Source of the DNA: a virus
Lineage: Duplodnaviria; Heunggongvirae; Uroviricota; Caudoviricetes
Virus record (IMG/VR): IMGVR_UViG_3300008108_000013
DNA length: 64,000 bases
Reading direction: 5' to 3' (one strand)
In this document: positions 1 to 64,000 of the stretch, in pieces
How the letters are laid out: each line of letters begins with the position of its first letter
Position numbering within the stretch: the first letter of the stretch is position 1
The notes under the pieces: generated by a model
Told to the model about the DNA's origin: nothing
The model's database searches: none
The model's input: the letters and a program-made list of their open reading frames with translations, nothing else
Program-made: the position numbers and the translations under genes

Positions 1-2
1 TT

Positions 3-1889
3 AACAGATACACGCCACTAACTGGCACAACCCGTCAAGGTAGTGGTGCAGTGTTTGACATTATAGCCAACGATGGAGATCCTGGCATTTATACTGTTAT
101 TGTAACTAATAGCGGTGCAAACTACCTCGTTGACCATAAGATTAAGATTCTAGGTAGTCAACTAGGCGGTGTTGACGGAGTTAATGATATAATCCTTACT
201 GTAATCCAAGTTGATCCAACACTTGGAGTGGGTGTAAGTGGAACTGCCAACGGCGGATCACAGACAACATACACCGGCGTAACGGGAACTAACTATCAGG
301 TAGGTAGTGGATTTGAATTGATGTATGAGTCTGACTTAACAGCAGATTACGCAAGTTACGGCAATTATGCTGTGGTAACCAGCGGATCCAACTATGTTGA
401 AAACGACATTATAGTTGTTCCCGGTACCAGTTTAGATGGAACCAGTCCTGCCAATGACCTCACAGTTAGGGTCAGCGTCAATGCTGGACAGGTACAGTAT
501 GTACACGAGTTCTCAGGTACAGGGCAGACCAGTACTTTCAAGATAGCAATCACAGAGGCCGTAGACTTTGGAGGTGCAGGTTCTTGGAACTTAGAGTACG
601 CTCTAGGTGGAGAAGCATTTGTCTACAAAGCAGACGACCAGTTTGGTTATATATGGAGCAAGGTACTCAGTGCTGGTGGAGTAGATGATACAGAACGTTA
701 CTTGTCAGTAGCAGTAGATTCAAACAATGCTATCTATGCCGCAGGTGAAATGATTGCCCGTAACAACGTAGCAGGAGCAGATCTCAACAATATTTGGTGT
801 GCTGTAGTATCCAAGTTCGCCAGTGATGGTACACACGCTTGGACCAAGGCCCTAAACACCACACTTAACGATAGTTATGCCAAGTGTGTGAGTGTACAGG
901 GATCTAATACTGTTGTAGTCAGCCACAATTTGCCAATCGACGGCCTAACAGTGGTTACTAAACTTGATGCCGCAGGTAACATTAAGTGGCAGAGAGAAAC
1001 CAACTCCAATGATGACAGTTCAGTAGCAGTAGACTCTAATGGTGATGTCTATGCTATTGTAGAAGCAACATTTAATGATAGATATGAAAACTGTATCAAG
1101 TTAATCAAGCTCAATGCCGCAGGTGAGATAGCCTATCGCAAGTTCTTTGGTACACTGGTCTACGATCTTGGTGGCACTAACGAGTACTTCAAGAATGGAC
1201 GTAACTTGACACTAGACACAGACAACTTGTATGTGTCAGGTTATACCACAGCCTTTACTAACAACTTTGACAACAGTTTCTTAGTCAAACTACCTAAGTC
1301 AGCAGACTGTGAAGGATCTTACAGTGCGTGGGTTCTACAGAATGATATCTACAATGTCAACAAGATTACTACAACAGAAGCCACTACATTTACTCCAGTA
1401 GTAGGTGATGGAGAGTTTGAAGACTGGACACCAGACTTTAGTACTAACTGGTACGATCCAAGCAGTAGCGATGAGTACCACACTCTAGCAGAAATAGTAG
1501 ATCGTGATGGTGGTGCTATTGAATTTGCTGACGGTACACGTCAGACCAGTTCAGCACAGCAGATTCCACAGCGTAAGATTTTCAACGGTGCGGATCATAG
1601 ACTACAGCCAGAGGATTCAGGTAAGCACATCTTTGTTACTAACAGTGACACTAGTATTGTCGTTCCTTACGATCAAGACAGTCCACTGCCCATAGGATTC
1701 ACAGTGGTTGTAATTAATGATTCAGGTGGTGTTATAAACATCGACGCCGACGGTGGTGCTATCAATATCAGAAATACCAATGACGGTACTACAGCAACCT
1801 ACTACGATCTAGCCAGTTATGGTATGGCCACATTGATCAAAGTTGGTGAGAACTATTGGTATATCAGTGGCAACGTTACAATAGACTAA
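3..1889 (+). CDS. Virion structural/fibre protein, 5' partial, with beta-propeller-like repeats
   Basis: Frame is open from position 3. Repeated G-x-N-Y..I.I.G..L.G..ND modules, S-V-A-V-D-S-N-x-x-I/V-Y propeller-like repeats, G/T/S/N-rich composition. Confidence 0.7.
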   Translation, partial: NRYTPLTGTTRQGSGAVFDIIANDGDPGIYTVIVTNSGANYLVDHKIKILGSQLGGVDGVNDIILTVIQVDPTLGVGVSGTANGGSQTTYTGVTGTNYQVGSGFELMYESDLTADYASYGNYAVVTSGSNYVENDIIVVPGTSLDGTSPANDLTVRVSVNAGQVQYVHEFSGTGQTSTFKIAITEAVDFGGAGSWNLEYALGGEAFVYKADDQFGYIWSKVLSAGGVDDTERYLSVAVDSNNAIYAAGEMIARNNVAGADLNNIWCAVVSKFASDGTHAWTKALNTTLNDSYAKCVSVQGSNTVVVSHNLPIDGLTVVTKLDAAGNIKWQRETNSNDDSSVAVDSNGDVYAIVEATFNDRYENCIKLIKLNAAGEIAYRKFFGTLVYDLGGTNEYFKNGRNLTLDTDNLYVSGYTTAFTNNFDNSFLVKLPKSADCEGSYSAWVLQNDIYNVNKITTTEATTFTPVVGDGEFEDWTPDFSTNWYDPSSSDEYHTLAEIVDRDGGAIEFADGTRQTSSAQQIPQRKIFNGADHRLQPEDSGKHIFVTNSDTSIVVPYDQDSPLPIGFTVVVINDSGGVINIDADGGAINIRNTNDGTTATYYDLASYGMATLIKVGENYWYISGNVTID

Positions 1890-1899
1890 GGACTAGACG

Positions 1900-2832
1900 A
1901 TGCCTATAACACAGATATTATTAACAGCAAACGCAGGAGGAGGATCACCGCCTCCTACTTCAGCCGCAGACTTTACCATAGAATGGTGGCAAAAGGTTGA
2001 AAACAACAGTACCAATGCTCGTCCTTGGTCTGTAGGACTTTACCCTACACAGAAGTTGAGTCTGAGTTATGAAAGTATGCTTAATGATTATTTCTGGATC
2101 AACGACAGTTATATAATGACCACAGTACAGAGCCACATTGGAGCAGGTTGGCGTCACGTGGCCTATGTGCGTAGTAGCGGTGTAGTGCGAGGCTACATCA
2201 ACGGTACACAGTACACTTCTAATGCGTCCAACACTGATTTGATCACAGATACTACCACTCCTTTTTATGTAGGCACTGGTGAAACAGCCGCAGGAACTTA
2301 TAAAGGTTATATCACTGACTTACATATAATTAAAGGTGTAGCAAAATATACTACCAACAACTTCACTCCACCAACTACCTATCAACTCACTGGTCAAACA
2401 GGCAGCGTATTCTTGTTGTCAGCAGTAGGAGCAGGTAATGGCATTGACGCTGTGGGCAGTAAACCTATTCTTGGGTTAACTGGATCTGTTACAACAAACT
2501 CAGATGTACCATTCGCTGCCTTGGGTCCTTATACACAACTTACCAACCAGAGCGGAACTAATATTATTGATTTCGCCGGTGCCAACTACAACAGTGATCT
2601 ATTAAATGTAAAGGCAGGTTGGACAGTTAGTGACGGTGTTGGCCAAACAGGCACAGTGACTAGTGATGCCGTTGACCTAGGCGGCAACTACATTAGAATC
2701 GGTGTAAGTTTTACCCCAGTTAATAATATTACCACTTGGACATTCACACAGCCATCTATGTACAGTTATTACTTTGATGGAGTTAGTTATTTCAACTATG
2801 GTCCCAGTGTAGATTGGGCTATGGATGCCTAA
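1900..2832 (+). CDS. LamG/concanavalin A-like lectin domain virion protein
   Basis: DFTIEWW, WRHVAYVRSSGVVRGYING and GYITDLHIIKGVAKY are typical LamG-like strands. Confidence 0.8.
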   Translation: MPITQILLTANAGGGSPPPTSAADFTIEWWQKVENNSTNARPWSVGLYPTQKLSLSYESMLNDYFWINDSYIMTTVQSHIGAGWRHVAYVRSSGVVRGYINGTQYTSNASNTDLITDTTTPFYVGTGETAAGTYKGYITDLHIIKGVAKYTTNNFTPPTTYQLTGQTGSVFLLSAVGAGNGIDAVGSKPILGLTGSVTTNSDVPFAALGPYTQLTNQSGTNIIDFAGANYNSDLLNVKAGWTVSDGVGQTGTVTSDAVDLGGNYIRIGVSFTPVNNITTWTFTQPSMYSYYFDGVSYFNYGPSVDWAMDA

Positions 2833-3281
2833 TGTACACACATAGTCGTATAGATGTTGATTCGGGTGTAGCGGCAGAAGTTGTCAAACTCTACAGAGAT
2901 TTAGACAATGCTCGAGGTGGACGTTATGGTACTTGGCACAGTCGTAGAATTAAGACTAATCCGTACCTGTGGTTCAAGAGTACTTTTAACAGAGTAGCGG
3001 CTGCTATAGGCGATCTACGTATAGACGAATGGTGGTTTAACTGCGGTGAACCTGGTGATGAATATCGCTGGCACAGTCATACTCCGTACTTGTGGAGCGG
3101 TGTTCTGTATATACAAACACCAGAAAACTGCGGGGGCATAGAGTTCAGAAGTTGGGAATCTCACGAAATCTTACAGCCTCAAGCGGGAGATTTCCTACTG
3201 TTTCCAGGCACACTAGCACATAGGGTTTTACCTAATTTGAGTACAGATTTTAGGATTAGTGTAGCATTCAACTTTAAGTAA
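2832..3281 (+). CDS. 2OG-Fe(II) oxygenase family protein
   Basis: HSH..WSGVLYIQTP, LLFPGTLAHRV and RISVAFN motifs. ATG at 2832 overlaps the upstream TAA. Confidence 0.8.
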   Translation: MYTHSRIDVDSGVAAEVVKLYRDLDNARGGRYGTWHSRRIKTNPYLWFKSTFNRVAAAIGDLRIDEWWFNCGEPGDEYRWHSHTPYLWSGVLYIQTPENCGGIEFRSWESHEILQPQAGDFLLFPGTLAHRVLPNLSTDFRISVAFNFK

Positions 3282-3287
3282 TAAATA
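3282..3287 (+). promoter_or_regulatory. TAAATA late-promoter-like motif (representative copy)
   Basis: Recurs just upstream of genes at 4340, 7597, 14916, 17922, 23441, 27661, 35767, 43771, 52084, 52859 (+) and 14863, 63305 (-). Resembles the T4 late promoter TATAAATA. Confidence 0.7.
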
Positions 3288-3306
3288 CATAAAATAGGAT
3301 GATTAT

Positions 3307-3726
3307 ATGCGTTTCCGTGAATTTATTGTTAAACCCGAAGAACTAGACCTACAAGAAGGTGATAGTTTTGATATTGAGCTAGACAACATCGTTCTAGAAA
3401 CTGGTATTTTAGAAATACTAGAAGACGGTGTTCTAGTTGAAATGGACGCTGTAGGCATGAGTTATTTGTCAAATTTTCAACTAGACGAAGCTGAATATCA
3501 AGGTCGAAACGTTCCCCTAGGCAAGCCTATGAAGGGCGATGTTAAAAAGTCAAAGGTTTATGTAAAAGGTCCTAGCGGTCGTGTAGTCAAAGTAAACTTT
3601 GGCGATAAGAAGATGAAAATTAAAAAGTCTAATCCTAAGCGTCGTAAGAGCTTTAGAGCTAGACATAACTGTGCAAATCCTGGACCACGCTGGAAGGCAC
3701 GCTATTGGTCTTGCAGAGCATGGTAA
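3307..3726 (+). CDS. Conserved phage protein with basic C-terminal domain (DUF6321-like, from recall)
   Basis: C-terminal KVNFGD...RRKSFRARHNC....ARYWSCRAW. Preceded by TAAATA. Confidence 0.6.
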   Translation: MRFREFIVKPEELDLQEGDSFDIELDNIVLETGILEILEDGVLVEMDAVGMSYLSNFQLDEAEYQGRNVPLGKPMKGDVKKSKVYVKGPSGRVVKVNFGDKKMKIKKSNPKRRKSFRARHNCANPGPRWKARYWSCRAW

Positions 3727-3735
3727 GGAGCGAAA

Positions 3736-4326
3736 ATGACACTACAAACTATTAATATTGGCGGGTACGCAAATGATGGCACAGGCGATGATCTACGCAC
3801 CGCGTTTGAAAAAGTCAACAGCAACTTTGCAGAATTAGGCACAGTTTCGGGAATTATTGCAGGTGATAATCTCGGACCTGCTACAGGTAATGTAGGTAAT
3901 GTTTTTGCACAGCGTAATGCTACAGATCCTGTGCTAGAATTCCGTACACTTACTAGCACTGATTCTAGCGTAGAGATTACTGAAAATACTACTACAATAA
4001 ATCTTAAAAATCTCAGCAAAATAGAAAACGACCCTGCACCCAAGCTAGGCACTGATCTACAGTTAAACGGACATAATATTATAACAGGGCCTGGCAACGG
4101 TGATGTACAAACCACAGTATGGGGTCTAGATATTAGACAAACTAATGCTGTTATTGAACTCTTGTTCAGTTCTGGCAATTTATCATTAGAATTTGGTGCT
4201 ATAGAATCACAAGGTAATATCGGTGCTCCGCCGCCTCCTAGCACAGATTTAGATTTTAACGGACTATCGTTACTAGGTTTTCCTACAGCTCCGGGTGTTC
4301 CAAACTTAGACTTCGGTAGTTTATAA
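3736..4326 (+). CDS. Baseplate wedge/tail fibre connector-like protein (T4 gp9/gp10-type N-terminus)
   Basis: N-terminal INIGGYANDGTGDDLRTAFEKVNSNFAEL. Confidence 0.7.
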   Translation: MTLQTINIGGYANDGTGDDLRTAFEKVNSNFAELGTVSGIIAGDNLGPATGNVGNVFAQRNATDPVLEFRTLTSTDSSVEITENTTTINLKNLSKIENDPAPKLGTDLQLNGHNIITGPGNGDVQTTVWGLDIRQTNAVIELLFSSGNLSLEFGAIESQGNIGAPPPPSTDLDFNGLSLLGFPTAPGVPNLDFGSL

Positions 4327-4366
4327 TCAAAATTAACGATAAATATTGCTACAGTAGAGAGCAATT

Positions 4367-7300
4367 ATGGCGTTAAATGTATGGACTAAACCCTCTGGTT
4401 GGAATTTTGGATACCCTGCGGGATCCAACACATCTGTAAATAGTGGTAGTTTTATACCTAATTTACAGTATGTAATTCAATCAGTAGGAACTACAGATTT
4501 TACAAAAATCGGTGCACCTGTGAACACAGTAGGAACAGTATTCACAGCGACTAATAACGGGGGCGAAGCAGGCCCTATAGTCACTAATCCCTCAACAGGA
4601 TTGCAATCTCCAAGTCCCGGAACTGGAGTCGCTAGCAGAGTAGCATTCAGCGAAAGACGATCGCTCACTCTTAATTTGCCTATTGAAAATTTTACCGGGG
4701 TTACATTTACTAAAATAAGCGGTGAGTTTCCTCCTGGATTAAGACTAGAAGGAACTACGATAGTCGGTTCTGCCTTTGAAGTTCCTCGAGTTACAGATTT
4801 TACATTTGTTATACGTGCTAGTAAAGAAGGACAAATTAGCGATAGAACATTTACTATCACTATAGAAGGTGCTGACGAGCCAGAGTTTGATACTCCTGCA
4901 GGTCTGTTAGAGTTAGGGGATCCTGGCGAATTATTTGTAATGGACAGTACCTTTGTAGATTATCAAATAGAAGCATATGATTCAGATACAGGCGCTGGGC
5001 AAAGATTAAGTTATTTCATTTCTAGAGGTGATGGTGAATTGCCTCCAGGACTAACCTTGACCCAAGACGGAAGGTTAGTAGGATTTATACAACCTACACT
5101 ATCTATAAAACCAGAAGACGGTGATGGTACATTTGACGATGGCACGTACGATGTAGTAGCCTATGACTTTGCTTTCCGACCAACTAATGGTTTCGATAGC
5201 TACGTGTACGACGGTGTTTTCTTTGATTACAGCCTAGCATCAGGCAGACCAAAAAAATTAAATAGAACTTATCAATTTACTGTAACTGTAACTGACGGCG
5301 ATAGTTATAAAAAGAGAACTTTTAATATATTTGTTGTCGGTGATGATTATTTTCGTGCAGACAACACTACATGGTTAAACGCAGATCCGCTGTTCACTTC
5401 TGACGTTACCTACATGCGAGCACCAACTTGGTTGACTCCCAGCTACCTCGGTTTAAAAAGAGCAAACAATTATATCACTCTAATACTAGACACATACGAA
5501 ACAGAAAATATCATCTATGAATTAGAGCAAGTAAATGCAAATTCTAAAGCAACTACTAAAAGAAGATTTTCCATCGTAAACAGTGAGCCAGTTTATGAAA
5601 GTGCTAATATCATTGGTTCACAGTTTTTAACAACAACGTTAACTACCGTCAAGCCGACTGTTGGTCATTTTTTAACTTTTAGCGGTAAAGTTCCCGAGGC
5701 TTTTAGAATAAACAGAGTTGATGCAGTAGAAGATTTAGGTAACGGTGCTTATAAGTTAACATTATATTACCCATTAGAAGTTGATGTTCCGGATGACGTT
5801 GAGTTTTTAATTGGAACTGTCAGTGAATTGCCTCCCGGAATGGCATTCGACGAAAACAATGCAGAGGTACACGGACTAGTTCCGTATCAGCCAGCCATTA
5901 CTAGAACTTACACCTTTACAGTAACAGCTACTAAACTTAGCGGTAAAATCAATTCTGCAGAATATGTTGTTGTTCCAACTAACCAAGGAATTAGAATTAA
6001 CGAAATTGTTGTTAATAAAATTGATTATCCGTTAATATCATCGGTTCTAAACGAAGTTAGCTCATTTACAATTGACAATGTCAGCTATGATTCATCTAAT
6101 ATAACATCAGTTGACTATTCTAACCCATCTCAAGTTACTATTAATCTTTTAACTAATATTATCATTAATAGTAACACTAAGGTATCTTTTAAGTATATCC
6201 TTTCAGCAGGGGAAAGATCTAGTAGTCCAAAAATATTCACCGTTGATATATTAGGTGAAGTTGATAGCGCATTAACATGGAACACACCTAGCGACCTTGG
6301 CACTATTAATGCTAACTTTATTTCGACGCTAAGTGTACGAGCTACAAGTAGTATTCCTGGGGCAACTATACTTTATAATCTTATAAGTGGTCGTTTACCA
6401 CCCGGTTTAACTCTAGACCTTGATGGCGAAATTATCGGAAAAGTAAATCAATACAGCACAGAAGATCAAAGCGGTTTAACTGGATTTGTTGATACTGTAT
6501 ATCTAGATCTGTTAACAGGCGGTGATGCTTACGAAGACGAGTATTCTTCAAACAATGACATAGACGGCGGAGATGCATATGGATCCGGTGATAGTGTTTC
6601 GGGTGGAAATTCTTTTACTACCTATGCCACTATTACACAACCTTCAGAGTTCGACGGAGGTACTACATCGTTTGATCGAGACTATGTATTCACAATCGAA
6701 GCTCGAGATCAATTTGGTTACAGTGCCATTACTCGCACATTTAGAATAAACGTAGAAACTCCAGATCAATTAGTCTATAGTAATATTCGAGTTAAACCAT
6801 TATTAAAACTAGAACAAAGATCTTTATGGAGTAGTTTTATAGACAATACCGATGTGTTTACGCCCGGTAGTATCTATAGACCAAATGATCCAAACTTCGG
6901 AGTACAAAAAGATCTATCAATGGTAGTATTTGCCGGAGTCGAGACCAAAGAAGCGGCTGCATATATCAGTGCTATTGGTCTGAACCATAAGAGAAAAAGA
7001 TTTAATTTTAATCAGATTAAAAAAGCCACTGCGTATGTTCCAGGAACACAGACAGCAATATATGAAGTAATATATGTCGAAATGGCTGATCCCCTTGAGC
7101 CAAAAGGCAAGCGTCTGCCTAATAAATTAAATAGACATAAAGCTCAACCTAATCCAATTACAATTGATACTAGTAATAGTATATGGAGTAGAAAAATAAA
7201 TGATTTAACTGCTGATTTTCCCGAAGCTCGGAGACCAGAAAATATAATTACAGCAGATGGCACTGGATATAAATCTAGTGACAGCAACTATCAAGAGTAT

Positions 7301-7636
7301 TTTCCGAATAGTGTTAGCAATTGGAGAGATCGTATAAAAAATTGGTCTAGCGATGGCGAAAATTTTGCCGTTGAAAGAAACTATCTTCCCCTTTGGATGC
7401 GTAGCATACAGCCGGGAACTAAAACAGAGCTAGATTTTCAACTGGCTGTGCCGCTATGCTACTGCAAAGTTGGCACTGCTGATAATCTGCTTTTAAATAT
7501 TAAAAATTACTTTAGTACTACAGGATTTAGCTTTAATCAGCTAGACTATACTGTAGATCGATATATAATAGATTCCATAGAGGGTCAAACACAAGATAAA
7601 TATCTAGTATTCAGAAATGATAGGATAACCGTATGA
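4367..7636 (+). CDS. Large virion/baseplate protein with putative Ig-like repeats
   Basis: Four LPPG(L/M) repeats, each followed by F.(F/V)T(V/I).A.D-type strands. Structural gene context. Confidence 0.7.
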
Positions 7637-10176
7637 CAAGCCAGATAAACTACCAGAGCATTGATAAAACTTACCCTGTTGCAGGCAAAGACAATGATAG
7701 CCAAGGATTTAGAGATAACTTCGATGTTATCCAGCGTAACTTCCGCTATGCAAAAGAAGAACTTGAAGATTTACAATCAAAAGCCGTATTAAAAGCTCCG
7801 CTAGCCGGGGACAATGTAAGCGGAACATTTAGTAACGACCTAGGCGGTAGCAATATATCTAACGGTAGTTTCACTAATTTTCATGGTACTAGCTATGCGG
7901 CTGAAGCCAGTGGCACTAGAAATATTAGTATTCTTGACGGGTCATTACAGTCTTATACTGTGTTGGGTGATACCGAATTTACATTTATCGAATGGCCGGA
8001 CAGTGGAAATTATGCTCGAGTAAAAGTACATTTAGTTAGTAACGGATCTATTATAAACGTTGGTAACGACATTGAAATTGGTAAAAGATATACTATTGAT
8101 AATCCAGGAACGACTAACTGGATTTCCATGGGTGCTAGTCCCAGTGCAATTTGGAAGGGGTCATTTTCCGGTACAACACTAACTGTTACATCTGTTTCTA
8201 GCGGAAATTTAGCAGTCGGAACATATTTGATCGGAACTGGTATTACTCCTGGAACAAGAATAACTGGCTTGGGGTCTGGTACTGGTGGTACAGGAACATA
8301 CGCAGTTAATAACAGTATAACCTTAAATAATCCTAGTGATACGTACTACGGAATTATTTCTGGAACTGTATTTGACGCTGACACTAATGGATCTGGTGAC
8401 GGTACTGTTAAACCTTGGCACGAAATAACATTTGCCACTGAAGGACAGGGCGTTATCGTACCCAATGTTGATTTTATTTTACCTATCAAATTAAATCCTA
8501 ATTTATCAAACCAAGTAGTCGAAGCATGGACATGGACTGGAAGTACTACCAAGAAAGTATTTTTAGACTATGTTGGTACCATGGGGTCTGGAACATCAAA
8601 CTACAATGCATTAAATGTCGGATCGCTATCAGTCAACGATGCTACAGAATCTTTAGATATAGAAACAGGTTCAGTAGTAGTTTCCGGTGGTGTTGGTATT
8701 GCTAAAAACTTAAATGTAGGCGGAAGCCTTTTAGTAGAAGGTGACCTTACAGTCAACGGCGAGAGTGTCTTAACTAGTTCATCAATTACAATCACCGACC
8801 TAGACAATATACAAAACGTTGTTGTTTCAACTCCGATAGCAGGCGACAGCTTAAAATGGAACGGTTCCGTATGGACTAACCAAGCAGATTTAATTGAATA
8901 TGCAGTAAGTATCGAAGAATACGGCGACGGAGTTAGACAAGTCTTTGCGTTCGATAGCAATCTTCTAGCAGAAGTTGATCTCGGCACTGGTGTTGTTACA
9001 CAATATCCTATTAAGTTCCAAAGAGGAAAAAAATATCGATTTGACATCACTGACGCTAGCAATGAAAATCGTCTTTTAAGATTTTCCTTAACACCCGATA
9101 CTATCGTAACTGTTGATGGTAACTCACCGGATACTGTTACTCCATACACTGACAATATTGTGATAACTAGTTCTTATGTTGAAATATTAGTTACAGAAGA
9201 AACTCCTAGTCCATTATATTTTTACGGACAACAAGTAACCGGTGGTCCTGATACTTCGTTATTAGGTGCGGCGGTTCCGATCCAAGTAGGCAACGGTCCT
9301 GTATTAGTTAGCAAAGACTATACTGCATACGGAAATCAAGATATTGTTGTCGACTCAGCCGACGGATCTCTAACAATTACATTACCTTATGATAATGAAG
9401 GTTATGTACTTACACCAGGAACTTATATTACTATAACAGATAATGGTAGTGCTGATACTAATCCTATAACTATCAAAGTAAAAGATGATATTAGTAATTC
9501 AATAAACGGTGATACAGTTAACAAATCAAGAGTGCTTAGTGGTGCATACGGAACTGTAACGTTTGTGTATGACGGTTTTACTAATTGGACTTACATTAAA
9601 GCAGGTTACAATGGCAGTGATCAAGGGGTACCTAGTTCAAATATAAGTTTAAACACTACTGTAACTTATCTATCAACCGAAGACGTAGAAAGTTATAACC
9701 TCGGTGCTGGTTCTGAAGGACAGACAAAAGTTTTAGTAATGAAAGTGGACCAAGGTGATGCTACAGTCACCGTTACTAATGCAGGTTGGGTTAGTGGTGG
9801 TGGATCAAGTACTATTGTATTCGACACAAGAGGTGATTCTGTAACACTACAATACGTCGATGGCTCTTGGTACGTAATTGGTAACAATGGCTGTGAAATA
9901 GGAGGCGTTACACCTGCTGAAATTATTTCAACCCCTGTCACTGCTAGCTCAACTGGAAAAGCTGGACAAATATCATATGATTCAGATTATCTATATATTT
10001 GTATCCAAGAAAACACATGGAAGGCAATACCGTTCCTCAGCGCATTCGGTGAGAGTTTTGCACAAGGCTTTACTACACTAGACGAATTAACAGACGTTGC
10101 TATATCCGGAGTAATTGCTGGACAAGTACTCAAATGGAGCGGCACACAGTGGGTTAACGACAGTGACGCAACATAA
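7633..10176 (+). CDS. Virion structural/fibre protein
   Basis: N-terminal [17 protein letters not shown] (gp9/10-like), mosaic beta-rich modules, ATGA overlap with upstream gene. Confidence 0.65.
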
Positions 10177-10179
10177 TTT

Positions 10180-10410
10180 ATGCATCCATTAATACACGAT
10201 ACTAATGAACTTAAAATTAGCGAGTTAGAAAACCGAATAAGTGATCTAACTCGCAAGTATTTCTCTACAGCTAATCCAGAATTAAGAAATCAAATAGTCT
10301 TAGCATTAGACACTTATAAAATGGCTTTGTCCAGAAGACAACAAGAAGAATACGAGAAAATGATCCAAAGTCGGGACAAAGGTCTTGACAAATTAATCAA
10401 AGTCAACTAA
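10180..10410 (+). CDS. Hypothetical helical protein
   Basis: 76-aa ORF filling the gap between co-oriented genes. Confidence 0.6.
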   Translation: MHPLIHDTNELKISELENRISDLTRKYFSTANPELRNQIVLALDTYKMALSRRQQEEYEKMIQSRDKGLDKLIKVN

Positions 10411-10413
10411 TAT
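10385..10413 (+). promoter_or_regulatory. Possible sigma70-type promoter upstream of the DnaE fragment
   Basis: TTGACA-N17-TAATAT. Confidence 0.4.
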
Positions 10414-10419
10414 AGTTGA

Positions 10420-10935
10420 ATGCGATTAGATCAATATTCAAATCCAATACTTAACGATCAAGATATATTTGAAGCATTATATCGTGGCTTCAAACTAACT
10501 TCTGCTGATACTATTATTGTCGATCGAACAGAAGAAACTACTAAATTGGAACAACATTTAGATTTTAGCTTCGTTCCGCCGATTAATGCCAATGATGAGT
10601 TGAGCATTGAAGATTATGATCGATATATGCAAGACAATTGGAACATGCCTAGCGAATATAAACAAATGGATATAGAAGCATGGCTCAAAGAACAATGTCC
10701 GCCGTGGGATCCTCAGTGTACTAGACTAGCAGAAGAATTGGCTGCGTACAAAGCAAGAAATATGCTAGATTTACTACGCTGGTTAAAATATTTTGTAGAT
10801 ACTTGCTCAAAAGAAGGTGTAGTATGGGGAGTAGGACGTGGATCTAGTGTAGCAAGTTATGTATTATACTTAATAGGTGTTCATAGCATCGACCCTATTA
10901 AATTTAATTTGGACTGGCAGGAATTCCTGAGATAA
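10420..10935 (+). CDS. DNA polymerase III alpha (DnaE)-like fragment
   Basis: RL.EEL...GVVWGVGRGSSVASYVLYLIGVHSIDPIKFNLDWQEFL parallels DnaE GPGRGSAAGSLVAY.L.IT.LDP..Y.LLFERFL. Confidence 0.8.
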   Translation: MRLDQYSNPILNDQDIFEALYRGFKLTSADTIIVDRTEETTKLEQHLDFSFVPPINANDELSIEDYDRYMQDNWNMPSEYKQMDIEAWLKEQCPPWDPQCTRLAEELAAYKARNMLDLLRWLKYFVDTCSKEGVVWGVGRGSSVASYVLYLIGVHSIDPIKFNLDWQEFLR

Positions 10936-10961
10936 GTAAAGCACAGTCCTAGGAGATTATT

Positions 10962-11204
10962 ATGGCAATGAAAGAAACACCAAAACAAGTTTACCGTTCT
11001 ATGCAAGGTAAAGAAGTTGATATGCAAAAAATGGCTATGCAACATGAAATGACTGTTGCAGTTGGTAACGTAAAAGTAAATGCTCGTGGCGATGAACTTG
11101 GCCCGGGTGGAAAAATTATTCGTAAACGAGAAGACGTATTACGAGAAACTACTAACAAACAAACTTCAAAAGAAATTAACGAGGATCCTACAGGAGGCGT
11201 ATGA
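10962..11204 (+). CDS. Hypothetical protein
   Basis: 80-aa ORF with AGGAG RBS. Confidence 0.65.
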   Translation: MAMKETPKQVYRSMQGKEVDMQKMAMQHEMTVAVGNVKVNARGDELGPGGKIIRKREDVLRETTNKQTSKEINEDPTGGV

Positions 11205-11587
11205 AAGCTCTAGCTAACAAAATTAGACCTATTCGTAAACATATCTTAGTTCGAGATATGAACTTTGGCGAGCAAACTACTGCTAGTGGTATTGTTATCC
11301 GTAGTGATGATGGCAAGTCCGAGGGTGTTAAGCCTCGTTGGGCAAAAGTATTCGCGATTGGCCCTGAGCAGACTGATGTTAAAGTCGGCGAATGGATTCT
11401 ACTCGAACACGGTCGTTGGACTCGAGGAATCGAAGTCGAAGAAGATGACGGCACTAAATTTACTATATGGCGAGCTGATCCAGACGGAATCCTAGCATCA
11501 GCAGATGAGAAACCATCCGATTTGGAATTAGGAAAATTTTCTACACCAACAGAAGGCGGTATGTACGACTTCAGCAAAACTATCTAA
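11201..11587 (+). CDS. groES: GroES/Cpn10 co-chaperonin
   Basis: IRPIRKHILV, TTASGIVI mobile loop, VFAIGP..VKVGEWIL. Confidence 0.85.
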   Translation: MKALANKIRPIRKHILVRDMNFGEQTTASGIVIRSDDGKSEGVKPRWAKVFAIGPEQTDVKVGEWILLEHGRWTRGIEVEEDDGTKFTIWRADPDGILASADEKPSDLELGKFSTPTEGGMYDFSKTI

Positions 11588-11611
11588 TTTTTCTTTTGAG
11601 TAACAGGGCTC

Positions 11612-11640
11612 TTGACAAGCCCTGTTCTCACCTTTATACT
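11612..11640 (+). promoter_or_regulatory. Sigma70-type promoter overlapping an inverted repeat
   Basis: TTGACA-N17-TATACT. Confidence 0.75.
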
Positions 11641-11663
11641 TAGGTAGTAAAAAGGAGAATCTT

Positions 11664-11915
11664 ATGACCGAATACGAACAAAATATAGAAGTAATGAAAG
11701 ATCTGAGAAACAGGATTGATGCAGTATTAGCATCTAATAAGGTTCCTGAAGCAGAATATCGACACCCAGATCCTATAAAACACAAGTACGTTAGTTTTGC
11801 CAAAAGTGGTATTAGAATTGCGGCTGGTGTTGCGTTGTGTTACAGTATGTTCTGGTATGCAGGTAGTTTACTAATTCTAGCAGAAATTCTCGGTATAGCT
11901 GAAGAAGTAGTATGA
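11664..11915 (+). CDS. Hypothetical membrane protein
   Basis: AAGGAG RBS and C-terminal hydrophobic segments. Confidence 0.65.
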   Translation: MTEYEQNIEVMKDLRNRIDAVLASNKVPEAEYRHPDPIKHKYVSFAKSGIRIAAGVALCYSMFWYAGSLLILAEILGIAEEVV

Positions 11916-12358
11916 AAGTAGGTTTTACTTGTTCAACATTTGATCTGTTTCATGCTGGACATATTATTATGCTCAAAGAAGCTAAGGCACAATGCGATTA
12001 CTTAATCGTAGGACTACAAACAGATCCAACTATTGATCGTCCATTAGAAAAAAATAAACCTGTGCAAAGCATATTTGAAAGATATGTACAATTACAGGCC
12101 TGTAAGTATGTAGACGAAATAGTAGTATATGCTACGGAAAAAGATCTAGTGGATATCTTGCTTTCTTATCCTATAAATGTTAGAATATTAGGAGAAGAAT
12201 ATGAACACCGTGGATTTACCGGAAGACAAGAATGTATCACAAAAGGTATTAAGTTTTATTTTAACAAACGAGAACACACATTCTCTACAACTGAACTAAG
12301 ACAACGTGTAATCGATGCTGAAGCAGAAAAATTTATAGTAAAGGCAGAAAATAAATGA
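11912..12358 (+). CDS. Cytidylyltransferase (glycerol-3-phosphate cytidylyltransferase/TagD-like)
   Basis: FDLFHAGH (HxGH), YLIVGLQTD, ER..QL.ACKYVDE and FSTTELR motifs. Confidence 0.85.
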   Translation: MKVGFTCSTFDLFHAGHIIMLKEAKAQCDYLIVGLQTDPTIDRPLEKNKPVQSIFERYVQLQACKYVDEIVVYATEKDLVDILLSYPINVRILGEEYEHRGFTGRQECITKGIKFYFNKREHTFSTTELRQRVIDAEAEKFIVKAENK

Positions 12359-12630
12359 GTTTAGAACAAGCAAGTTTATGGTTAGTTGGATCAATCCTGT
12401 TCACTCTTGGTTCGATAGTATTACTATGTGGATTAGTGTTCATCAATAATATCGTACACAAACATTGGAAGCCTGTTACTATTTTTACAAGAGAGAGTTT
12501 CAGTATCTTCAGCGGTCATCATAACATGAGCGATAATTTATATTCTGTGAATCAAGAAGAATATGATCAACTGATCAAGCACTTAGAAACGATTCGTTTA
12601 AAAAAACAAACAACTGAGGCAACTAAATGA
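12355..12630 (+). CDS. Hypothetical membrane protein
   Basis: N-terminal TM helix. ATGA overlaps on both sides. Confidence 0.6.
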   Translation: MSLEQASLWLVGSILFTLGSIVLLCGLVFINNIVHKHWKPVTIFTRESFSIFSGHHNMSDNLYSVNQEEYDQLIKHLETIRLKKQTTEATK

Positions 12631-13541
12631 AAGAATTATGGGTAGAAAAATATCGTCCTAAAAAAATCGACGGATATGTTTTTAGAGATGCACACCAAAA
12701 AGAACAAGTTGAGCGTTGGGTCAAAGAAGGAACGATCCCGCATTTGTTATTCAGCGGTAATGCTGGCATTGGTAAAACAACACTGGCAAAAATATTGTTT
12801 AACGAATTAGATATCAATCCTTTAGACATATTAGAAATAAACGCATCAAGGACAAACTCTGTAGAAGATGTTCGCGATAAAATTGTTAACTTTGTCCAAA
12901 TGATTCCGTTTGGAGACTTTAAGGTGGTATTATTAGATGAAGCTGATTATCTTAGTCCGAATGCTCAAGCGGCGTTACGTGGGGTCATGGAAGAGTATCA
13001 TACAACTGCTCGTTTCATCCTCACCTGTAACTACCCTAATCGCATTATCCCTGCTTTACATTCACGATGTCAAGGATTTCACGTTGAGCGAACGGATATT
13101 ACTGAGTTTACCGCTCGTGTTGCTACTATTCTTGTTGAAGAGAATGTGGAGTTCGATCTGGACACGCTAGATACATTTGTTCGTGCTACATATCCGGATC
13201 TGCGTAAATGCATCAATATGGTACAAATGAACAGTATGGACGGTAAATTACACAGTCCAGAAAAAGGTGACACAGGCGAAGCTGACTATAAAATACAAAT
13301 GGTTGAACTGTTCAAAGCAGGTAAAATTAGCGAAGCTCGTAAATTAGTATGTAGTCAGGCACGGCCAGAAGAAATGGAAGAGATTTATCGTTGGCTTTAT
13401 GATAACATAGCAATTTTCGGGGATGAAGATCGACAGAATAAAGCTATCCTTATTATTAAACAAGGACTAGTTGACCACACATTGGTTATCGATCCAGAAA
13501 TTAATCTTGCGGCAACATTAATTAGATTGGCAGCTCTGTGA
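12627..13541 (+). CDS. Clamp loader AAA+ subunit (RFC small/T4 gp44-like)
   Basis: WVEKYRP, GNAGIGKT, LDEAD and SRC motifs. Confidence 0.93.
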   Translation: MKELWVEKYRPKKIDGYVFRDAHQKEQVERWVKEGTIPHLLFSGNAGIGKTTLAKILFNELDINPLDILEINASRTNSVEDVRDKIVNFVQMIPFGDFKVVLLDEADYLSPNAQAALRGVMEEYHTTARFILTCNYPNRIIPALHSRCQGFHVERTDITEFTARVATILVEENVEFDLDTLDTFVRATYPDLRKCINMVQMNSMDGKLHSPEKGDTGEADYKIQMVELFKAGKISEARKLVCSQARPEEMEEIYRWLYDNIAIFGDEDRQNKAILIIKQGLVDHTLVIDPEINLAATLIRLAAL

Positions 13542-14062
13542 AAACAAAATTAAAAAATGCGTACATGAAAACTGCGGCTACATTCGCAGAGCTTAGTCAT
13601 GCACAAAGATTACATGTAGGTGCTATTGTTGTTAAAGATGACAGGATTATTAGTATTGGCTATAATGGAATGCCTGCAGGTTGGGACAACAACTGTGAAA
13701 ATCGAGAATACATGAGTAGAGATGCAGGCGGTTGGCTGAATCCTGATGAAATTGAAGAGCAGTGGCCTTTTACAGATTGGTGTGACCTTGATCAAGCATT
13801 TACTAAAAGGTATCGTTTAAAAACTAAACCGGAGGTACTACATGCTGAAACAAACGCTATCGCAAAATTGGCTCGCAGTACTGAGTCTGGGCTTGGTGCT
13901 GATATTTTCATTACTCACGCTCCTTGCCTCGATTGCGCCAAACTTATCTATCAGTCTGGGATTAATCGTGTTTACTATGGTGAAAACTATAGAGATGATG
14001 CGGGGATCAAATTTCTCCAAGCGTCGGGAATAACTGTAGAACAAATAGAAAAGGGCTCTTAG
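13538..14062 (+). CDS. dCMP deaminase
   Basis: SIGYNG, HAETNAI and PCLDCAK Zn motifs. Confidence 0.92.
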   Translation: MKTKLKNAYMKTAATFAELSHAQRLHVGAIVVKDDRIISIGYNGMPAGWDNNCENREYMSRDAGGWLNPDEIEEQWPFTDWCDLDQAFTKRYRLKTKPEVLHAETNAIAKLARSTESGLGADIFITHAPCLDCAKLIYQSGINRVYYGENYRDDAGIKFLQASGITVEQIEKGS

Positions 14063-14075
14063 GAGCCCTTTTTCT
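14049..14075. terminator. Bidirectional intrinsic terminator
   Basis: AAAAGGGCTC-TTAG-GAGCCCTTTT between the convergent dCMP deaminase and phoH genes. Confidence 0.85.
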
Positions 14076-14791
14076 TAACTATCGCCGTAAATTTCTAACA
14101 CCTCCTTGACGGCTTCATGTCTTTCAATATCCTTAGCATCAAATTGTACAATGTCAATATGTTTGTAGGCATTCCCTCCTAATAGACTACAAAAGTCAAT
14201 CAGACCATTATCTTTTAATCGATCTGCTTGTGCTAGGTCTCCTGTTACTACCATTTTAGATCCTTCTCCTAAACGTGTTAGTAACATCTTCATCTGATTC
14301 TGTGTGGCATTTTGCATTTCATCTGCAACAATGTATGCGTTCTTAAACGTACGGCCACGCATATAGGCTAACGGTGATATCTCTATAGTGCCCTCCTCTA
14401 GCATCTTTGTGATATCTTTCTTTTGATAATACTCTCCAAAAACGTCAAAAATAGGTCTTGTCCACGGTGCCATCTTTTCATTCAAGTCACCTGGTAAGAA
14501 TCCTAAGTCTTCATCTACGGAAACGGCGGGTCTAGTAACAATGATCTTGTCAACTATACCTTCCTGAAAAAGTTTAATACCATGCTGTACAGCAATCATG
14601 GTTTTACCCGTACCGGCTGGCCCGATAGCAAAAACTATGCTTTTTTCTTCGTCTTGTAATTTTTGCAAATAGAGCTTTTGGTTGGGATTGCGAGCCTGTA
14701 TAAAAACTCGCTGTTTTCTCTGCGGAAGATATGGTTCAAAATCAATTACTTTAACTTCTGATGTAAAGCGTTTCTTCACTCTTTTACTCAT
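14075..14791 (-). CDS. phoH: PhoH family ATPase
   Basis: GPAGTGKT, AYMRGRTF, DEMQN and TRLG..SKMVVTGD motifs. Confidence 0.95.
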   Translation of the reverse strand: MSKRVKKRFTSEVKVIDFEPYLPQRKQRVFIQARNPNQKLYLQKLQDEEKSIVFAIGPAGTGKTMIAVQHGIKLFQEGIVDKIIVTRPAVSVDEDLGFLPGDLNEKMAPWTRPIFDVFGEYYQKKDITKMLEEGTIEISPLAYMRGRTFKNAYIVADEMQNATQNQMKMLLTRLGEGSKMVVTGDLAQADRLKDNGLIDFCSLLGGNAYKHIDIVQFDAKDIERHEAVKEVLEIYGDS

Positions 14792-14946
14792 CTAGGTTAG
14801 CTCCTACTATAAAAGCAGGACTTGTAGCGACCGCCCGGAAAACTACAGAGGTCCTACAAAAATATTTAACCTCTACGCTAAAAAGTAAACTGTTATGTTA
14901 TGATTTTGATCCAGCTAAATAAGTATAGAATATTCTGGAACCCAAC

Positions 14947-15540
14947 ATGTACGATATTTTAGACATTATTAGGAACGTTAGCGATCTTTACGAAAACAAC
15001 TCAAGTCTTGCTGTACTAAAAGACTTTGAACGTGTTATCGACGAGCTAGACATTTATGCCTACGAAAACTGGGAGGACGGCGAACTATGCTACGGCCCAC
15101 AGGTTGACCGTCATTGGATCACAGCAGGATTTATGTGGCCAAAGGAAAAGATGCCTAATCCAATAGCCGCTAAACGATTACAAGATCTAGGGTGCAAGAT
15201 CAAATACGAGCGCAGTCACTTAGTTGAGCCAAGAGAAATTAAAAGTCCTGACGATTATCGTCCTGGAACTAAAAAAGGTAAACTAGATCGAAAACCTATT
15301 TGGATTGTTGAAATACAGATGCCTAAAAAAGTTGCGTTTGATATGTATCGAGGATACATGGAAAAGATGAAGAACGAACATCAGTCAACTGAAGAAAACA
15401 AAACAGGAAGTTCGGCTCCTAGTGCAATGGCAGCTCCGATGCCGGCTGCACCGATGCCGGCAGCAGGTGGAATGCCTGGAGCACCGGCAGGTGGAATGCC
15501 TGGAGCACCGGCAGGTGGCGCTCCTATGCCAACTGCGTAA
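14947..15540 (+). CDS. Hypothetical protein with Pro/Ala/Gly/Met-rich tail
   Basis: 197-aa ORF downstream of TAAATA (14916-14921). Confidence 0.7.
   Translation: MYDILDIIRNVSDLYENNSSLAVLKDFERVIDELDIYAYENWEDGELCYGPQVDRHWITAGFMWPKEKMPNPIAAKRLQDLGCKIKYERSHLVEPREIKSPDDYRPGTKKGKLDRKPIWIVEIQMPKKVAFDMYRGYMEKMKNEHQSTEENKTGSSAPSAMAAPMPAAPMPAAGGMPGAPAGGMPGAPAGGAPMPTA
15463..15518 (+). repeat. 24-nt coding tandem repeat (AGGMPGAP)
   Basis: GCAGGTGGAATGCCTGGAGCACCG twice plus a partial third copy. Confidence 0.9.
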
Positions 15541-15548
15541 GGAATATT

Positions 15549-16277
15549 ATGATTAACGAAAGCCTAAGAGAATACGATCTAAGAAATTTTGTCAGCAGAA
15601 TTGTTGAGATTGATTCTTTCAAAAGTAAAATCGGAGATGACGAAGATATTATTGTTATCGCTTTTACTGTCGATCACGAAGATCCTGCAAAAGATTTAGA
15701 AAACTTTATCGAAATGGGTTACGATTTTGTTCTGGATGCAGATGTTAGTCCAGGTGAACTCGATGACGGTACTTACAAAGTCTATGTCGAATTTGAAAGA
15801 ACAAGACATGCCGCAGATCAAATTAGAGAAGTCTTAGACGGTGTAGAAAAAATTACAGGCATCGACAACTTTAAATTTCGATATTTTAAAAGTTTTAAAA
15901 GTCAAGATGCTACTCTAGAAAATCTCGAAACATCTATACCTAAAGATAAAGAGTCATATCGCATATCTACTCAAAGAAATAAACTTGAAAACTTTCAAGA
16001 ATTTTTTATTAACAGTTTTGCCGAGGAAATAAAACTATTAGACGAATCAATTAGTTTTAAGAAAATTTTCGGCGACACTATAAAGTTTAAAATTGTAACT
16101 AGTGGAACAAAACAAGATGTTTATGAAGCAGTTAAAGGCCCTATCGTTTTAGAAAACAAAGACATGGCTGAGGTTATGTTTTTAACCAAGTACATTGGTA
16201 ACTACAACATTACCAAGGTTGGTAATGTTTTTATTTTTGAAAACAGCAACTACGCTGTAGTTTTGGAGAAACAATAA
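15549..16277 (+). CDS. Hypothetical protein
   Basis: 242-aa ORF with AAGGA RBS. Confidence 0.7.
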   Translation: MINESLREYDLRNFVSRIVEIDSFKSKIGDDEDIIVIAFTVDHEDPAKDLENFIEMGYDFVLDADVSPGELDDGTYKVYVEFERTRHAADQIREVLDGVEKITGIDNFKFRYFKSFKSQDATLENLETSIPKDKESYRISTQRNKLENFQEFFINSFAEEIKLLDESISFKKIFGDTIKFKIVTSGTKQDVYEAVKGPIVLENKDMAEVMFLTKYIGNYNITKVGNVFIFENSNYAVVLEKQ

Positions 16278-16903
16278 TGAGTTTTAAATTCGACTTTAAA
16301 AAAGAACACTTAGCAGAAATGATCAAAGGCAATCCGTATGTCGATCAATGGTATGATGCAGTATCTCAAATTCTTCCTGAATATGAAATTAATACTCCAC
16401 AACGTGTTGCGGCCTTCATTGCCCAGTGTGCTCATGAGTCAGGCGGGTTTAAATTCTTAAAAGAAAACTTAAATTATAAAGCAGAAAGTTTAGTAAAAGT
16501 TTTTCCTAAATACTTTAAAACACTAGACGAAGCACGAGCATACGAAAAGCAACCAGCTAAGATTGCTAATAGAATCTACGGTAATCGTATGGGCAACGGT
16601 GACGAAGCAAGCGGTGATGGCTTCCGTTACTGCGGTCGTGGTCTAATTCAATTAACTGGTAAAGAAAACTATACATGGTTTGCTGCCAGCTTAGAAATTC
16701 CTGTAGAAGAAGCAGCCGAATATCTAGAAACATTTGAAGGTGCTGTACAATCAGCTTGCTGGTTCTGGGAAACAAATAATTTAAACCAGTGGGCCGATAA
16801 AGGCGATATCCTAACACTAACAAAACGCATTAACGGCGGTACTATTGGTTTAGAAGATCGCATCAAGCATTATAACCACGCATTACATGTTTTAGGAATC
16901 TAA
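16277..16903 (+). CDS. Glycoside hydrolase family 19 endolysin
   Basis: AAFIAQCAHESGGF, GRGLIQLTGKENY and INGGTIGLEDR motifs. Confidence 0.92.
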   Translation: MSFKFDFKKEHLAEMIKGNPYVDQWYDAVSQILPEYEINTPQRVAAFIAQCAHESGGFKFLKENLNYKAESLVKVFPKYFKTLDEARAYEKQPAKIANRIYGNRMGNGDEASGDGFRYCGRGLIQLTGKENYTWFAASLEIPVEEAAEYLETFEGAVQSACWFWETNNLNQWADKGDILTLTKRINGGTIGLEDRIKHYNHALHVLGI

Positions 16904-16904
16904 T

Positions 16905-17375
16905 ATGTTTTGGCTAATGAGTTGGATTCCTGATAGTGTTCTTGTTTATGCGGTTAATATTTTATTAGTTGCTGGAGCTGTTAGTGCATTTTTATCCTTC
17001 TTCATTATCCACCGTGTTGTTCGTTGGTTTCCTGCACTTGCACCTTATCATCTAATACTACAAATCATCAGTGCTGTGTTACTTGTAGCTGGTCTTTATT
17101 TTAAAGGCGGATACGGTGTTGAAATGGCATGGCGAGAACGTGTAGCGGAACTCGAAGCTAAGGTCAAAGAGTCAGAAGAAAAGGCTAAACAGATCAATGA
17201 AAAAATAGTTGTACAATATAAGGATCGAGTAAAAGTAATAACCGATACTAAAGTAATTGTACAAGAAAAGATCAAGGAAGTTGAAAAAGTAGTAGATGCA
17301 CAATGTAAGGTAACTCCGGAGGCTGTTAATATTTTAAATGAGGCGGCCAAAAAACCCGAAAGGACTAAAGAATGA
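16905..17375 (+). CDS. Inner-membrane spanin (Rz-like)
   Basis: N-terminal TM helices plus a coiled coil, directly after the endolysin and overlapping a lipoprotein gene. Confidence 0.7.
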   Translation: MFWLMSWIPDSVLVYAVNILLVAGAVSAFLSFFIIHRVVRWFPALAPYHLILQIISAVLLVAGLYFKGGYGVEMAWRERVAELEAKVKESEEKAKQINEKIVVQYKDRVKVITDTKVIVQEKIKEVEKVVDAQCKVTPEAVNILNEAAKKPERTKE

Positions 17376-17638
17376 GATACCTATTAATTTTAACTTCTGT
17401 GATTTTACTATCGGGCTGTATCGCTACACCTGTTAAAAGAACATTCCCAGAAGCACCTAAAGAATTATTAGAATTGTGCCCTAATTTAAAAGAAGTACCG
17501 GCAGGTACTGAGAAGTTTAGTGAAGTGTTAAAGATAGTTACTGAAAATTACAGCCAATACCACGAATGTCAATTTAAAAACGAATTGTGGAAAGAGTGGT
17601 ACGATACACAAAAGCAAAATTTCGACAGCGTAAAATAA
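17372..17638 (+). CDS. Outer-membrane spanin (Rz1-like lipoprotein)
   Basis: Signal peptide with LSGC lipobox, Pro-rich segment FPEAP, additional Cys. Confidence 0.78.
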   Translation: MRYLLILTSVILLSGCIATPVKRTFPEAPKELLELCPNLKEVPAGTEKFSEVLKIVTENYSQYHECQFKNELWKEWYDTQKQNFDSVK

Positions 17639-17650
17639 GTGAGATATAAA

Positions 17651-17893
17651 ATGGGATTGCTACACAGTATGTTTACCGATGGTACTGATGACGGAATTAG
17701 TAGCAAAAGAGCTGTGACTGTTGCGGCTTTCTTACTGTGTGCGGCTGGATTTATCGGGGATTTAGTCTGGGATAAGAAAGTAGACCCTAACGTGTATGAA
17801 GCTATGATGTACATTGTTATTGCAGGGCTAGGATTTACAGCATCCGAAAAGTTTTCTAGACCAAAAAAAGATAGCGAAAATAACAACAAATAG
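17651..17893 (+). CDS. Holin-like small membrane protein
   Basis: Two hydrophobic helices and a charged C-terminus, within the lysis cassette. Confidence 0.5.
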   Translation: MGLLHSMFTDGTDDGISSKRAVTVAAFLLCAAGFIGDLVWDKKVDPNVYEAMMYIVIAGLGFTASEKFSRPKKDSENNNK

Positions 17894-17960
17894 TTGAGCG
17901 TATTTTTATCCAAATTTTGGGTAAATAAGTTTGTAGTTAATGTTCGAGAGAAGGAGCGCA

Positions 17961-18242
17961 ATGAACGCAGATCTAAAATTATTCAAGTGGGTAGTATTTC
18001 TACTAGCACTACCCTTGGGCTTAGCCATATTTGGTGGAGATAGTTTCCGCTATCCTTGCCAGAATCCTGCAAACTGGGATAAAGATATGTGCAAATTACC
18101 TTTATGCGATGTAACTAGAACATGTCCAGAACATATTTTTAAAGGTGGCAGAGACCCTAGATTAGGACCTCCCAAAGACGGGGAAGTATCTCTAGCAACA
18201 AAACCAACTCCAGTAACACTAGATAATAAAGGATGCAAATAA
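17961..18242 (+). CDS. Small Cys-rich membrane-anchored protein
   Basis: AAGGAG RBS, TM segment, then RYPCQNP..W....CK.P.C...TCPE. Confidence 0.65.
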   Translation: MNADLKLFKWVVFLLALPLGLAIFGGDSFRYPCQNPANWDKDMCKLPLCDVTRTCPEHIFKGGRDPRLGPPKDGEVSLATKPTPVTLDNKGCK

Positions 18243-18790
18243 TGGAACTGTTATCAAGATTTAAAAAAGAGGATAAAGATACAGGAGAACACTTTATCTA
18301 TACTGAAGAGCAGTTAATGGCTCGACTAAAGTTCTTCATAGGTATTTGTTTAGCACTAACATTAACAGGAATTGTTTTTGTTGTTCTTTATTCGATTATT
18401 TTTGTTACACAGCCTTTAAATGCCATTAGCCCAATCGATCAAAAGTTTTTTGAATTGATTATTCCTATCGCTACTTTCTTAACAGGAACTTTATCAGGTA
18501 TTATGCTTGCTGGTAACGATAAGGATGCTAAAATGAAAGCCTTAGAGGCAGCAACAAGAGCTCCTACTGTAAGTTCAGCTCCATCAAGCACACCACCGTC
18601 ATCAGGTGGAGGATTTAGTGCTAGTGCTAGTTTCGGAGGTGCTAACCTAAGTTTTAATAAACCTGCAACTACTAGTGCATTCGGTGCACCAACTGCACCA
18701 ACTAGTCCGTTTGGCGCGGCAGCACCGGCACCGACGATGAGTAGCACAGGAAAATTAATGCCTGTACAACCAGAACAACCAGAACTCTAA
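18242..18790 (+). CDS. Two-TM membrane protein with S/A/P-rich tail
   Basis: Two hydrophobic helices. TAATG coupling with upstream gene. Confidence 0.65.
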   Translation: MELLSRFKKEDKDTGEHFIYTEEQLMARLKFFIGICLALTLTGIVFVVLYSIIFVTQPLNAISPIDQKFFELIIPIATFLTGTLSGIMLAGNDKDAKMKALEAATRAPTVSSAPSSTPPSSGGGFSASASFGGANLSFNKPATTSAFGAPTAPTSPFGAAAPAPTMSSTGKLMPVQPEQPEL

Positions 18791-18804
18791 AAGGAGATTT
18801 AAAT

Positions 18805-18918
18805 ATGTTAGAAACACTTTTTTGGCTAGCATTAGGCGCATTTATTGGATGGAATTTTCCACAGCCAGAATTCGCAAAAACTATACAGGCTAAAATTTTA
18901 GCCTCATTTAAAAAATAA
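18805..18918 (+). CDS. 37-aa membrane peptide (below ORF-track cutoff)
   Basis: AAGGAG at 18791-18796. Translates MLETLFWLALGAFIGWNFPQPEFAKTIQAKILASFKK. Confidence 0.7.
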   Translation: MLETLFWLALGAFIGWNFPQPEFAKTIQAKILASFKK

Positions 18919-18929
18919 GGAAAAAAAAT

Positions 18930-19154
18930 ATGAAACAATTATTAGCACTAGTAATGGCAGCATCATTCGCTACTGTTGCAATGGCAGCAGATGAGCCAGC
19001 TAAACCAGAAACAAAGAAAGTTTGTGTAATGCAGAAAGATGCTAAAACAGGTAAAGATAAAGAAGTTTGCAAAACAATAAAGGTACATCAGAAACACGAA
19101 GGCACTAAAGTTCCAGAAAAGGCACCTGCCAAGAAGGACGAAAAGAAAAAGTAA
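18930..19154 (+). CDS. Small secreted Lys-rich protein
   Basis: Sec-type signal MKQLLALVMAASFATVAMA, a Cys pair, AAGGA RBS. Confidence 0.7.
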   Translation: MKQLLALVMAASFATVAMAADEPAKPETKKVCVMQKDAKTGKDKEVCKTIKVHQKHEGTKVPEKAPAKKDEKKK

Positions 19155-19169
19155 TTTTTTACCAAACTC

Positions 19170-19198
19170 TTGACAGGTCAAGCCTAGTATAGTATAAT
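19170..19198 (+). promoter_or_regulatory. Consensus sigma70 promoter upstream of dnaJ
   Basis: TTGACA-N17-TATAAT. Confidence 0.85.
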
Positions 19199-19228
19199 TA
19201 CTATATTACTTGACCTGTTTTTACGACC

Positions 19229-20062
19229 ATGAGTGACTATTATCAAACATTAGGATTAAAGCCAGATGCTACGCCAGACCAAATTAAAAAGGCGTATCGT
19301 AGTCTGGCTATGAAGCACCATCCTGATCGAGGAGGTGACCAATCTAAATTCAAAGATATTAGTGTAGCCTACGAAACACTTAGTGATCCACAAAAGAAAT
19401 CCGAATATGATCAAATGAGATCAGGTGGTCAGCAGTTTAGATTTAGATCAGGAGGATTCCAAGACTTCAACGACATCTTTGGAGGAATGGGTGGACCGTT
19501 CGGAGATATATTTGGACGGCAAATAAGAAAGAATCGAGATCTCAATATTCAATGTCAAATTTCTTTATTAGATTCTTTCAACGGTAAACAAATTGAAGCA
19601 AACTATACTCTTCCTAGCGGAAAACCACAGACAGTAATAATTAATATTCCTCCTGGTATAAGTCACGGCGAAACGATACGCTATCAAGGATTAGGTGATG
19701 ATAGCGTACCTAATTTGCCTAGAGGTAGCCTAAACGTAACTATTATAGTACAACCAGATCAAAATTATCGAAGAGAAAATGACGATTTATATACTACAGT
19801 ATATGTTAATCCAATTGAAGCCATTATTGGTTGTAGAAAGCAAGTAAAACACCTTGATGGGTCTGACAGAGATGTTGATATCAGACCGGGCATCGAATCC
19901 GGTATAGAATATGCCTCGGCAAATCATGGTTTCCGAAATCCGCATACTGGCCGAAAAGGAAAATTTGTAATAGTTGTTGTTATCAGGACTCCAAAGATTA
20001 CAGATCCACATTTAATACAAAAGCTCAAGGATCTCAACAATGAAATTAACACTAGATCCTGA
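19229..20062 (+). CDS. dnaJ: DnaJ-class co-chaperone lacking the Zn finger (CbpA-like)
   Basis: J-domain DYY..LG...IKKAYR.LA...HPD, G/F region, DnaJ C-terminal domain. Confidence 0.92.
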   Translation: MSDYYQTLGLKPDATPDQIKKAYRSLAMKHHPDRGGDQSKFKDISVAYETLSDPQKKSEYDQMRSGGQQFRFRSGGFQDFNDIFGGMGGPFGDIFGRQIRKNRDLNIQCQISLLDSFNGKQIEANYTLPSGKPQTVIINIPPGISHGETIRYQGLGDDSVPNLPRGSLNVTIIVQPDQNYRRENDDLYTTVYVNPIEAIIGCRKQVKHLDGSDRDVDIRPGIESGIEYASANHGFRNPHTGRKGKFVIVVVIRTPKITDPHLIQKLKDLNNEINTRS

Positions 20063-20528
20063 TCCAATTTTAAAACAACGTGCAGTAGAATGGAATTTTT
20101 CCATAGATACTAACGCCGAAGAAGTTGAACAAGAAATGATTAAAATCATGGAATCATTTCGAGGACGCGGTCTTGCTGGAAATCAAGTCAGTTTACTCAA
20201 ACGTGTATTTGTTATAAAATTAGAAAGCACAGGCCAAACTGTCGGAATGTTTAATCCTGAAATTGTAAAACAAGACGATATGGATATATCAGCAGAAGAA
20301 GGATGTTTAAGTTTTCCAAATCTCTGGCTAGATGTTAAACGTCCAAAAACTATTGATATCAAATACTTTGACAAGCAAGGAACAGAATGTATAATGTCAT
20401 TATCTGGCATCGATGCTAGATGTTTTTTACACGAATTAGATCATTTAAACGGAATTACATTTACCGATAAAGTAAGCCAAATGAAATTAATTTTGGCAAG
20501 AAAAAAGCAAAGGAAAATTAAATGGTAG
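20040..20528 (+). CDS. def: Peptide deformylase
   Basis: GLAGNQ, EGCLS and HELDH motifs. Confidence 0.93.
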   Translation: MKLTLDPDPILKQRAVEWNFSIDTNAEEVEQEMIKIMESFRGRGLAGNQVSLLKRVFVIKLESTGQTVGMFNPEIVKQDDMDISAEEGCLSFPNLWLDVKRPKTIDIKYFDKQGTECIMSLSGIDARCFLHELDHLNGITFTDKVSQMKLILARKKQRKIKW

Positions 20529-22786
20529 AACCAAGCGACAATCTACAAGCAATCTTCGAAAAGGCGATCGAAACCGCAAAGAAGCTACACCACGAATATC
20601 TAACAATAGAACACTTATTGTTTGCTATGCTTCTCGAAGATTCATTTGGTAAAACATTACAAGGATACGGTGTTAATGTAGACGAGTTTAAGAAAAGTGT
20701 TGCTGGTTATTTGCAAGAAAAGTGTAATGAGATCACTGTGCAAGATGTTGTAGTTAAACCTCGTAAGACACAATCAGTTGAGCGCATTCTCAATCGTGCG
20801 TTTACGCAGGTTCTTTTCAACGGACGTCAGCGTATTGAACCTACAGATGTTTTCCTTGCTATGATGGGTGAGAAGCGTAGTTGGGCATATTACTACATAC
20901 AAAAAGCAGAAATTGATAAAGACAAATTTGCAGACTATATTAATAACGCCGTTGAAGAACAAGAAGAACAAGACGACCAAGGCTCTAATAGTAGCAGAGC
21001 ACTATCTGCATTTACAACTAATCTTAACGAACAGGTTAAGAAGAATAAAATTGATCCCGTTATTGGTCGTGTAGACGAACTTGAAAATATTGCACTAGCA
21101 ATGGGACGTCGCAGTAAAAATAACGTAATTCTTGTTGGAGACCCTGGAGTAGGTAAAACTGCTATTGCAGAAGGTCTTGCATTTAACATCGTTAAAGGTG
21201 CTGTACCCGACTTCCTTAAAGATTATACTGTTTATAATTTAGATATCAGTGCCATGCTAGCTGGCAGTAAGTATCGAGGCGATTTTGAAGAACGATTTAA
21301 GATGGTCTTAAAAGCACTGTCTAAGAAAGGTAAGACTGTATTGTTCATCGACGAAGCACACATGATCAGTGGTGCAGGGTCAGCAAACAACAATGCTAAC
21401 GATCTTGCCAACATGATGAAGCCGGCATTAAGTAAAGGTAACATTAAAGTAGTTGCATCAACTACATGGGAAGAATATCGTAAGCACTTTGAAAAGGATC
21501 GTGCCTTAATGCGTAGATTCCAACGCATTACAGTTGACGAACCTACACCAGAAGTTACACTACAGATTCTCAAAGGTATTAAGAAATACTATGAACAATT
21601 TCATAGTGTCAAAATTAAAGACGATGCACTACAAGCCGCAATTAAACTTTCAGTAAAATTTCAAGCCGATAAGAAACTTCCAGACAAGGCTATCGACTTA
21701 ATTGATCTTGCTTGTTCTAGATTCAATTTAAAATTAGCAGATGAAAAAGTAGTTACAGAAAGAGAAATTCAGTACGAACTTGCTAAAGTAGTACAAATGC
21801 CTGAGGAAGTTATCAGCGAAACTGAAAGCCATAATCTTGCCAGCTTACAAGATAAACTAGAACTTGAAGTATTTGGGCAAGACCTTGCTATCCAAGAAGT
21901 TGTTGATAAGATTATTGTTGCTCAGGCCGGTCTTAAACCTGATAACAAGCCAATTGGTAGTTTTGTATTCATGGGTCCAACTGGTTGTGGTAAGACAGAA
22001 ACTGCTAAAGCACTTGCTAAGAACTTAGGTGTTAAGTTACTACGATTTGATATGTCAGAATATCAAGAGAAACATAGCATCAGTAAGTTGATCGGTAGTC
22101 CTCCGGGATATGTGGGATTTGAAGAAAATGCTGGACAACTTATTACAAGCATCCAAGAAAATCCTAATGCTGTTCTGTTATTTGATGAAGTTGAAAAGTC
22201 ACACCCAGATGTATCTACTGTCCTTCTACAAATGATGGATAACGGTTTCATCACTGGTAGTAACGGCAAGAAAGCCGATTGCCGACAGCTTATCCTTATT
22301 CTTACTACTAATGCTGGAGCACAAGAAGCTGAAAAAAATCAAATTGGTTTTGGTAGCCAACAAAAAGACTATAGCGACAAAGAACTTAACAAATTTTTTA
22401 CACCAGAATTTCGCAACCGTTTAGATGGAATCGTTACATTTAATAAACTTAGTAAAGAAACTATGGTCAAGGTCGTTGAAAAGTTTATGGAAGAACTTCG
22501 AGATCAGGTTAAAGAAAAAGGCATTAAAATTAAAGTATCTAAAGAAGCAATCGATTGGCTCATCGAAAAAGGATTTGATCATAAGATGGGAGCAAGACCA
22601 CTAGCTCGTGTCATTGATAAAGAGATTAAGCGAGACCTTGCTAAGATGATGCTGTTTGGAGATCTTAAATCTGGAGGATGGTTAACTATTACAGTTGACG
22701 ATGATAAATTGGTGTTAGTATCTAGACCAAAAATGCAGAAAGTTCCTCTGTTAACTGCGGACAATGCTGAGCAAAATGTTGTATAA
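20522..22786 (+). CDS. clpA: ClpA-like double AAA+ unfoldase
   Basis: Clp N-domain, GDPGVGKT and GPTGCGKT Walker A motifs, IDEAH/FDEVEK Walker B, IGF loop. Confidence 0.93.
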   Translation: MVEPSDNLQAIFEKAIETAKKLHHEYLTIEHLLFAMLLEDSFGKTLQGYGVNVDEFKKSVAGYLQEKCNEITVQDVVVKPRKTQSVERILNRAFTQVLFNGRQRIEPTDVFLAMMGEKRSWAYYYIQKAEIDKDKFADYINNAVEEQEEQDDQGSNSSRALSAFTTNLNEQVKKNKIDPVIGRVDELENIALAMGRRSKNNVILVGDPGVGKTAIAEGLAFNIVKGAVPDFLKDYTVYNLDISAMLAGSKYRGDFEERFKMVLKALSKKGKTVLFIDEAHMISGAGSANNNANDLANMMKPALSKGNIKVVASTTWEEYRKHFEKDRALMRRFQRITVDEPTPEVTLQILKGIKKYYEQFHSVKIKDDALQAAIKLSVKFQADKKLPDKAIDLIDLACSRFNLKLADEKVVTEREIQYELAKVVQMPEEVISETESHNLASLQDKLELEVFGQDLAIQEVVDKIIVAQAGLKPDNKPIGSFVFMGPTGCGKTETAKALAKNLGVKLLRFDMSEYQEKHSISKLIGSPPGYVGFEENAGQLITSIQENPNAVLLFDEVEKSHPDVSTVLLQMMDNGFITGSNGKKADCRQLILILTTNAGAQEAEKNQIGFGSQQKDYSDKELNKFFTPEFRNRLDGIVTFNKLSKETMVKVVEKFMEELRDQVKEKGIKIKVSKEAIDWLIEKGFDHKMGARPLARVIDKEIKRDLAKMMLFGDLKSGGWLTITVDDDKLVLVSRPKMQKVPLLTADNAEQNVV

Positions 22787-23420
22787 AACAACCACGAGAT
22801 TATTTAAAAGCAAATATCAGTACAAGTTAGTAATAACTTGTGCTGGTGCTAGCTGGTTTCGTGGTGGGGATATGGACACAGCATTAGACCACCTTAAGAA
22901 GATTAATTTAAATTCTTCTAATGCGGCTACAATGACATGGGGCGGTAGAAGACCATCAGGTATTAAAACCCAAGAAGATTTAGACTACGCATTTAAGCTA
23001 CAAAAGCAACTTAAAAAACTCAAAGACATTGATGTAAGGGTAGAAACTCCTTGGATTAGTGTTTACTCTAATTCCGAATCTGATATTAATAGCATTATTA
23101 AAATTGACGAAGAACGAATTAAGTATGTCTGCGTTCCCCCTGATAAAACACAGCTTGATAGTAATACTATCATTATGCCCAAGATTAATTATGAATTTCG
23201 CGTTACTATGGGCAAAACTACTCAGGAACATTCGGCATTTGTTAGTTGGGCTGAAAAAAATCCCAAGGTTAAACTTACTAAAAGTTGTGCAAAAGAACTG
23301 AGCAGAGATCGTAGTTGGGGTGGTACTTTCTTTTATATCACGGGTGAAAACAACCTGCTGATGGCTAAAATGCACCTCGGAAGCTCTATAAACAAAATAG
23401 AGCGCATAATCAAACCTTAA
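22764..23420 (+). CDS. Hypothetical protein
   Basis: 218-aa ORF overlapping the end of clpA. Confidence 0.65.
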   Translation: MLSKMLYKTTTRLFKSKYQYKLVITCAGASWFRGGDMDTALDHLKKINLNSSNAATMTWGGRRPSGIKTQEDLDYAFKLQKQLKKLKDIDVRVETPWISVYSNSESDINSIIKIDEERIKYVCVPPDKTQLDSNTIIMPKINYEFRVTMGKTTQEHSAFVSWAEKNPKVKLTKSCAKELSRDRSWGGTFFYITGENNLLMAKMHLGSSINKIERIIKP

Positions 23421-23492
23421 TCTAAAGACCCCGTTTGCGATAAATACTACATTCGCGTAGTATTCATGCGACTTTTAAAAACGGAATAAAAA

Positions 23493-23867
23493 ATGCGTAT
23501 TAGAGAGCTTTTAGAAGGCAAAAAGTTTAACGATCTTAACTTTATTACTAAAACCGAAGACGGACGAACAGATATCGCCTATGATTTAGTTGAAGATTTA
23601 GTTTTTTATCTAAACAATAATGACGACCTTTATCGTAGGCACTTATACCCAGTTATTAGCAACTGCGTAGAGTCTATGAACTCTAATAAAGAACCATCCC
23701 CTAATGTGTTTAAAAAAGTTGTTGAACAAGCATATAAAAATTATATAAAAGAATTTCCTATTAGACAGCTTCCTCATACAATAGAAGAACAAACTTGTAA
23801 CGAAGTTTGCCAAAAAATGCATGAAGAATTTTGTAAAAATTTCCAAGAAGGCAAATATAAGGACTAA
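23493..23867 (+). CDS. Hypothetical protein, possible head cargo
   Basis: MRIRELLE N-terminus. TAAATA at 23441-23446. Confidence 0.65.
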   Translation: MRIRELLEGKKFNDLNFITKTEDGRTDIAYDLVEDLVFYLNNNDDLYRRHLYPVISNCVESMNSNKEPSPNVFKKVVEQAYKNYIKEFPIRQLPHTIEEQTCNEVCQKMHEEFCKNFQEGKYKD

Positions 23868-23869
23868 CT

Positions 23870-25087
23870 GTGTTACTTAGAGAACTATTTTATTTTGAGG
23901 ATAAATCTGGACCTGCTGACGACAGTATGGAAAAATACGGTCGGGCATTTAATCATCCAGAACATCTAGTATTCTTTAAAGGATCTCAAGGTACGCTGGA
24001 AGCATTACAGCATTTTAAAGAAATCGCACAGGAAAAAGCAGGTGGTACTACAGTACGCGGCAAATGGGATGGTAACCCGCAAGTCTATTGGGGTAGAGAA
24101 ACTAAGGGCGGTCCCTTAATCCTTGCAGGACACAATCAGTGGAGCAGAGGTGTAAAATCAGATACTCCAGAAGGTGTATATGATTTTATTGCTAATCAAA
24201 GCGGAAAACCTAAAACACCCGAAGACCAAAAAGCAAGGCAGTCGTTTGCTAAGAATTTTGCCAATCTATATCCATTATTTGATTCGGCTACACCTAAAGA
24301 CTTTGTAGGCTTTGTATATGCTGATAGTTTATTTGGAGTTGATCCTAGCCTAGACAAACGTTTAGAAAAGACTAAAGAATATCCTAACGGAATATGGACT
24401 TTCTGTCCTAATCCTAAATCAAAGACCTGTTACCACGTTGATGCCACAAGTGAACTAGGACAGCGTATTAGCAAGGCAAGAGTAATGGTCGTAGGACATG
24501 GATCGTTTGATCAGTTCGGTGCTCCTGACAGAGCGCAGAAACCAATGGATGACTTTTCAATGTTTAATCAAACAGCCGGACTAATTGTTCAAGGTCCGAT
24601 CTATACTAGTGAAGGTAGCGGTATGGATACGAAAGAAATCGATATCGCAATACAACGTGCTACTAAATTAGGTCCAAAAGTAGATGCTTTCTTAGCTAGC
24701 CTACCTGATCCTGATAAGAACGGAATATTTTATCCGTTCTTTAATCAGATGAGTAACTTACATGCGGCTGGCAAACAAAACTTCCGTAGTATTACTGGCG
24801 AAACTTTTATGAACTGGATGCAACAAAAAGGCGTAAGCCAAAAGAAACAACAGCATATCATCGATATGATTAAACAACAGCCCGGCGGACTTGATGCTAT
24901 ATTTGATTTGATCAAAGATATTCGCGACATGAAAGATAAAGTAGTAGCTACTTATAAATCGCAGAGTCGGCCTGAGATATGGGACACCGAAGGCGAAGGC
25001 TACGTTCGCTATGCACAGCCAGGGCATAAATATGGTAATATAAAATTAGTACCAACATCGTGGGCTCCGGGAGCAACTAGAGTATGA
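23870..25087 (+). CDS. Ligase-like nucleotidyltransferase (DUF6267-like, from recall)
   Basis: KWDG (KxDG motif I), EGEGYV (motif IV) and IKLV (motif V). Confidence 0.6.
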   Translation: MLLRELFYFEDKSGPADDSMEKYGRAFNHPEHLVFFKGSQGTLEALQHFKEIAQEKAGGTTVRGKWDGNPQVYWGRETKGGPLILAGHNQWSRGVKSDTPEGVYDFIANQSGKPKTPEDQKARQSFAKNFANLYPLFDSATPKDFVGFVYADSLFGVDPSLDKRLEKTKEYPNGIWTFCPNPKSKTCYHVDATSELGQRISKARVMVVGHGSFDQFGAPDRAQKPMDDFSMFNQTAGLIVQGPIYTSEGSGMDTKEIDIAIQRATKLGPKVDAFLASLPDPDKNGIFYPFFNQMSNLHAAGKQNFRSITGETFMNWMQQKGVSQKKQQHIIDMIKQQPGGLDAIFDLIKDIRDMKDKVVATYKSQSRPEIWDTEGEGYVRYAQPGHKYGNIKLVPTSWAPGATRV

Positions 25088-26223
25088 AATTAAGAGAACT
25101 ATACGAAAATATATATGAAGCAGGTGAATCAGTCGAAGATGTTGCAATCATTTTTGGCCGTTTTAATCCTCCTCATCAAGGGCATAAAGCCGCTTGGGAA
25201 TTAGCTTCTGGATTTAGTGCTTGGTACGTTGGTACAAATCAAAGTACAGAAGGTCCTAAAGACCCTTTACCATTTAAAGTTAAAATTGCAGCCATGCAGG
25301 CAATTTGGCCAGATGTCAAAGAACATCTCGTTGCCGAACAAAGTTGGTGGACATTAGCCGCACATGTGTATAAAAAACACGGACCTGTTACCCTACACGT
25401 TGTAACTGATCCGGCTGATGCAAAAGTATTTGTTGCAGGATTACAAAAATCTAACGGTGTAGAAGGCCCACACGGTTTTTACCGATTTAAAGATATTGTA
25501 TGGGAAGAAGCACCTCGCATTAGTAGTGCTACAGAATTACGTGCGGCTGTTGCTAATAACGATCCGCAGGCATTTGAACAGGCAGCTGGTGTGCCTGCTA
25601 ACACACCGATTGGCGGGAAGTCGTTCTTTGAAGTTGTTAAACATTATCTAACACCCTACTTACATCAAGCCGCAGAAAAAGAAAGACTTAAGGCTGAAAA
25701 AGAAGCTGCCAAGGCCAAAAAGAAACAACCAGAGGTTGCAGAAGAATTTGGTGTAGGTAGGATTACTGCACAAAATACTACAGCTGATGTTGATGCATCA
25801 ACTCCAGGTAAGAACTTACGTGCTTTTAAACTTGCAGAACAAATTAAGGTAATTGAACAAGAACTACAAGAAGCAAAAGAAGGAAAAATTACTAAAAGGC
25901 AACAGCAGTCTACTAGAGGTGTCTATAAATTTGCCGATGCTGAGAGATGGAATGCTGATTATGTACAGTACCGTGCTATGATGGCGGCAGCTATGACCGA
26001 CGGAGAAAACGATCCTGATATCGATCCTAAGAGCTGGGTTGGAAAATTTAAAGTAGCATTTCCGTATTCAGAACAAGATGCTAAAATATTAAAAAAAGCC
26101 TTTAAGGCTGCTGGTGCTAGTCATCAAGATGTAAATCACGGTGACATGCGTAGCCAAGAATTAGAGTCAACAAATACAGTTAGCCCTGTGGCTAAACCTA
26201 AAAAGAACAAGTACGGAGTATAA
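25084..26223 (+). CDS. HxGH-family nucleotidyltransferase with C-terminal extensions
   Basis: IIFGRFNPPHQGH, PL.F..K and ISSATELR motifs. Confidence 0.8.
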   Translation: MKLRELYENIYEAGESVEDVAIIFGRFNPPHQGHKAAWELASGFSAWYVGTNQSTEGPKDPLPFKVKIAAMQAIWPDVKEHLVAEQSWWTLAAHVYKKHGPVTLHVVTDPADAKVFVAGLQKSNGVEGPHGFYRFKDIVWEEAPRISSATELRAAVANNDPQAFEQAAGVPANTPIGGKSFFEVVKHYLTPYLHQAAEKERLKAEKEAAKAKKKQPEVAEEFGVGRITAQNTTADVDASTPGKNLRAFKLAEQIKVIEQELQEAKEGKITKRQQQSTRGVYKFADAERWNADYVQYRAMMAAAMTDGENDPDIDPKSWVGKFKVAFPYSEQDAKILKKAFKAAGASHQDVNHGDMRSQELESTNTVSPVAKPKKNKYGV

Positions 26224-26224
26224 T

Positions 26225-26659
26225 GTGGAAAGATTTCATTTATCACTAAAGACGGCATTTGCTAGCGAATTTGCCTTTGCTTTAAAAGCACAGAATTTTC
26301 ATTGGAACGTAGAAGGACCAAACTTCTTTCAATATCATGAGTTGTTTGGAAAAATCTATGAAGAAGTCTATGATAGTATCGACGATTTTGCAGAAAATAT
26401 ACGCAAGGCTGGAACTTATACGCCTGCTAGTTTGCAAAGATTTTCGATGCTAACGCAAGTTGATGATGAAACACAAATGCTACCAGCAGAACAGATGCTT
26501 GCAGAATTGCACGAAGATAGCGAAAAAATGGTCAAGCTACTTAAATTAGTTTTTGATATGAGCGAAGATTTAGGTGAACACGGTCTAAGTGATTTTATCG
26601 CAGGACGTATGGATGCACATCGCAAACACAGTTGGATGTTAAGAGCATCTATGAAATAA
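26225..26659 (+). CDS. dps: Dps/ferritin-like protein
   Basis: HWNVEG.NFFQYHELF..IYE, DDFAENIR and HRKHSWML motifs. Confidence 0.9.
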   Translation: MERFHLSLKTAFASEFAFALKAQNFHWNVEGPNFFQYHELFGKIYEEVYDSIDDFAENIRKAGTYTPASLQRFSMLTQVDDETQMLPAEQMLAELHEDSEKMVKLLKLVFDMSEDLGEHGLSDFIAGRMDAHRKHSWMLRASMK

Positions 26660-26660
26660 T

Positions 26661-26879
26661 ATGAATGAACTTGATCAAATAAAACAGTTAGCTGGGATAG
26701 GCAATAAGTTTCGAGGACTTAGTGAATATTCTATTAATCAAGGAAGTAATATCAGCATTACCGGAAACGAAAAAGGCGAACTAATGAAAAAACATAATAT
26801 TAAACCAGGAACACCGGAATGGTTCCAGTTATGGTTTAGTAAGCCTTACTTAACGGGCGAGAAACCTGTAGGAAAATAA
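26661..26879 (+). CDS. Hypothetical protein
   Basis: 72-aa ORF tightly packed in the operon. Confidence 0.65.
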   Translation: MNELDQIKQLAGIGNKFRGLSEYSINQGSNISITGNEKGELMKKHNIKPGTPEWFQLWFSKPYLTGEKPVGK

Positions 26880-26880
26880 A

Positions 26881-27663
26881 ATGAAAGCATACGAAATATT
26901 ATCCGAAGCTAAAAAACAAGAAGCACCCAAACCTAGAAACTTTGTTGCTAAAAATCAGCAGACTAGCGGGTCTGGAGCACACAAGGATAAAAAGAAAGCT
27001 GAAAAGCAAGGCGACTTCAAACATAAGAAACAAGAAGTTCCAATGGATGAAGGTCTTCGTGATCCTAAAGACAATCCCTGTTGGAAGGGCTACAAGCCTG
27101 TAGGTACTAAGAAAAAAGGTGGACGTACTGTTCCTAATTGTGTTCCCAAAGAAAGTGTAGAAGAAATGTACGGAAGAAAAAGCAGTTACTATAATCCAAT
27201 GGACTACGAGCGTGATCAGCAACGTCAAATGGATCGGGAAAAGCGTGACTTCAAACGCCGCGAAATGGAGCACGAACTAGGCGACGAAGAAGAATATTAT
27301 CAGCAACAAGTACAAAAACAACGCGACTTAGATCGCGGGCCTTGGTACTTAAAGATTAACGGAAAAATTTTAAAGAGCAAAGGTGAGCCAAAAGTATTTG
27401 ACTGGAAAAAAGGTGCTAATAATTACGGCCTTGCTATCCTAAAAAATAAACCAGAACTGCAAGGTAAGATCATGCTTACTAAAAAAGCAGAAGATGATCT
27501 AGCAGAAACCGCAACAGCAGGTTCTACTAGTGCAGGTAATGTAGCAGTTGGAGCAGTTTATAAAAATAAACCGCCTAAACAGCCTAAAAACAAAGACGGT
27601 ACAGCTAAAAACGCCCTAGATATGAAGGCTAATCTTCTAACAGGCGGAAGCATCAAACGATAA
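26881..27663 (+). CDS. Modular charged protein, possible internal head protein
   Basis: MKAYEILSE N-terminus. CWKGYKPVGTKKKGGRTVPNCVP module. Confidence 0.65.
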   Translation: MKAYEILSEAKKQEAPKPRNFVAKNQQTSGSGAHKDKKKAEKQGDFKHKKQEVPMDEGLRDPKDNPCWKGYKPVGTKKKGGRTVPNCVPKESVEEMYGRKSSYYNPMDYERDQQRQMDREKRDFKRREMEHELGDEEEYYQQQVQKQRDLDRGPWYLKINGKILKSKGEPKVFDWKKGANNYGLAILKNKPELQGKIMLTKKAEDDLAETATAGSTSAGNVAVGAVYKNKPPKQPKNKDGTAKNALDMKANLLTGGSIKR

Positions 27664-27692
27664 ATATAACATAAGATTACGGAGTTCTTACC

Positions 27693-28955
27693 ATGCACGA
27701 CGACATGCAACCAGATTTTAATCCAGACGCTCACAACGCAGGAGCCGAAGCAAATAACGACCGCGAAGGAGCGATGGCTAAAGCTGACTTATACAAGTTA
27801 GCAAACTATTCGCTTAAACTATTCAAGCGTATGGATGATTCAACTCAACTAGAAAGTTGGGTTCAGGCTAAAATTACCAAAGCCGCGGATTATATCGCAT
27901 CTGTTTATCACTACTTAGAATATGAAATGAAGTTCAGTGAGTACGGTGAACATCTTGCCAACGCTGAAGTTATGAGCGAAGATCGCAAGCGTGAGATCCT
28001 AACTAAACTTACAGAAGCAAAAGCCAAAGTAGCTGAACTCAAAAAAGCTCAGGCTGAGAAGATCAAGAAAGACAAAAAAGAAAAGAAAGTCGACGAAGCT
28101 AAATCCTGCAACCATACAGCAGAAGGTACAGAGTGTCCAGTGCATGGTATGAAAGAATGTGGTAGCATGGAAGAAGCATTTGACGAAAAATCAAAAGTTG
28201 GTGACACATATAAAACACAGCACGGAACTGCTACAAAAACTTCAACTGGCCTAGTTCACAAGCGTGATGCTAAACCAGAAGACGATGAGGATTATGTTCC
28301 ACCTAAGAAAGAAAAGAAAACTGCAATGACTGGTGCAGAACGTCGTGAACAAAAAGCCAAAGACAAAGAACAAGAGAAAGCATCTAAGGCCTATGAAAAG
28401 AAACACCCAGGTTCAGTTAAGCGTTATGTCGACGGTAAGCAAGTTAACGAATCTGATAAAGGTGATATGGACCACGATGGCAAGGACGAACCAGACTCGA
28501 AAGAGTACATGGACAATAAAGACAAAGCTATCAAGAAGGCTATGGGCAAAGAAAAGAAAGTTGATGAAGCAGCCAAGCCAGACTTTTTAGACATGGACAA
28601 AGACGGCAACAAAAAGGAGCCGATGAAAAAGGCAGTTGCTGACAAGAAGAAAAATCCGTTTGCAAAAAAAGATAAAAAAGTAAAAGAAGATGCTAGTACA
28701 CAATGGAAATCAAAAGCTAAATCTCTTAAAGAGAGTTTAGAAGAACTAGCACCTAGCAAAGAAGAAGTTGCAGAAGAACTAGAAGATCTAAATTTAGAGA
28801 ATTTAAATCCAGAAGATTTTCAAATTGAAGAATCACAAGAATGCGATGCATGCCACAAGGATCCTTGTGAATGCGAAGAAGAAAAAACTGATTCTTTAAA
28901 CGAGTCAACCGAACTTGACCGTATGAAACAGTTCTTAACACGATTAAACGGGTAA
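27693..28955 (+). CDS. Highly charged core/scaffold-like protein
   Basis: K/E/D-rich, repeated VDEA/LxE motifs, two DxDxDG motifs. TAAATA at 27661-27666. Confidence 0.6.
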   Translation: MHDDMQPDFNPDAHNAGAEANNDREGAMAKADLYKLANYSLKLFKRMDDSTQLESWVQAKITKAADYIASVYHYLEYEMKFSEYGEHLANAEVMSEDRKREILTKLTEAKAKVAELKKAQAEKIKKDKKEKKVDEAKSCNHTAEGTECPVHGMKECGSMEEAFDEKSKVGDTYKTQHGTATKTSTGLVHKRDAKPEDDEDYVPPKKEKKTAMTGAERREQKAKDKEQEKASKAYEKKHPGSVKRYVDGKQVNESDKGDMDHDGKDEPDSKEYMDNKDKAIKKAMGKEKKVDEAAKPDFLDMDKDGNKKEPMKKAVADKKKNPFAKKDKKVKEDASTQWKSKAKSLKESLEELAPSKEEVAEELEDLNLENLNPEDFQIEESQECDACHKDPCECEEEKTDSLNESTELDRMKQFLTRLNG

Positions 28956-28960
28956 TCAGT

Positions 28961-29284
28961 ATGGACATGAAGAAAATTCTGCAGGCATTAGACGGTGCTT
29001 CAAATAAGCCTGTAGAAGGATCTGATGACATGAAAAAATTTGTACAAATCGTAAAGGAAGGTGCTAGTCCACATAAAGTTAGCCTTCCTGTACAAATGGC
29101 AATGCAACACTATCAAAACGAAAAAGTTGTTGATACTCCAAAAACTGACTCTGTGATTAAAAAATATTTTGTTGAAGCAGAAGAGCTTTTTTCACAAAAA
29201 GAGCAAGAACGGAAAGAACAACTAAAAATGTATGCACGTAAGGTTGCAGACAAAGTAATGGAAAATCGTAATAAAGAGATCTAA
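28961..29284 (+). CDS. Hypothetical protein
   Basis: 107-aa ORF in the operon. Confidence 0.65.
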   Translation: MDMKKILQALDGASNKPVEGSDDMKKFVQIVKEGASPHKVSLPVQMAMQHYQNEKVVDTPKTDSVIKKYFVEAEELFSQKEQERKEQLKMYARKVADKVMENRNKEI

Positions 29285-29285
29285 T

Positions 29286-30533
29286 ATGGACTTGAAATCA
29301 TTAATTGAAAAAATGGATGAAATCGAGAGACTGTCTGAAGCACCTTCGGATACACTTGATGCATCATCAAAAATTGCCGCACAAATTAGAAAAGCAGTTA
29401 CAGGTCTAGGCACCGACGAGGAAGCAGTTTATGCGGCTATCGGCGATGTTAAAGATGCACGTCAGTGGCAAGAAATCAGAAGAATCTATCCAGAAGTTGA
29501 TGCAGATATTCTAGATGACTTTAGCGATGTATTTGGTGAATTAACTCATGTTAAAAACTTACTAGCTAAGATTGGTGTAAAACTAGGCGAACCTATTGAT
29601 CCTAAACTATTGCTAGATCCTGCTATTTTAGAAAAACTAAAAAAATTAGAAGGACTTATCGACAAATGGTTAGAGTTGAAAAAATCTTCAGCACAACCTG
29701 CACCAGTTCAAGAGTCGTCGTTAGCCTATTACATTGTTGAAAGCGTAACCAAACAAGATTTAACAGAGAATGTTATTGTTAAAGATCTAATGGAGAATTA
29801 TAATTACACCTTGCTCGAAGCGGCGGCAGCGGCTACTATGCAAGTTCCGGCGGCGCCGGCAACTGGTGTTTGGCAGTCACTTAAAGGCTTTGGCGGAAAA
29901 GTATTAAGCAAAGTAGCACTACCTGTTATGGTACTATGGGAAGCCTGGGACGCTTGGCAAGAAATTAAAGCTCTGCCAACAGACTTACCAGAAAGTCGCT
30001 ACAAAGCAGAAGTTTCTAAAATTGTTAGTCGGGTTGTTGCACAAGTTGGTTTATTCTGGGCCGGTGCTATTATCGGTGCGGCAATAGCAGGTGCTATTAC
30101 TGGACCAGGTGCGATAGTCGGATTCGTAGCTGGTGGAGTTGGCGGACTAGCGGCAAGCTATGCTCTAGGTGATGATGTTAATTCAATTGTTGATGCTATT
30201 GTTGAAAAAGTGTATCAAGCTACACAACAAGGAAAACCACCAGCAGGATCAAAAGTACAAAATACCGGTAAAGCAGGCGGAAAAAAAGTTGCAAAAGCAC
30301 AGCCTAGAAACTCAGATCCAGATGTAGCAGAATTACAAGCACAACTAAAAGCAGATGGATATAATCTAGGTACTACTGGCCCAGGCGGTGACGGTGTTGA
30401 TGGTGTGTTAGGCAAGTTAACTATTACTGCTATACAACAAGATCTAATCAAAGCTGGCGCTGAAATCCAAGTTACTGGAATTATAGACGAACCTACTAAA
30501 GCCGCTATACAACAATACTACATGAGTGCTTAA
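29286..30533 (+). CDS. Annexin-repeat / glycine-zipper / peptidoglycan-binding protein
   Basis: IRKAVTGLGTDEEAVY annexin motif, hydrophobic Gly-rich hairpin, C-terminal LQ..L...GY....VDG.LG..T..AI (PG_binding_1-like). Confidence 0.7.
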   Translation: MDLKSLIEKMDEIERLSEAPSDTLDASSKIAAQIRKAVTGLGTDEEAVYAAIGDVKDARQWQEIRRIYPEVDADILDDFSDVFGELTHVKNLLAKIGVKLGEPIDPKLLLDPAILEKLKKLEGLIDKWLELKKSSAQPAPVQESSLAYYIVESVTKQDLTENVIVKDLMENYNYTLLEAAAAATMQVPAAPATGVWQSLKGFGGKVLSKVALPVMVLWEAWDAWQEIKALPTDLPESRYKAEVSKIVSRVVAQVGLFWAGAIIGAAIAGAITGPGAIVGFVAGGVGGLAASYALGDDVNSIVDAIVEKVYQATQQGKPPAGSKVQNTGKAGGKKVAKAQPRNSDPDVAELQAQLKADGYNLGTTGPGGDGVDGVLGKLTITAIQQDLIKAGAEIQVTGIIDEPTKAAIQQYYMSA

Positions 30534-30543
30534 GGAAATATCG

Positions 30544-31644
30544 ATGAAAAATTTAAGAGATTATATTAACATTGTAGAAACAGACACATCAGTTTCCGAA
30601 GCTGCCAAAAAGAAAGCGGCAGATAAAGTATTTCAACAGATGGTTGGGCCAACTGCCGCACAAAGACTAGCCGCACAGTTACCGAGGGTAGCAAACATAA
30701 ATGGTCAGACTTGGGAAAAAGTAGGTAATAACTATCTTAATAGACAAACAAATAAAGTTATAAGCACAGACGATTTTGTAAAATTACAAAAATCTTCTGG
30801 AACTGCTACAACATCAACTGCTACACCAAACGCAAACTATAGACAAGGTAATTACGGACAAACAACATATAACGCACCAACTGCTGTTCCAAGAACTAAT
30901 ACAACTGCTCCTAATACAACCACACCAAGAACTAATACATCACCTAATACAACTGCTCCTAATACAACCACACCAAAGGCAGGAGAAGCACCAAAACCTG
31001 GAACAACACCTAAAGCTGGTGAAGCACCTAAAGCTGGTGAAGCACCTAAACCTGGAACAACACCTAAAGCTGGTGAAGCACCTAAACCTGGAACAACACC
31101 TAAAGCAAAACTATCACAACGGGGTGCTGTATTAAAAAGATTTGTGCAACGAAATCCAAAACTGGCGGCTGCACTTGGAATTGTTGCAGGAGTCGGGTTA
31201 TACAAGGCAGGTAGTGCTATATCTGATTTAGTTTCTGGTGATGATGAAACAGATCAAAGTGGTAAGCCGGAAGTAACAGCACCTGTTAATCCACCGACAA
31301 CTGGTCCTAATGTAGCACCTGCTCCAGCTCCAGCACCAGCTCCAGCACCTGCTCCAGCACCTGCTCAACCTTCAGAAGAAGATAAACTCAAAGCAGAGAT
31401 CGATGCGTTATTTAAAGAACTTGATCCTATTAAAGATGCACCGGTTCCAGATGAATTAAAACGACTACGTGACAAGTATCAAGGCGGAGCAGGATCCGCA
31501 GATAATGCAAACACAGTTTCACAAAGCGGAAAACCAGAAGGAAAGGCAACTTCAAGCTCTAGCAGATTAAGAGATGTATATACCGGTACTGGATTACAAA
31601 ATCGAGCAGAGCAAGACGCAAAAGCTGCCGAAAAAAAAAAGTAA
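30544..31644 (+). CDS. Repeat-rich protein with a single TM helix
   Basis: AAGGA RBS before ATG 30544. T/P/A repeats, LAAALGIVAGVGLY helix, AP repeats. Confidence 0.7.
   Translation: MKNLRDYINIVETDTSVSEAAKKKAADKVFQQMVGPTAAQRLAAQLPRVANINGQTWEKVGNNYLNRQTNKVISTDDFVKLQKSSGTATTSTATPNANYRQGNYGQTTYNAPTAVPRTNTTAPNTTTPRTNTSPNTTAPNTTTPKAGEAPKPGTTPKAGEAPKAGEAPKPGTTPKAGEAPKPGTTPKAKLSQRGAVLKRFVQRNPKLAAALGIVAGVGLYKAGSAISDLVSGDDETDQSGKPEVTAPVNPPTTGPNVAPAPAPAPAPAPAPAPAQPSEEDKLKAEIDALFKELDPIKDAPVPDELKRLRDKYQGGAGSADNANTVSQSGKPEGKATSSSSRLRDVYTGTGLQNRAEQDAKAAEKKK
30898..31105 (+). repeat. Coding tandem repeats TAPNTTTP and KAGEAPKPGTTP
   Basis: Near-identical 36-nt units such as CCTAAAGCTGGTGAAGCACCTAAACCTGGAACAACA. 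Confidence 0.85.
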
Positions 31645-31871
31645 CAGCTAATAATCCTACCGCTAGTACTACCGCTAAAACTCCAGTACAGCTAACAGCA
31701 AAAGAAAGATCTGATATAGATATGGCCTTTCAATATCCAAGTCTAGCAAAAGGCGAAGTTAAGAAAGCATATGATAATGCTACTCCAGAAAAACGTGCCG
31801 CAGTAAAAGCATATTTGGACAGTAAGGGGTACGATGCTAAAAAAACATTCGGTATAGATTTTTCAGCATAA
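31641..31871 (+). CDS. 76-codon open frame in the -1 frame of the preceding gene (frameshift extension or homopolymer error)
   Basis: Follows the A10 run at 31631-31640. Reads VTANNPTAST...FGIDFSA and stops just before a terminator. Confidence 0.6.
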   Translation, partial: VTANNPTASTTAKTPVQLTAKERSDIDMAFQYPSLAKGEVKKAYDNATPEKRAAVKAYLDSKGYDAKKTFGIDFSA

Positions 31872-31873
31872 AC

Positions 31874-31902
31874 AAAACGGCAAATTTATTTTGCCGTTTT
31901 TT
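31874..31902 (+). terminator. Intrinsic terminator
   Basis: AAAACGGCAAA-TTTAT-TTTGCCGTTTT followed by additional T. Confidence 0.85.
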
Positions 31903-31912
31903 AATTCCTCTC

Positions 31913-31941
31913 TTGATTTATAAACATAAGTATAGTACAAT
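31913..31941 (+). promoter_or_regulatory. Sigma70-type promoter
   Basis: TTGATT-N17-TACAAT. Confidence 0.65.
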
Positions 31942-31965
31942 AGGCATATTATTAAGGAGATTTAA

Positions 31966-32223
31966 ATGGCTGGTCGCAATTACGGAGCAGAAGAAAAGGC
32001 TAAATTGGAACGCTTAATTAGTGAAGGTTCTACAGTACTACGTGAAATTGAAGATTTACAAGAAGGCTTAAAAGAAACGGTCAAGGCAGTTGCAGAAGAA
32101 TTACAAGTAAAACCCAGCGTCATTAACAAGGCAATTAAAATCGCGCATAAAGGCGATTGGAGTGCTTATAATGAAGATTGGCAAGAAATTGAAGCTATCC
32201 TAGATATTACAAAACGTATCTAA
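31966..32223 (+). CDS. Small dsDNA-binding protein (T4 DsbA-like)
   Basis: Helical IE...E.LKE..KAV.EEL.VKP..INK.IK pattern. AAGGAG RBS, next to the polymerase. Confidence 0.6.
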   Translation: MAGRNYGAEEKAKLERLISEGSTVLREIEDLQEGLKETVKAVAEELQVKPSVINKAIKIAHKGDWSAYNEDWQEIEAILDITKRI

Positions 32224-32246
32224 GATCTGTTATAATATAAAGGCAA

Positions 32247-32294
32247 GGCAGGCCATAATCTGCCACAATAGGTATTTGCGAGCCATAAATCGCA
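32247..32294 (+). promoter_or_regulatory. Twin-hairpin leader of the DNA polymerase gene
   Basis: GGCAG-GCCATAAT-CTGCC and TGCGA-GCCATAAA-TCGCA, after an extended -10 TGTTATAAT (32228-32236). Confidence 0.65.
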
Positions 32295-32309
32295 TAGGAG
32301 AAAAAGACT

Positions 32310-34976
32310 TTGAGTTATGTTGACGCATGGTTCGACCGTGATAATGATATTATCAAGATTGTCGAACGAAACAAAAAAGGCGAAAGAGAATTTAGAGATT
32401 TTCCAGTACGCCATACATTCTACGTAAAAGATCCTAAGGGCAAACATTCATCTATCTATGGTGACCCAGTAACTAGGATCGTTTGTAAAAATACCAAAGA
32501 ACTTCGCAAAGAAATGGCCATTAACAGTGGCAAACAACTTTACGAAAGTGATATCAATCCAATCTTTGTCTGTTTAAGTGAAAACTTCCTTAACGCTGAC
32601 GCACCTAAACTAAACGCCGCATTCTTCGATATTGAGGTAGACTTTGATCCAGAACGTGGTTACGCAAGTCCAGATGATGCGTTCATGCCAATTACTGCGA
32701 TTGCAGTCCACTTACAATGGTTGGATACTATGATCTGTTTGGCTATACCTCCTAAAACTATGACTATGGAAGAAGCCAAGGAAGCAGTTAAAGAGTTTCC
32801 TAACACTATGTTGTTTGATAACGAAGCAGATTTACTTAATACATTCTTAGATCTAATTCAAGAAGCCGATGTAGTATCCGGTTGGAACTCAGAAGGATTT
32901 GATATTCCATATACGGTAAACCGTGTAACTAAAGTATTGTCAAAAGAAGATACACGCAGATTCTGTCTGTTTGATCAGTTTCCTCGAAAAAGAGAATATG
33001 AAAAATTTGGTAGACAGGCTGTAACATTTGATTTCGTTGGTCGAGTACATATGGACTATCTCGAACTTTATAGGAAATATACATATGAAGAAAGACACTC
33101 CTATCGATTGGATGCCATCGCGGAATACGAACTTGGTGAAAGAAAAACACAGTACGAAGGAACGTTGGACCAACTATACAACAATGACTTTAAAACATTT
33201 GTGGAATACAACAGACAAGACTGCGCTCTCTTGGACAGACTCGATAAAAAACTAAAGTTCTTAGATTTAGCCAACACGCTGGCACACGAAAACACAGTAT
33301 TGTTACAAACAACAATGGGTGCTGTTGCTGTAACTGAACAGGCTATTATTAATGAAGCACATCGCAGAGGATTTGTTGTTCCTAATCGTCCTAAGATGGA
33401 TGATCGAGAAGATACTGCGGCAGCAGGTGCGTATGTTGCTTATCCTAAAGAAGGACTACAAGACTGGGTTGGTTCGCTGGATATCAACAGTCTGTATCCG
33501 TCGGCTATTCGCGCCCTCAACATGGGTCCGGAAACTATCATAGGACAACTAAGACAAGACAAGACTAAAGACTTCATTGAAAGCCAGATGGCCAAGGGAA
33601 AATCATTTGCGGCGTCATGGGAAGGAAAATTCGGTTCTGAAGAATACGAAGCTGTAATGAATCAAGAAATTGGTACAGATATTACTATCGATTGGGAAGA
33701 TGGTTCAAGCGATGTACTAAGTGCCGCTGAAGTATATCGATTAATATTCGAAAGCAATCAACCTTGGATGATTTCAGCTAACGGTACTATCTTTACCTAT
33801 GACAAAGAAGGTATCATTCCAGGACTACTAAAACGTTGGTATGCTGAACGTAAAGAGATGCAGGCCAAATTAAAAGAAGCAATCAAAGCAGAAAACAAAG
33901 TTGAAGAAGAGTATTGGGATAAACGTCAGTTGGTTAAGAAGATTAATCTTAACAGTCTTTATGGCGCTATTCTTAATCCTGGCTGTAGATTTTTCGATAA
34001 GCGTATTGGTCAATCGACTACACTCACTGGACGACAAATTGCCAAGCACATGGCTGGTAAAGTAAATGAGATTATTGCTGGCGAATACAACCATGTGGGC
34101 AAAGCAATCATCTACGGTGATACAGATTCTTGTTACTTCAGTGCTTACAAGACTCTTAAGAAAGACATTGATAGCGGCTCTATTCCATGGACTAAAGAAA
34201 CAGTAGTTGCACTATATGATCAAATTGGTGAGGAAGTAAACGCTACGTTCCAACAATTCATGCTAGATGCTTTCCACTGTCCTAAGAGCCGAGGTGAAGT
34301 TATTAAAGCTGGTAGAGAGATCGTAGGTTCAAAAGCTCTGTTTATCACAAAGAAACGCTACGCAGTACTTTACTACGACAAAGAAGGCAAACGTGCAGAC
34401 GTAGAAGGTAAGCCAGGTAAGATCAAAGCGATGGGACTGGATCTTAAACGCTCGGACACACCTGAATTTATTCAAAACTTCCTTAGTGATATTTTAGAAA
34501 AGGTACTAACTGGTGCTACTGAAGAAGAAGTATTAGACCATATTACTCATTTCCGTACAGCTTTTAAAGCAAGACCAGGTTGGGAGAAAGGATCTCCTAA
34601 ACGTGCTAATAATATCACTGAATACGAAGCCAAAGAAAAGAAAGCAGGCAAGGCAAATATGCCTGGTCACGTTCGTGCAAGTATAAATTGGAATACACTA
34701 AAACGCATGTACGGTGACAAGTATTCTATGGGTATTACAGATGGACAGAAAGTAATTGTCTGCAAACTTAAACAAAACCCGTTGGGCTTTACTAGTGTTG
34801 CATATCCTGTCGATGAATTACGATTACCACAATGGTTTAAAGACTTGCCGTTTGATCACGATGAAATGGAAGCAACTATTATCGATAACAAATTAGAAAA
34901 CTTGATTGGTGTTCTGAATTGGGATATTAAATCAACAGAGGAGAAGAACACGTTTAACAGCCTGTTCGAGTTTTAA
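32310..34976 (+). CDS. Family B DNA polymerase (T4 gp43-like)
   Basis: Exo motifs DIEVD, GWNSEGFD, YNRQD. Pol motifs DINSLYPS, KINLNSLYG, YGDTDS. TTG start. Confidence 0.97.
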   Translation: MSYVDAWFDRDNDIIKIVERNKKGEREFRDFPVRHTFYVKDPKGKHSSIYGDPVTRIVCKNTKELRKEMAINSGKQLYESDINPIFVCLSENFLNADAPKLNAAFFDIEVDFDPERGYASPDDAFMPITAIAVHLQWLDTMICLAIPPKTMTMEEAKEAVKEFPNTMLFDNEADLLNTFLDLIQEADVVSGWNSEGFDIPYTVNRVTKVLSKEDTRRFCLFDQFPRKREYEKFGRQAVTFDFVGRVHMDYLELYRKYTYEERHSYRLDAIAEYELGERKTQYEGTLDQLYNNDFKTFVEYNRQDCALLDRLDKKLKFLDLANTLAHENTVLLQTTMGAVAVTEQAIINEAHRRGFVVPNRPKMDDREDTAAAGAYVAYPKEGLQDWVGSLDINSLYPSAIRALNMGPETIIGQLRQDKTKDFIESQMAKGKSFAASWEGKFGSEEYEAVMNQEIGTDITIDWEDGSSDVLSAAEVYRLIFESNQPWMISANGTIFTYDKEGIIPGLLKRWYAERKEMQAKLKEAIKAENKVEEEYWDKRQLVKKINLNSLYGAILNPGCRFFDKRIGQSTTLTGRQIAKHMAGKVNEIIAGEYNHVGKAIIYGDTDSCYFSAYKTLKKDIDSGSIPWTKETVVALYDQIGEEVNATFQQFMLDAFHCPKSRGEVIKAGREIVGSKALFITKKRYAVLYYDKEGKRADVEGKPGKIKAMGLDLKRSDTPEFIQNFLSDILEKVLTGATEEEVLDHITHFRTAFKARPGWEKGSPKRANNITEYEAKEKKAGKANMPGHVRASINWNTLKRMYGDKYSMGITDGQKVIVCKLKQNPLGFTSVAYPVDELRLPQWFKDLPFDHDEMEATIIDNKLENLIGVLNWDIKSTEEKNTFNSLFEF

Positions 34977-34977
34977 T

Positions 34978-35751
34978 ATGAAGATAATCATTGTCGGGTA
35001 TGGATTTGTAGGTAAAGCAGTTGCTAATGCTTTCAAGGATAAACACGAAATCGTAATCCAGGATCCACAATATACCGACTACAAACTAATGGATCATTTA
35101 GATGCAGATGGCATTATTATCTGTGTGCCAACTCCTACGACTGATAGAGGCATTTGTGATGCTAGTATTATTGCAGATATACTCGACTCAGTTCCTATCT
35201 ATATGCCAGTATTAATCAAGAGTACAGTAACTCCTGCTATTGTCCAAGGATTCGATGAAATATATCCTAATCATAGTATTTGTTATAGTCCAGAGTTTCT
35301 AAGAGCTAAAACTGCTAACGAAGATTTCCTAAATCAAAAATATGTTGTCATCGGTGGTGAAGATCCTGAATACTTTTGGCAAGAGCTATTTCAAAGTTCT
35401 CTACCAAACTGTAAAATGATTTTAAATTGCACACCAGATGAAGCATGTTTAGTCAAATATGCTACAAACAGTTTCCTAGCATTAAAAACTGGCTTTTTTA
35501 ATCAAATATATGATATATGCAACAAGACCGGATTAGATTTTGAAGCTGTTAGGCATATTATCTCTCAAGATAAGCGTATAGGTCCAGACCATACAATGGT
35601 TCCAGGGCCTGACGGATATCGTGGCTGGGGAGGTCATTGTTTCCCTAAAGACACAGAAGCATTTATTCAATGGACTAACACTATAGGTGCGCCAAGTAGT
35701 TTGGTAGAATCAGCCGTTGAATATAACAAAAAAGTAAGAAATGAGCATTGA
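34978..35751 (+). CDS. UDP-glucose/GDP-mannose dehydrogenase family protein, lacking the C-terminal domain
   Basis: GYGFVG, CVPTP, KSTV, SPEFLR, KYATNSFLA and GGHCFPKD motifs. Confidence 0.88.
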   Translation: MKIIIVGYGFVGKAVANAFKDKHEIVIQDPQYTDYKLMDHLDADGIIICVPTPTTDRGICDASIIADILDSVPIYMPVLIKSTVTPAIVQGFDEIYPNHSICYSPEFLRAKTANEDFLNQKYVVIGGEDPEYFWQELFQSSLPNCKMILNCTPDEACLVKYATNSFLALKTGFFNQIYDICNKTGLDFEAVRHIISQDKRIGPDHTMVPGPDGYRGWGGHCFPKDTEAFIQWTNTIGAPSSLVESAVEYNKKVRNEH

Positions 35752-35776
35752 CTTTTACCAAAAACCTAAATATAAT
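35748..35776 (+). promoter_or_regulatory. Sigma70-type promoter with an embedded TAAATA
   Basis: TTGACT-N17-TATAAT. CCTAAATA overlaps the spacer and -10. Confidence 0.7.
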
Positions 35777-35796
35777 CATTAAACATGGAGAACATT

Positions 35797-36528
35797 ATGA
35801 AAGATATTTTACAAGACCTAGTAGCACATACTCACAGTCTAGGATTTATTCCCCTAGTTAAAGTTTCGTCTACTGGAACTGATACAGAAATCGAAGCAAT
35901 GGCAGAAGATCGATCTGTTATTGTTAACGCAAAGACTAAAACGCCTGTTGCAGAATTTACTGGCGTATTCGGTATGCCTAATCTAAATAAACTAGACATT
36001 CACCTTAAGTGCCCAGAGTACAAAGAAAAAGCAAAAATCAGTGTAGTCACTGCTGAACGTAACGGCGACACTATTCCAACAGGTCTACATTTTGAAAACG
36101 AAACAGGCGACTTTGAAAATGACTATCGTTTTATGAATACAGAGATCATTAACGAAAAATTAAAGTCAGTAAAGTTTAAAGGTGCTAAATGGGATATTGA
36201 ATTTCAACCTAGCGTCACTAGTATTCAAAAATTAAAATTCCAAGCTAATGCTAATTCGGAAGAAACAGTTTTTAAAGTTGAAACTAAAGGTGACAATTTA
36301 GTGTTCAGCTTTGGTGACGCAAGTACACACGCAGGCGAATTTGTATTCCAGCAAGGCGTTGTAGGTAAACTAAAACAAGTTTGGTCGTGGCCTGTTGTAC
36401 AAGTTATGAGTATTCTTAATTTACCCGGTGACATCACTATGAAGATCGCAGACGTTGGTGCAATGATGATCACAGTTGATAGCGGTATTGCTAGCTACGA
36501 TTATATTCTACCGGCACAAAGCAAATAA
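35797..36528 (+). CDS. Probable sliding clamp (gp45-like)
   Basis: About 245 aa, two-domain alpha/beta pattern, near PolB with a clamp loader in the window. GGAG RBS. No diagnostic motif. Confidence 0.55.
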   Translation: MKDILQDLVAHTHSLGFIPLVKVSSTGTDTEIEAMAEDRSVIVNAKTKTPVAEFTGVFGMPNLNKLDIHLKCPEYKEKAKISVVTAERNGDTIPTGLHFENETGDFENDYRFMNTEIINEKLKSVKFKGAKWDIEFQPSVTSIQKLKFQANANSEETVFKVETKGDNLVFSFGDASTHAGEFVFQQGVVGKLKQVWSWPVVQVMSILNLPGDITMKIADVGAMMITVDSGIASYDYILPAQSK

Positions 36529-36731
36529 TGGAAACAAAACAAAGAACAATTACAAGAATGATAACATATAGAATAACCGCTTGGTTATTCACTATAGTAT
36601 GGACTTACTTGTTTACTGGTGATGTAGGAAGTGCCACTGGATTTGCTACGGCACTACATATTCTGTTAAGTATCGACTACTACATACACGAAAGAATTTG
36701 GTTAAAAATAAAGTGGGGCAGAATTGAATAA
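36528..36731 (+). CDS. DUF2061-like small membrane protein
   Basis: ET..RT..R.ITYRI...YYIHERIW.KIKWG pattern. Confidence 0.7.
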   Translation: METKQRTITRMITYRITAWLFTIVWTYLFTGDVGSATGFATALHILLSIDYYIHERIWLKIKWGRIE

Positions 36732-38172
36732 GAATTTAACAGCAACACAAAGCGATTACGCAATATTTTTACCGGCTACATCTGGTTTCTATGCTACATT
36801 TATAGGAAAACAACGTTCTATGGGTAATTATGTTGATCCTGCACGTATTCCTAAAAGTTTTACTAGCGGTGTAGAAAGTCTAAATTATCTAGAGCCGGAT
36901 GCAGGTGCATTTTACTATAAATGGTGCTTGTATTCAGCAGGTCATGCGAACCTTGATCTTAACAAACAAGACGACGGTGAAGGTATGTTCCGTAATAGAG
37001 ATCGTAGTACTAGTTGGGTGTTAGGCGATTCAGGCGGTTTTCAGATCGGTAAAGGTGTTTGGGAAGCTGACTGGAAGAATCCTCACTGTCCGAAAGCCGC
37101 TAAAAAACGCAAACAGGTTCTTGATTGGATGGATGCACTCATGGATTATGGCATGTGTCTAGATATCCCAGCATGGGTTGCTCGTAGTCCGGCGGGACAA
37201 AAAGCCACAGGTATTACTAGCTATGCAGAAGCAGTACAAGGTACTTATATCAATAATGACTATTTTGTTAACAATCGCAACGGTAACTGTAAGTTTTTAA
37301 ATGTTCTCCAAGGCGAAAACCATGCAGACGCCGACGACTGGTACGATCGTATGAAAAAATACTGCGATACCAAGATCTATGGTGATCGTGCATTTAATGG
37401 TTGGGCTATGGGTGGACAGAATATGTGCGATATCCACCTTGTGTTAAAAAGATTAGTGGCTCTACGTCACGACGGATTACTAGAAAAGGGACAGCATGAC
37501 TGGATGCACTTCCTTGGAACTAGTAAATTAGAGTGGGCAACTCTGCTCACAGACATTCAACGTGCTGTAAGGAAATATCATAATGAAAACTTTACCATAT
37601 CTTTTGACTGCGCCTCACCGTTTTTGGCAACAGCAAACGGACAAATCTACATCCAAAGAATCTTCTCAAACTTCCAATCGAGTCCACTTATTGACCAAGT
37701 TGAAATAAAAGATATATGTATCTACAGGCCTGGTGACCTAAATAAGATAGGCAAAGAAGGCAAAACATCTTGGGATAGTTTTAGTTATGCTATACAAATG
37801 GGCCATAATGTTTGGATGCATTGTAATAGTGTACAGGAAGCCAATCGCCAATATGATGCAGGCAAGGTTCCAGCTATGTTAGTCCAAGAAAGATTCAATA
37901 GAATATATTTCAAAGATGTAGTCGAGGCTATCTTTGCAACAAGTAGTCGCGGTGAAGCTGAAGAAATTATTGAAGATTTTGATAAGTTTTGGCAAAGTAT
38001 TATTGGTACTCGAGGTGCAACAGGTAAGAAAACAGTTAATGCAAGCACTCAGTTTGCCGTTTTGTTTGACGAAGTAGCACCTGAGCCTGTACAATCAATA
38101 CACGACGATGGCGAATTTACAGAAGACGAAGAAGCCAAATTGGATCAACTTGAAGATGAAGTAAAACAATGA
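36724..38172 (+). CDS. TGT-fold guanine transglycosylase (DpdA-like)
   Basis: LGDSGGFQI, CLDIP, LNVLQG, GWAMGG, HFLGTS and SFDCAS motifs. folE and queE nearby. Confidence 0.8.
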   Translation: MNKNLTATQSDYAIFLPATSGFYATFIGKQRSMGNYVDPARIPKSFTSGVESLNYLEPDAGAFYYKWCLYSAGHANLDLNKQDDGEGMFRNRDRSTSWVLGDSGGFQIGKGVWEADWKNPHCPKAAKKRKQVLDWMDALMDYGMCLDIPAWVARSPAGQKATGITSYAEAVQGTYINNDYFVNNRNGNCKFLNVLQGENHADADDWYDRMKKYCDTKIYGDRAFNGWAMGGQNMCDIHLVLKRLVALRHDGLLEKGQHDWMHFLGTSKLEWATLLTDIQRAVRKYHNENFTISFDCASPFLATANGQIYIQRIFSNFQSSPLIDQVEIKDICIYRPGDLNKIGKEGKTSWDSFSYAIQMGHNVWMHCNSVQEANRQYDAGKVPAMLVQERFNRIYFKDVVEAIFATSSRGEAEEIIEDFDKFWQSIIGTRGATGKKTVNASTQFAVLFDEVAPEPVQSIHDDGEFTEDEEAKLDQLEDEVKQ

Positions 38173-38429
38173 CATTACCAGACGAAAGATATCGTGCAGT
38201 TAGAATGGCTAGACAGTTTTTGTTAGAGTTATGTGATTCAAACAAAACTCCTAGAATCCCGTCTATCATACGAAATCAAGCAAGAGGTATCCTTCGTCAT
38301 TACCCGAGTGACTGGGATATGGAACGTGCTTGTGAGGGTGCACCGGATGTTTTTCAGACACAGATGGAAGCAGTATCTAGGCTTATAAAACAATACGAAG
38401 ATTCAAAGACAAATAAAAATGAAACGTGA
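38169..38429 (+). CDS. Hypothetical protein
   Basis: 86-aa ORF with ATGA coupling. Confidence 0.65.
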   Translation: MTLPDERYRAVRMARQFLLELCDSNKTPRIPSIIRNQARGILRHYPSDWDMERACEGAPDVFQTQMEAVSRLIKQYEDSKTNKNET

Positions 38430-38967
38430 TTATTTAACAGGCACATCGGAAAATATTGATTTCTTTATTGGTAACGAGGTTGAACATACGCCTGCATTTG
38501 GTATGAGGACACTATTTGTTACAGGTGTACAGAACGACCAAGTAATAGAACATTTTCTTAACGAAGAAAATTCATACAGTGACTCATCAAAACATATCAA
38601 GCATATTTTCTTCGGTGCTAATCACAGTTTTAATCCAGGTTATGACGATTATCATGCATGGAAGTCTTGGGAAGATATGATCATTTACTTCCTCCAAAAA
38701 GATTATCTATGCAGTTTAGATATTCCATTGAGTGCTGTCGAACAGTTTAACGATGGCGGTTTGAACGAATACAGTAACTTTATTCCGCAAATTCGTGTGC
38801 CAATTCCTTATATTAAATTGTGGAATTATAATACAATGCTTAAAATTGATGACAAAGATTTTAAGGCAACTAATCCTGGTGTGTGGTCCCACAGTCTACA
38901 TACACTAATGGATCGTAGTAAGTTCACAGACTGGTCACAATATAAAAACGACGAAATTATCAAATGA
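38419..38967 (+). CDS. Hypothetical protein in the dpdA operon
   Basis: 182-aa alpha/beta ORF (EVEHTPAFG..TLFV, HIFFGANHSF). Confidence 0.7.
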   Translation: MKRDYLTGTSENIDFFIGNEVEHTPAFGMRTLFVTGVQNDQVIEHFLNEENSYSDSSKHIKHIFFGANHSFNPGYDDYHAWKSWEDMIIYFLQKDYLCSLDIPLSAVEQFNDGGLNEYSNFIPQIRVPIPYIKLWNYNTMLKIDDKDFKATNPGVWSHSLHTLMDRSKFTDWSQYKNDEIIK

Positions 38968-39359
38968 TTATTAAGCAAGACGTCCGTCCTAATAAAATGA
39001 TCTGGGTAACCTTTCAAAAGGAAGGTATTCATAAATATCCAGCCGCATTAACTGATCCCAATCTAGCTACAGGAGATGAATACGATGTATCGTTCCTTGG
39101 TCATCCTCACCGTCATATCTTTCATTTCAGGGTGTGGATCTCTGTGCAACACAATGACAGGGACATCGAGTTCATCCAATTCAAACGATGGCTCCTATCG
39201 CTGTATAATGGTCAAGGTTCCGTTTTAAGCCTTGACTACAAGAGTTGTGAGATGATGTCAGATGATTTATATAACATCATCACACTAAAGTATCCAGGTC
39301 GTGAGATCTGGATTGAGGTCTCCGAAGACGGAGAAAATGGTTCATTTATCAAATACTAA
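38964..39359 (+). CDS. QueD-like T-fold protein (LxxxHRHxF type)
   Basis: EGIH, LGHPHRHIF, DRDIEF, SCEM and VSEDGENG motifs. Confidence 0.7.
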   Translation: MIIKQDVRPNKMIWVTFQKEGIHKYPAALTDPNLATGDEYDVSFLGHPHRHIFHFRVWISVQHNDRDIEFIQFKRWLLSLYNGQGSVLSLDYKSCEMMSDDLYNIITLKYPGREIWIEVSEDGENGSFIKY

Positions 39360-39372
39360 GAAAGAGGCTATA

Positions 39373-39633
39373 ATGGCTAAGAACTATAACGATTATAAGT
39401 ATTTCGAAAATCGTCCCGATGTTGTCAAAGTTTTTGACGACTTAGATAAACTGCTCGACTTCTGTCGATTTGAACTGCTTCCGTTTAACGAAGCAGATTT
39501 ATATAACCGCAACAGTAAAGTGTGGCAACAGTATGAAAGATCTGCTAGACCACGCAAGCCGTGGAATGGCGAACGCAAGCCGTACCAAGGTAAAAATCCG
39601 AGATATAACAATGGCGAACGTTTTTCTCGTTGA
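39373..39633 (+). CDS. Hypothetical protein
   Basis: GAGG RBS before ATG 39373. Basic C-terminus. Confidence 0.65.
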   Translation: MAKNYNDYKYFENRPDVVKVFDDLDKLLDFCRFELLPFNEADLYNRNSKVWQQYERSARPRKPWNGERKPYQGKNPRYNNGERFSR

Positions 39634-40705
39634 TCTAGAAGCTGTTGAGACAAGGTACACGGGTCAATGGAAGACCCATGTGCCTGCTCTCTTACGAAAG
39701 GCAGGTCACAATGTTCAAATTATATCTGGCCCTACGGATATTCCTAGTGCAACCACTCCAGGCGCTTTTCTTAATTTCGGTGGGACTAACATATATAAGT
39801 CTGTACAAGTTGAGCAAATGGGGCGTTTATTTTGTAACGGAGCCATTCATTCCGGCGATCACTTTATCTTTACTGATGCTTGGCACCCTGGTATCATAAA
39901 CTTAAAGTACATGAGTGAATTACTAGGTATCCCTGTAGTCACACACGGTCTATGGCATGCTGGTAGTTATGATCCTCAAGATTTTTTAGGAAGACTAGTT
40001 GGTAATAAACCTTGGGTCAGACATGCTGAAAAATCGTTCTTTGCGGCATTCGATCATAATTATTTTGCCACGCAGTTCCATATCGATCTATTCCATCATA
40101 ATCTGCTTAATGACGGTCTTATTGAAAATCCTTGGGAAGCTGAGGACAAAGTAGATATGTTAGAAATTGGAAAGTATATTCGATCAGGCTGGCCTATGGA
40201 ATATATGGATGATACTCTTACTCCTTATAAGAGTATGTCTAAACGTGATTTAATTCTTTTTCCACATCGCATAGCACCTGAGAAGCAAGTTGAAATTTTT
40301 AGAGATTTAAAAGAACACTTGCCACAGTACGAGTTCGTAGTCTGTCAGGATCAACAGCTAACAAAAAATGAATATCATAACTTGTTAGGCGAAGCGAAAA
40401 TAGTGTTTAGTGCGAACCTACAAGAAACATTAGGTATCTCGTGTTACGAAGGTGCCGTTGTAGATGCTATTCCTATGGTTCCGGATAGATTAAGTTATAC
40501 AGAAATGTATTATGATACATTTAAGTATCCTAGTACTTGGACCGAAAGTTACGAAGCGTATGATGCCGCAAGACCTTTCGTAGTTGGAAAGATTATACAG
40601 TTTATGGATAACTATGAAAAATTTATTCCTACTATAAGAAAACAAGCGAGAGACTTACATGAACAATTCTTCTCAGCAGGCCAATTGCTCAATAACATCA
40701 AGTAG
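39611..40705 (+). CDS. GT-B fold glycosyltransferase (GT4-like)
   Basis: FPHRIAPEKQ and FSANLQETLGISCYEG..V.AIP motifs (E-x7-E). Start ATG 39611. Confidence 0.8.
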   Translation: MANVFLVDLEAVETRYTGQWKTHVPALLRKAGHNVQIISGPTDIPSATTPGAFLNFGGTNIYKSVQVEQMGRLFCNGAIHSGDHFIFTDAWHPGIINLKYMSELLGIPVVTHGLWHAGSYDPQDFLGRLVGNKPWVRHAEKSFFAAFDHNYFATQFHIDLFHHNLLNDGLIENPWEAEDKVDMLEIGKYIRSGWPMEYMDDTLTPYKSMSKRDLILFPHRIAPEKQVEIFRDLKEHLPQYEFVVCQDQQLTKNEYHNLLGEAKIVFSANLQETLGISCYEGAVVDAIPMVPDRLSYTEMYYDTFKYPSTWTESYEAYDAARPFVVGKIIQFMDNYEKFIPTIRKQARDLHEQFFSAGQLLNNIK

Positions 40706-41075
40706 TATAGACACAATAGATCTGTCTTGTCTAGATACTATTACAATAACTGACACCGGGTCTAGTTATACCGGTGATACTATCGTATTAGACCTAAGCG
40801 CCAGTGGGGCCAATAATACTTTTATTGGCTATAGTGCAACTACTGTAACTTCAGGTATATCTAATGTAGCGATTGGTCAATTGACTTCGTCGGATATTAG
40901 TTTTACATGGAAAAGTCCGGAAGAGTTTATAGATGCGTTTCCAGATTGGGAGCGGGTTGAAAAAATGTGTCAAGAATATCCCGGATTGAAAATTGCTTTG
41001 GAAAAATTTAAAACTACCTATAATCTCGTAAAGGACGATTATGATACTCCAAAAGATAAAAGAATTAAGCCTTAA
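40659..41075 (+). CDS. Hypothetical protein
   Basis: S/T-rich N-half. C-terminal FP....V..MC.EYP.LK.A..KF. Confidence 0.55.
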   Translation: MNNSSQQANCSITSSSIDTIDLSCLDTITITDTGSSYTGDTIVLDLSASGANNTFIGYSATTVTSGISNVAIGQLTSSDISFTWKSPEEFIDAFPDWERVEKMCQEYPGLKIALEKFKTTYNLVKDDYDTPKDKRIKP

Positions 41076-41544
41076 TCTTCTTGCACAATTAGATCGCAAA
41101 CGTATTGTAATGGATCGTGCTAGCGAAGAGCCGTATCTTGAAAGATATTATCTTTTCCTTAAAGACCGAAAACATTTTCCATTTAATGTGTTTCTACACA
41201 AGTTCTTAAAGAGCGATCCGGATGAAGTACACGATCATCCATGGAACTATTTTACTATTATATTAAAAGGTGGCTACTATGAATGGGTACCACAGTTTAG
41301 AGAAGACGGTACTCTCAGTTGCGAAGTAAGGAAGTGGAGGGGACCTGGTCACTTTCGTTTCTGTCGTGCAGAGAGTTATCACCGTATAGAATTAAAACCA
41401 GGTGTGACCTGTTGGACATTGTTCATGCCTGGAAGACAACGTCGAGAATGGGGTTTTCTCATGAACGACGAATGGGTGGAACATGGCAACTACTTACAGT
41501 ACAAATATACCGAATATCAATCTACCAAGCACGTACACAATTAA
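41041..41544 (+). CDS. Cupin-like protein
   Basis: HKF..SD.D..HDHPW...ILKGGY.E and HRIEL..WTLF motifs. Confidence 0.7.
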   Translation: MILQKIKELSLNLLAQLDRKRIVMDRASEEPYLERYYLFLKDRKHFPFNVFLHKFLKSDPDEVHDHPWNYFTIILKGGYYEWVPQFREDGTLSCEVRKWRGPGHFRFCRAESYHRIELKPGVTCWTLFMPGRQRREWGFLMNDEWVEHGNYLQYKYTEYQSTKHVHN

Positions 41545-41872
41545 TAACGGAGTTACTGGTTACACAACTGCGTGGACTCAACCAAATTCTCATTTTACCA
41601 GTTCAAACGGTAATCCTGTTATGACTATCCCCCACGGTGGTGATAAAGTCATTATAGAAGAGAAAGCGGCATTAGAAGTTAAAGGTAAACTAAAAATAAA
41701 TGGTGTCGATTTGGAAGAACGGCTAAACACAATCGAAACGGTCTTGCAAATTCCTACAAGAGATGTTATAATGGAGGCTAAGCATCCAAAACTAGCAGAA
41801 TTATACAAACAGTATATGTATGAATTGGAAAAGTATAAAACATTTGAAAGGCTAAAAGGAGAAGACAAATGA
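41483..41872 (+). CDS. Hypothetical protein
   Basis: 129-aa ORF. Confidence 0.6.
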   Translation: MATTYSTNIPNINLPSTYTINNGVTGYTTAWTQPNSHFTSSNGNPVMTIPHGGDKVIIEEKAALEVKGKLKINGVDLEERLNTIETVLQIPTRDVIMEAKHPKLAELYKQYMYELEKYKTFERLKGEDK

Positions 41873-42105
41873 GAGAACTACACCCAGACGTTGCTCACAC
41901 AGCAAAAGAAATGATTATTAAAGAAAGCGAAGGCTTTAGACTTCGCATGGAAAAGTGGGAAAGTATCAATCCTAAGGGATTGTTTACTGTTGATCTTATT
42001 CAAGAAAGTCTAGACGAAGATGGCAATGTGCAATATACTAGCACATATAATTTCAACATGACTAAAGAAGAACTTCAGGCTCTTGCTTACGGATTAACTG
42101 CATGA
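41869..42105 (+). CDS. Hypothetical protein
   Basis: 78-aa ORF with GGAG RBS. Confidence 0.6.
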   Translation: MRELHPDVAHTAKEMIIKESEGFRLRMEKWESINPKGLFTVDLIQESLDEDGNVQYTSTYNFNMTKEELQALAYGLTA

Positions 42106-42650
42106 AAAAAATATATTATAGCTGGAGTCAAGTCGAAGGAGCATGTTTAGACATTACTCGCCAAATGTCGGCACACGATTGGAAGCCCGACTATATTGTA
42201 GGTATTACCCGAGGTGGACTTATTCCAGCTAACTTACTCAGTCAGTATACTGGTATTCCAATGCACACACTTAATGTTAGTCTACGTGACGGTAGTGGTG
42301 GCGAAAGTAATCTGTGGATGGCTGAAGATGCTATAGGAGTTGTCCCTAGTGATCAAAGACATGTATGGGGAGATCATAAACACCTTGAACGTCTTAAAAA
42401 GAAAATCCTTATCGTAGATGACATCAATGATAGCGGTGCAACTATCAACTGGATTAAGCAAGATTGGCCTAGTGGATGTTTTCCCGATAGCAATGAATGG
42501 AATCAAATATGGGGCGATAATGTACGGTTCGCTACACTAACACACAATTTTGGAAGTAAATTTAAAGATCCAGATTATTTTGTCTGGACTGTTGACAAGC
42601 GAGAACATGACTGTTGGCTTGTATATCCTTGGGAGGAATTTTGGTTATGA
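42102..42650 (+). CDS. Type I phosphoribosyltransferase (Gpt-like)
   Basis: IVGITRGGLIPA and ILIVDDINDSGAT PRPP loop. Terminal YPWE. Confidence 0.88.
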   Translation: MKKIYYSWSQVEGACLDITRQMSAHDWKPDYIVGITRGGLIPANLLSQYTGIPMHTLNVSLRDGSGGESNLWMAEDAIGVVPSDQRHVWGDHKHLERLKKKILIVDDINDSGATINWIKQDWPSGCFPDSNEWNQIWGDNVRFATLTHNFGSKFKDPDYFVWTVDKREHDCWLVYPWEEFWL

Positions 42651-42844
42651 TTAAAAGCATTTTAAAACTTATTCTAGGTATCTCATTACTCATTATAGTA
42701 ATTGTCATCGGACCACTGCTCGGTATTTGGTCACTTAATACATTATTTCCTGTACTAGCAATTCCATATACCTGGGAAACTTGGGCGGCATTCTTGCTAC
42801 TCTTCGGTAGTGCCACTGGTTTAAGATTCGGTGCAAAAAAATGA
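42647..42844 (+). CDS. Small two-TM membrane protein
   Basis: Hydrophobic 65-aa ORF with ATGA couplings. Confidence 0.6.
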   Translation: MIKSILKLILGISLLIIVIVIGPLLGIWSLNTLFPVLAIPYTWETWAAFLLLFGSATGLRFGAKK

Positions 42845-43020
42845 ACGACTTGTCTTTAAAAGAACTACAAGAAAAAATTGATAAAGTTACCAAAGACATC
42901 GAAGGACTAAGATCTACCGGAGATTCGAGTAGAAAACTTGAGGTACTGACAGAGTATAAAAAATATTTAGAAGATGAATTGAGGTTTCTAAAAAATGAAA
43001 AAAACGGACGACACTTATAA
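42841..43020 (+). CDS. 59-aa coiled-coil protein (below ORF-track cutoff)
   Basis: MNDLSLKELQEKIDKVTKDIEGLR... fills the gap between genes. Confidence 0.65.
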   Translation: MNDLSLKELQEKIDKVTKDIEGLRSTGDSSRKLEVLTEYKKYLEDELRFLKNEKNGRHL

Positions 43021-43396
43021 AGTATTTCCTGCAGAGCCAGGATTTATCGAAGATAGCAAGGCACCGTGGACTGAACTTGTCGAAGAAGACTATCATGTTA
43101 AAATTTTTGCAGACAAGTATCCCGTAACTCCGGGCCACCTCTTATTTGTACCTAAATATAATACAGTTTCAGTATTAATGGATTGTTTTGAAGCGGCCAT
43201 TGAAGATGGGATTAAGCGTGTAAAAAACGGAGAATGGGACGGTTTTAATGTTGGATTTAATTACGGACATGCAGCCGGACAAACTGTTAATTGGCCGCAC
43301 GTTCATCTTATTCCGAGACGCAAGGGTGATATGGAAGATCCTACAGGAGGAGTTAGACACGTTATTCCAGAAAGAGGCAACTATCGCAAATGGTAA
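42995..43396 (+). CDS. HIT family nucleotide hydrolase
   Basis: DKYPVTPGHLLFVPK and GFNVGFNYG.AAGQTV.WPHVHLIPRR motifs. Confidence 0.9.
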   Translation: MKKTDDTYKVFPAEPGFIEDSKAPWTELVEEDYHVKIFADKYPVTPGHLLFVPKYNTVSVLMDCFEAAIEDGIKRVKNGEWDGFNVGFNYGHAAGQTVNWPHVHLIPRRKGDMEDPTGGVRHVIPERGNYRKW

Positions 43397-43593
43397 AAGA
43401 ACATAAGATTCGTATTGACTGGGCTGAGCAAGACGGTCACTGGTGGAACGAAACTTGTATTAGTGTTATAGAAGTTTTTGGATTACCTGGTGATAGATTT
43501 TCTTGGCATCCTCATCATGATTATATGGAATTTAGTTTTACAAAGAAAAAGGATGCAGAGTTATGTCAAATACTTCTAAGCGAGAAATTATAA
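43390..43593 (+). CDS. Hypothetical protein
   Basis: 67-aa ORF. Confidence 0.6.
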   Translation: MVKEHKIRIDWAEQDGHWWNETCISVIEVFGLPGDRFSWHPHHDYMEFSFTKKKDAELCQILLSEKL

Positions 43594-43595
43594 AA

Positions 43596-43763
43596 ATGAT
43601 TTTATTCTTTTTATTTCTTCTATCGCTATTGGCCTTTGCTATCTTTATAGCACTGAACCAACCAAAATACAAAGTCTACGACTGTTCTCTATCTGAGATA
43701 AGTCCTGATTACCCGATTGAAGTAAAAGAAGAATGTCGCCGTATTCGAGCGAATTATATTTGA
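43596..43763 (+). CDS. Small membrane-anchored protein
   Basis: TM helix, then YDCS..EISPDYP..VKEECR. Confidence 0.55.
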   Translation: MILFFLFLLSLLAFAIFIALNQPKYKVYDCSLSEISPDYPIEVKEECRRIRANYI

Positions 43764-43788
43764 AAAAACCTAAATAAGAATGTATAGT
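43760..43788 (+). promoter_or_regulatory. Sigma70-type promoter with an embedded TAAATA upstream of folE
   Basis: TTGAAA-N17-TATAGT. CCTAAATA in the spacer. Confidence 0.6.
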
Positions 43789-43832
43789 TATACTATATGG
43801 CAATCCCCTGCCTCAACATCGGAGAAAAAGAA

Positions 43833-44669
43833 TTGACAACAAAATTTACACCAGATCCTGTTCTTAATACAGAGATCGACAAAACGTTTATAAAAGACGA
43901 ATACGAACCTTTAGGTAAGCCAGTTTATATTAAAAAAGAAACAGCCTTAGATGCCATGGCAGGCGAAGGCGGGTATCAAGAAGCATATCTAGCAGATGTT
44001 CTTCGGTTTAAAATGAAACGTGACAACAAACGTTTCTGGGCCGGAGATAATATCAGCGACTATGTAAGTGAAGAAGATAAAGCTAAACTAATTGACGAAG
44101 CAACAGAGGCATTTGAAACTGTGCTTGATCGTTTGCTAATCGACAGAGAAACTGACCCCAATAGTAAAGGCACAGCACGTCGACTGGCTAAGATGTATTT
44201 TAACGAAATAATGGCAGGTAGATATGATCCAGCACCAGATGCAACAGCGTTTCCAAATGATACGGAGGACCGCTACGAAGGTATGTTGGTTGTTCGCAGT
44301 GAGCTTCGCAGTATGTGTAGCCATCATCATCAGCCCGTTAGTGGTGTTGCCTATATTGGTATTATTGCGGCTTCCAAGCTCATTGGACTTTCTAAATACA
44401 CACGCATCGCACAGTGGTGCGCCAGACGTGGTACTCTCCAGGAGGAACTTGCTAATGATATTGCTCGCGAGATCTCCAAAGCTACCGGAGCAACAGATGT
44501 AGGTGTGTATGTACAGGCTGTACATGGTTGCTGTGAAAATCGCGGCATTATGGCGCACTCAAGTCTTACACAGACTACTGTTCTCAAAGGTGCTTTCAAA
44601 GACGATCCAGGAACTAAAAAAGAGTTCTTTGATAATATTAAATTACAACAGGACTTTGCTCCAAGATGA
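43833..44669 (+). CDS. folE: GTP cyclohydrolase I
   Basis: SMCSHHHQP, GLSKYTRI, QEEL and HGCCENRG motifs. TTG start after GGAG. Confidence 0.95.
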   Translation: MTTKFTPDPVLNTEIDKTFIKDEYEPLGKPVYIKKETALDAMAGEGGYQEAYLADVLRFKMKRDNKRFWAGDNISDYVSEEDKAKLIDEATEAFETVLDRLLIDRETDPNSKGTARRLAKMYFNEIMAGRYDPAPDATAFPNDTEDRYEGMLVVRSELRSMCSHHHQPVSGVAYIGIIAASKLIGLSKYTRIAQWCARRGTLQEELANDIAREISKATGATDVGVYVQAVHGCCENRGIMAHSSLTQTTVLKGAFKDDPGTKKEFFDNIKLQQDFAPR

Positions 44670-45331
44670 TAGTTCCAATGACTGTAAAACAAACTACGGC
44701 TCTCTTAGGAGCCAACTTTGTTTCTACATTCCAATCTGAAATGAACGCGATTATTAATCCATTAAGGAAACACATCTCGTTAGGTAGACCTTTGAGTATG
44801 GGTAAAGAACTTTGGGAATATGTCGTTGCTGACAGTATTCCTGGAGCAGTATGGAACGGTGCAGGGCATAGTTTAATCGATGTTATGATTACACCAGGTG
44901 TAGGTGGTGATGTAAAATCAGTTAGCTATAATAAAAAGAGTAAACAAACTACAGAAGCTAGCATGTATCAAAATTTTGATCAAAATGCTAAACAATATTT
45001 TGCTAATAATGACAAACAAGCAATCTGGGATCTATATGTCAACGGTTGGTTTAAAAAAGCTCATTCATTTTCAAAATATTATCTTATTGGAATTTTGAGA
45101 CAAAAAGAATCATTAGATTGCAATTTATGTTGTTTCGAAATAACTGATGCTGTACCTCAATTCTCAGACAGCCTTTTCGTACCAACAAAAAAGATGTGGT
45201 ATATAAACGGACTCGGAGATCCAGATTTTCTAAAAATTAGATACTATAATAGTAAAAGCAGATTAGAGATTCAGTTTACTAAGAAATGTTGGACAGATCC
45301 CGAATATACCCTGCCAATTTTTAAATTTTAA
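44666..45331 (+). CDS. Putative PD-(D/E)xK nuclease
   Basis: ELWE...LIDV......GDVKS pattern resembling type II restriction endonuclease active sites. Confidence 0.45.
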   Translation: MIVPMTVKQTTALLGANFVSTFQSEMNAIINPLRKHISLGRPLSMGKELWEYVVADSIPGAVWNGAGHSLIDVMITPGVGGDVKSVSYNKKSKQTTEASMYQNFDQNAKQYFANNDKQAIWDLYVNGWFKKAHSFSKYYLIGILRQKESLDCNLCCFEITDAVPQFSDSLFVPTKKMWYINGLGDPDFLKIRYYNSKSRLEIQFTKKCWTDPEYTLPIFKF

Positions 45332-45339
45332 GGAAAAAT

Positions 45340-45555
45340 ATGTCTACAGCAAATGAACTAACGCAACAACTAATCGACCGTGCTAAAAATTTGAAGGAAT
45401 TTATAGTGCGTAGAGATTTTGATAGTATTCCACCTGGAGTGGTTAAATTTGATGTACAACACACTCAAGGAGAATCTGCTCGAATTTTTGTCCATGCTCT
45501 TACACAACAAGAAGCTGAACAAATGGTAGACGAGTGGTTTGAAGAACATGAGTGA
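45340..45555 (+). CDS. Hypothetical protein
   Basis: 71-aa ORF with AAGGA RBS. Confidence 0.6.
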   Translation: MSTANELTQQLIDRAKNLKEFIVRRDFDSIPPGVVKFDVQHTQGESARIFVHALTQQEAEQMVDEWFEEHE

Positions 45556-45778
45556 TGAAAAATTAATACATACCTATAACAAGTTTATGGTACTAACAGA
45601 TAAACTATTAGGAGAAGATGTTAAGGCAATCGAAATTGCGCCTATCCTAATTAAACTTGGTTTAGAGATTTATAAAACTGTCATGTCGCCTGAAGATTAT
45701 AATAGAATGGTAGATTTTATTTCTGATCACAGAGACGAGATAAACGACTTATCAGATTTTTTACCGGAGTTACACTAA
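45548..45778 (+). CDS. Hypothetical protein
   Basis: Small helical ORF overlapping its neighbours. Confidence 0.6.
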   Translation: MSDEKLIHTYNKFMVLTDKLLGEDVKAIEIAPILIKLGLEIYKTVMSPEDYNRMVDFISDHRDEINDLSDFLPELH

Positions 45779-46242
45779 TGGAACATCAAGAGCCAGCAGA
45801 AGGTATTCTAAAACGTAATGACTTTGGTGATAGTAAGTTTTACCAAATTGTCTGCGGTTGTGGTCAAGAATATCACGACCACAACGTTGAAGTTGAAGCA
45901 AGCGATACTGGTATTAATGTAAACTTATATATTTCTGTTAAAACAAATTATTGGTCTGAACTTATTGAAAAGCGTTACGACATTGACAGTCCTTATTTGC
46001 AGGAACTAGACTGGTTTTTTAAAGATTTGATTAACGGCTTCTGGACTCGATTAAAGGTCACTTGGCAGTTGTGGACTACTGGTGCAGTAACTGCCGAATC
46101 AACTATCGCTCTGTCCGAACAACAAGCCCTTAACTATGCAGAGACGTTAAAATCAGCTATTAAGGATGTGAAAGATTTTAAAAAAAATCATAACAAAACA
46201 CACAAAGAAACACAAATATATAATGAAGGCGATTGTGTATGA
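45778..46242 (+). CDS. Hypothetical protein with a CGC..H motif
   Basis: GGAG RBS and TAATG coupling. Confidence 0.6.
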   Translation: MEHQEPAEGILKRNDFGDSKFYQIVCGCGQEYHDHNVEVEASDTGINVNLYISVKTNYWSELIEKRYDIDSPYLQELDWFFKDLINGFWTRLKVTWQLWTTGAVTAESTIALSEQQALNYAETLKSAIKDVKDFKKNHNKTHKETQIYNEGDCV

Positions 46243-47096
46243 GTAAAATTAAGATAGCAGAATTATTTTATAGTATCCAAGGTGAAGGACGGTATATGGG
46301 TGTTCCGTCTGTTTTCTTGCGTACATTTGGTTGTAACTTTAAATGTGCTGGCTTTGGTATGCCCAAAGGTGAACTAAGTTCAGAAGTTGAAGATATTGCG
46401 ATACAGCACGAAAGAGCACCTTATACAAAGTACGAAGAATTACCATTAGTTAGCACAGGCTGTGATAGCTACGCAAGTTGGGATCCACGCTTCAAAGATC
46501 TTAGTCCAATGCTTACGACAGATGCCATCGCTGAACGTATCTGTGAAATTCTTCCATTTAATGAGTGGAAAGACGAACATCTTGTTATTACAGGCGGAGA
46601 GCCATTATTAGGTTGGCAACGTGCTTATCCAGACTTGCTCGAACATCCCAAGATGAAATCTCTCCGAGAAATTACATTTGAAACAAATGGCACCCAAATG
46701 TTAACTCCAGACTTTAAAAAATATTTACTCAACTGGGGTATGGAAAATCGACATTACAATCGACTAACTTTTTCTGTGAGCGCAAAACTAAGTTGCTCGG
46801 GAGAAGCAAGACATGAGGCTATAAGACCAGATGTAGTTTGTCAGTATGAAGAAGTAGGCTACACATATCTTAAATTTGTTGTAGCGACAGAAGAAGATGC
46901 TGAAGAAGCACTAGAAACTGTAGACATTTACAGAGCTGAAGGGTTTGAAGGCCCGGTATATCTTATGCCAGTTGGCGGAGTTGAAAGTGTTTATGCTCTT
47001 AATAATCGCCGTGTAGCAGAACTAGCTATGAAGAACGGCTTACGCTACAGTGACCGACTTCAAGTTCCATTATTTAAAAATGAGTGGGGAACTTAA
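46239..47096 (+). CDS. queE: 7-carboxy-7-deazaguanine synthase (radical SAM)
   Basis: ELFYSIQGEG, FLRTFGCNFKC...CDS, VITGGEP, ETNGT and SDRLQ motifs. Confidence 0.9.
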   Translation: MSKIKIAELFYSIQGEGRYMGVPSVFLRTFGCNFKCAGFGMPKGELSSEVEDIAIQHERAPYTKYEELPLVSTGCDSYASWDPRFKDLSPMLTTDAIAERICEILPFNEWKDEHLVITGGEPLLGWQRAYPDLLEHPKMKSLREITFETNGTQMLTPDFKKYLLNWGMENRHYNRLTFSVSAKLSCSGEARHEAIRPDVVCQYEEVGYTYLKFVVATEEDAEEALETVDIYRAEGFEGPVYLMPVGGVESVYALNNRRVAELAMKNGLRYSDRLQVPLFKNEWGT

Positions 47097-48229
47097 TGTT
47101 CTTCCAAATCAGTAGACACCCTGATAATAGTTTTCCTAATCACTGCCACTGGGGTGATCTAGTCGTTAATCACGATAACGGTTGGACACTCCAAGATAAT
47201 ATACTTTATAAAGGTACTGTATCGTCAGGGCTTCTAAAAATTGATAGTCTAAAAGACTTCGAAAAAGAAAAAGGAACATTTTGTATTTTAGAATACAAAG
47301 ATAATGGTGTGTATGTTGAAACAGGAGAAAAACAAAAATTTCCTATCTTCGTCGATGATGATAATTTATTAGTAACAAATATCTGGCGGGACCAAGAATC
47401 GTTCCAAGGTAAAGTATTTGTCACTAATAAAATTAAAAAAATTCCATACATACAACCGTCATACAAACATTTAAATTTATCCGATGATCAAATCATCGAT
47501 GCTGTAGATAATTTAATCGAGCAAACTATTTTAAATTTTAAAACAGATAAACCTTTTCAATTATTTGTTTCAGGTGGTGTAGATACAATTATACTAGCCG
47601 CGTACCTACTGAAAAATAAACTACCGTACGAACTTATCCCCGGCGAACACACTGAGATGGATTATTTTTTATGCCATAATAGAAGTAAACTAAAGAATTA
47701 TTGGGCGTATGCTGGCGGATCGCATCATTGGAAGGAACAAAGGATAGTAATATCAGGTGCTCATGGTGATGAAAATCTGCTGAGGAATCCTGTAAGTGCT
47801 TACTTGATTTTAAAACATAATAATGAAAATTTAAAATCAGTTTGTGAACAAAATTTAAACTTATACCATAGTAAATATTTTCTTCAAAAAAAACATCTAA
47901 ATCTTTTTGACACTTTAAAAGACTTAGAATTTGATAGCGATGAAAAGTTAAAAGATTGGCTATTAAAAGGTAATACTGTAGATTATCAACACTGGCATTT
48001 AGGAAATACAATATTTTTTACTCCATTCGACAACTTAGAGTTATTCAATTTAATGTTAAATCTAAGTTATGATAGGGCTAGAAATCAACTGCTCGATGCG
48101 AGTATAAGTAAAGAACTGATTAGACGTAATTACCCAAGTCTATTAAAATACGTTTCCCAATCAAAAAACGAAAGAAATTTTGAAAATTTAGCTAAAGTAT
48201 ATGACGGCTTAGAACATCTAGGTGATTAA
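47096..48229 (+). CDS. Asparagine synthetase-like N-type ATP pyrophosphatase
   Basis: LFVSGGVDT and ISGAHGDE motifs. No N-terminal Cys. TAATG-coupled to queE. Confidence 0.7.
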   Translation: MFFQISRHPDNSFPNHCHWGDLVVNHDNGWTLQDNILYKGTVSSGLLKIDSLKDFEKEKGTFCILEYKDNGVYVETGEKQKFPIFVDDDNLLVTNIWRDQESFQGKVFVTNKIKKIPYIQPSYKHLNLSDDQIIDAVDNLIEQTILNFKTDKPFQLFVSGGVDTIILAAYLLKNKLPYELIPGEHTEMDYFLCHNRSKLKNYWAYAGGSHHWKEQRIVISGAHGDENLLRNPVSAYLILKHNNENLKSVCEQNLNLYHSKYFLQKKHLNLFDTLKDLEFDSDEKLKDWLLKGNTVDYQHWHLGNTIFFTPFDNLELFNLMLNLSYDRARNQLLDASISKELIRRNYPSLLKYVSQSKNERNFENLAKVYDGLEHLGD

Positions 48230-48241
48230 AGGATAAGATAA

Positions 48242-48532
48242 ATGAATTTATGGCAAAAAGTTAAAGACTTCTGGATACGCAGTTACACTAGTGATCGTCG
48301 TGCATTTTACTATGAAACGATTGCCAGTATCTGTGTTTTTACATCAATGACTTGGATTAGTATAACAGCACAACATCCGCCTATGCACTTGATCTATCCA
48401 GTTAGTTTTGTTGGAGCAGTTTTTAGTGTAGCAGGATTTATGAGGAGAGGCGCAGGGTGGCCTTTAGTAATGACTTGCTATTTTGGGTGTTTACATATAT
48501 TTGGGTTCGGAAGAGCTATGGGATGGTATTAA
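48242..48532 (+). CDS. Small multi-TM membrane protein
   Basis: Three hydrophobic segments. Confidence 0.65.
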   Translation: MNLWQKVKDFWIRSYTSDRRAFYYETIASICVFTSMTWISITAQHPPMHLIYPVSFVGAVFSVAGFMRRGAGWPLVMTCYFGCLHIFGFGRAMGWY

Positions 48533-48533
48533 T

Positions 48534-48941
48534 ATGAAAAATTGGTTGAAAAGTTTTTTTGGGATTGATAAATTAGAAAAAGAAAGAGCAGAGATATTAG
48601 CTAGAGTAGCTGAGGCAAAATCTAAAGAAGAAATCTCAAAGATGTCGCCTAAAGATCTTGCAACTAAAAGAGGCGAGCCTTGGGTAGCTGTACTCGATAC
48701 TAAGGTTAATAAAGACAACGTTCGAAATGGTTTTTTTGAACTAGATTGGAATGAATATTTTATCACTGAACTTAAAAAAGCAGGGTATGGATTCGACGGT
48801 GACCCTGAAGAAGAAATTGTAGATCGGTGGTTTCGAGATCTAGCAAGAAACATGCTAGCCGAAGAAGGATTGGACGCTTCAAGAAGTGCTGGATTTATCA
48901 ACGTAAACAAAATTAATAAAAATCAATCCGAAGTATCGTAA
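48534..48941 (+). CDS. Hypothetical protein
   Basis: EPWV.VL...GFFELDWN..FI..L pattern. Confidence 0.65.
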   Translation: MKNWLKSFFGIDKLEKERAEILARVAEAKSKEEISKMSPKDLATKRGEPWVAVLDTKVNKDNVRNGFFELDWNEYFITELKKAGYGFDGDPEEEIVDRWFRDLARNMLAEEGLDASRSAGFINVNKINKNQSEVS

Positions 48942-49522
48942 TGAACAGAATTGTTGACAATCACGAGTATATTGATCAATATAATTGGTCTTCTCTCATT
49001 ACAGAAACAGATAATCAAGAAATAATGCGTGTTGTTAAATCAATTATCGACAACGGAAATTATTTTAAAAATAGTCCTAAGTTTCAAACACAAGAAAATT
49101 TATTTGCTAGGCAAGAAACTGTTTTCTTAAAAATGAGACAGAGCTTTATATATTCTTGCTTTATGTTTTTAGGCGGGGAGGTACGTATTAAAAACATGAT
49201 GAGTTGGTGCTTTATGACTAGTCAAAACGAAGTCGAGAACCGAGAAGATCTCTGGCACACTCATCATTTAAATGACAACAACGGAACGACTAATACTTTG
49301 AGCGGTGTATGGTATGTTAATATTCCAAAATCAATAACAAACTATGATACCGCAGGAACCGAATTCTGTTTAGATTGGGCAAACAAACAGGATTACATTT
49401 ATCTCAGACCAAATAACTTGACATGGAACATATATCCTAGTAAACTGTGGCATAGGCCCGGAATCATTGATACTGATGAGTACCGATTCGTTTTTGCCGC
49501 AGACATGGAATATTATAAATGA
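48941..49522 (+). CDS. Probable 2OG-Fe(II) oxygenase
   Basis: WHTH..TLSGVWYVNIP..GTEF..YPSKLWHRP..RFVFAAD motifs. Confidence 0.65.
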   Translation: MNRIVDNHEYIDQYNWSSLITETDNQEIMRVVKSIIDNGNYFKNSPKFQTQENLFARQETVFLKMRQSFIYSCFMFLGGEVRIKNMMSWCFMTSQNEVENREDLWHTHHLNDNNGTTNTLSGVWYVNIPKSITNYDTAGTEFCLDWANKQDYIYLRPNNLTWNIYPSKLWHRPGIIDTDEYRFVFAADMEYYK

Positions 49523-50514
49523 CATATATTTTGGTTGATACAGCCAACACATTTTTCCGTGCTAGACACGTAATCAACGGTTCTAGCGACATTAAACTTG
49601 GCATGGCTTTCCATATTACTTTTAACAGTATTAAGAAAGCATGGAATGACTTTGAAGGGAAACATGTCGTATTCTGTTTAGAAGGTCGCTCGTGGCGCAA
49701 AGACTTTTACACCCCGTATAAGCGTAATCGACAAGAAACTAGAGATGCATTAACTCCTAAAGAACAAGAAGAAGACAAATTGTTCTGGGAAGCATTTGAC
49801 GAATTCAAATCATTTGTTATCGAAAAGACTAACTGTACTGTATTACATCACCCGCAACTAGAAGCAGATGATTTAATTGCAGGCTTTATTCAAAGTCATC
49901 CTAAAGATAAACATGTCATTATTTCAACCGACAGTGACTTCTATCAGCTCATTGCACCGAATGTAAGTCAATATAACGGTGTCCAAGAACATCATATCAC
50001 ACACGAAGGAATCTATGATGCCAAGGGTAAACTTGTCGTTGATAAAAAAACAAAAGAACCTAAAGAAGCTCCAAACCCGGAATGGCTCTTGTTTGAAAAA
50101 TGTATGCGTGGTGATACCAGTGATAATGTCTTCTCGGCGTATCCAGGTGTGCGTACTAAAGGTACAAAAAACAAAGTGGGTCTTACAGAAGCGTTCGAAG
50201 ATCGTAAAAGCAAAGGATTTGCGTGGAACAATCTCATGCTACAGAGATGGGTTGATCATGAAGGAAAAGAACACAGAGTTTTGGAAGACTATGAGAGAAA
50301 TAGGCGACTAATCGATCTTGCACATCAACCCGAAGATATTAAAGAGCTTATTAAGAAAACAATCGAAGTAGATTGTGTTCCTAAAGACATTACACAAGTA
50401 GGTATTCGTATGCTCAAGTTTTGTAATCATTGGGACATGAAAAAAATTGCTGATAATATTCAACAATACGCAGAACCATTCCAAGCAAAATATCCAGAAA
50501 GAGTAGAGGCATAA
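49519..50514 (+). CDS. rnh: 5'-3' exonuclease / T4 RNase H-like
   Basis: VDTAN..FR, EADDLIA, STDSDFYQL and GDTSDNV motifs. Confidence 0.9.
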   Translation: MTYILVDTANTFFRARHVINGSSDIKLGMAFHITFNSIKKAWNDFEGKHVVFCLEGRSWRKDFYTPYKRNRQETRDALTPKEQEEDKLFWEAFDEFKSFVIEKTNCTVLHHPQLEADDLIAGFIQSHPKDKHVIISTDSDFYQLIAPNVSQYNGVQEHHITHEGIYDAKGKLVVDKKTKEPKEAPNPEWLLFEKCMRGDTSDNVFSAYPGVRTKGTKNKVGLTEAFEDRKSKGFAWNNLMLQRWVDHEGKEHRVLEDYERNRRLIDLAHQPEDIKELIKKTIEVDCVPKDITQVGIRMLKFCNHWDMKKIADNIQQYAEPFQAKYPERVEA

Positions 50515-50515
50515 T

Positions 50516-51439
50516 ATGGCAACAAAAGATGAAAAACAAGAATTAATCGATATCCTTAAATTTACACCCTGTACTTACAAAGTGCGGCTTTGGGGTTACG
50601 GAGGCGAGCATGTTATGGGTACTGTAGATCGTAAAGTCTACGATTACTTTAAACAACGTAGGCTTGATGTTTCTGAGTTTGCTTGGGACAGCGACTACGC
50701 CGAAGAAAACAATATTCCAGAAGATATGCAACCATTTTGGCCAGGAAGCTGGCATGACTGTGACAACATGGGGCATTGTTGGGGTGTAGATCGAGGTGCA
50801 GGCACTATCCAAGTAGACGACGAGAATGGAAATACTATCTATGAAAAATCTCTAGACGATATTGTAGGATATGACGAAGAAAATCCTGAACCCGAATGGA
50901 GTTGTGGTGACGAAGTATGGATCGATAGTCAACCTCCAGGTACTGTAGTTTTTATCGGCACTAGCTCAGAAAAAGGCACATTCTTCGAAGCCGACCTTGA
51001 ACTTAAGATGCCGTTTGATCCTGCTAAACTATGCCTACACTATGACGAGATCGACGGCAATGAGATCATCACTTCAGTAAGCTACGACGAAGAAGAATTG
51101 AATAATGACGGCGGTGACACTAACGGCAAAAGTACAGACTTTGGTTTCTATATTGCAGGATCACAAAAAGACGGTAAATGGGAACGATATCGAAATATGG
51201 ATGATATTGAATACGGCCTAACAGAATGGTTTCCCGCTAAAGTCAACCCAGAACGCACAGGCAAATATAATGTCAAGACCAAAGACGGCTACAACTATCA
51301 AGCTATTTGGAATGGCGAGTTCTGGCACAACGATTGGAACGATGAAAAGATCAAAGTTAAAGAATGGCAAGGAATTGCCTATGATCCAGACGAACACTTT
51401 TTGCGTGAAGAACTAGATAACATCATCTTGGAGAACTAA
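50516..51439 (+). CDS. Acidic hypothetical protein
   Basis: 307 aa, D/E/W-rich. Confidence 0.7.
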   Translation: MATKDEKQELIDILKFTPCTYKVRLWGYGGEHVMGTVDRKVYDYFKQRRLDVSEFAWDSDYAEENNIPEDMQPFWPGSWHDCDNMGHCWGVDRGAGTIQVDDENGNTIYEKSLDDIVGYDEENPEPEWSCGDEVWIDSQPPGTVVFIGTSSEKGTFFEADLELKMPFDPAKLCLHYDEIDGNEIITSVSYDEEELNNDGGDTNGKSTDFGFYIAGSQKDGKWERYRNMDDIEYGLTEWFPAKVNPERTGKYNVKTKDGYNYQAIWNGEFWHNDWNDEKIKVKEWQGIAYDPDEHFLREELDNIILEN

Positions 51440-51440
51440 A

Positions 51441-51941
51441 ATGGCTGATTGGACTGTATCAACTTACTATAAAAAATCCATCGAAGAGCATGAACACTTT
51501 ACCAAAGATGGCATGGAAATTGTTCGCAAAACAGGATGGAGATCTGGTAGCTGGAATGTAACTACATCCGACGATAATCCTCCAGAATTTCAGTTTGACT
51601 ATGTTCCAGGTGGCGACGGAAGTAAAGACAGCGTTGATATAAACAACTTTCCCGGGCCTAACATCGAAGATGTTGAGCTGATCGAAACATTTGACGGTTG
51701 CTGGGAAGATGTAGACTGGCCTGAAGACATGGACGAAGAAGAACGTGAGCGTCTAGAAGCGTTAATTGAAGAAGAAGGATTTTATGCTCTTGAAGAAGAG
51801 GAAGGTTGGATGCAATCCGATACAGAGATGTGGCTTTGGGGTCCTATCCTAATCGAAGGTGAAAACGATTTTCGTAAGATCATTATTGCTGATAAAGATG
51901 GTAATGTAACCGACTTTAAGGATGAAGATGATGAAGTGTAA
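51441..51941 (+). CDS. Very acidic hypothetical protein
   Basis: 166 aa, D/E/W-rich. GGAG RBS. Confidence 0.7.
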   Translation: MADWTVSTYYKKSIEEHEHFTKDGMEIVRKTGWRSGSWNVTTSDDNPPEFQFDYVPGGDGSKDSVDINNFPGPNIEDVELIETFDGCWEDVDWPEDMDEEERERLEALIEEEGFYALEEEEGWMQSDTEMWLWGPILIEGENDFRKIIIADKDGNVTDFKDEDDEV

Positions 51942-52086
51942 TTTTTGCGGTGAAGAAGTAAAAGAAAACGGTATTGGATGCGATTGGCGGCAAGGACGAT
52001 GCCCACATCGTACGCCTATGTTAACCGATTACCACTTCAGATATTATAATTTAGTACATTGGATCAAGGGCCTTTTTAAAAGATAA
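51931..52086 (+). CDS. 51-aa Cys-rich (Zn-finger-like) protein, below ORF-track cutoff
   Basis: MKCNFCGEE...GCDWRQGRCPH... fills the gap between genes. Confidence 0.55.
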   Translation: MKCNFCGEEVKENGIGCDWRQGRCPHRTPMLTDYHFRYYNLVHWIKGLFKR

Positions 52087-52097
52087 ATATATGCGTA
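52081..52097 (+). promoter_or_regulatory. 17-bp repeated promoter-like motif
   Basis: AGATAAATATATGCGTA. Exact copy at 52856-52872, 2-mismatch copy at 56291-56307. Confidence 0.7.
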
Positions 52098-52139
52098 CAT
52101 TACTAAGGTGCCTGCGGGGCCTAGTATAAGGAGACTAAA

Positions 52140-52622
52140 ATGACAGACATACATGCTAAACCCATCGTCGATGGAAAATTCTGGATTGTAGAACAAGATG
52201 GCGAGAAAATCGCAACTCTACATAAAAAAGAAAATAATAAATTCGTCTTGAGTAGCACCAACGGCGAGATGATGTTTAACAAGAAAGAAGATCTTACAAA
52301 AGAATTTGGTAAGGGATTTTTCTTAACTAGCGAAAAAGTCAAAGTTACAAAAGCCGAAGAAGTAAAAGAATGTCATGGCTTTCCAACTTCATGCAAACCA
52401 TTTAACGCTATGTTCGATGTTCAACGTCGTTTACCATTATTTACAAAAAGTAATCAAAGTAGAAGTCTATACTGTGCCGGTTACTACATCATCAAATTTG
52501 ACAAAGGATGGGTCAAGAGTTTTTGTCCTAAAGCAATTACAATTGAACGTTACCCGTACAAAGGTCCATTTAAAACTGAAATTGAAATGAAACAGGTATT
52601 GACCAATGCAAAATCAGATTAA
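52140..52622 (+). CDS. Hypothetical protein
   Basis: AAGGAG RBS, 160 aa. Confidence 0.7.
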   Translation: MTDIHAKPIVDGKFWIVEQDGEKIATLHKKENNKFVLSSTNGEMMFNKKEDLTKEFGKGFFLTSEKVKVTKAEEVKECHGFPTSCKPFNAMFDVQRRLPLFTKSNQSRSLYCAGYYIIKFDKGWVKSFCPKAITIERYPYKGPFKTEIEMKQVLTNAKSD

Positions 52623-52854
52623 CTTATCACCAATTACTCAGTTTGTCCAGCAAATTAGAGTAGCTGAACAAACTCAGAGTAAAGAAGTTAAATTAAACAT
52701 ACAGCAGGCAAGAATGCTAATGCTATCTCTTGTAGAATGCATGGATAAATTAAACCGTGATTACGAAACGCTTTATAACGACCTTAAACGCAGTACTGAT
52801 ACTGAAGTTATTAATGTAAGTATGGACGGTGGAGGGTTTGATAACTCTAAATAA
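52606..52854 (+). CDS. Hypothetical protein
   Basis: 82-aa helical ORF. Confidence 0.6.
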   Translation: MQNQINLSPITQFVQQIRVAEQTQSKEVKLNIQQARMLMLSLVECMDKLNRDYETLYNDLKRSTDTEVINVSMDGGGFDNSK

Positions 52855-52892
52855 GAGATAAATATATGCGTAGTTAATTGGAGGCTTATTTG

Positions 52893-53177
52893 ATGAGTAG
52901 ACCCAAGCCACGCATATTATTAGAACATACAAATAAAAAAACTTACAAATGTGAACAGGTATTAGAAGCTGACGCCATCTGGGCTGTCTTCTTTAAAGGC
53001 GAGCCTTTCAATTTAAAAAGTTTCAATAGCTTAACAAGTTATCCCGGACCTAAATATAAAAAAGTTTCATTTAGTAATCCCGGTCATGCCCACAATCTCG
53101 CCAAAAAATTAAATTTAACATTTGGTACAAATGATTTCCAAGTAGTTAAATTAACATCTGGTACTATAGTAAAATGA
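52893..53177 (+). CDS. Hypothetical protein
   Basis: GGAGG RBS before MSRPKP. Confidence 0.7.
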   Translation: MSRPKPRILLEHTNKKTYKCEQVLEADAIWAVFFKGEPFNLKSFNSLTSYPGPKYKKVSFSNPGHAHNLAKKLNLTFGTNDFQVVKLTSGTIVK

Positions 53178-53575
53178 TAGAACGAGATGTGCTAACTAAA
53201 ATCTTTTTACAACAATGGGGCAAAAGCATAGACGATGCCAATGTTCAGTTGTACTCAAGAAGATGGTGGCAATCAAATCGTGTAAACAAACAAACAGCAT
53301 TTAGACTAAGTGAAGAAGGTTTTGAGTTCCTCGTAAATGATTTGGAATTGAAATCATATGAGGTTCCATTCACCGAGCCGATCGAACTTAGTCCCCAAAC
53401 TATTATCTTTTTAGAGAGATATGTTGACTGTCCATATTTCTTAACTGAAAGTAGTATAACAGTTTTCTCTGAAAAAAAGAGTTTCGAGCTTTACTTGTTT
53501 TCAGACGACATCCGAAAATTTGGACTAATTAAAGCAATGAACGAGCGTCAAAAAGACATAAACTCTGAAAAATAA
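53174..53575 (+). CDS. Hypothetical protein
   Basis: ATGA coupling, 133 aa. Confidence 0.65.
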   Translation: MIERDVLTKIFLQQWGKSIDDANVQLYSRRWWQSNRVNKQTAFRLSEEGFEFLVNDLELKSYEVPFTEPIELSPQTIIFLERYVDCPYFLTESSITVFSEKKSFELYLFSDDIRKFGLIKAMNERQKDINSEK

Positions 53576-53578
53576 TAG

Positions 53579-53607
53579 TTGACAGTACCACCTACTTCGC
53601 TTATAAT
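53579..53607 (+). promoter_or_regulatory. Consensus sigma70 promoter upstream of the MoxR-like gene
   Basis: TTGACA-N17-TATAAT. Confidence 0.85.
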
Positions 53608-53660
53608 ACACACATAACGCAACAAATTCCGTTTGTAACACACTTTTTAAAGGATATAAA

Positions 53661-54752
53661 ATGAGCGAAGTTATTAGCCGCACAGTTGGCCCAAAAAATG
53701 CTAAAAAGTCTTTGCGTAAGGCTTTTAAGAACAAGCGTCCGATTTTCCTTTGGGGGCCTCCGGGTATTGGTAAATCCGATATCATTAAGCAACTCGGTGA
53801 CGAGCTAGATGCTCATGTTATTGATGTTCGACTCTCACTTTGGGAACCCACTGATATCAAAGGTATTCCTTACTTCGATTCTAATGTAAATAAAATGGTT
53901 TGGGCACCTCCTCTAGAATTGCCCGATGCTGAAATGGCAAGCCAACATAAGCAGATTATCCTGTTTATGGATGAAATGAACTCTGCGGCTCCTGCTGTAC
54001 AGGCGGCGGCTTATCAGCTAGTTCTTAACCGTCGTGTTGGTACTTATAAACTTCCTGATAATGTTGTAATGGTTGCCGCTGGTAACCGTGAAAGCGACAA
54101 GGGTGTTACTTATCGTATGCCTGCGCCGCTGGCTAACCGCTTCGTTCACTTGGAAATGACTGTTGATTGGGAAGACTGGCAAGATTGGGCTGTTGAAAAC
54201 AAGCTACACAAAGACGTTGTTGGTTTCCTTACTTTCTCTAAAAAGGACTTGTACGATTTTGATCCTAAGTCAGCGTCACGTGCTTTTGCAACACCTCGCT
54301 CATGGTCTTTTGTTAGCGAACTACTTATCGATGACGACTGTGACGAAAATACCCTTACAGATCTAACTTCTGGTGCAGTCGGTGAAGGTCTTGCTGTTAA
54401 GTTTATGGCGCACCGTAAACACGCTAGTAAGATGCCTAATCCATCGGACGTACTCAAAGGTAAAGTTAAAAAGATGGATTCTAAGGAAATTTCGGCACAA
54501 TACAGTTTGGTAGTTAGTCTGTGCTACGAACTCAAAGATGCCTGTGACAAAAATGTCAAAGATTGGAATGATCAAGTTAACTACTTCTTCCAGTTTATGA
54601 TGGACAATTTTGAAACTGAATTGGTTATCATGGGAACAAAACTAGCATTGAGCACTTACAAATTGCCGCTCGATCCAGATGAGATTAAATGCTTTGACGA
54701 CTTCCATGCTAAATTTGGCAAGTACATCGCCCAAGCAACAGAGAAGAGCTAA
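53661..54752 (+). CDS. MoxR-like AAA+ ATPase
   Basis: GPPGIGKS, LFMDE, AAGN, PLANRF and ATPRSW motifs. Confidence 0.85.
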   Translation: MSEVISRTVGPKNAKKSLRKAFKNKRPIFLWGPPGIGKSDIIKQLGDELDAHVIDVRLSLWEPTDIKGIPYFDSNVNKMVWAPPLELPDAEMASQHKQIILFMDEMNSAAPAVQAAAYQLVLNRRVGTYKLPDNVVMVAAGNRESDKGVTYRMPAPLANRFVHLEMTVDWEDWQDWAVENKLHKDVVGFLTFSKKDLYDFDPKSASRAFATPRSWSFVSELLIDDDCDENTLTDLTSGAVGEGLAVKFMAHRKHASKMPNPSDVLKGKVKKMDSKEISAQYSLVVSLCYELKDACDKNVKDWNDQVNYFFQFMMDNFETELVIMGTKLALSTYKLPLDPDEIKCFDDFHAKFGKYIAQATEKS

Positions 54753-54767
54753 ACAAGTTTGACTCGA

Positions 54768-54796
54768 TTGACACCGCCTACGGGCGGTGTTATAAT
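54768..54796 (+). promoter_or_regulatory. Consensus sigma70 promoter whose spacer forms a hairpin
   Basis: TTGACA-N17-TATAAT with ACACCGCC-TACG-GGCGGTGT. Confidence 0.85.
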
Positions 54797-54824
54797 ATAT
54801 ACATAGTGTAAAGGAGCAAACAAT

Positions 54825-56009
54825 ATGGCACATGCCGATCCAATTATTGACAAGATTATTGTAGCACGAGTAGGTCTTCTACTTCGTCATCCGTTTTTTG
54901 GTAATCTTGCGACTCGTATGAAAATCCAAGAAGCCGAAGATTGGTTGCCAACTGCGGCTACAGACGGACGTCATATATTTTTCAATCGTAAATTTTTCGA
55001 GCCTCTAACTGTTAAACAAGTAGAGTTTGTTATTGCTCATGAAATCCTTCATGCTGTATTTGATCATATGAGTCGTCGTGAAGGTCGTAATCCGCAGGTA
55101 TTTAACATTGCCTGTGACTATGCTGTAAATGGTCAAATTGTTCGTGATAAAATCGGCGACTACAATTTACCCGACATTAAAATCTTCCATGATCCGAAAT
55201 ACTATGGCTGGTCTGCTGAACAAATCTACGATGAGATTTTTGAGAAGTATGACGAGCAAGAACTTGCCGCACTAGGTCAATTGCTCGACGAACATCTCGA
55301 CGGTGACGGCAACGGTAAAGATGGGCAACCTAAATATAGCAAAGACGAGTTGAAAAAGATTCGCGATGAGATGCGTGAAGCTGTTATGCAAGCCGCGCAG
55401 GCGGCGGGTGCAGGTAATGTTCCAGCAAGTATCGCTCGTATGATCAAAGATTTTACTGAGCCCAAGATGAACTGGCGAGAAATTCTTCGTCAACAAATCC
55501 AAAGCACTATTAAGAATGACTACACCTTTATGCGTCCTAATCGAAAAGGATGGCATATGAGTGCAATTCTTCCAGGTACTAACTACGACGAAACTATTGA
55601 TGTATGTGTAGCAATTGACATGTCTGGGTCTATCGGTGATGAACAAGCCAAAGACTTTATGAGTGAGATTAAGGGTATCATGGAAGAATACAAAGATTTT
55701 AAAATTAAAATCTGGTGTTTTGATACTAGCGTTTATAACGAAGCAGACTTTGACGGTTACACCATGGACGAATTTATGAACTACGAGCCGATGGGCGGTG
55801 GTGGCACTGACTTTATGTGTAACTGGGAGTATATGAAGGAAAATCAAATACAACCTAAGAAATTTATTATGTTCACTGACGGTTATCCTTTTGGATCTTG
55901 GGGTGAAGAAGAATACTGTGATACTGTGTTTATTATCCATGGTAACAATACTATTGTTCCTCCGTTCGGTGAATATGCATACTACGACGAAGTTAAGGAA
56001 CTAGCGTAA
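54825..56009 (+). CDS. Metallopeptidase-like + VWA domain protein
   Basis: AHEILH (HExxH), MIDAS DMSGS, GGGGTDF and FTDG motifs. Confidence 0.85.
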   Translation: MAHADPIIDKIIVARVGLLLRHPFFGNLATRMKIQEAEDWLPTAATDGRHIFFNRKFFEPLTVKQVEFVIAHEILHAVFDHMSRREGRNPQVFNIACDYAVNGQIVRDKIGDYNLPDIKIFHDPKYYGWSAEQIYDEIFEKYDEQELAALGQLLDEHLDGDGNGKDGQPKYSKDELKKIRDEMREAVMQAAQAAGAGNVPASIARMIKDFTEPKMNWREILRQQIQSTIKNDYTFMRPNRKGWHMSAILPGTNYDETIDVCVAIDMSGSIGDEQAKDFMSEIKGIMEEYKDFKIKIWCFDTSVYNEADFDGYTMDEFMNYEPMGGGGTDFMCNWEYMKENQIQPKKFIMFTDGYPFGSWGEEEYCDTVFIIHGNNTIVPPFGEYAYYDEVKELA

Positions 56010-56296
56010 TGGCATTAAAAAACGGCAAACCTAATCCTCTTAATTATTTCGATATGAGAAGAGTAGAGTTTGCCGCACCTCACTTTAAATATACTACATT
56101 AGACAGATATAGCCCCACATTACATTCTAGACTAGATTCTTGGATAAAGCATAATTTAAACAGCCGATATTACATAGGGCAAGATCTTGGACTAGACAAC
56201 ACTAATACAATCGTATATACTACTCGTATAGGATTTGAGTCGGAGAAGGAGCTCAGTTTCTTCACGATTGCCTGTCCGTATTTACAAACGAGATAA
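56009..56296 (+). CDS. Hypothetical protein
   Basis: TAATG coupling, 95 aa. Confidence 0.65.
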   Translation: MALKNGKPNPLNYFDMRRVEFAAPHFKYTTLDRYSPTLHSRLDSWIKHNLNSRYYIGQDLGLDNTNTIVYTTRIGFESEKELSFFTIACPYLQTR

Positions 56297-56325
56297 TTAT
56301 ATACGTACTTTTCAAAGGAGATACT

Positions 56326-56568
56326 ATGACTGAAAAAGTTGAAAAAAATGAGCAGCCTCAAGCGGCTCCCCAAACAGAAGCTCAAAAAGCAGATCCTAAC
56401 GAACTAACAATTAACGATCTTCAAGCAATGAAGGTTATTATCGATATTGCTAGTTCACGTGGTGCTTTCAAACCAAACGAAATGTCCGTGGTAGGACAAA
56501 CATATACAAAACTTACAGCCTTTCTTGAACAAGTAGCAAAGCAATCAGAAGCGGCTAAAGGAGCATAA
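56326..56568 (+). CDS. Hypothetical protein
   Basis: AAGGAG RBS. DL..ID.ASSRGAFK..E...VG..Y.KL..FL pattern. Confidence 0.7.
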   Translation: MTEKVEKNEQPQAAPQTEAQKADPNELTINDLQAMKVIIDIASSRGAFKPNEMSVVGQTYTKLTAFLEQVAKQSEAAKGA

Positions 56569-56570
56569 TT

Positions 56571-57158
56571 ATGCAATCATTAAAACACGTAGGTAGAATC
56601 AAAGGATCAGGAAAAAAAGTTCTTGTAGCCTTTAGAACTCTACCCGGAGACGCTTATAGCGCCTTAGTAGTACCGACAGAAAATCTACCAGACGATCTAC
56701 ACAATGCAATCATTAATCTAGTAGAAAGTGCATCAGCTCAAGAATCATACGAATTTGCCGAAGCATTAGATCGTACGCAGTTTCCAGATGGATCTCGTAT
56801 GTTGCCAAATTTACATGCTAATGGCCGATTAATTAAAGTATCGACTGATCAAGTTGAAATGACACCGGTTATTGGATCTTCAATTTTGTTATCTGAACTA
56901 AATCAAATTATTGCCGAACAGCGTGGTATTGCTGTTGACGATTTATATATTTCTCCTAGAGACGGTGATAAAATCAAATCAAAAGATGAAGCACCGGAGA
57001 TAACTGTATCTAATACAACTACTGATACTGAAATAAAATTTGATTCAGCAGAAGCTGAAGCAAAGCACTATCGTAGTCAGGCAGACAAATTAGCCAAGCA
57101 AGCGGCAGAATTCCGTCGCAAAGCAGAGGAGTTGGTTCCGACCAAAAAATCGAAGTGA
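56571..57158 (+). CDS. Hypothetical protein
   Basis: 195 aa with C-terminal coiled coil. Confidence 0.7.
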   Translation: MQSLKHVGRIKGSGKKVLVAFRTLPGDAYSALVVPTENLPDDLHNAIINLVESASAQESYEFAEALDRTQFPDGSRMLPNLHANGRLIKVSTDQVEMTPVIGSSILLSELNQIIAEQRGIAVDDLYISPRDGDKIKSKDEAPEITVSNTTTDTEIKFDSAEAEAKHYRSQADKLAKQAAEFRRKAEELVPTKKSK

Positions 57159-57475
57159 TTGAACAGGGAAGAGATCTTCCCAAAGACGTCGTCGATTGTT
57201 GGCCCGAAGTATTCGGAGAGGTAAAACTTAGAGTTCTACCCCTACGGTATCTTAATGCTGTAATAATTACATTTAAAGATGGCAAGGTCTGGGAAGTAAA
57301 AATAACGCCAGAAGATCAAAAGAAAGGTTGGAAACCTTTCGAAGATTCGTTGTCAGAACTTTTCAAATCTTATGAAAATAGAATCGATAATATTGATTTT
57401 AAACTAGATACAGATAAGATTAGAAAAGACGTTGAAAACAATACTAAACGCTTTTTAAAGAAAAAGAAATTATGA
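57155..57475 (+). CDS. Hypothetical protein
   Basis: GTGA overlap, 106 aa. Confidence 0.6.
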   Translation: MIEQGRDLPKDVVDCWPEVFGEVKLRVLPLRYLNAVIITFKDGKVWEVKITPEDQKKGWKPFEDSLSELFKSYENRIDNIDFKLDTDKIRKDVENNTKRFLKKKKL

Positions 57476-58146
57476 AAGTTAAATTAATTAGTGTAAGTAA
57501 GCCTAGTCGAGAAATGTATGATGAAGGTATTACAGATGCACAAGAACTTATTGCGTTCTGTGCTAGAGTAAGTAACCCTTCTAATCAATTCAATCTTGAA
57601 ACTAGCGAAAAACTAATTAGGTACTTGACCAAACACAAACATTGGTCTCCTTTAGAAATGGTCAGTGCCTGCTTAGAAATTGAAACTACTAGAGACATCG
57701 CAAGACAAATCCTACGTCATCGTAGTTTTAGTTTTCAAGAATTTAGTCAACGATACGCTGATCCTACTAAAGACTTAGATTTTGTTATTCGAGAAGCCAG
57801 ACTTCAAGATACAAAAAATAGGCAAAATAGTATTGTCACAAATGATACAGAACTTAATGCATGGTGGGATGCACAGCAGAAATTTATCATCGAAAATGTT
57901 CGTAGAATTTATAGCGAGGCTATCAAAAAAGGTATTGCTAAAGAACAGGCTCGTGCTATTCTTCCAGAAGGAAATACAGTAAGTCGATTATATATGAATG
58001 GTACACTACGTAGTTGGGTTCACTTTATCGAACTACGCAGTGGAAATGGTACACAGTTAGAGCACATGGAAGTAGCTAGAGAATGTGCAAAAGTTATCGC
58101 TGACGTGTTTCCTATGGCAAACGAATTTGTTCAAACTGATTCTTGA
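57472..58146 (+). CDS. thyX: FAD-dependent thymidylate synthase
   Basis: HWSPLE, RHRSFSFQEFSQRY and EQARAILP motifs. Confidence 0.96.
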   Translation: MKVKLISVSKPSREMYDEGITDAQELIAFCARVSNPSNQFNLETSEKLIRYLTKHKHWSPLEMVSACLEIETTRDIARQILRHRSFSFQEFSQRYADPTKDLDFVIREARLQDTKNRQNSIVTNDTELNAWWDAQQKFIIENVRRIYSEAIKKGIAKEQARAILPEGNTVSRLYMNGTLRSWVHFIELRSGNGTQLEHMEVARECAKVIADVFPMANEFVQTDS

Positions 58147-58798
58147 GCCAATCAAAATCATTTATCATTCTAAGTGCCGGAATATTTCCGGCATTTTTTT
58201 CACCGTAATCTCTTCCGGATAGTGCGCCTAAATATGCATAATACCCGTATGGTGCATTATCATTTAAAGAACACCAAACTTTGAGTCTAGCAGATGTCTC
58301 GGTATCAACCTGGCCTTCTATTGTTCGACTGGCTAATTTGCAACATTCTCTAAAAGCACTTTTCCAAGTATTAAAAGGATCAGTATTAAATGCTGTAATG
58401 TTACTCACAGCTTCCATAGGTATGAAGTAAGGACTTATACTTGTAGTCATGTCTGGTTTAGTGAGATCCATCTCTAAAGTAAGTTTTTTAGGAAGAAGTT
58501 TAACTCCGCCATAACCGTATTCTAAACCATTTATCGGATTACGACTACGCCAAACATGAACGTGGTCTCGTTGATGATCTGGTGGTTCATAATCAAATTT
58601 AAAATCATCTAATATAACAGCATCAGCATCAACAACCCAGAACATTTCAAAAAAACTTCTTTTGGCTGCTTCTACGTGAGCTTGATGAATTCCCTTGACA
58701 TTAAACACATGCTTCGTCAAAGGAAATCGTTCTCTCAACAGTTTTAAATTTTCTGTTGCGTTAGGTTCGTTATAACTAATAAAAATAATATCAAACAC
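58112..58798 (-). CDS. GT-A fold glycosyltransferase-like protein
   Basis: DIIFISYNEP and FWVVDADAVI (DxD). Paralog of the adjacent gene. Confidence 0.7.
   Translation of the reverse strand: MFDIIFISYNEPNATENLKLLRERFPLTKHVFNVKGIHQAHVEAAKRSFFEMFWVVDADAVILDDFKFDYEPPDHQRDHVHVWRSRNPINGLEYGYGGVKLLPKKLTLEMDLTKPDMTTSISPYFIPMEAVSNITAFNTDPFNTWKSAFRECCKLASRTIEGQVDTETSARLKVWCSLNDNAPYGYYAYLGALSGRDYGEKNAGNIPALRMINDFDWLKNQFEQIRLP
58175..58200 (+). terminator. Intrinsic terminator for the thyX operon, inside the antisense CDS
   Basis: TGCCGGAA-TAT-TTCCGGCA followed by T7. Confidence 0.7.
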
Positions 58799-59687
58799 GG
58801 GTGCGAATTATCCTTGGTGTGTTAGTGTAGACCTTCTTAAAGAACTTTGAACCAGTGGCATCTAAATCAGATACTTCTAATCCACACATTGTACGAAGTT
58901 GGTCGCCTAACCATTTAAAACGGTAGTTAACATCCGTTGCTGGACCGTATCCTTGTTCGCTCCAATAGTTAGTAAGCCATTCAAAATCACGAACTTGTGC
59001 ATAATCCCAGTCGGTACAATTAGTCTTATAACATCCTTCTCTAGCACCTATCATGCTCCATAGACCATGGTCAATATCAGCGCCTACATTACACCAGATT
59101 AGTAAACGTTGATAATTTTGCCACCAAATTTTTCTAATATCGTCGACTCGAGAACCTTGATCTAAACTCATCTTTACTCCTTCTCGAAACCCGGCACGCC
59201 AGGCTTGGAATGGACTACCGGTGATAATACTTTCACTGTAATTATCGTTAAATTGATAGTATTTGTCATCAAAGCAAAATTCAACTAAACCTTTTTTATC
59301 ATTAGGATCTGAATTCTCGTGTGTACGCATATTATTAACAAATTTACGTGTCCACATTTTAAGGCCGCCGTTACCGTACATAAGTCCGTTAACATTAACT
59401 TTTCCACACCAACTAAACACATGGTCGGGAGTAAGTCCGAGTTCTTCTAAATCTACTTCAACTTCTAAAAACTTTGGATCAACGATGTTGTCGGCGTCAA
59501 CCGTAATAAAATACTCGGTTTCACTTAATGCCGCGCAGGCTTTATGTGCCGCATCACTTCCTTTAACTCCGTGGACACGTTTAGCCCAAGGTGCTTTACT
59601 TAATAAATCAACATAATTTTTTTCTGCATTAGGTTCGTCATAACTGAGAAAAATAATATCTTGCTCAATAACTTTAATTTTACTCAT
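58791..59687 (-). CDS. GT-A fold glycosyltransferase-like protein
   Basis: DIIFLSYDEP, FITVDADNIV and NGLMYGNGGLK motifs. Confidence 0.7.
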   Translation of the reverse strand: MSKIKVIEQDIIFLSYDEPNAEKNYVDLLSKAPWAKRVHGVKGSDAAHKACAALSETEYFITVDADNIVDPKFLEVEVDLEELGLTPDHVFSWCGKVNVNGLMYGNGGLKMWTRKFVNNMRTHENSDPNDKKGLVEFCFDDKYYQFNDNYSESIITGSPFQAWRAGFREGVKMSLDQGSRVDDIRKIWWQNYQRLLIWCNVGADIDHGLWSMIGAREGCYKTNCTDWDYAQVRDFEWLTNYWSEQGYGPATDVNYRFKWLGDQLRTMCGLEVSDLDATGSKFFKKVYTNTPRIIRTRV

Positions 59688-60261
59688 TAATAATCCTTAA
59701 TCCATAATTTTTAAAAACTAACTTCGAACTAATTGATATTTTGTCAATCTTATATTCTATACTACGTTCAAATGGTATTGTAATCTTTTCAGAACTAATT
59801 AAATCTAAAGATTCTATAAAAATAGTTCTTATTAAGAAATCAAAATCAGATTCAAGAGTAACAAAAAATACTAGCTTAGGTATTAATAATCTATCTGCAT
59901 AATTCTCTTTGACTTTTTTATCAAGGCTGAATTCCCAACAGGCATCTTTACCGTTCCATGTTACTAAGCATTCAACTTTTTTCTTTGTTTCTGTAATCCA
60001 TTCAAATATATTATTTTTAAAAGTATAACCTTGCTCTGTATTAGGCACAACTGATAACCTCGAGCTGCCGTCAATTTCTCGCTTATAGCCAACGAGATAG
60101 TCTCTGAAATGCCAGTTTCCGTTTAATAAATTCTCAACTTCATCAAACGGTACTTCTATACCATACTCAAACCTAGAATCTTTTTCATTACCAGCCCCAA
60201 GGATTTTTCCAGATCTTTTTTCATAAAAAACATAATACTTAGGAGAACTTGTCTTAGACAT
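59680..60261 (-). CDS. Hypothetical protein
   Basis: 193-aa ORF within the operon. Confidence 0.65.
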   Translation of the reverse strand: MSKTSSPKYYVFYEKRSGKILGAGNEKDSRFEYGIEVPFDEVENLLNGNWHFRDYLVGYKREIDGSSRLSVVPNTEQGYTFKNNIFEWITETKKKVECLVTWNGKDACWEFSLDKKVKENYADRLLIPKLVFFVTLESDFDFLIRTIFIESLDLISSEKITIPFERSIEYKIDKISISSKLVFKNYGLRIINE

Positions 60262-61096
60262 CTGCCAACTCCTGTAGTTTTGAAATTATTTTTTTATTTA
60301 AAAAGTTCTTTTCAACATAGTGTACTAATCGAGGTTGTTTAATATTTCCAATAACTAATTCTCCATTAGAATTTAATACAAAAGGCACAGCATCTTGCCA
60401 GCTAATATGAGCAGATGGCCAGTTTTGTAAAGCTGTTTTCATGTGTACAAATTCTAATGGGCTTACATTGTCTACGACACTTTCATAATGACCTGTTATT
60501 TCTATTGCAATAGCAGTGGCAAGATCCATACTTAACCAATCTTGATACTGCTTAGGTGTAAAAATTTTGTAGCACTCTTTCCAATTAGTAGACACAAATT
60601 GTAATGCTTGATAAAAGATTAAAGCTGGATCTGTTTTCTTAAAATAGTGCAAAGCAAAATATGGATTTGTTAGATTGTTTTCATTGAAAGCTAATCTATG
60701 ATAAGGGTCTTTATAAAAAATTTCGCCTTTATAATTTCTAACTCTATTACAAAATTTTAAATCAAAATTACTACAATAATTCCACCAGTCTGAAATATCA
60801 CCTAACAACAACATATCTGTATCTAATACAATAGTTTCATCGTAAGGTGTAGCGTGAAATATCTTCCATCGATTTTCAATTTTCCATTCTGGATTATATG
60901 CAAGATCTGACCAAGGAATCGGAACAATCTGATCAAACACCGACTGATACTTTTTAGGCACAGGATCATTAGTCATAACTGTTAATCCTGTTACTTCTTT
61001 TTGACTTGACTTAATGCTTAACGCCAATGCGTATGCCTGTTCAATATAATCTACAGAATTAGAGTTCTGCGCTACAACAAAAAATCCTTTAGACAC
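60254..61096 (-). CDS. GT8-like glycosyltransferase
   Basis: KIFHATPYDETIVLDTDML and terminal VHYVEK motifs. Confidence 0.7.
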   Translation of the reverse strand: MSKGFFVVAQNSNSVDYIEQAYALALSIKSSQKEVTGLTVMTNDPVPKKYQSVFDQIVPIPWSDLAYNPEWKIENRWKIFHATPYDETIVLDTDMLLLGDISDWWNYCSNFDLKFCNRVRNYKGEIFYKDPYHRLAFNENNLTNPYFALHYFKKTDPALIFYQALQFVSTNWKECYKIFTPKQYQDWLSMDLATAIAIEITGHYESVVDNVSPLEFVHMKTALQNWPSAHISWQDAVPFVLNSNGELVIGNIKQPRLVHYVEKNFLNKKIISKLQELADV

Positions 61097-61934
61097 CGAT
61101 GCCTCCGTCGATTACTCTAGTTAAGCTAGATTTATTCATAACATGGACGTCTAGTCCCGATGTTTTTACTGCTATATATTCGCCTATATGATTTTCTTTT
61201 TCTACTAAAAACTGCATTTTAGAATCGACAATTTTTAATAAGATATCTCTATCTTTAATGTAATTCATTTTTCCAGGTAATTCTATCGCAAAGTCTCCTG
61301 GCATTTTATTATTCATAATATTAATTGCTATGCTAAAAGCATAGTCGTTCCTAAAATTAGGAGCATCGATACCATATAAGGTACGAAAATATAACCAATT
61401 ACTCTTGATATAAAATACAAGATCAAAGAAGGCTTGTGTTAAAAAGTTCTTCTCAAAAATGAAAACCGTAGCCCAATAGAAAGGTATTGAATAGGAATTT
61501 ATTCTTTGGAATTCGGTTATGTCTCGCCAGCCTGCTAAATCGACACTATCTTTATAAATTTGAAAGGGAACATCCCTCTCAAGGCCAACTTTTAAAAGAT
61601 CTGAATTTAAAATATAATCACTATCAAGGACTAGCGTCTTATCATAAGGAGTTAATTCATAAACCTTATTCCTAGAAAGATTTTTCCATTCTAATTTTTT
61701 ATAGGACAACGTTCCGTCATAAAACAACTTGTCCATTGACTGTTCTGCGGATATTTCAATTACTTGATCAAATGGGTGGTCGGGGTAAGTATTTTCTAGA
61801 TAACGTTTGTTGTCTGTCACAAGTGTGACAGGAATATCTAAATATTCGATTACACGATTAGCAGAAAATATTGCCAACTTGGTGTAATCTATACCTGCAT
61901 TATTGTGAGCAAATATTAAAGCACCTGTGGTCAT
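61089..61934 (-). CDS. GT8-like glycosyltransferase
   Basis: YELTPYDKTLVLDSDYI and HVMNK motifs. Start MTTGALIF at 61934. Confidence 0.7.
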   Translation of the reverse strand: MTTGALIFAHNNAGIDYTKLAIFSANRVIEYLDIPVTLVTDNKRYLENTYPDHPFDQVIEISAEQSMDKLFYDGTLSYKKLEWKNLSRNKVYELTPYDKTLVLDSDYILNSDLLKVGLERDVPFQIYKDSVDLAGWRDITEFQRINSYSIPFYWATVFIFEKNFLTQAFFDLVFYIKSNWLYFRTLYGIDAPNFRNDYAFSIAINIMNNKMPGDFAIELPGKMNYIKDRDILLKIVDSKMQFLVEKENHIGEYIAVKTSGLDVHVMNKSSLTRVIDGGIGV

Positions 61935-61935
61935 A

Positions 61936-62286
61936 TTATAAATCGACCATATCGCCAATCTTTCTTTTTGACTTTAGATCAGCATATTTTATAGAGTACT
62001 CATTAAGAGTATTCATATATTTCTGGATAATATCATCGAAGAATTTTTGTACATCAGGTATAACTATTGGAAAACTGTTTACATCAATTAAAGGAACATC
62101 GTGTGTATAACCTAGATCGATCATTAATTTTACAAAGGTAATTAAATGCTGATCTATTTTAAATGTTCCACCGTTTTCATAATGAATCAATTTCTGGGAA
62201 AATTCTTCCAGAATAATTCTTCTTTGATTAGATAGAGTTGCCATGTAGTTTGCAACTGCAAAGGCTTTGTCAATTTTTTCGTCCAT
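61936..62286 (-). CDS. Hypothetical protein
   Basis: GAGGTG RBS, first gene after a promoter. Confidence 0.65.
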   Translation of the reverse strand: MDEKIDKAFAVANYMATLSNQRRIILEEFSQKLIHYENGGTFKIDQHLITFVKLMIDLGYTHDVPLIDVNSFPIVIPDVQKFFDDIIQKYMNTLNEYSIKYADLKSKRKIGDMVDL

Positions 62287-62309
62287 AAAGACACCTCAAA
62301 TAGTGTATC

Positions 62310-62338
62310 ATTTTACACTATTATAATTATCTTGTCAA
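62310..62338 (-). promoter_or_regulatory. Sigma70-type promoter for the glycosyltransferase operon
   Basis: TTGACA-N17-TAAAAT on the minus strand. Confidence 0.75.
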
Positions 62339-62355
62339 GGACGCTGGTTAAAAAT

Positions 62356-63282
62356 TTATGATATTGATGTTGTCGAAGCACTAGGATTTGGTACTGAAAC
62401 ATTACTACCAGTAGCCCTATAAGTGTTAACTGTGCTAACTAGGGTACCGTCAACGTTTTCGTCAATACCGAAACCTGGGTCTGGATAAGACGGAGGTTTA
62501 CCAGATGAATCTTCAAAGTGGATTGTAAATATTCCAATCCTTCTGTCGGATGTACTATTTACACGACCGTAGATATAATACTTGTTTGGTGCGTATGTAG
62601 AACTTGGTGTGTCTTTTTGGAAGATCAGAGCGTCGGATGTTGTTAGGTCATACCATCCTAATGTTGAATTAAAACCTGATCCTGAGCATTCAGTTTTTGT
62701 GTAATTAAATGCAACAGTTCCCATGCTAGCTAGCATAGTGGTCCATGTTACGTTTTTCAATCCTGCTGTTCCACCAGTTCTTTCTGCACTAAACTCTATC
62801 TGGCTACCTGAATTAAAGAAGTAGCGAGCGGCATCGGCGCCGGCGCCGCCTGCAGGTCCAAAAGTAACTGTGACTGTTTGAATTAATGTTCCGTTCCACG
62901 GTGTAGTTCTAATCTGCTCTCCTACTAAAGCAATTCTTGAAGCTTCTGACGATGGAGGAGGAGCAGTTAACGCATTTACTTGAGCTTCTTGAGCCAATGC
63001 TTTATAAGCCGCACGATCCGATTCTTGAATCTTTCTACTTGCAGATGCAACTTGTAGAGCAGTACTTAAATTAGTACCTGTTTGATGTTGGCGAGCACGT
63101 AAAATATCACTACGTAAATTATTCCATTGGTTAGTAGTAACTTTTGAATATTGTCCGACTTGAGAACTTGCTAGGGTTTGGCCGTAACCTAAAGTTCCAG
63201 ATCCGGTTCCTAAAACTTGCGAAACTATACTTTGTATTTCATTATAGTCCGTTGCAATGATTAACGTATTTTGTCCTGGCAT
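62356..63282 (-). CDS. Virion structural protein
   Basis: T/S/G-rich, I...DYN.IQ..V..VLG.G.G..GYGQ N-terminus. TAAATA at 63305-63310. Confidence 0.6.
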   Translation of the reverse strand: MPGQNTLIIATDYNEIQSIVSQVLGTGSGTLGYGQTLASSQVGQYSKVTTNQWNNLRSDILRARQHQTGTNLSTALQVASASRKIQESDRAAYKALAQEAQVNALTAPPPSSEASRIALVGEQIRTTPWNGTLIQTVTVTFGPAGGAGADAARYFFNSGSQIEFSAERTGGTAGLKNVTWTTMLASMGTVAFNYTKTECSGSGFNSTLGWYDLTTSDALIFQKDTPSSTYAPNKYYIYGRVNSTSDRRIGIFTIHFEDSSGKPPSYPDPGFGIDENVDGTLVSTVNTYRATGSNVSVPNPSASTTSIS

Positions 63283-63312
63283 TTATAATCCTCTATTAGG
63301 CAGATATTTATT

Positions 63313-63999
63313 TTATAAAATCAAGCATTCAACAAGTTTGATGCCAGTATCATCACTACTTTCTAGTGCTATTGCAAATACATCATTTGCATGTGGAACT
63401 GCGGCCACTGCTGTGCCGTCACTTCCTGCAATCATTCTTTGGCCTTTACGTACTGCACCAGTTACCTTAACAGGAACACGACCTTTTAGGGCGATAAATG
63501 TACCACCCTCTAACTCAGCATTCATCATATAAGCTGGGTTAGCTGATACTGCACCGATTGCACGATCACCCCATTTGCAGGCAGTTACTTCTTTGTCGCC
63601 GCCGACTGTTACTACAGTACCTACTTCATATTCTTGATCAGCTAGATATTTTTCTGCTAAGTCAGCATAGTTGGCTGCTGTTGCAGTTCCAACAAAGAAT
63701 GTTGCTTTTAAAGCACCAGCAGTGATCGCAACTCCATTAATAGTTTCGCCTGTTGATGTTCTTACTGCAATTTTTCCGCTAACTGCTTCAGAACTTGCTG
63801 TTCTATAATCGTCTGCCGCAACATACAATGCATCTGCTTTTGTAGCTGTTCCAGAAAATGTTACAGCATTAACTGTTTTAAATCTTAATAATTCCGAACC
63901 TAAATCTGTTGCGTTATCACTACCTGGAAGAATATTCGATCCAACTAGCTGTAATGGTGTCCTTGTTGCTTCGCCACTACCTGTTGTAACAGTTGTTTG
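63313..63999 (-). CDS. Fibre/virion protein C-terminal part with an autoproteolytic-chaperone-like (peptidase G2/IMC) tail, 5' partial
   Basis: Frame is open to the window end. YADLAEKY...GTVV..GG and IALKGRVPVKV.G motifs. Confidence 0.65.
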   Translation of the reverse strand, partial: QTTVTTGSGEATRTPLQLVGSNILPGSDNATDLGSELLRFKTVNAVTFSGTATKADALYVAADDYRTASSEAVSGKIAVRTSTGETINGVAITAGALKATFFVGTATAANYADLAEKYLADQEYEVGTVVTVGGDKEVTACKWGDRAIGAVSANPAYMMNAELEGGTFIALKGRVPVKVTGAVRKGQRMIAGSDGTAVAAVPHANDVFAIALESSDDTGIKLVECLIL

Positions 64000-64000
64000 G

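Follow-up and report, generated by a model that had tools for sequence, protein, structure and literature searches.

The window analysed here, a 64-kb stretch of DNA, comes from an uncultured freshwater jumbo phage, and its deazaguanine genes adjoin the DNA polymerase gene of that phage. The features of the region are as follows.

34978..35751, +, truncated UDP-glucose/GDP-mannose dehydrogenase-like protein lacking the C-terminal domain (PF00984 1.6e-23; PF03721 1.5e-11)
36724..38172, +, divergent DpdA-like transglycosylase of 482 aa with a TGT fold (motifs, AF2/Foldseek, hhalign)
38169..38429, +, conserved small ORF of 86 aa overlapping dpdA and the next gene (in 53/81 related loci)
38419..38967, +, conserved 182-aa protein (o182), a module companion (37 invariant columns in 34 sequences)
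38964..39359, +, DpdL homologue, a QueD paralogue and proposed 7-carboxy-7-deazaguanine decarboxylase (motif, phiST homology, phrog_17812)
39611..40705, +, GT-B (GT1/GT4-like) glycosyltransferase (GT), conserved companion of DpdL and DpdA (homologues, family-level PF00534)
41041..41544, +, cupin, cysteine-dioxygenase-like, group-specific accessory (phrog_4786 2.6e-39; 42 related loci)
42102..42650, +, phosphoribosyltransferase, PRTase (PF00156 1e-12)
42995..43396, +, HIT-family protein, group-specific accessory (PF01230 1.1e-9; 25 related loci)
43797..44669, +, FolE, GTP cyclohydrolase I (PF01227 2.2e-38; phrog_2197)
44666..45331, +, 221-aa ORF inserted after folE (carried by near-identical genomes)
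46233..47096, +, QueE (CDG synthase) variant, radical SAM (phrog_2076 4e-53)
47084..48229, +, PP-loop, AsnB-like protein with a probable start at 47096 (SGGVDT; TIGR01536 E 0.009; Atlas features)
48941-49522, weak 2OG-oxygenase-like ORF (PF13759 2.6e-4, below cut-off)

FolE, a QueE of atypical form, a DpdL homologue and a strongly divergent DpdA together make up the core of the locus, a QueC-less, DpdL-type 7-deazaguanine module of known kind, like that of Cellulophaga phage phiST. The order DNA polymerase, dpdA, o182, dpdL, GT, folE, queE and RNase H is kept across dozens of related loci, and in PA5oct, ACP17, X1 and Phosso an equivalent core adjoins the DNA polymerase gene. We therefore consider it likely that the region represents a QueC-less DpdL-type 7-deazaguanine DNA-modification module set within the replication gene block and accompanied by the GT and the 182-aa protein. 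A preliminary description of this DNA had proposed a QueC-less 7-deazaguanine DNA-modification system with a DpdA-type transglycosylase, and the gene identities, the TGT fold, the catalytic Asp and the DpdL homology support that proposal. The matches listed above also bear out the folE, queE, cupin, PRTase and HIT genes it had named, whereas for its 2OG oxygenase a similar ORF is indeed present with a match under the cut-off.

The protein encoded at 38964..39359, previously taken for an atypical T-fold novelty, turns out to be a homologue of DpdL, a described family. Its residues 45-53, LGHPHRHIF, fit LxxxHRHxF, the DpdL signature that replaces the CxxxHGH of QueD (PMC10516641). BLASTP aligns it with CGPG_00067 of phiST at 34% identity over 116 aa (E 2e-16), tblastn on phiST lands on the same gene, and identities to the ACP17, PA5oct, X1 and Phosso counterparts are 55-70%. 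It also keeps the company of a DpdL, being accompanied by DpdA, FolE and QueE without QueC, with QueD seen in relatives.

The DpdA-like protein belongs to a family of at least 971 clusters at 50% identity, whose profile carries invariant DSGG, LD.P and FD motifs. A family alignment of 80 sequences shows D102, S103, G105, D147, P149, H262, G265 and D295 to be invariant and the conserved Cys of the Zn site to be absent. The three invariant Asp residues, D102 (DSGGFQ), D147 (LDIP) and D295 (SFDC), are all intact in the window copy; the reference catalytic and substrate-binding Asp residues are D102, D156 and D280 in Z. mobilis TGT numbering, and in a comparison with the DpdA profile DSGGyQ and the second Asp align with Z. 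mobilis TGT. Although the window DpdA has no match to Pfam TGT among the scanned ORFs of 32.3-52 kb, the TGT-fold gene of the preliminary description is confirmed by these motifs and by structural modelling of an intact, 99%-identical homologue without a deletion (P0006). The AF2 model of P0006 (pLDDT 91.9, pTM 0.92) is predicted to adopt a TGT-type (beta/alpha)8 barrel, and all 50 of its top 50 Foldseek PDB matches are tRNA-guanine transglycosylases (E 5e-7, probability 1.00, TM by target 0.49-0.57). By hhalign, DpdA scores 96.9% against the candidate DpdA of ACP17, and 85.8% against DpdA3 of phiST with 83 columns aligned; judged from its sequence it seems to form a PA5oct-type branch of its own. 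The window copy itself bears a 36-codon (108 bases) in-frame deletion between 37657 and 37658. The missing 108 bases are kept by every relative and in four public lake runs, and the segment they encode is structured and retained in 80/80 representatives; the DpdA of this particular assembly may thus be impaired.

FolE bears a ~95-aa N-terminal extension. The QueE variant keeps the N-terminal ELFYSIQGEGRYMG motif (F-S-x-Q-G-E-G type), yet its cluster motif reads Cx3Cx38C rather than the ordinary Cx3Cx2C, owing to a 36-residue insertion inside the motif. Five QueE NCBIfam models match it at 5e-14 to 7e-10, all far under their cut-offs. It is 30% identical to PA5oct QueE, which shares the insertion, while the ACP17 QueE has none. 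As for the reported lack of queC and queD, no QueC, QueD or Pfam-TGT match was obtained when the ORFs of 32.3-52 kb were compared with Pfam and PHROGs, and tblastn with two QueD queries over the whole window gave no match either. Relatives carry QueD 45-50 kb upstream of dpdA. In the complete cultured relatives (4/4) QueD is encoded tens of kb away and QueC is lacking, and among five large uncultured relatives QueD occurs in 3/5 and QueC in 0/5. Hence the QueC part of the earlier claim stands and the QueD part does not, the relatives' gene positions suggesting that QueD is probably missing through the window's edge alone. The absence of QueC is genuine, yet it is the defining trait of the DpdL-type systems already described.

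Two ORFs of the region have a different standing. The 221-aa ORF after folE has no counterpart in the related loci (0/80) and no family match, and by this comparison is a lineage-specific insertion rather than part of the conserved module. The product of 47084-48229, whose PP-loop, AsnB-like nature is weakly supported by sequence, matches no QueC model of Pfam or NCBIfam. The preliminary description had coupled this gene to queE, and an AsnB-like enzyme ligating an amine to the CDG carboxylate would indeed yield a new amide-linked deazaguanine. Its start codon abuts or overlaps the queE stop, an arrangement retained in near-identical genomes from several samples, and the SGGVDT motif goes together with a weak asparagine-synthase similarity. 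However, none of the 80 related loci carries this gene, and there the next conserved genes come straight after queE; the AsnB-like family counts only 31 clusters, with no match among cultured phages; and four other contexts of its homologues are radical-SAM, AspH-like and halogenase islands with no deazaguanine genes called beside them. Moreover, the presence of a DpdL homologue points to removal of the carboxylate. We therefore regard an amide-linked base as very improbable, and the AsnB-like gene, on its distribution, as a lineage-specific insertion outside the module.

The proposed pathway would begin with FolE, QueD (encoded outside the window) and the atypical QueE making 7-carboxy-7-deazaguanine (CDG), which the DpdL homologue is proposed, by analogy with Cui et al. 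2023, to decarboxylate to 7-deazaguanine. The divergent DpdA, given its fold, catalytic residues and context, would then exchange guanine in DNA for the deazapurine. Its location amid replication genes (DNA polymerase, RNase H), the absent Zn-site Cys and the G-linked restriction resistance of PA5oct DNA are indirect hints that it acts on DNA and not on tRNA. Most likely the GT-B enzyme and the 182-aa protein would contribute to a further step or make one possible; as their co-occurrence suggests, this might be the transfer of a sugar onto the modified base in DNA.

The accessory genes could be read another way, with FolE, QueD, QueE, PRTase, HIT and GT making a free 7-deazapurine nucleoside or glycoside (tubercidin/toyocamycin or huimycin type) or a pterin glycoside instead of modified DNA. 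PRTases build the nucleoside in the tubercidin and toyocamycin pathways, and cyanobacterial pteridine glycosides are made by FolE, PTPS and a GT-B enzyme. The module contains a PRTase both in this phage and in PA5oct, where gp321, between dpdL and queE, matches PF00156 at 2e-11. Close by are genes for a HIT protein and for enzymes of sugar-nucleotide type (UGDH-like, epimerase-like); the UDP-glucose/GDP-mannose dehydrogenase-like gene separates the DNA polymerase gene from dpdA and is present in 40/81 related loci. Nevertheless, the most conserved member of the module, a DpdA-type transglycosylase whose catalytic Asp residues are intact, is encoded with the DNA polymerase gene on one side and the RNase H gene on the other; PA5oct DNA is itself restriction-resistant at G-containing sites; and the QueE step commits the route to CDG rather than pterins. 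A small-molecule product thus appears improbable to us.

Homologues of the GT in Phosso (50%), PA5oct (40%), ACP17 (35%) and X1 (25%) each adjoin dpdL or dpdA. The best hit of the window GT itself is only Glyco_transf_61 at E 0.03, and the family profile meets PglH/WlaC at E 0.17; Glycos_transf_1 (PF00534) matches 6/33 family members, with a best value of 8e-12, and Atlas features point to GT1/GT4 clusters, so that the GT-B assignment holds at the family level. Among cultured phages, 17/17 strong homologues (from the PA5oct group, ACP17, X1, BUDD, BCSR5 and Phosso) have a DpdL homologue no more than 4 kb away, and none was found without such a neighbour. The earlier placement of this GT-B gene in the dpdA operon is supported as to enzyme type, at the family level, and as to conserved neighbourhood; however, the overlapping genes run from dpdA to dpdL, and the 250-nt gap with promoter-like and terminator-like sites that precedes the GT means that a shared operon is not shown. 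As previously described, a 182-aa protein accompanies the module. Its homologues are confined to PA5oct-like phages, at 42% identity, and to ACP17, at 32%, where the gene immediately precedes dpdA. A model of the 182-aa protein (pLDDT 78) has no significant fold match; the 86-aa ORF gave no match in family-model searches.

Because the GT is conserved across distant phage lineages, the glycosylated derivative raised in the preliminary description is a live possibility. Tentatively, and with clearly less than even odds, DpdL-type modules that include a GT (those of this phage group and of PA5oct, ACP17, X1 and Phosso) may install a sugar-decorated 7-deazaguanine in DNA, for instance an N-glycoside or a 7-carboxyl glycosyl ester, assisted by the 182-aa protein and possibly also by the PRTase. 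If true, it would be, in the literature searched, the earliest description of a glycosylated purine from any DNA. A point against the sugar step is that 7-deazaguanine offers no evident hydroxyl to which a sugar could be O-linked. Alternatively, the module might install unsubstituted 7-deazaguanine as in phiST, with the GT and the 182-aa protein serving other ends, such as modified cytosine or protein glycosylation, and being merely syntenic in the replication block. This is a possible account that we would not call probable. Twelve DpdL-bearing phage records lack the GT, among them phiST with its proven dDG (PMC10516641), so the GT is dispensable for base exchange; the missing hydroxyl, the promoter-like/terminator-like gap upstream of the GT and the use of GT-B enzymes on cytosine derivatives by T4-like phages (PMC13326640) are also in keeping with it. 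It fits poorly with a GT that stays beside dpdL or dpdA in five lineages despite different gene orders and two DpdA types, with the failure to find strong homologues away from DpdL, and with the results of Cui et al., who expressed dpdL and dpdA of ACP17, obtained no dDG from these two alone and raised the possibility that further enzymes are required (PMC10516641).

Among known systems, that of phiST comprises FolE, QueD, QueE, MazG, DpdL and DpdA3, and dDG is present in the DNA of this phage (Cui, Hutinet et al. 2023, PMC10516641). The locus described here resembles it in FolE, QueE, a DpdL homologue with LxxxHRHxF (34%), a TGT-superfamily transglycosylase, the lack of QueC and, in relatives, the presence of QueD. 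It differs in a remotely related DpdA of 482-518 aa instead of 259 aa, in the QueE insertion, in a QueD ~45 kb off, and in the addition of GT-B, 182-aa protein and PRTase, with no MazG seen. PA5oct (Wroclawvirus) has a block of the same make-up beside its DNA polymerase gene (EST35_0316-0322: DpdA-like 32%, GT 40%, DpdL-like 55%, QueE 30% with the insertion shared, and a PRTase), annotated as hypothetical except for QueE. Its DpdL carries HFH in place of HRH, its block includes no cupin, HIT or FolE, its QueD is ~53 kb upstream, and its 182-aa homologue is elsewhere in the genome. PA5oct virion DNA resists several restriction enzymes, a pattern that the authors assign to modified G; published work names just QueE and PTPS, and END nucleases, sensors of hypermodified DNA, target this phage (PMC12191111). 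In Acidovorax phage ACP17 the locus comprises QueD, FolE, an o182-like protein, DpdA, GT, DpdL and QueE, and resembles the window in having DpdL (55%), GT and the 182-aa homologue around a DpdA that adjoins the DNA polymerase gene. In contrast, its DpdA is of another branch, nearest to Vibrio phages nt-1, VH7D and KVP40, its QueE has the ordinary Cx3Cx2C motif, and its QueD adjoins FolE. No sequence link was found between the window GT and the GT4-like DNA arabinosyltransferases of RB69 and DLP3 or the T4 alpha/beta-glucosyltransferases, and those enzymes act on hydroxyls of 5-hydroxy- or 5-hydroxymethyl-cytosine. They are nonetheless GT-B enzymes of T4-like phages that decorate a modified DNA base after replication, as the window GT might, and for GT4-like members in other T4-like phages such post-replicative glycosylation of DNA bases has been proven (PMC13326640).

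The deazaguanine module is real and belongs to an uncultured freshwater jumbo T4-like phage, in which all genes of the region are encoded on the plus strand. It is flanked by two replication genes:

32310-34976, plus strand: family-B DNA polymerase
49519-50514, plus strand: 5'-3' exonuclease/RNase H

Lying between the DNA polymerase and RNase H genes, the deazaguanine module therefore sits within the replication module. NCBI contig JAVQHP010095413.1, a near-identical genome, shares 99.5-99.8% DNA identity with the window and begins 2.1 kb before it. A small indel relative to the near-identical genome L092 is seen at 31002-31070, where two BLAST segments overlap. A tblastn search with the window proteins against 80 related IMG/VR loci reveals a constant gene order, i.e., pol, (UGDH-like), o247, dpdA, (o86), o182, dpdL, GT, o138, cupin, o129, o78, PRTase, HIT, folE, o154, queE and RNase H, with o182 and GT encoding a 182-aa protein and a GT-B glycosyltransferase, respectively. 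Directly 3' of the DNA polymerase gene, a 257-aa UDP-glucose/GDP-mannose dehydrogenase-like protein (34978-35751), which is without the C-terminal domain and occurs in about half of the relatives, may serve in sugar nucleotide supply or binding. A 67-aa DUF2061 predicted membrane protein (36528-36731) overlaps the start of dpdA. A promoter scan yields 60 sites versus 50.7 ± 7.3 for shuffled sequence, so that promoters are no more frequent than the shuffled expectation.

Pfam and PHROGs confirm the cupin, PRTase and HIT protein that the preliminary description placed near the module, as well as FolE (43797-44669), and the QueE-like radical SAM enzyme (46233-47096) is likewise borne out (phrog_2076, 4e-53). 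QueE contains the usual N-terminal FYSIQGEG motif and a Cx3Cx38C cluster motif (C34, C38 and C77). An insertion of 36 residues lies between its second cysteine and its third; it is common to the window and PA5oct enzymes, whereas ACP17 QueE is without it. The 131-aa protein encoded at 38964-39359, previously taken for an atypical T-fold protein, proves to be DpdL. Its LGHPHRHIF stretch exactly matches LxxxHRHxF, the signature separating DpdL from QueD (Cui et al., PMC10516641), and it shares 34% identity (E 2e-16) with the founding DpdL, CGPG_00067 of Cellulophaga phage phiST, and 55-70% identity with proteins of ACP17, PA5oct, X1 and Phosso. The reported absence of QueC stands, as no QueC scores above the cut-off in 9/9 records searched (five large related contigs and four complete cultured relatives), and this absence is the defining trait of DpdL-type systems. 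The reported absence of QueD does not. Although QueD is undetectable within the window, three of the five large related contigs carry a canonical PTPS/QueD gene 45-50 kb upstream of dpdA, and the complete genomes of the cultured relatives PA5oct, ACP17, X1 and Phosso (4/4) also encode QueD. Since QueD lies far upstream of dpdA in relatives, its apparent lack is almost certainly a window-edge effect. In L100, a QueD-bearing relative without DNA similarity to the window, the gene is found 2.2 kb upstream of a giant fibre gene.

We read the 482-aa protein encoded at 36724-38172 as a divergent PA5oct-type DpdA. The ORF has no match in Pfam, PHROG or NCBIfam, and PDB searches with single sequences of DpdA, the PP-loop protein described below and GT matched nothing. 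Clustering of its family gives no fewer than 8000 clusters when the identity level is set to 90%, and at least 971 at the 50% level (E ≤ 1e-3); an 80-sequence family alignment shows invariant D102-S-G-G, D147, H262 and D295. The family profile matches the Z. mobilis TGT weakly but consistently, with DSGGyQ aligned. The AlphaFold model of P0006, an intact homologue 99% identical to the window protein, is confident (pLDDT 91.9), with tRNA-guanine transglycosylase as every one of the 50 best PDB matches that Foldseek finds for it (probability 1.0, E 5e-7). In hhalign comparisons, the family aligns with the ACP17 DpdA candidate at 96.9% and more weakly with phiST DpdA3, at 85.8% over 83 columns. 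Since so large a family escapes Pfam, counts of deazaguanine DNA modification in freshwater jumbo phages are probably too low.

The window copy of dpdA carries a deletion. Its product is identical to P0006 at 478 of 482 residues and misses 36 residues after GQIYIQ; at the DNA level, exactly 108 bases are absent, in frame, between 37657 and 37658 relative to the 99.5-99.8% identical genome, and the junction shows no microhomology. In the AlphaFold model of P0006, the corresponding segment lies 17 residues past the catalytic D295 and is confidently predicted to fold into a beta-hairpin and a pair of short helices. At least 18 residues are kept at this site in 80/80 family representatives, and the 108 bases are present in contigs from four public lake/freshwater runs, with the deleted form found in none of the contigs listed for these runs. 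The segment being kept in all representatives and in the lake-run contigs, the deletion is private to the window's assembly, and is either an artefact of assembly or a rare allele that is possibly impaired.

Two further genes interrupt the conserved order. The AsnB-like PP-loop protein encoded after queE (47084-48229, with an SGGVDT motif) had been proposed to generate an amide-linked deazaguanine, a proposal that finds no support: the protein has just 31 homologous clusters and no match in cultured phages, and its gene is absent from the 80 related loci, where queE directly precedes the next conserved genes. Its homologues in four other contexts (L087, L089, L098 and L099) always lie beside radical-SAM genes, in islands that contain AspH-like hydroxylase, tryptophan-halogenase and AMP-binding genes, and members of this family may act together with a radical-SAM enzyme. 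A 285-aa gene upstream of the homologue in L087 was considered as a QueE relative and rejected on comparison. In the window's species, the insertion downstream of queE is genuine: NCBI, ENA and JGI assemblies contain it. The second gene, a 221-aa ORF (44666-45331) that overlaps the folE stop, looks like a mobile insertion; it is present in near-identical genomes and in none of the 80 related loci, and it has no family match, although a nuclease had been suggested earlier.

The core of the module recurs in cultured phages, with differing arrangements:

PA5oct (Pseudomonas): dpdA-GT-dpdL-...-PRTase-queE
ACP17 (Acidovorax): queD-folE-o182-dpdA-GT-dpdL-queE
X1 (Xanthomonas): folE-...-GT-dpdA-dpdL-queE
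Phosso: dpdL-GT-...-folE-...-queE

By megablast, the region has zero matches to cultured phages. As the PA5oct module also contains a PRTase, this gene is a recurring member of GT-bearing modules. PA5oct gp320 and gp321 (L001:12419-13383), located between dpdL and queE, are an NAD-epimerase-like fragment and the PRTase. In X1, a 177-aa PAPS-reductase-type PP-loop protein is encoded after folE (L091:4197-4730) and belongs to a PP-loop family different from that of the window.

In the cultured-phage collection, each of the 17 strong GT homologues has a DpdL homologue no more than 4 kb away. At family level, GT appears to be of the GT-B fold and GT1/GT4 type, with Glycos_transf_1 detected in 6/33 members and Atlas features in agreement; a predicted complex of DpdA with GT scores 0.00, which weighs neither way. 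Conservation of the 182-aa protein is high, 37 alignment columns being invariant, and among cultured phages its homologues are confined to PA5oct-like phages and ACP17. Foldseek finds no PDB match for it at E ≤ 0.001, AFDB clusters contain a single unnamed homologue, and its Atlas features stay below 0.9. In a wide VIA-align search, QueE structures rank top (Z 6.3, 5.8 and 5.2), under the tool's noise level of 7-8, making this possible resemblance a lead only. phiST CGPG_00066, a candidate homologue, is unrelated on comparison.

Building on the observed gene identities, fold, motifs, synteny and co-occurrence, we propose a pathway in which FolE and QueD would convert GTP to CPH4, QueE would convert CPH4 to 7-carboxy-7-deazaguanine (CDG), and DpdL would convert CDG to 7-deazaguanine, which DpdA would then exchange for G in DNA. 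GT, perhaps together with the 182-aa protein, might modify the base further. Published backing for this mechanism is indirect: ACP17 DpdL and DpdA alone produce no dDG, the deoxynucleoside of 7-deazaguanine, in E. coli (PMC10516641), and DNA bases of RB69 and DLP3 are glycosylated by GT4-like enzymes (PMC13326640). A literature search found no description of a glycosylated deazaguanine in DNA. Of the further-decorated deazaguanine envisaged in the preliminary description, the amide branch finds no support, whereas the sugar branch remains plausible because GT is kept beside DpdL or DpdA; we consider the sugar-bearing base itself a tentative outcome, less likely than not.

In no fewer than five phage lineages, GT is tied to the DpdA/DpdL genes, which suggests an unexplored purine chemistry. 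To our knowledge, eight derivatives of 7-deazaguanine have been described in phage DNA, each with either small substituents or no substituent at all, and DNA glycosylation described to date concerns pyrimidines only. The cultured phages PA5oct, ACP17 and X1 make the sugar idea directly testable, and PA5oct DNA is restriction-resistant and sensed by END nucleases (PMC12191111). Twelve DpdL-bearing records are without GT, among them phiST, in whose DNA dDG is proven (PMC10516641).
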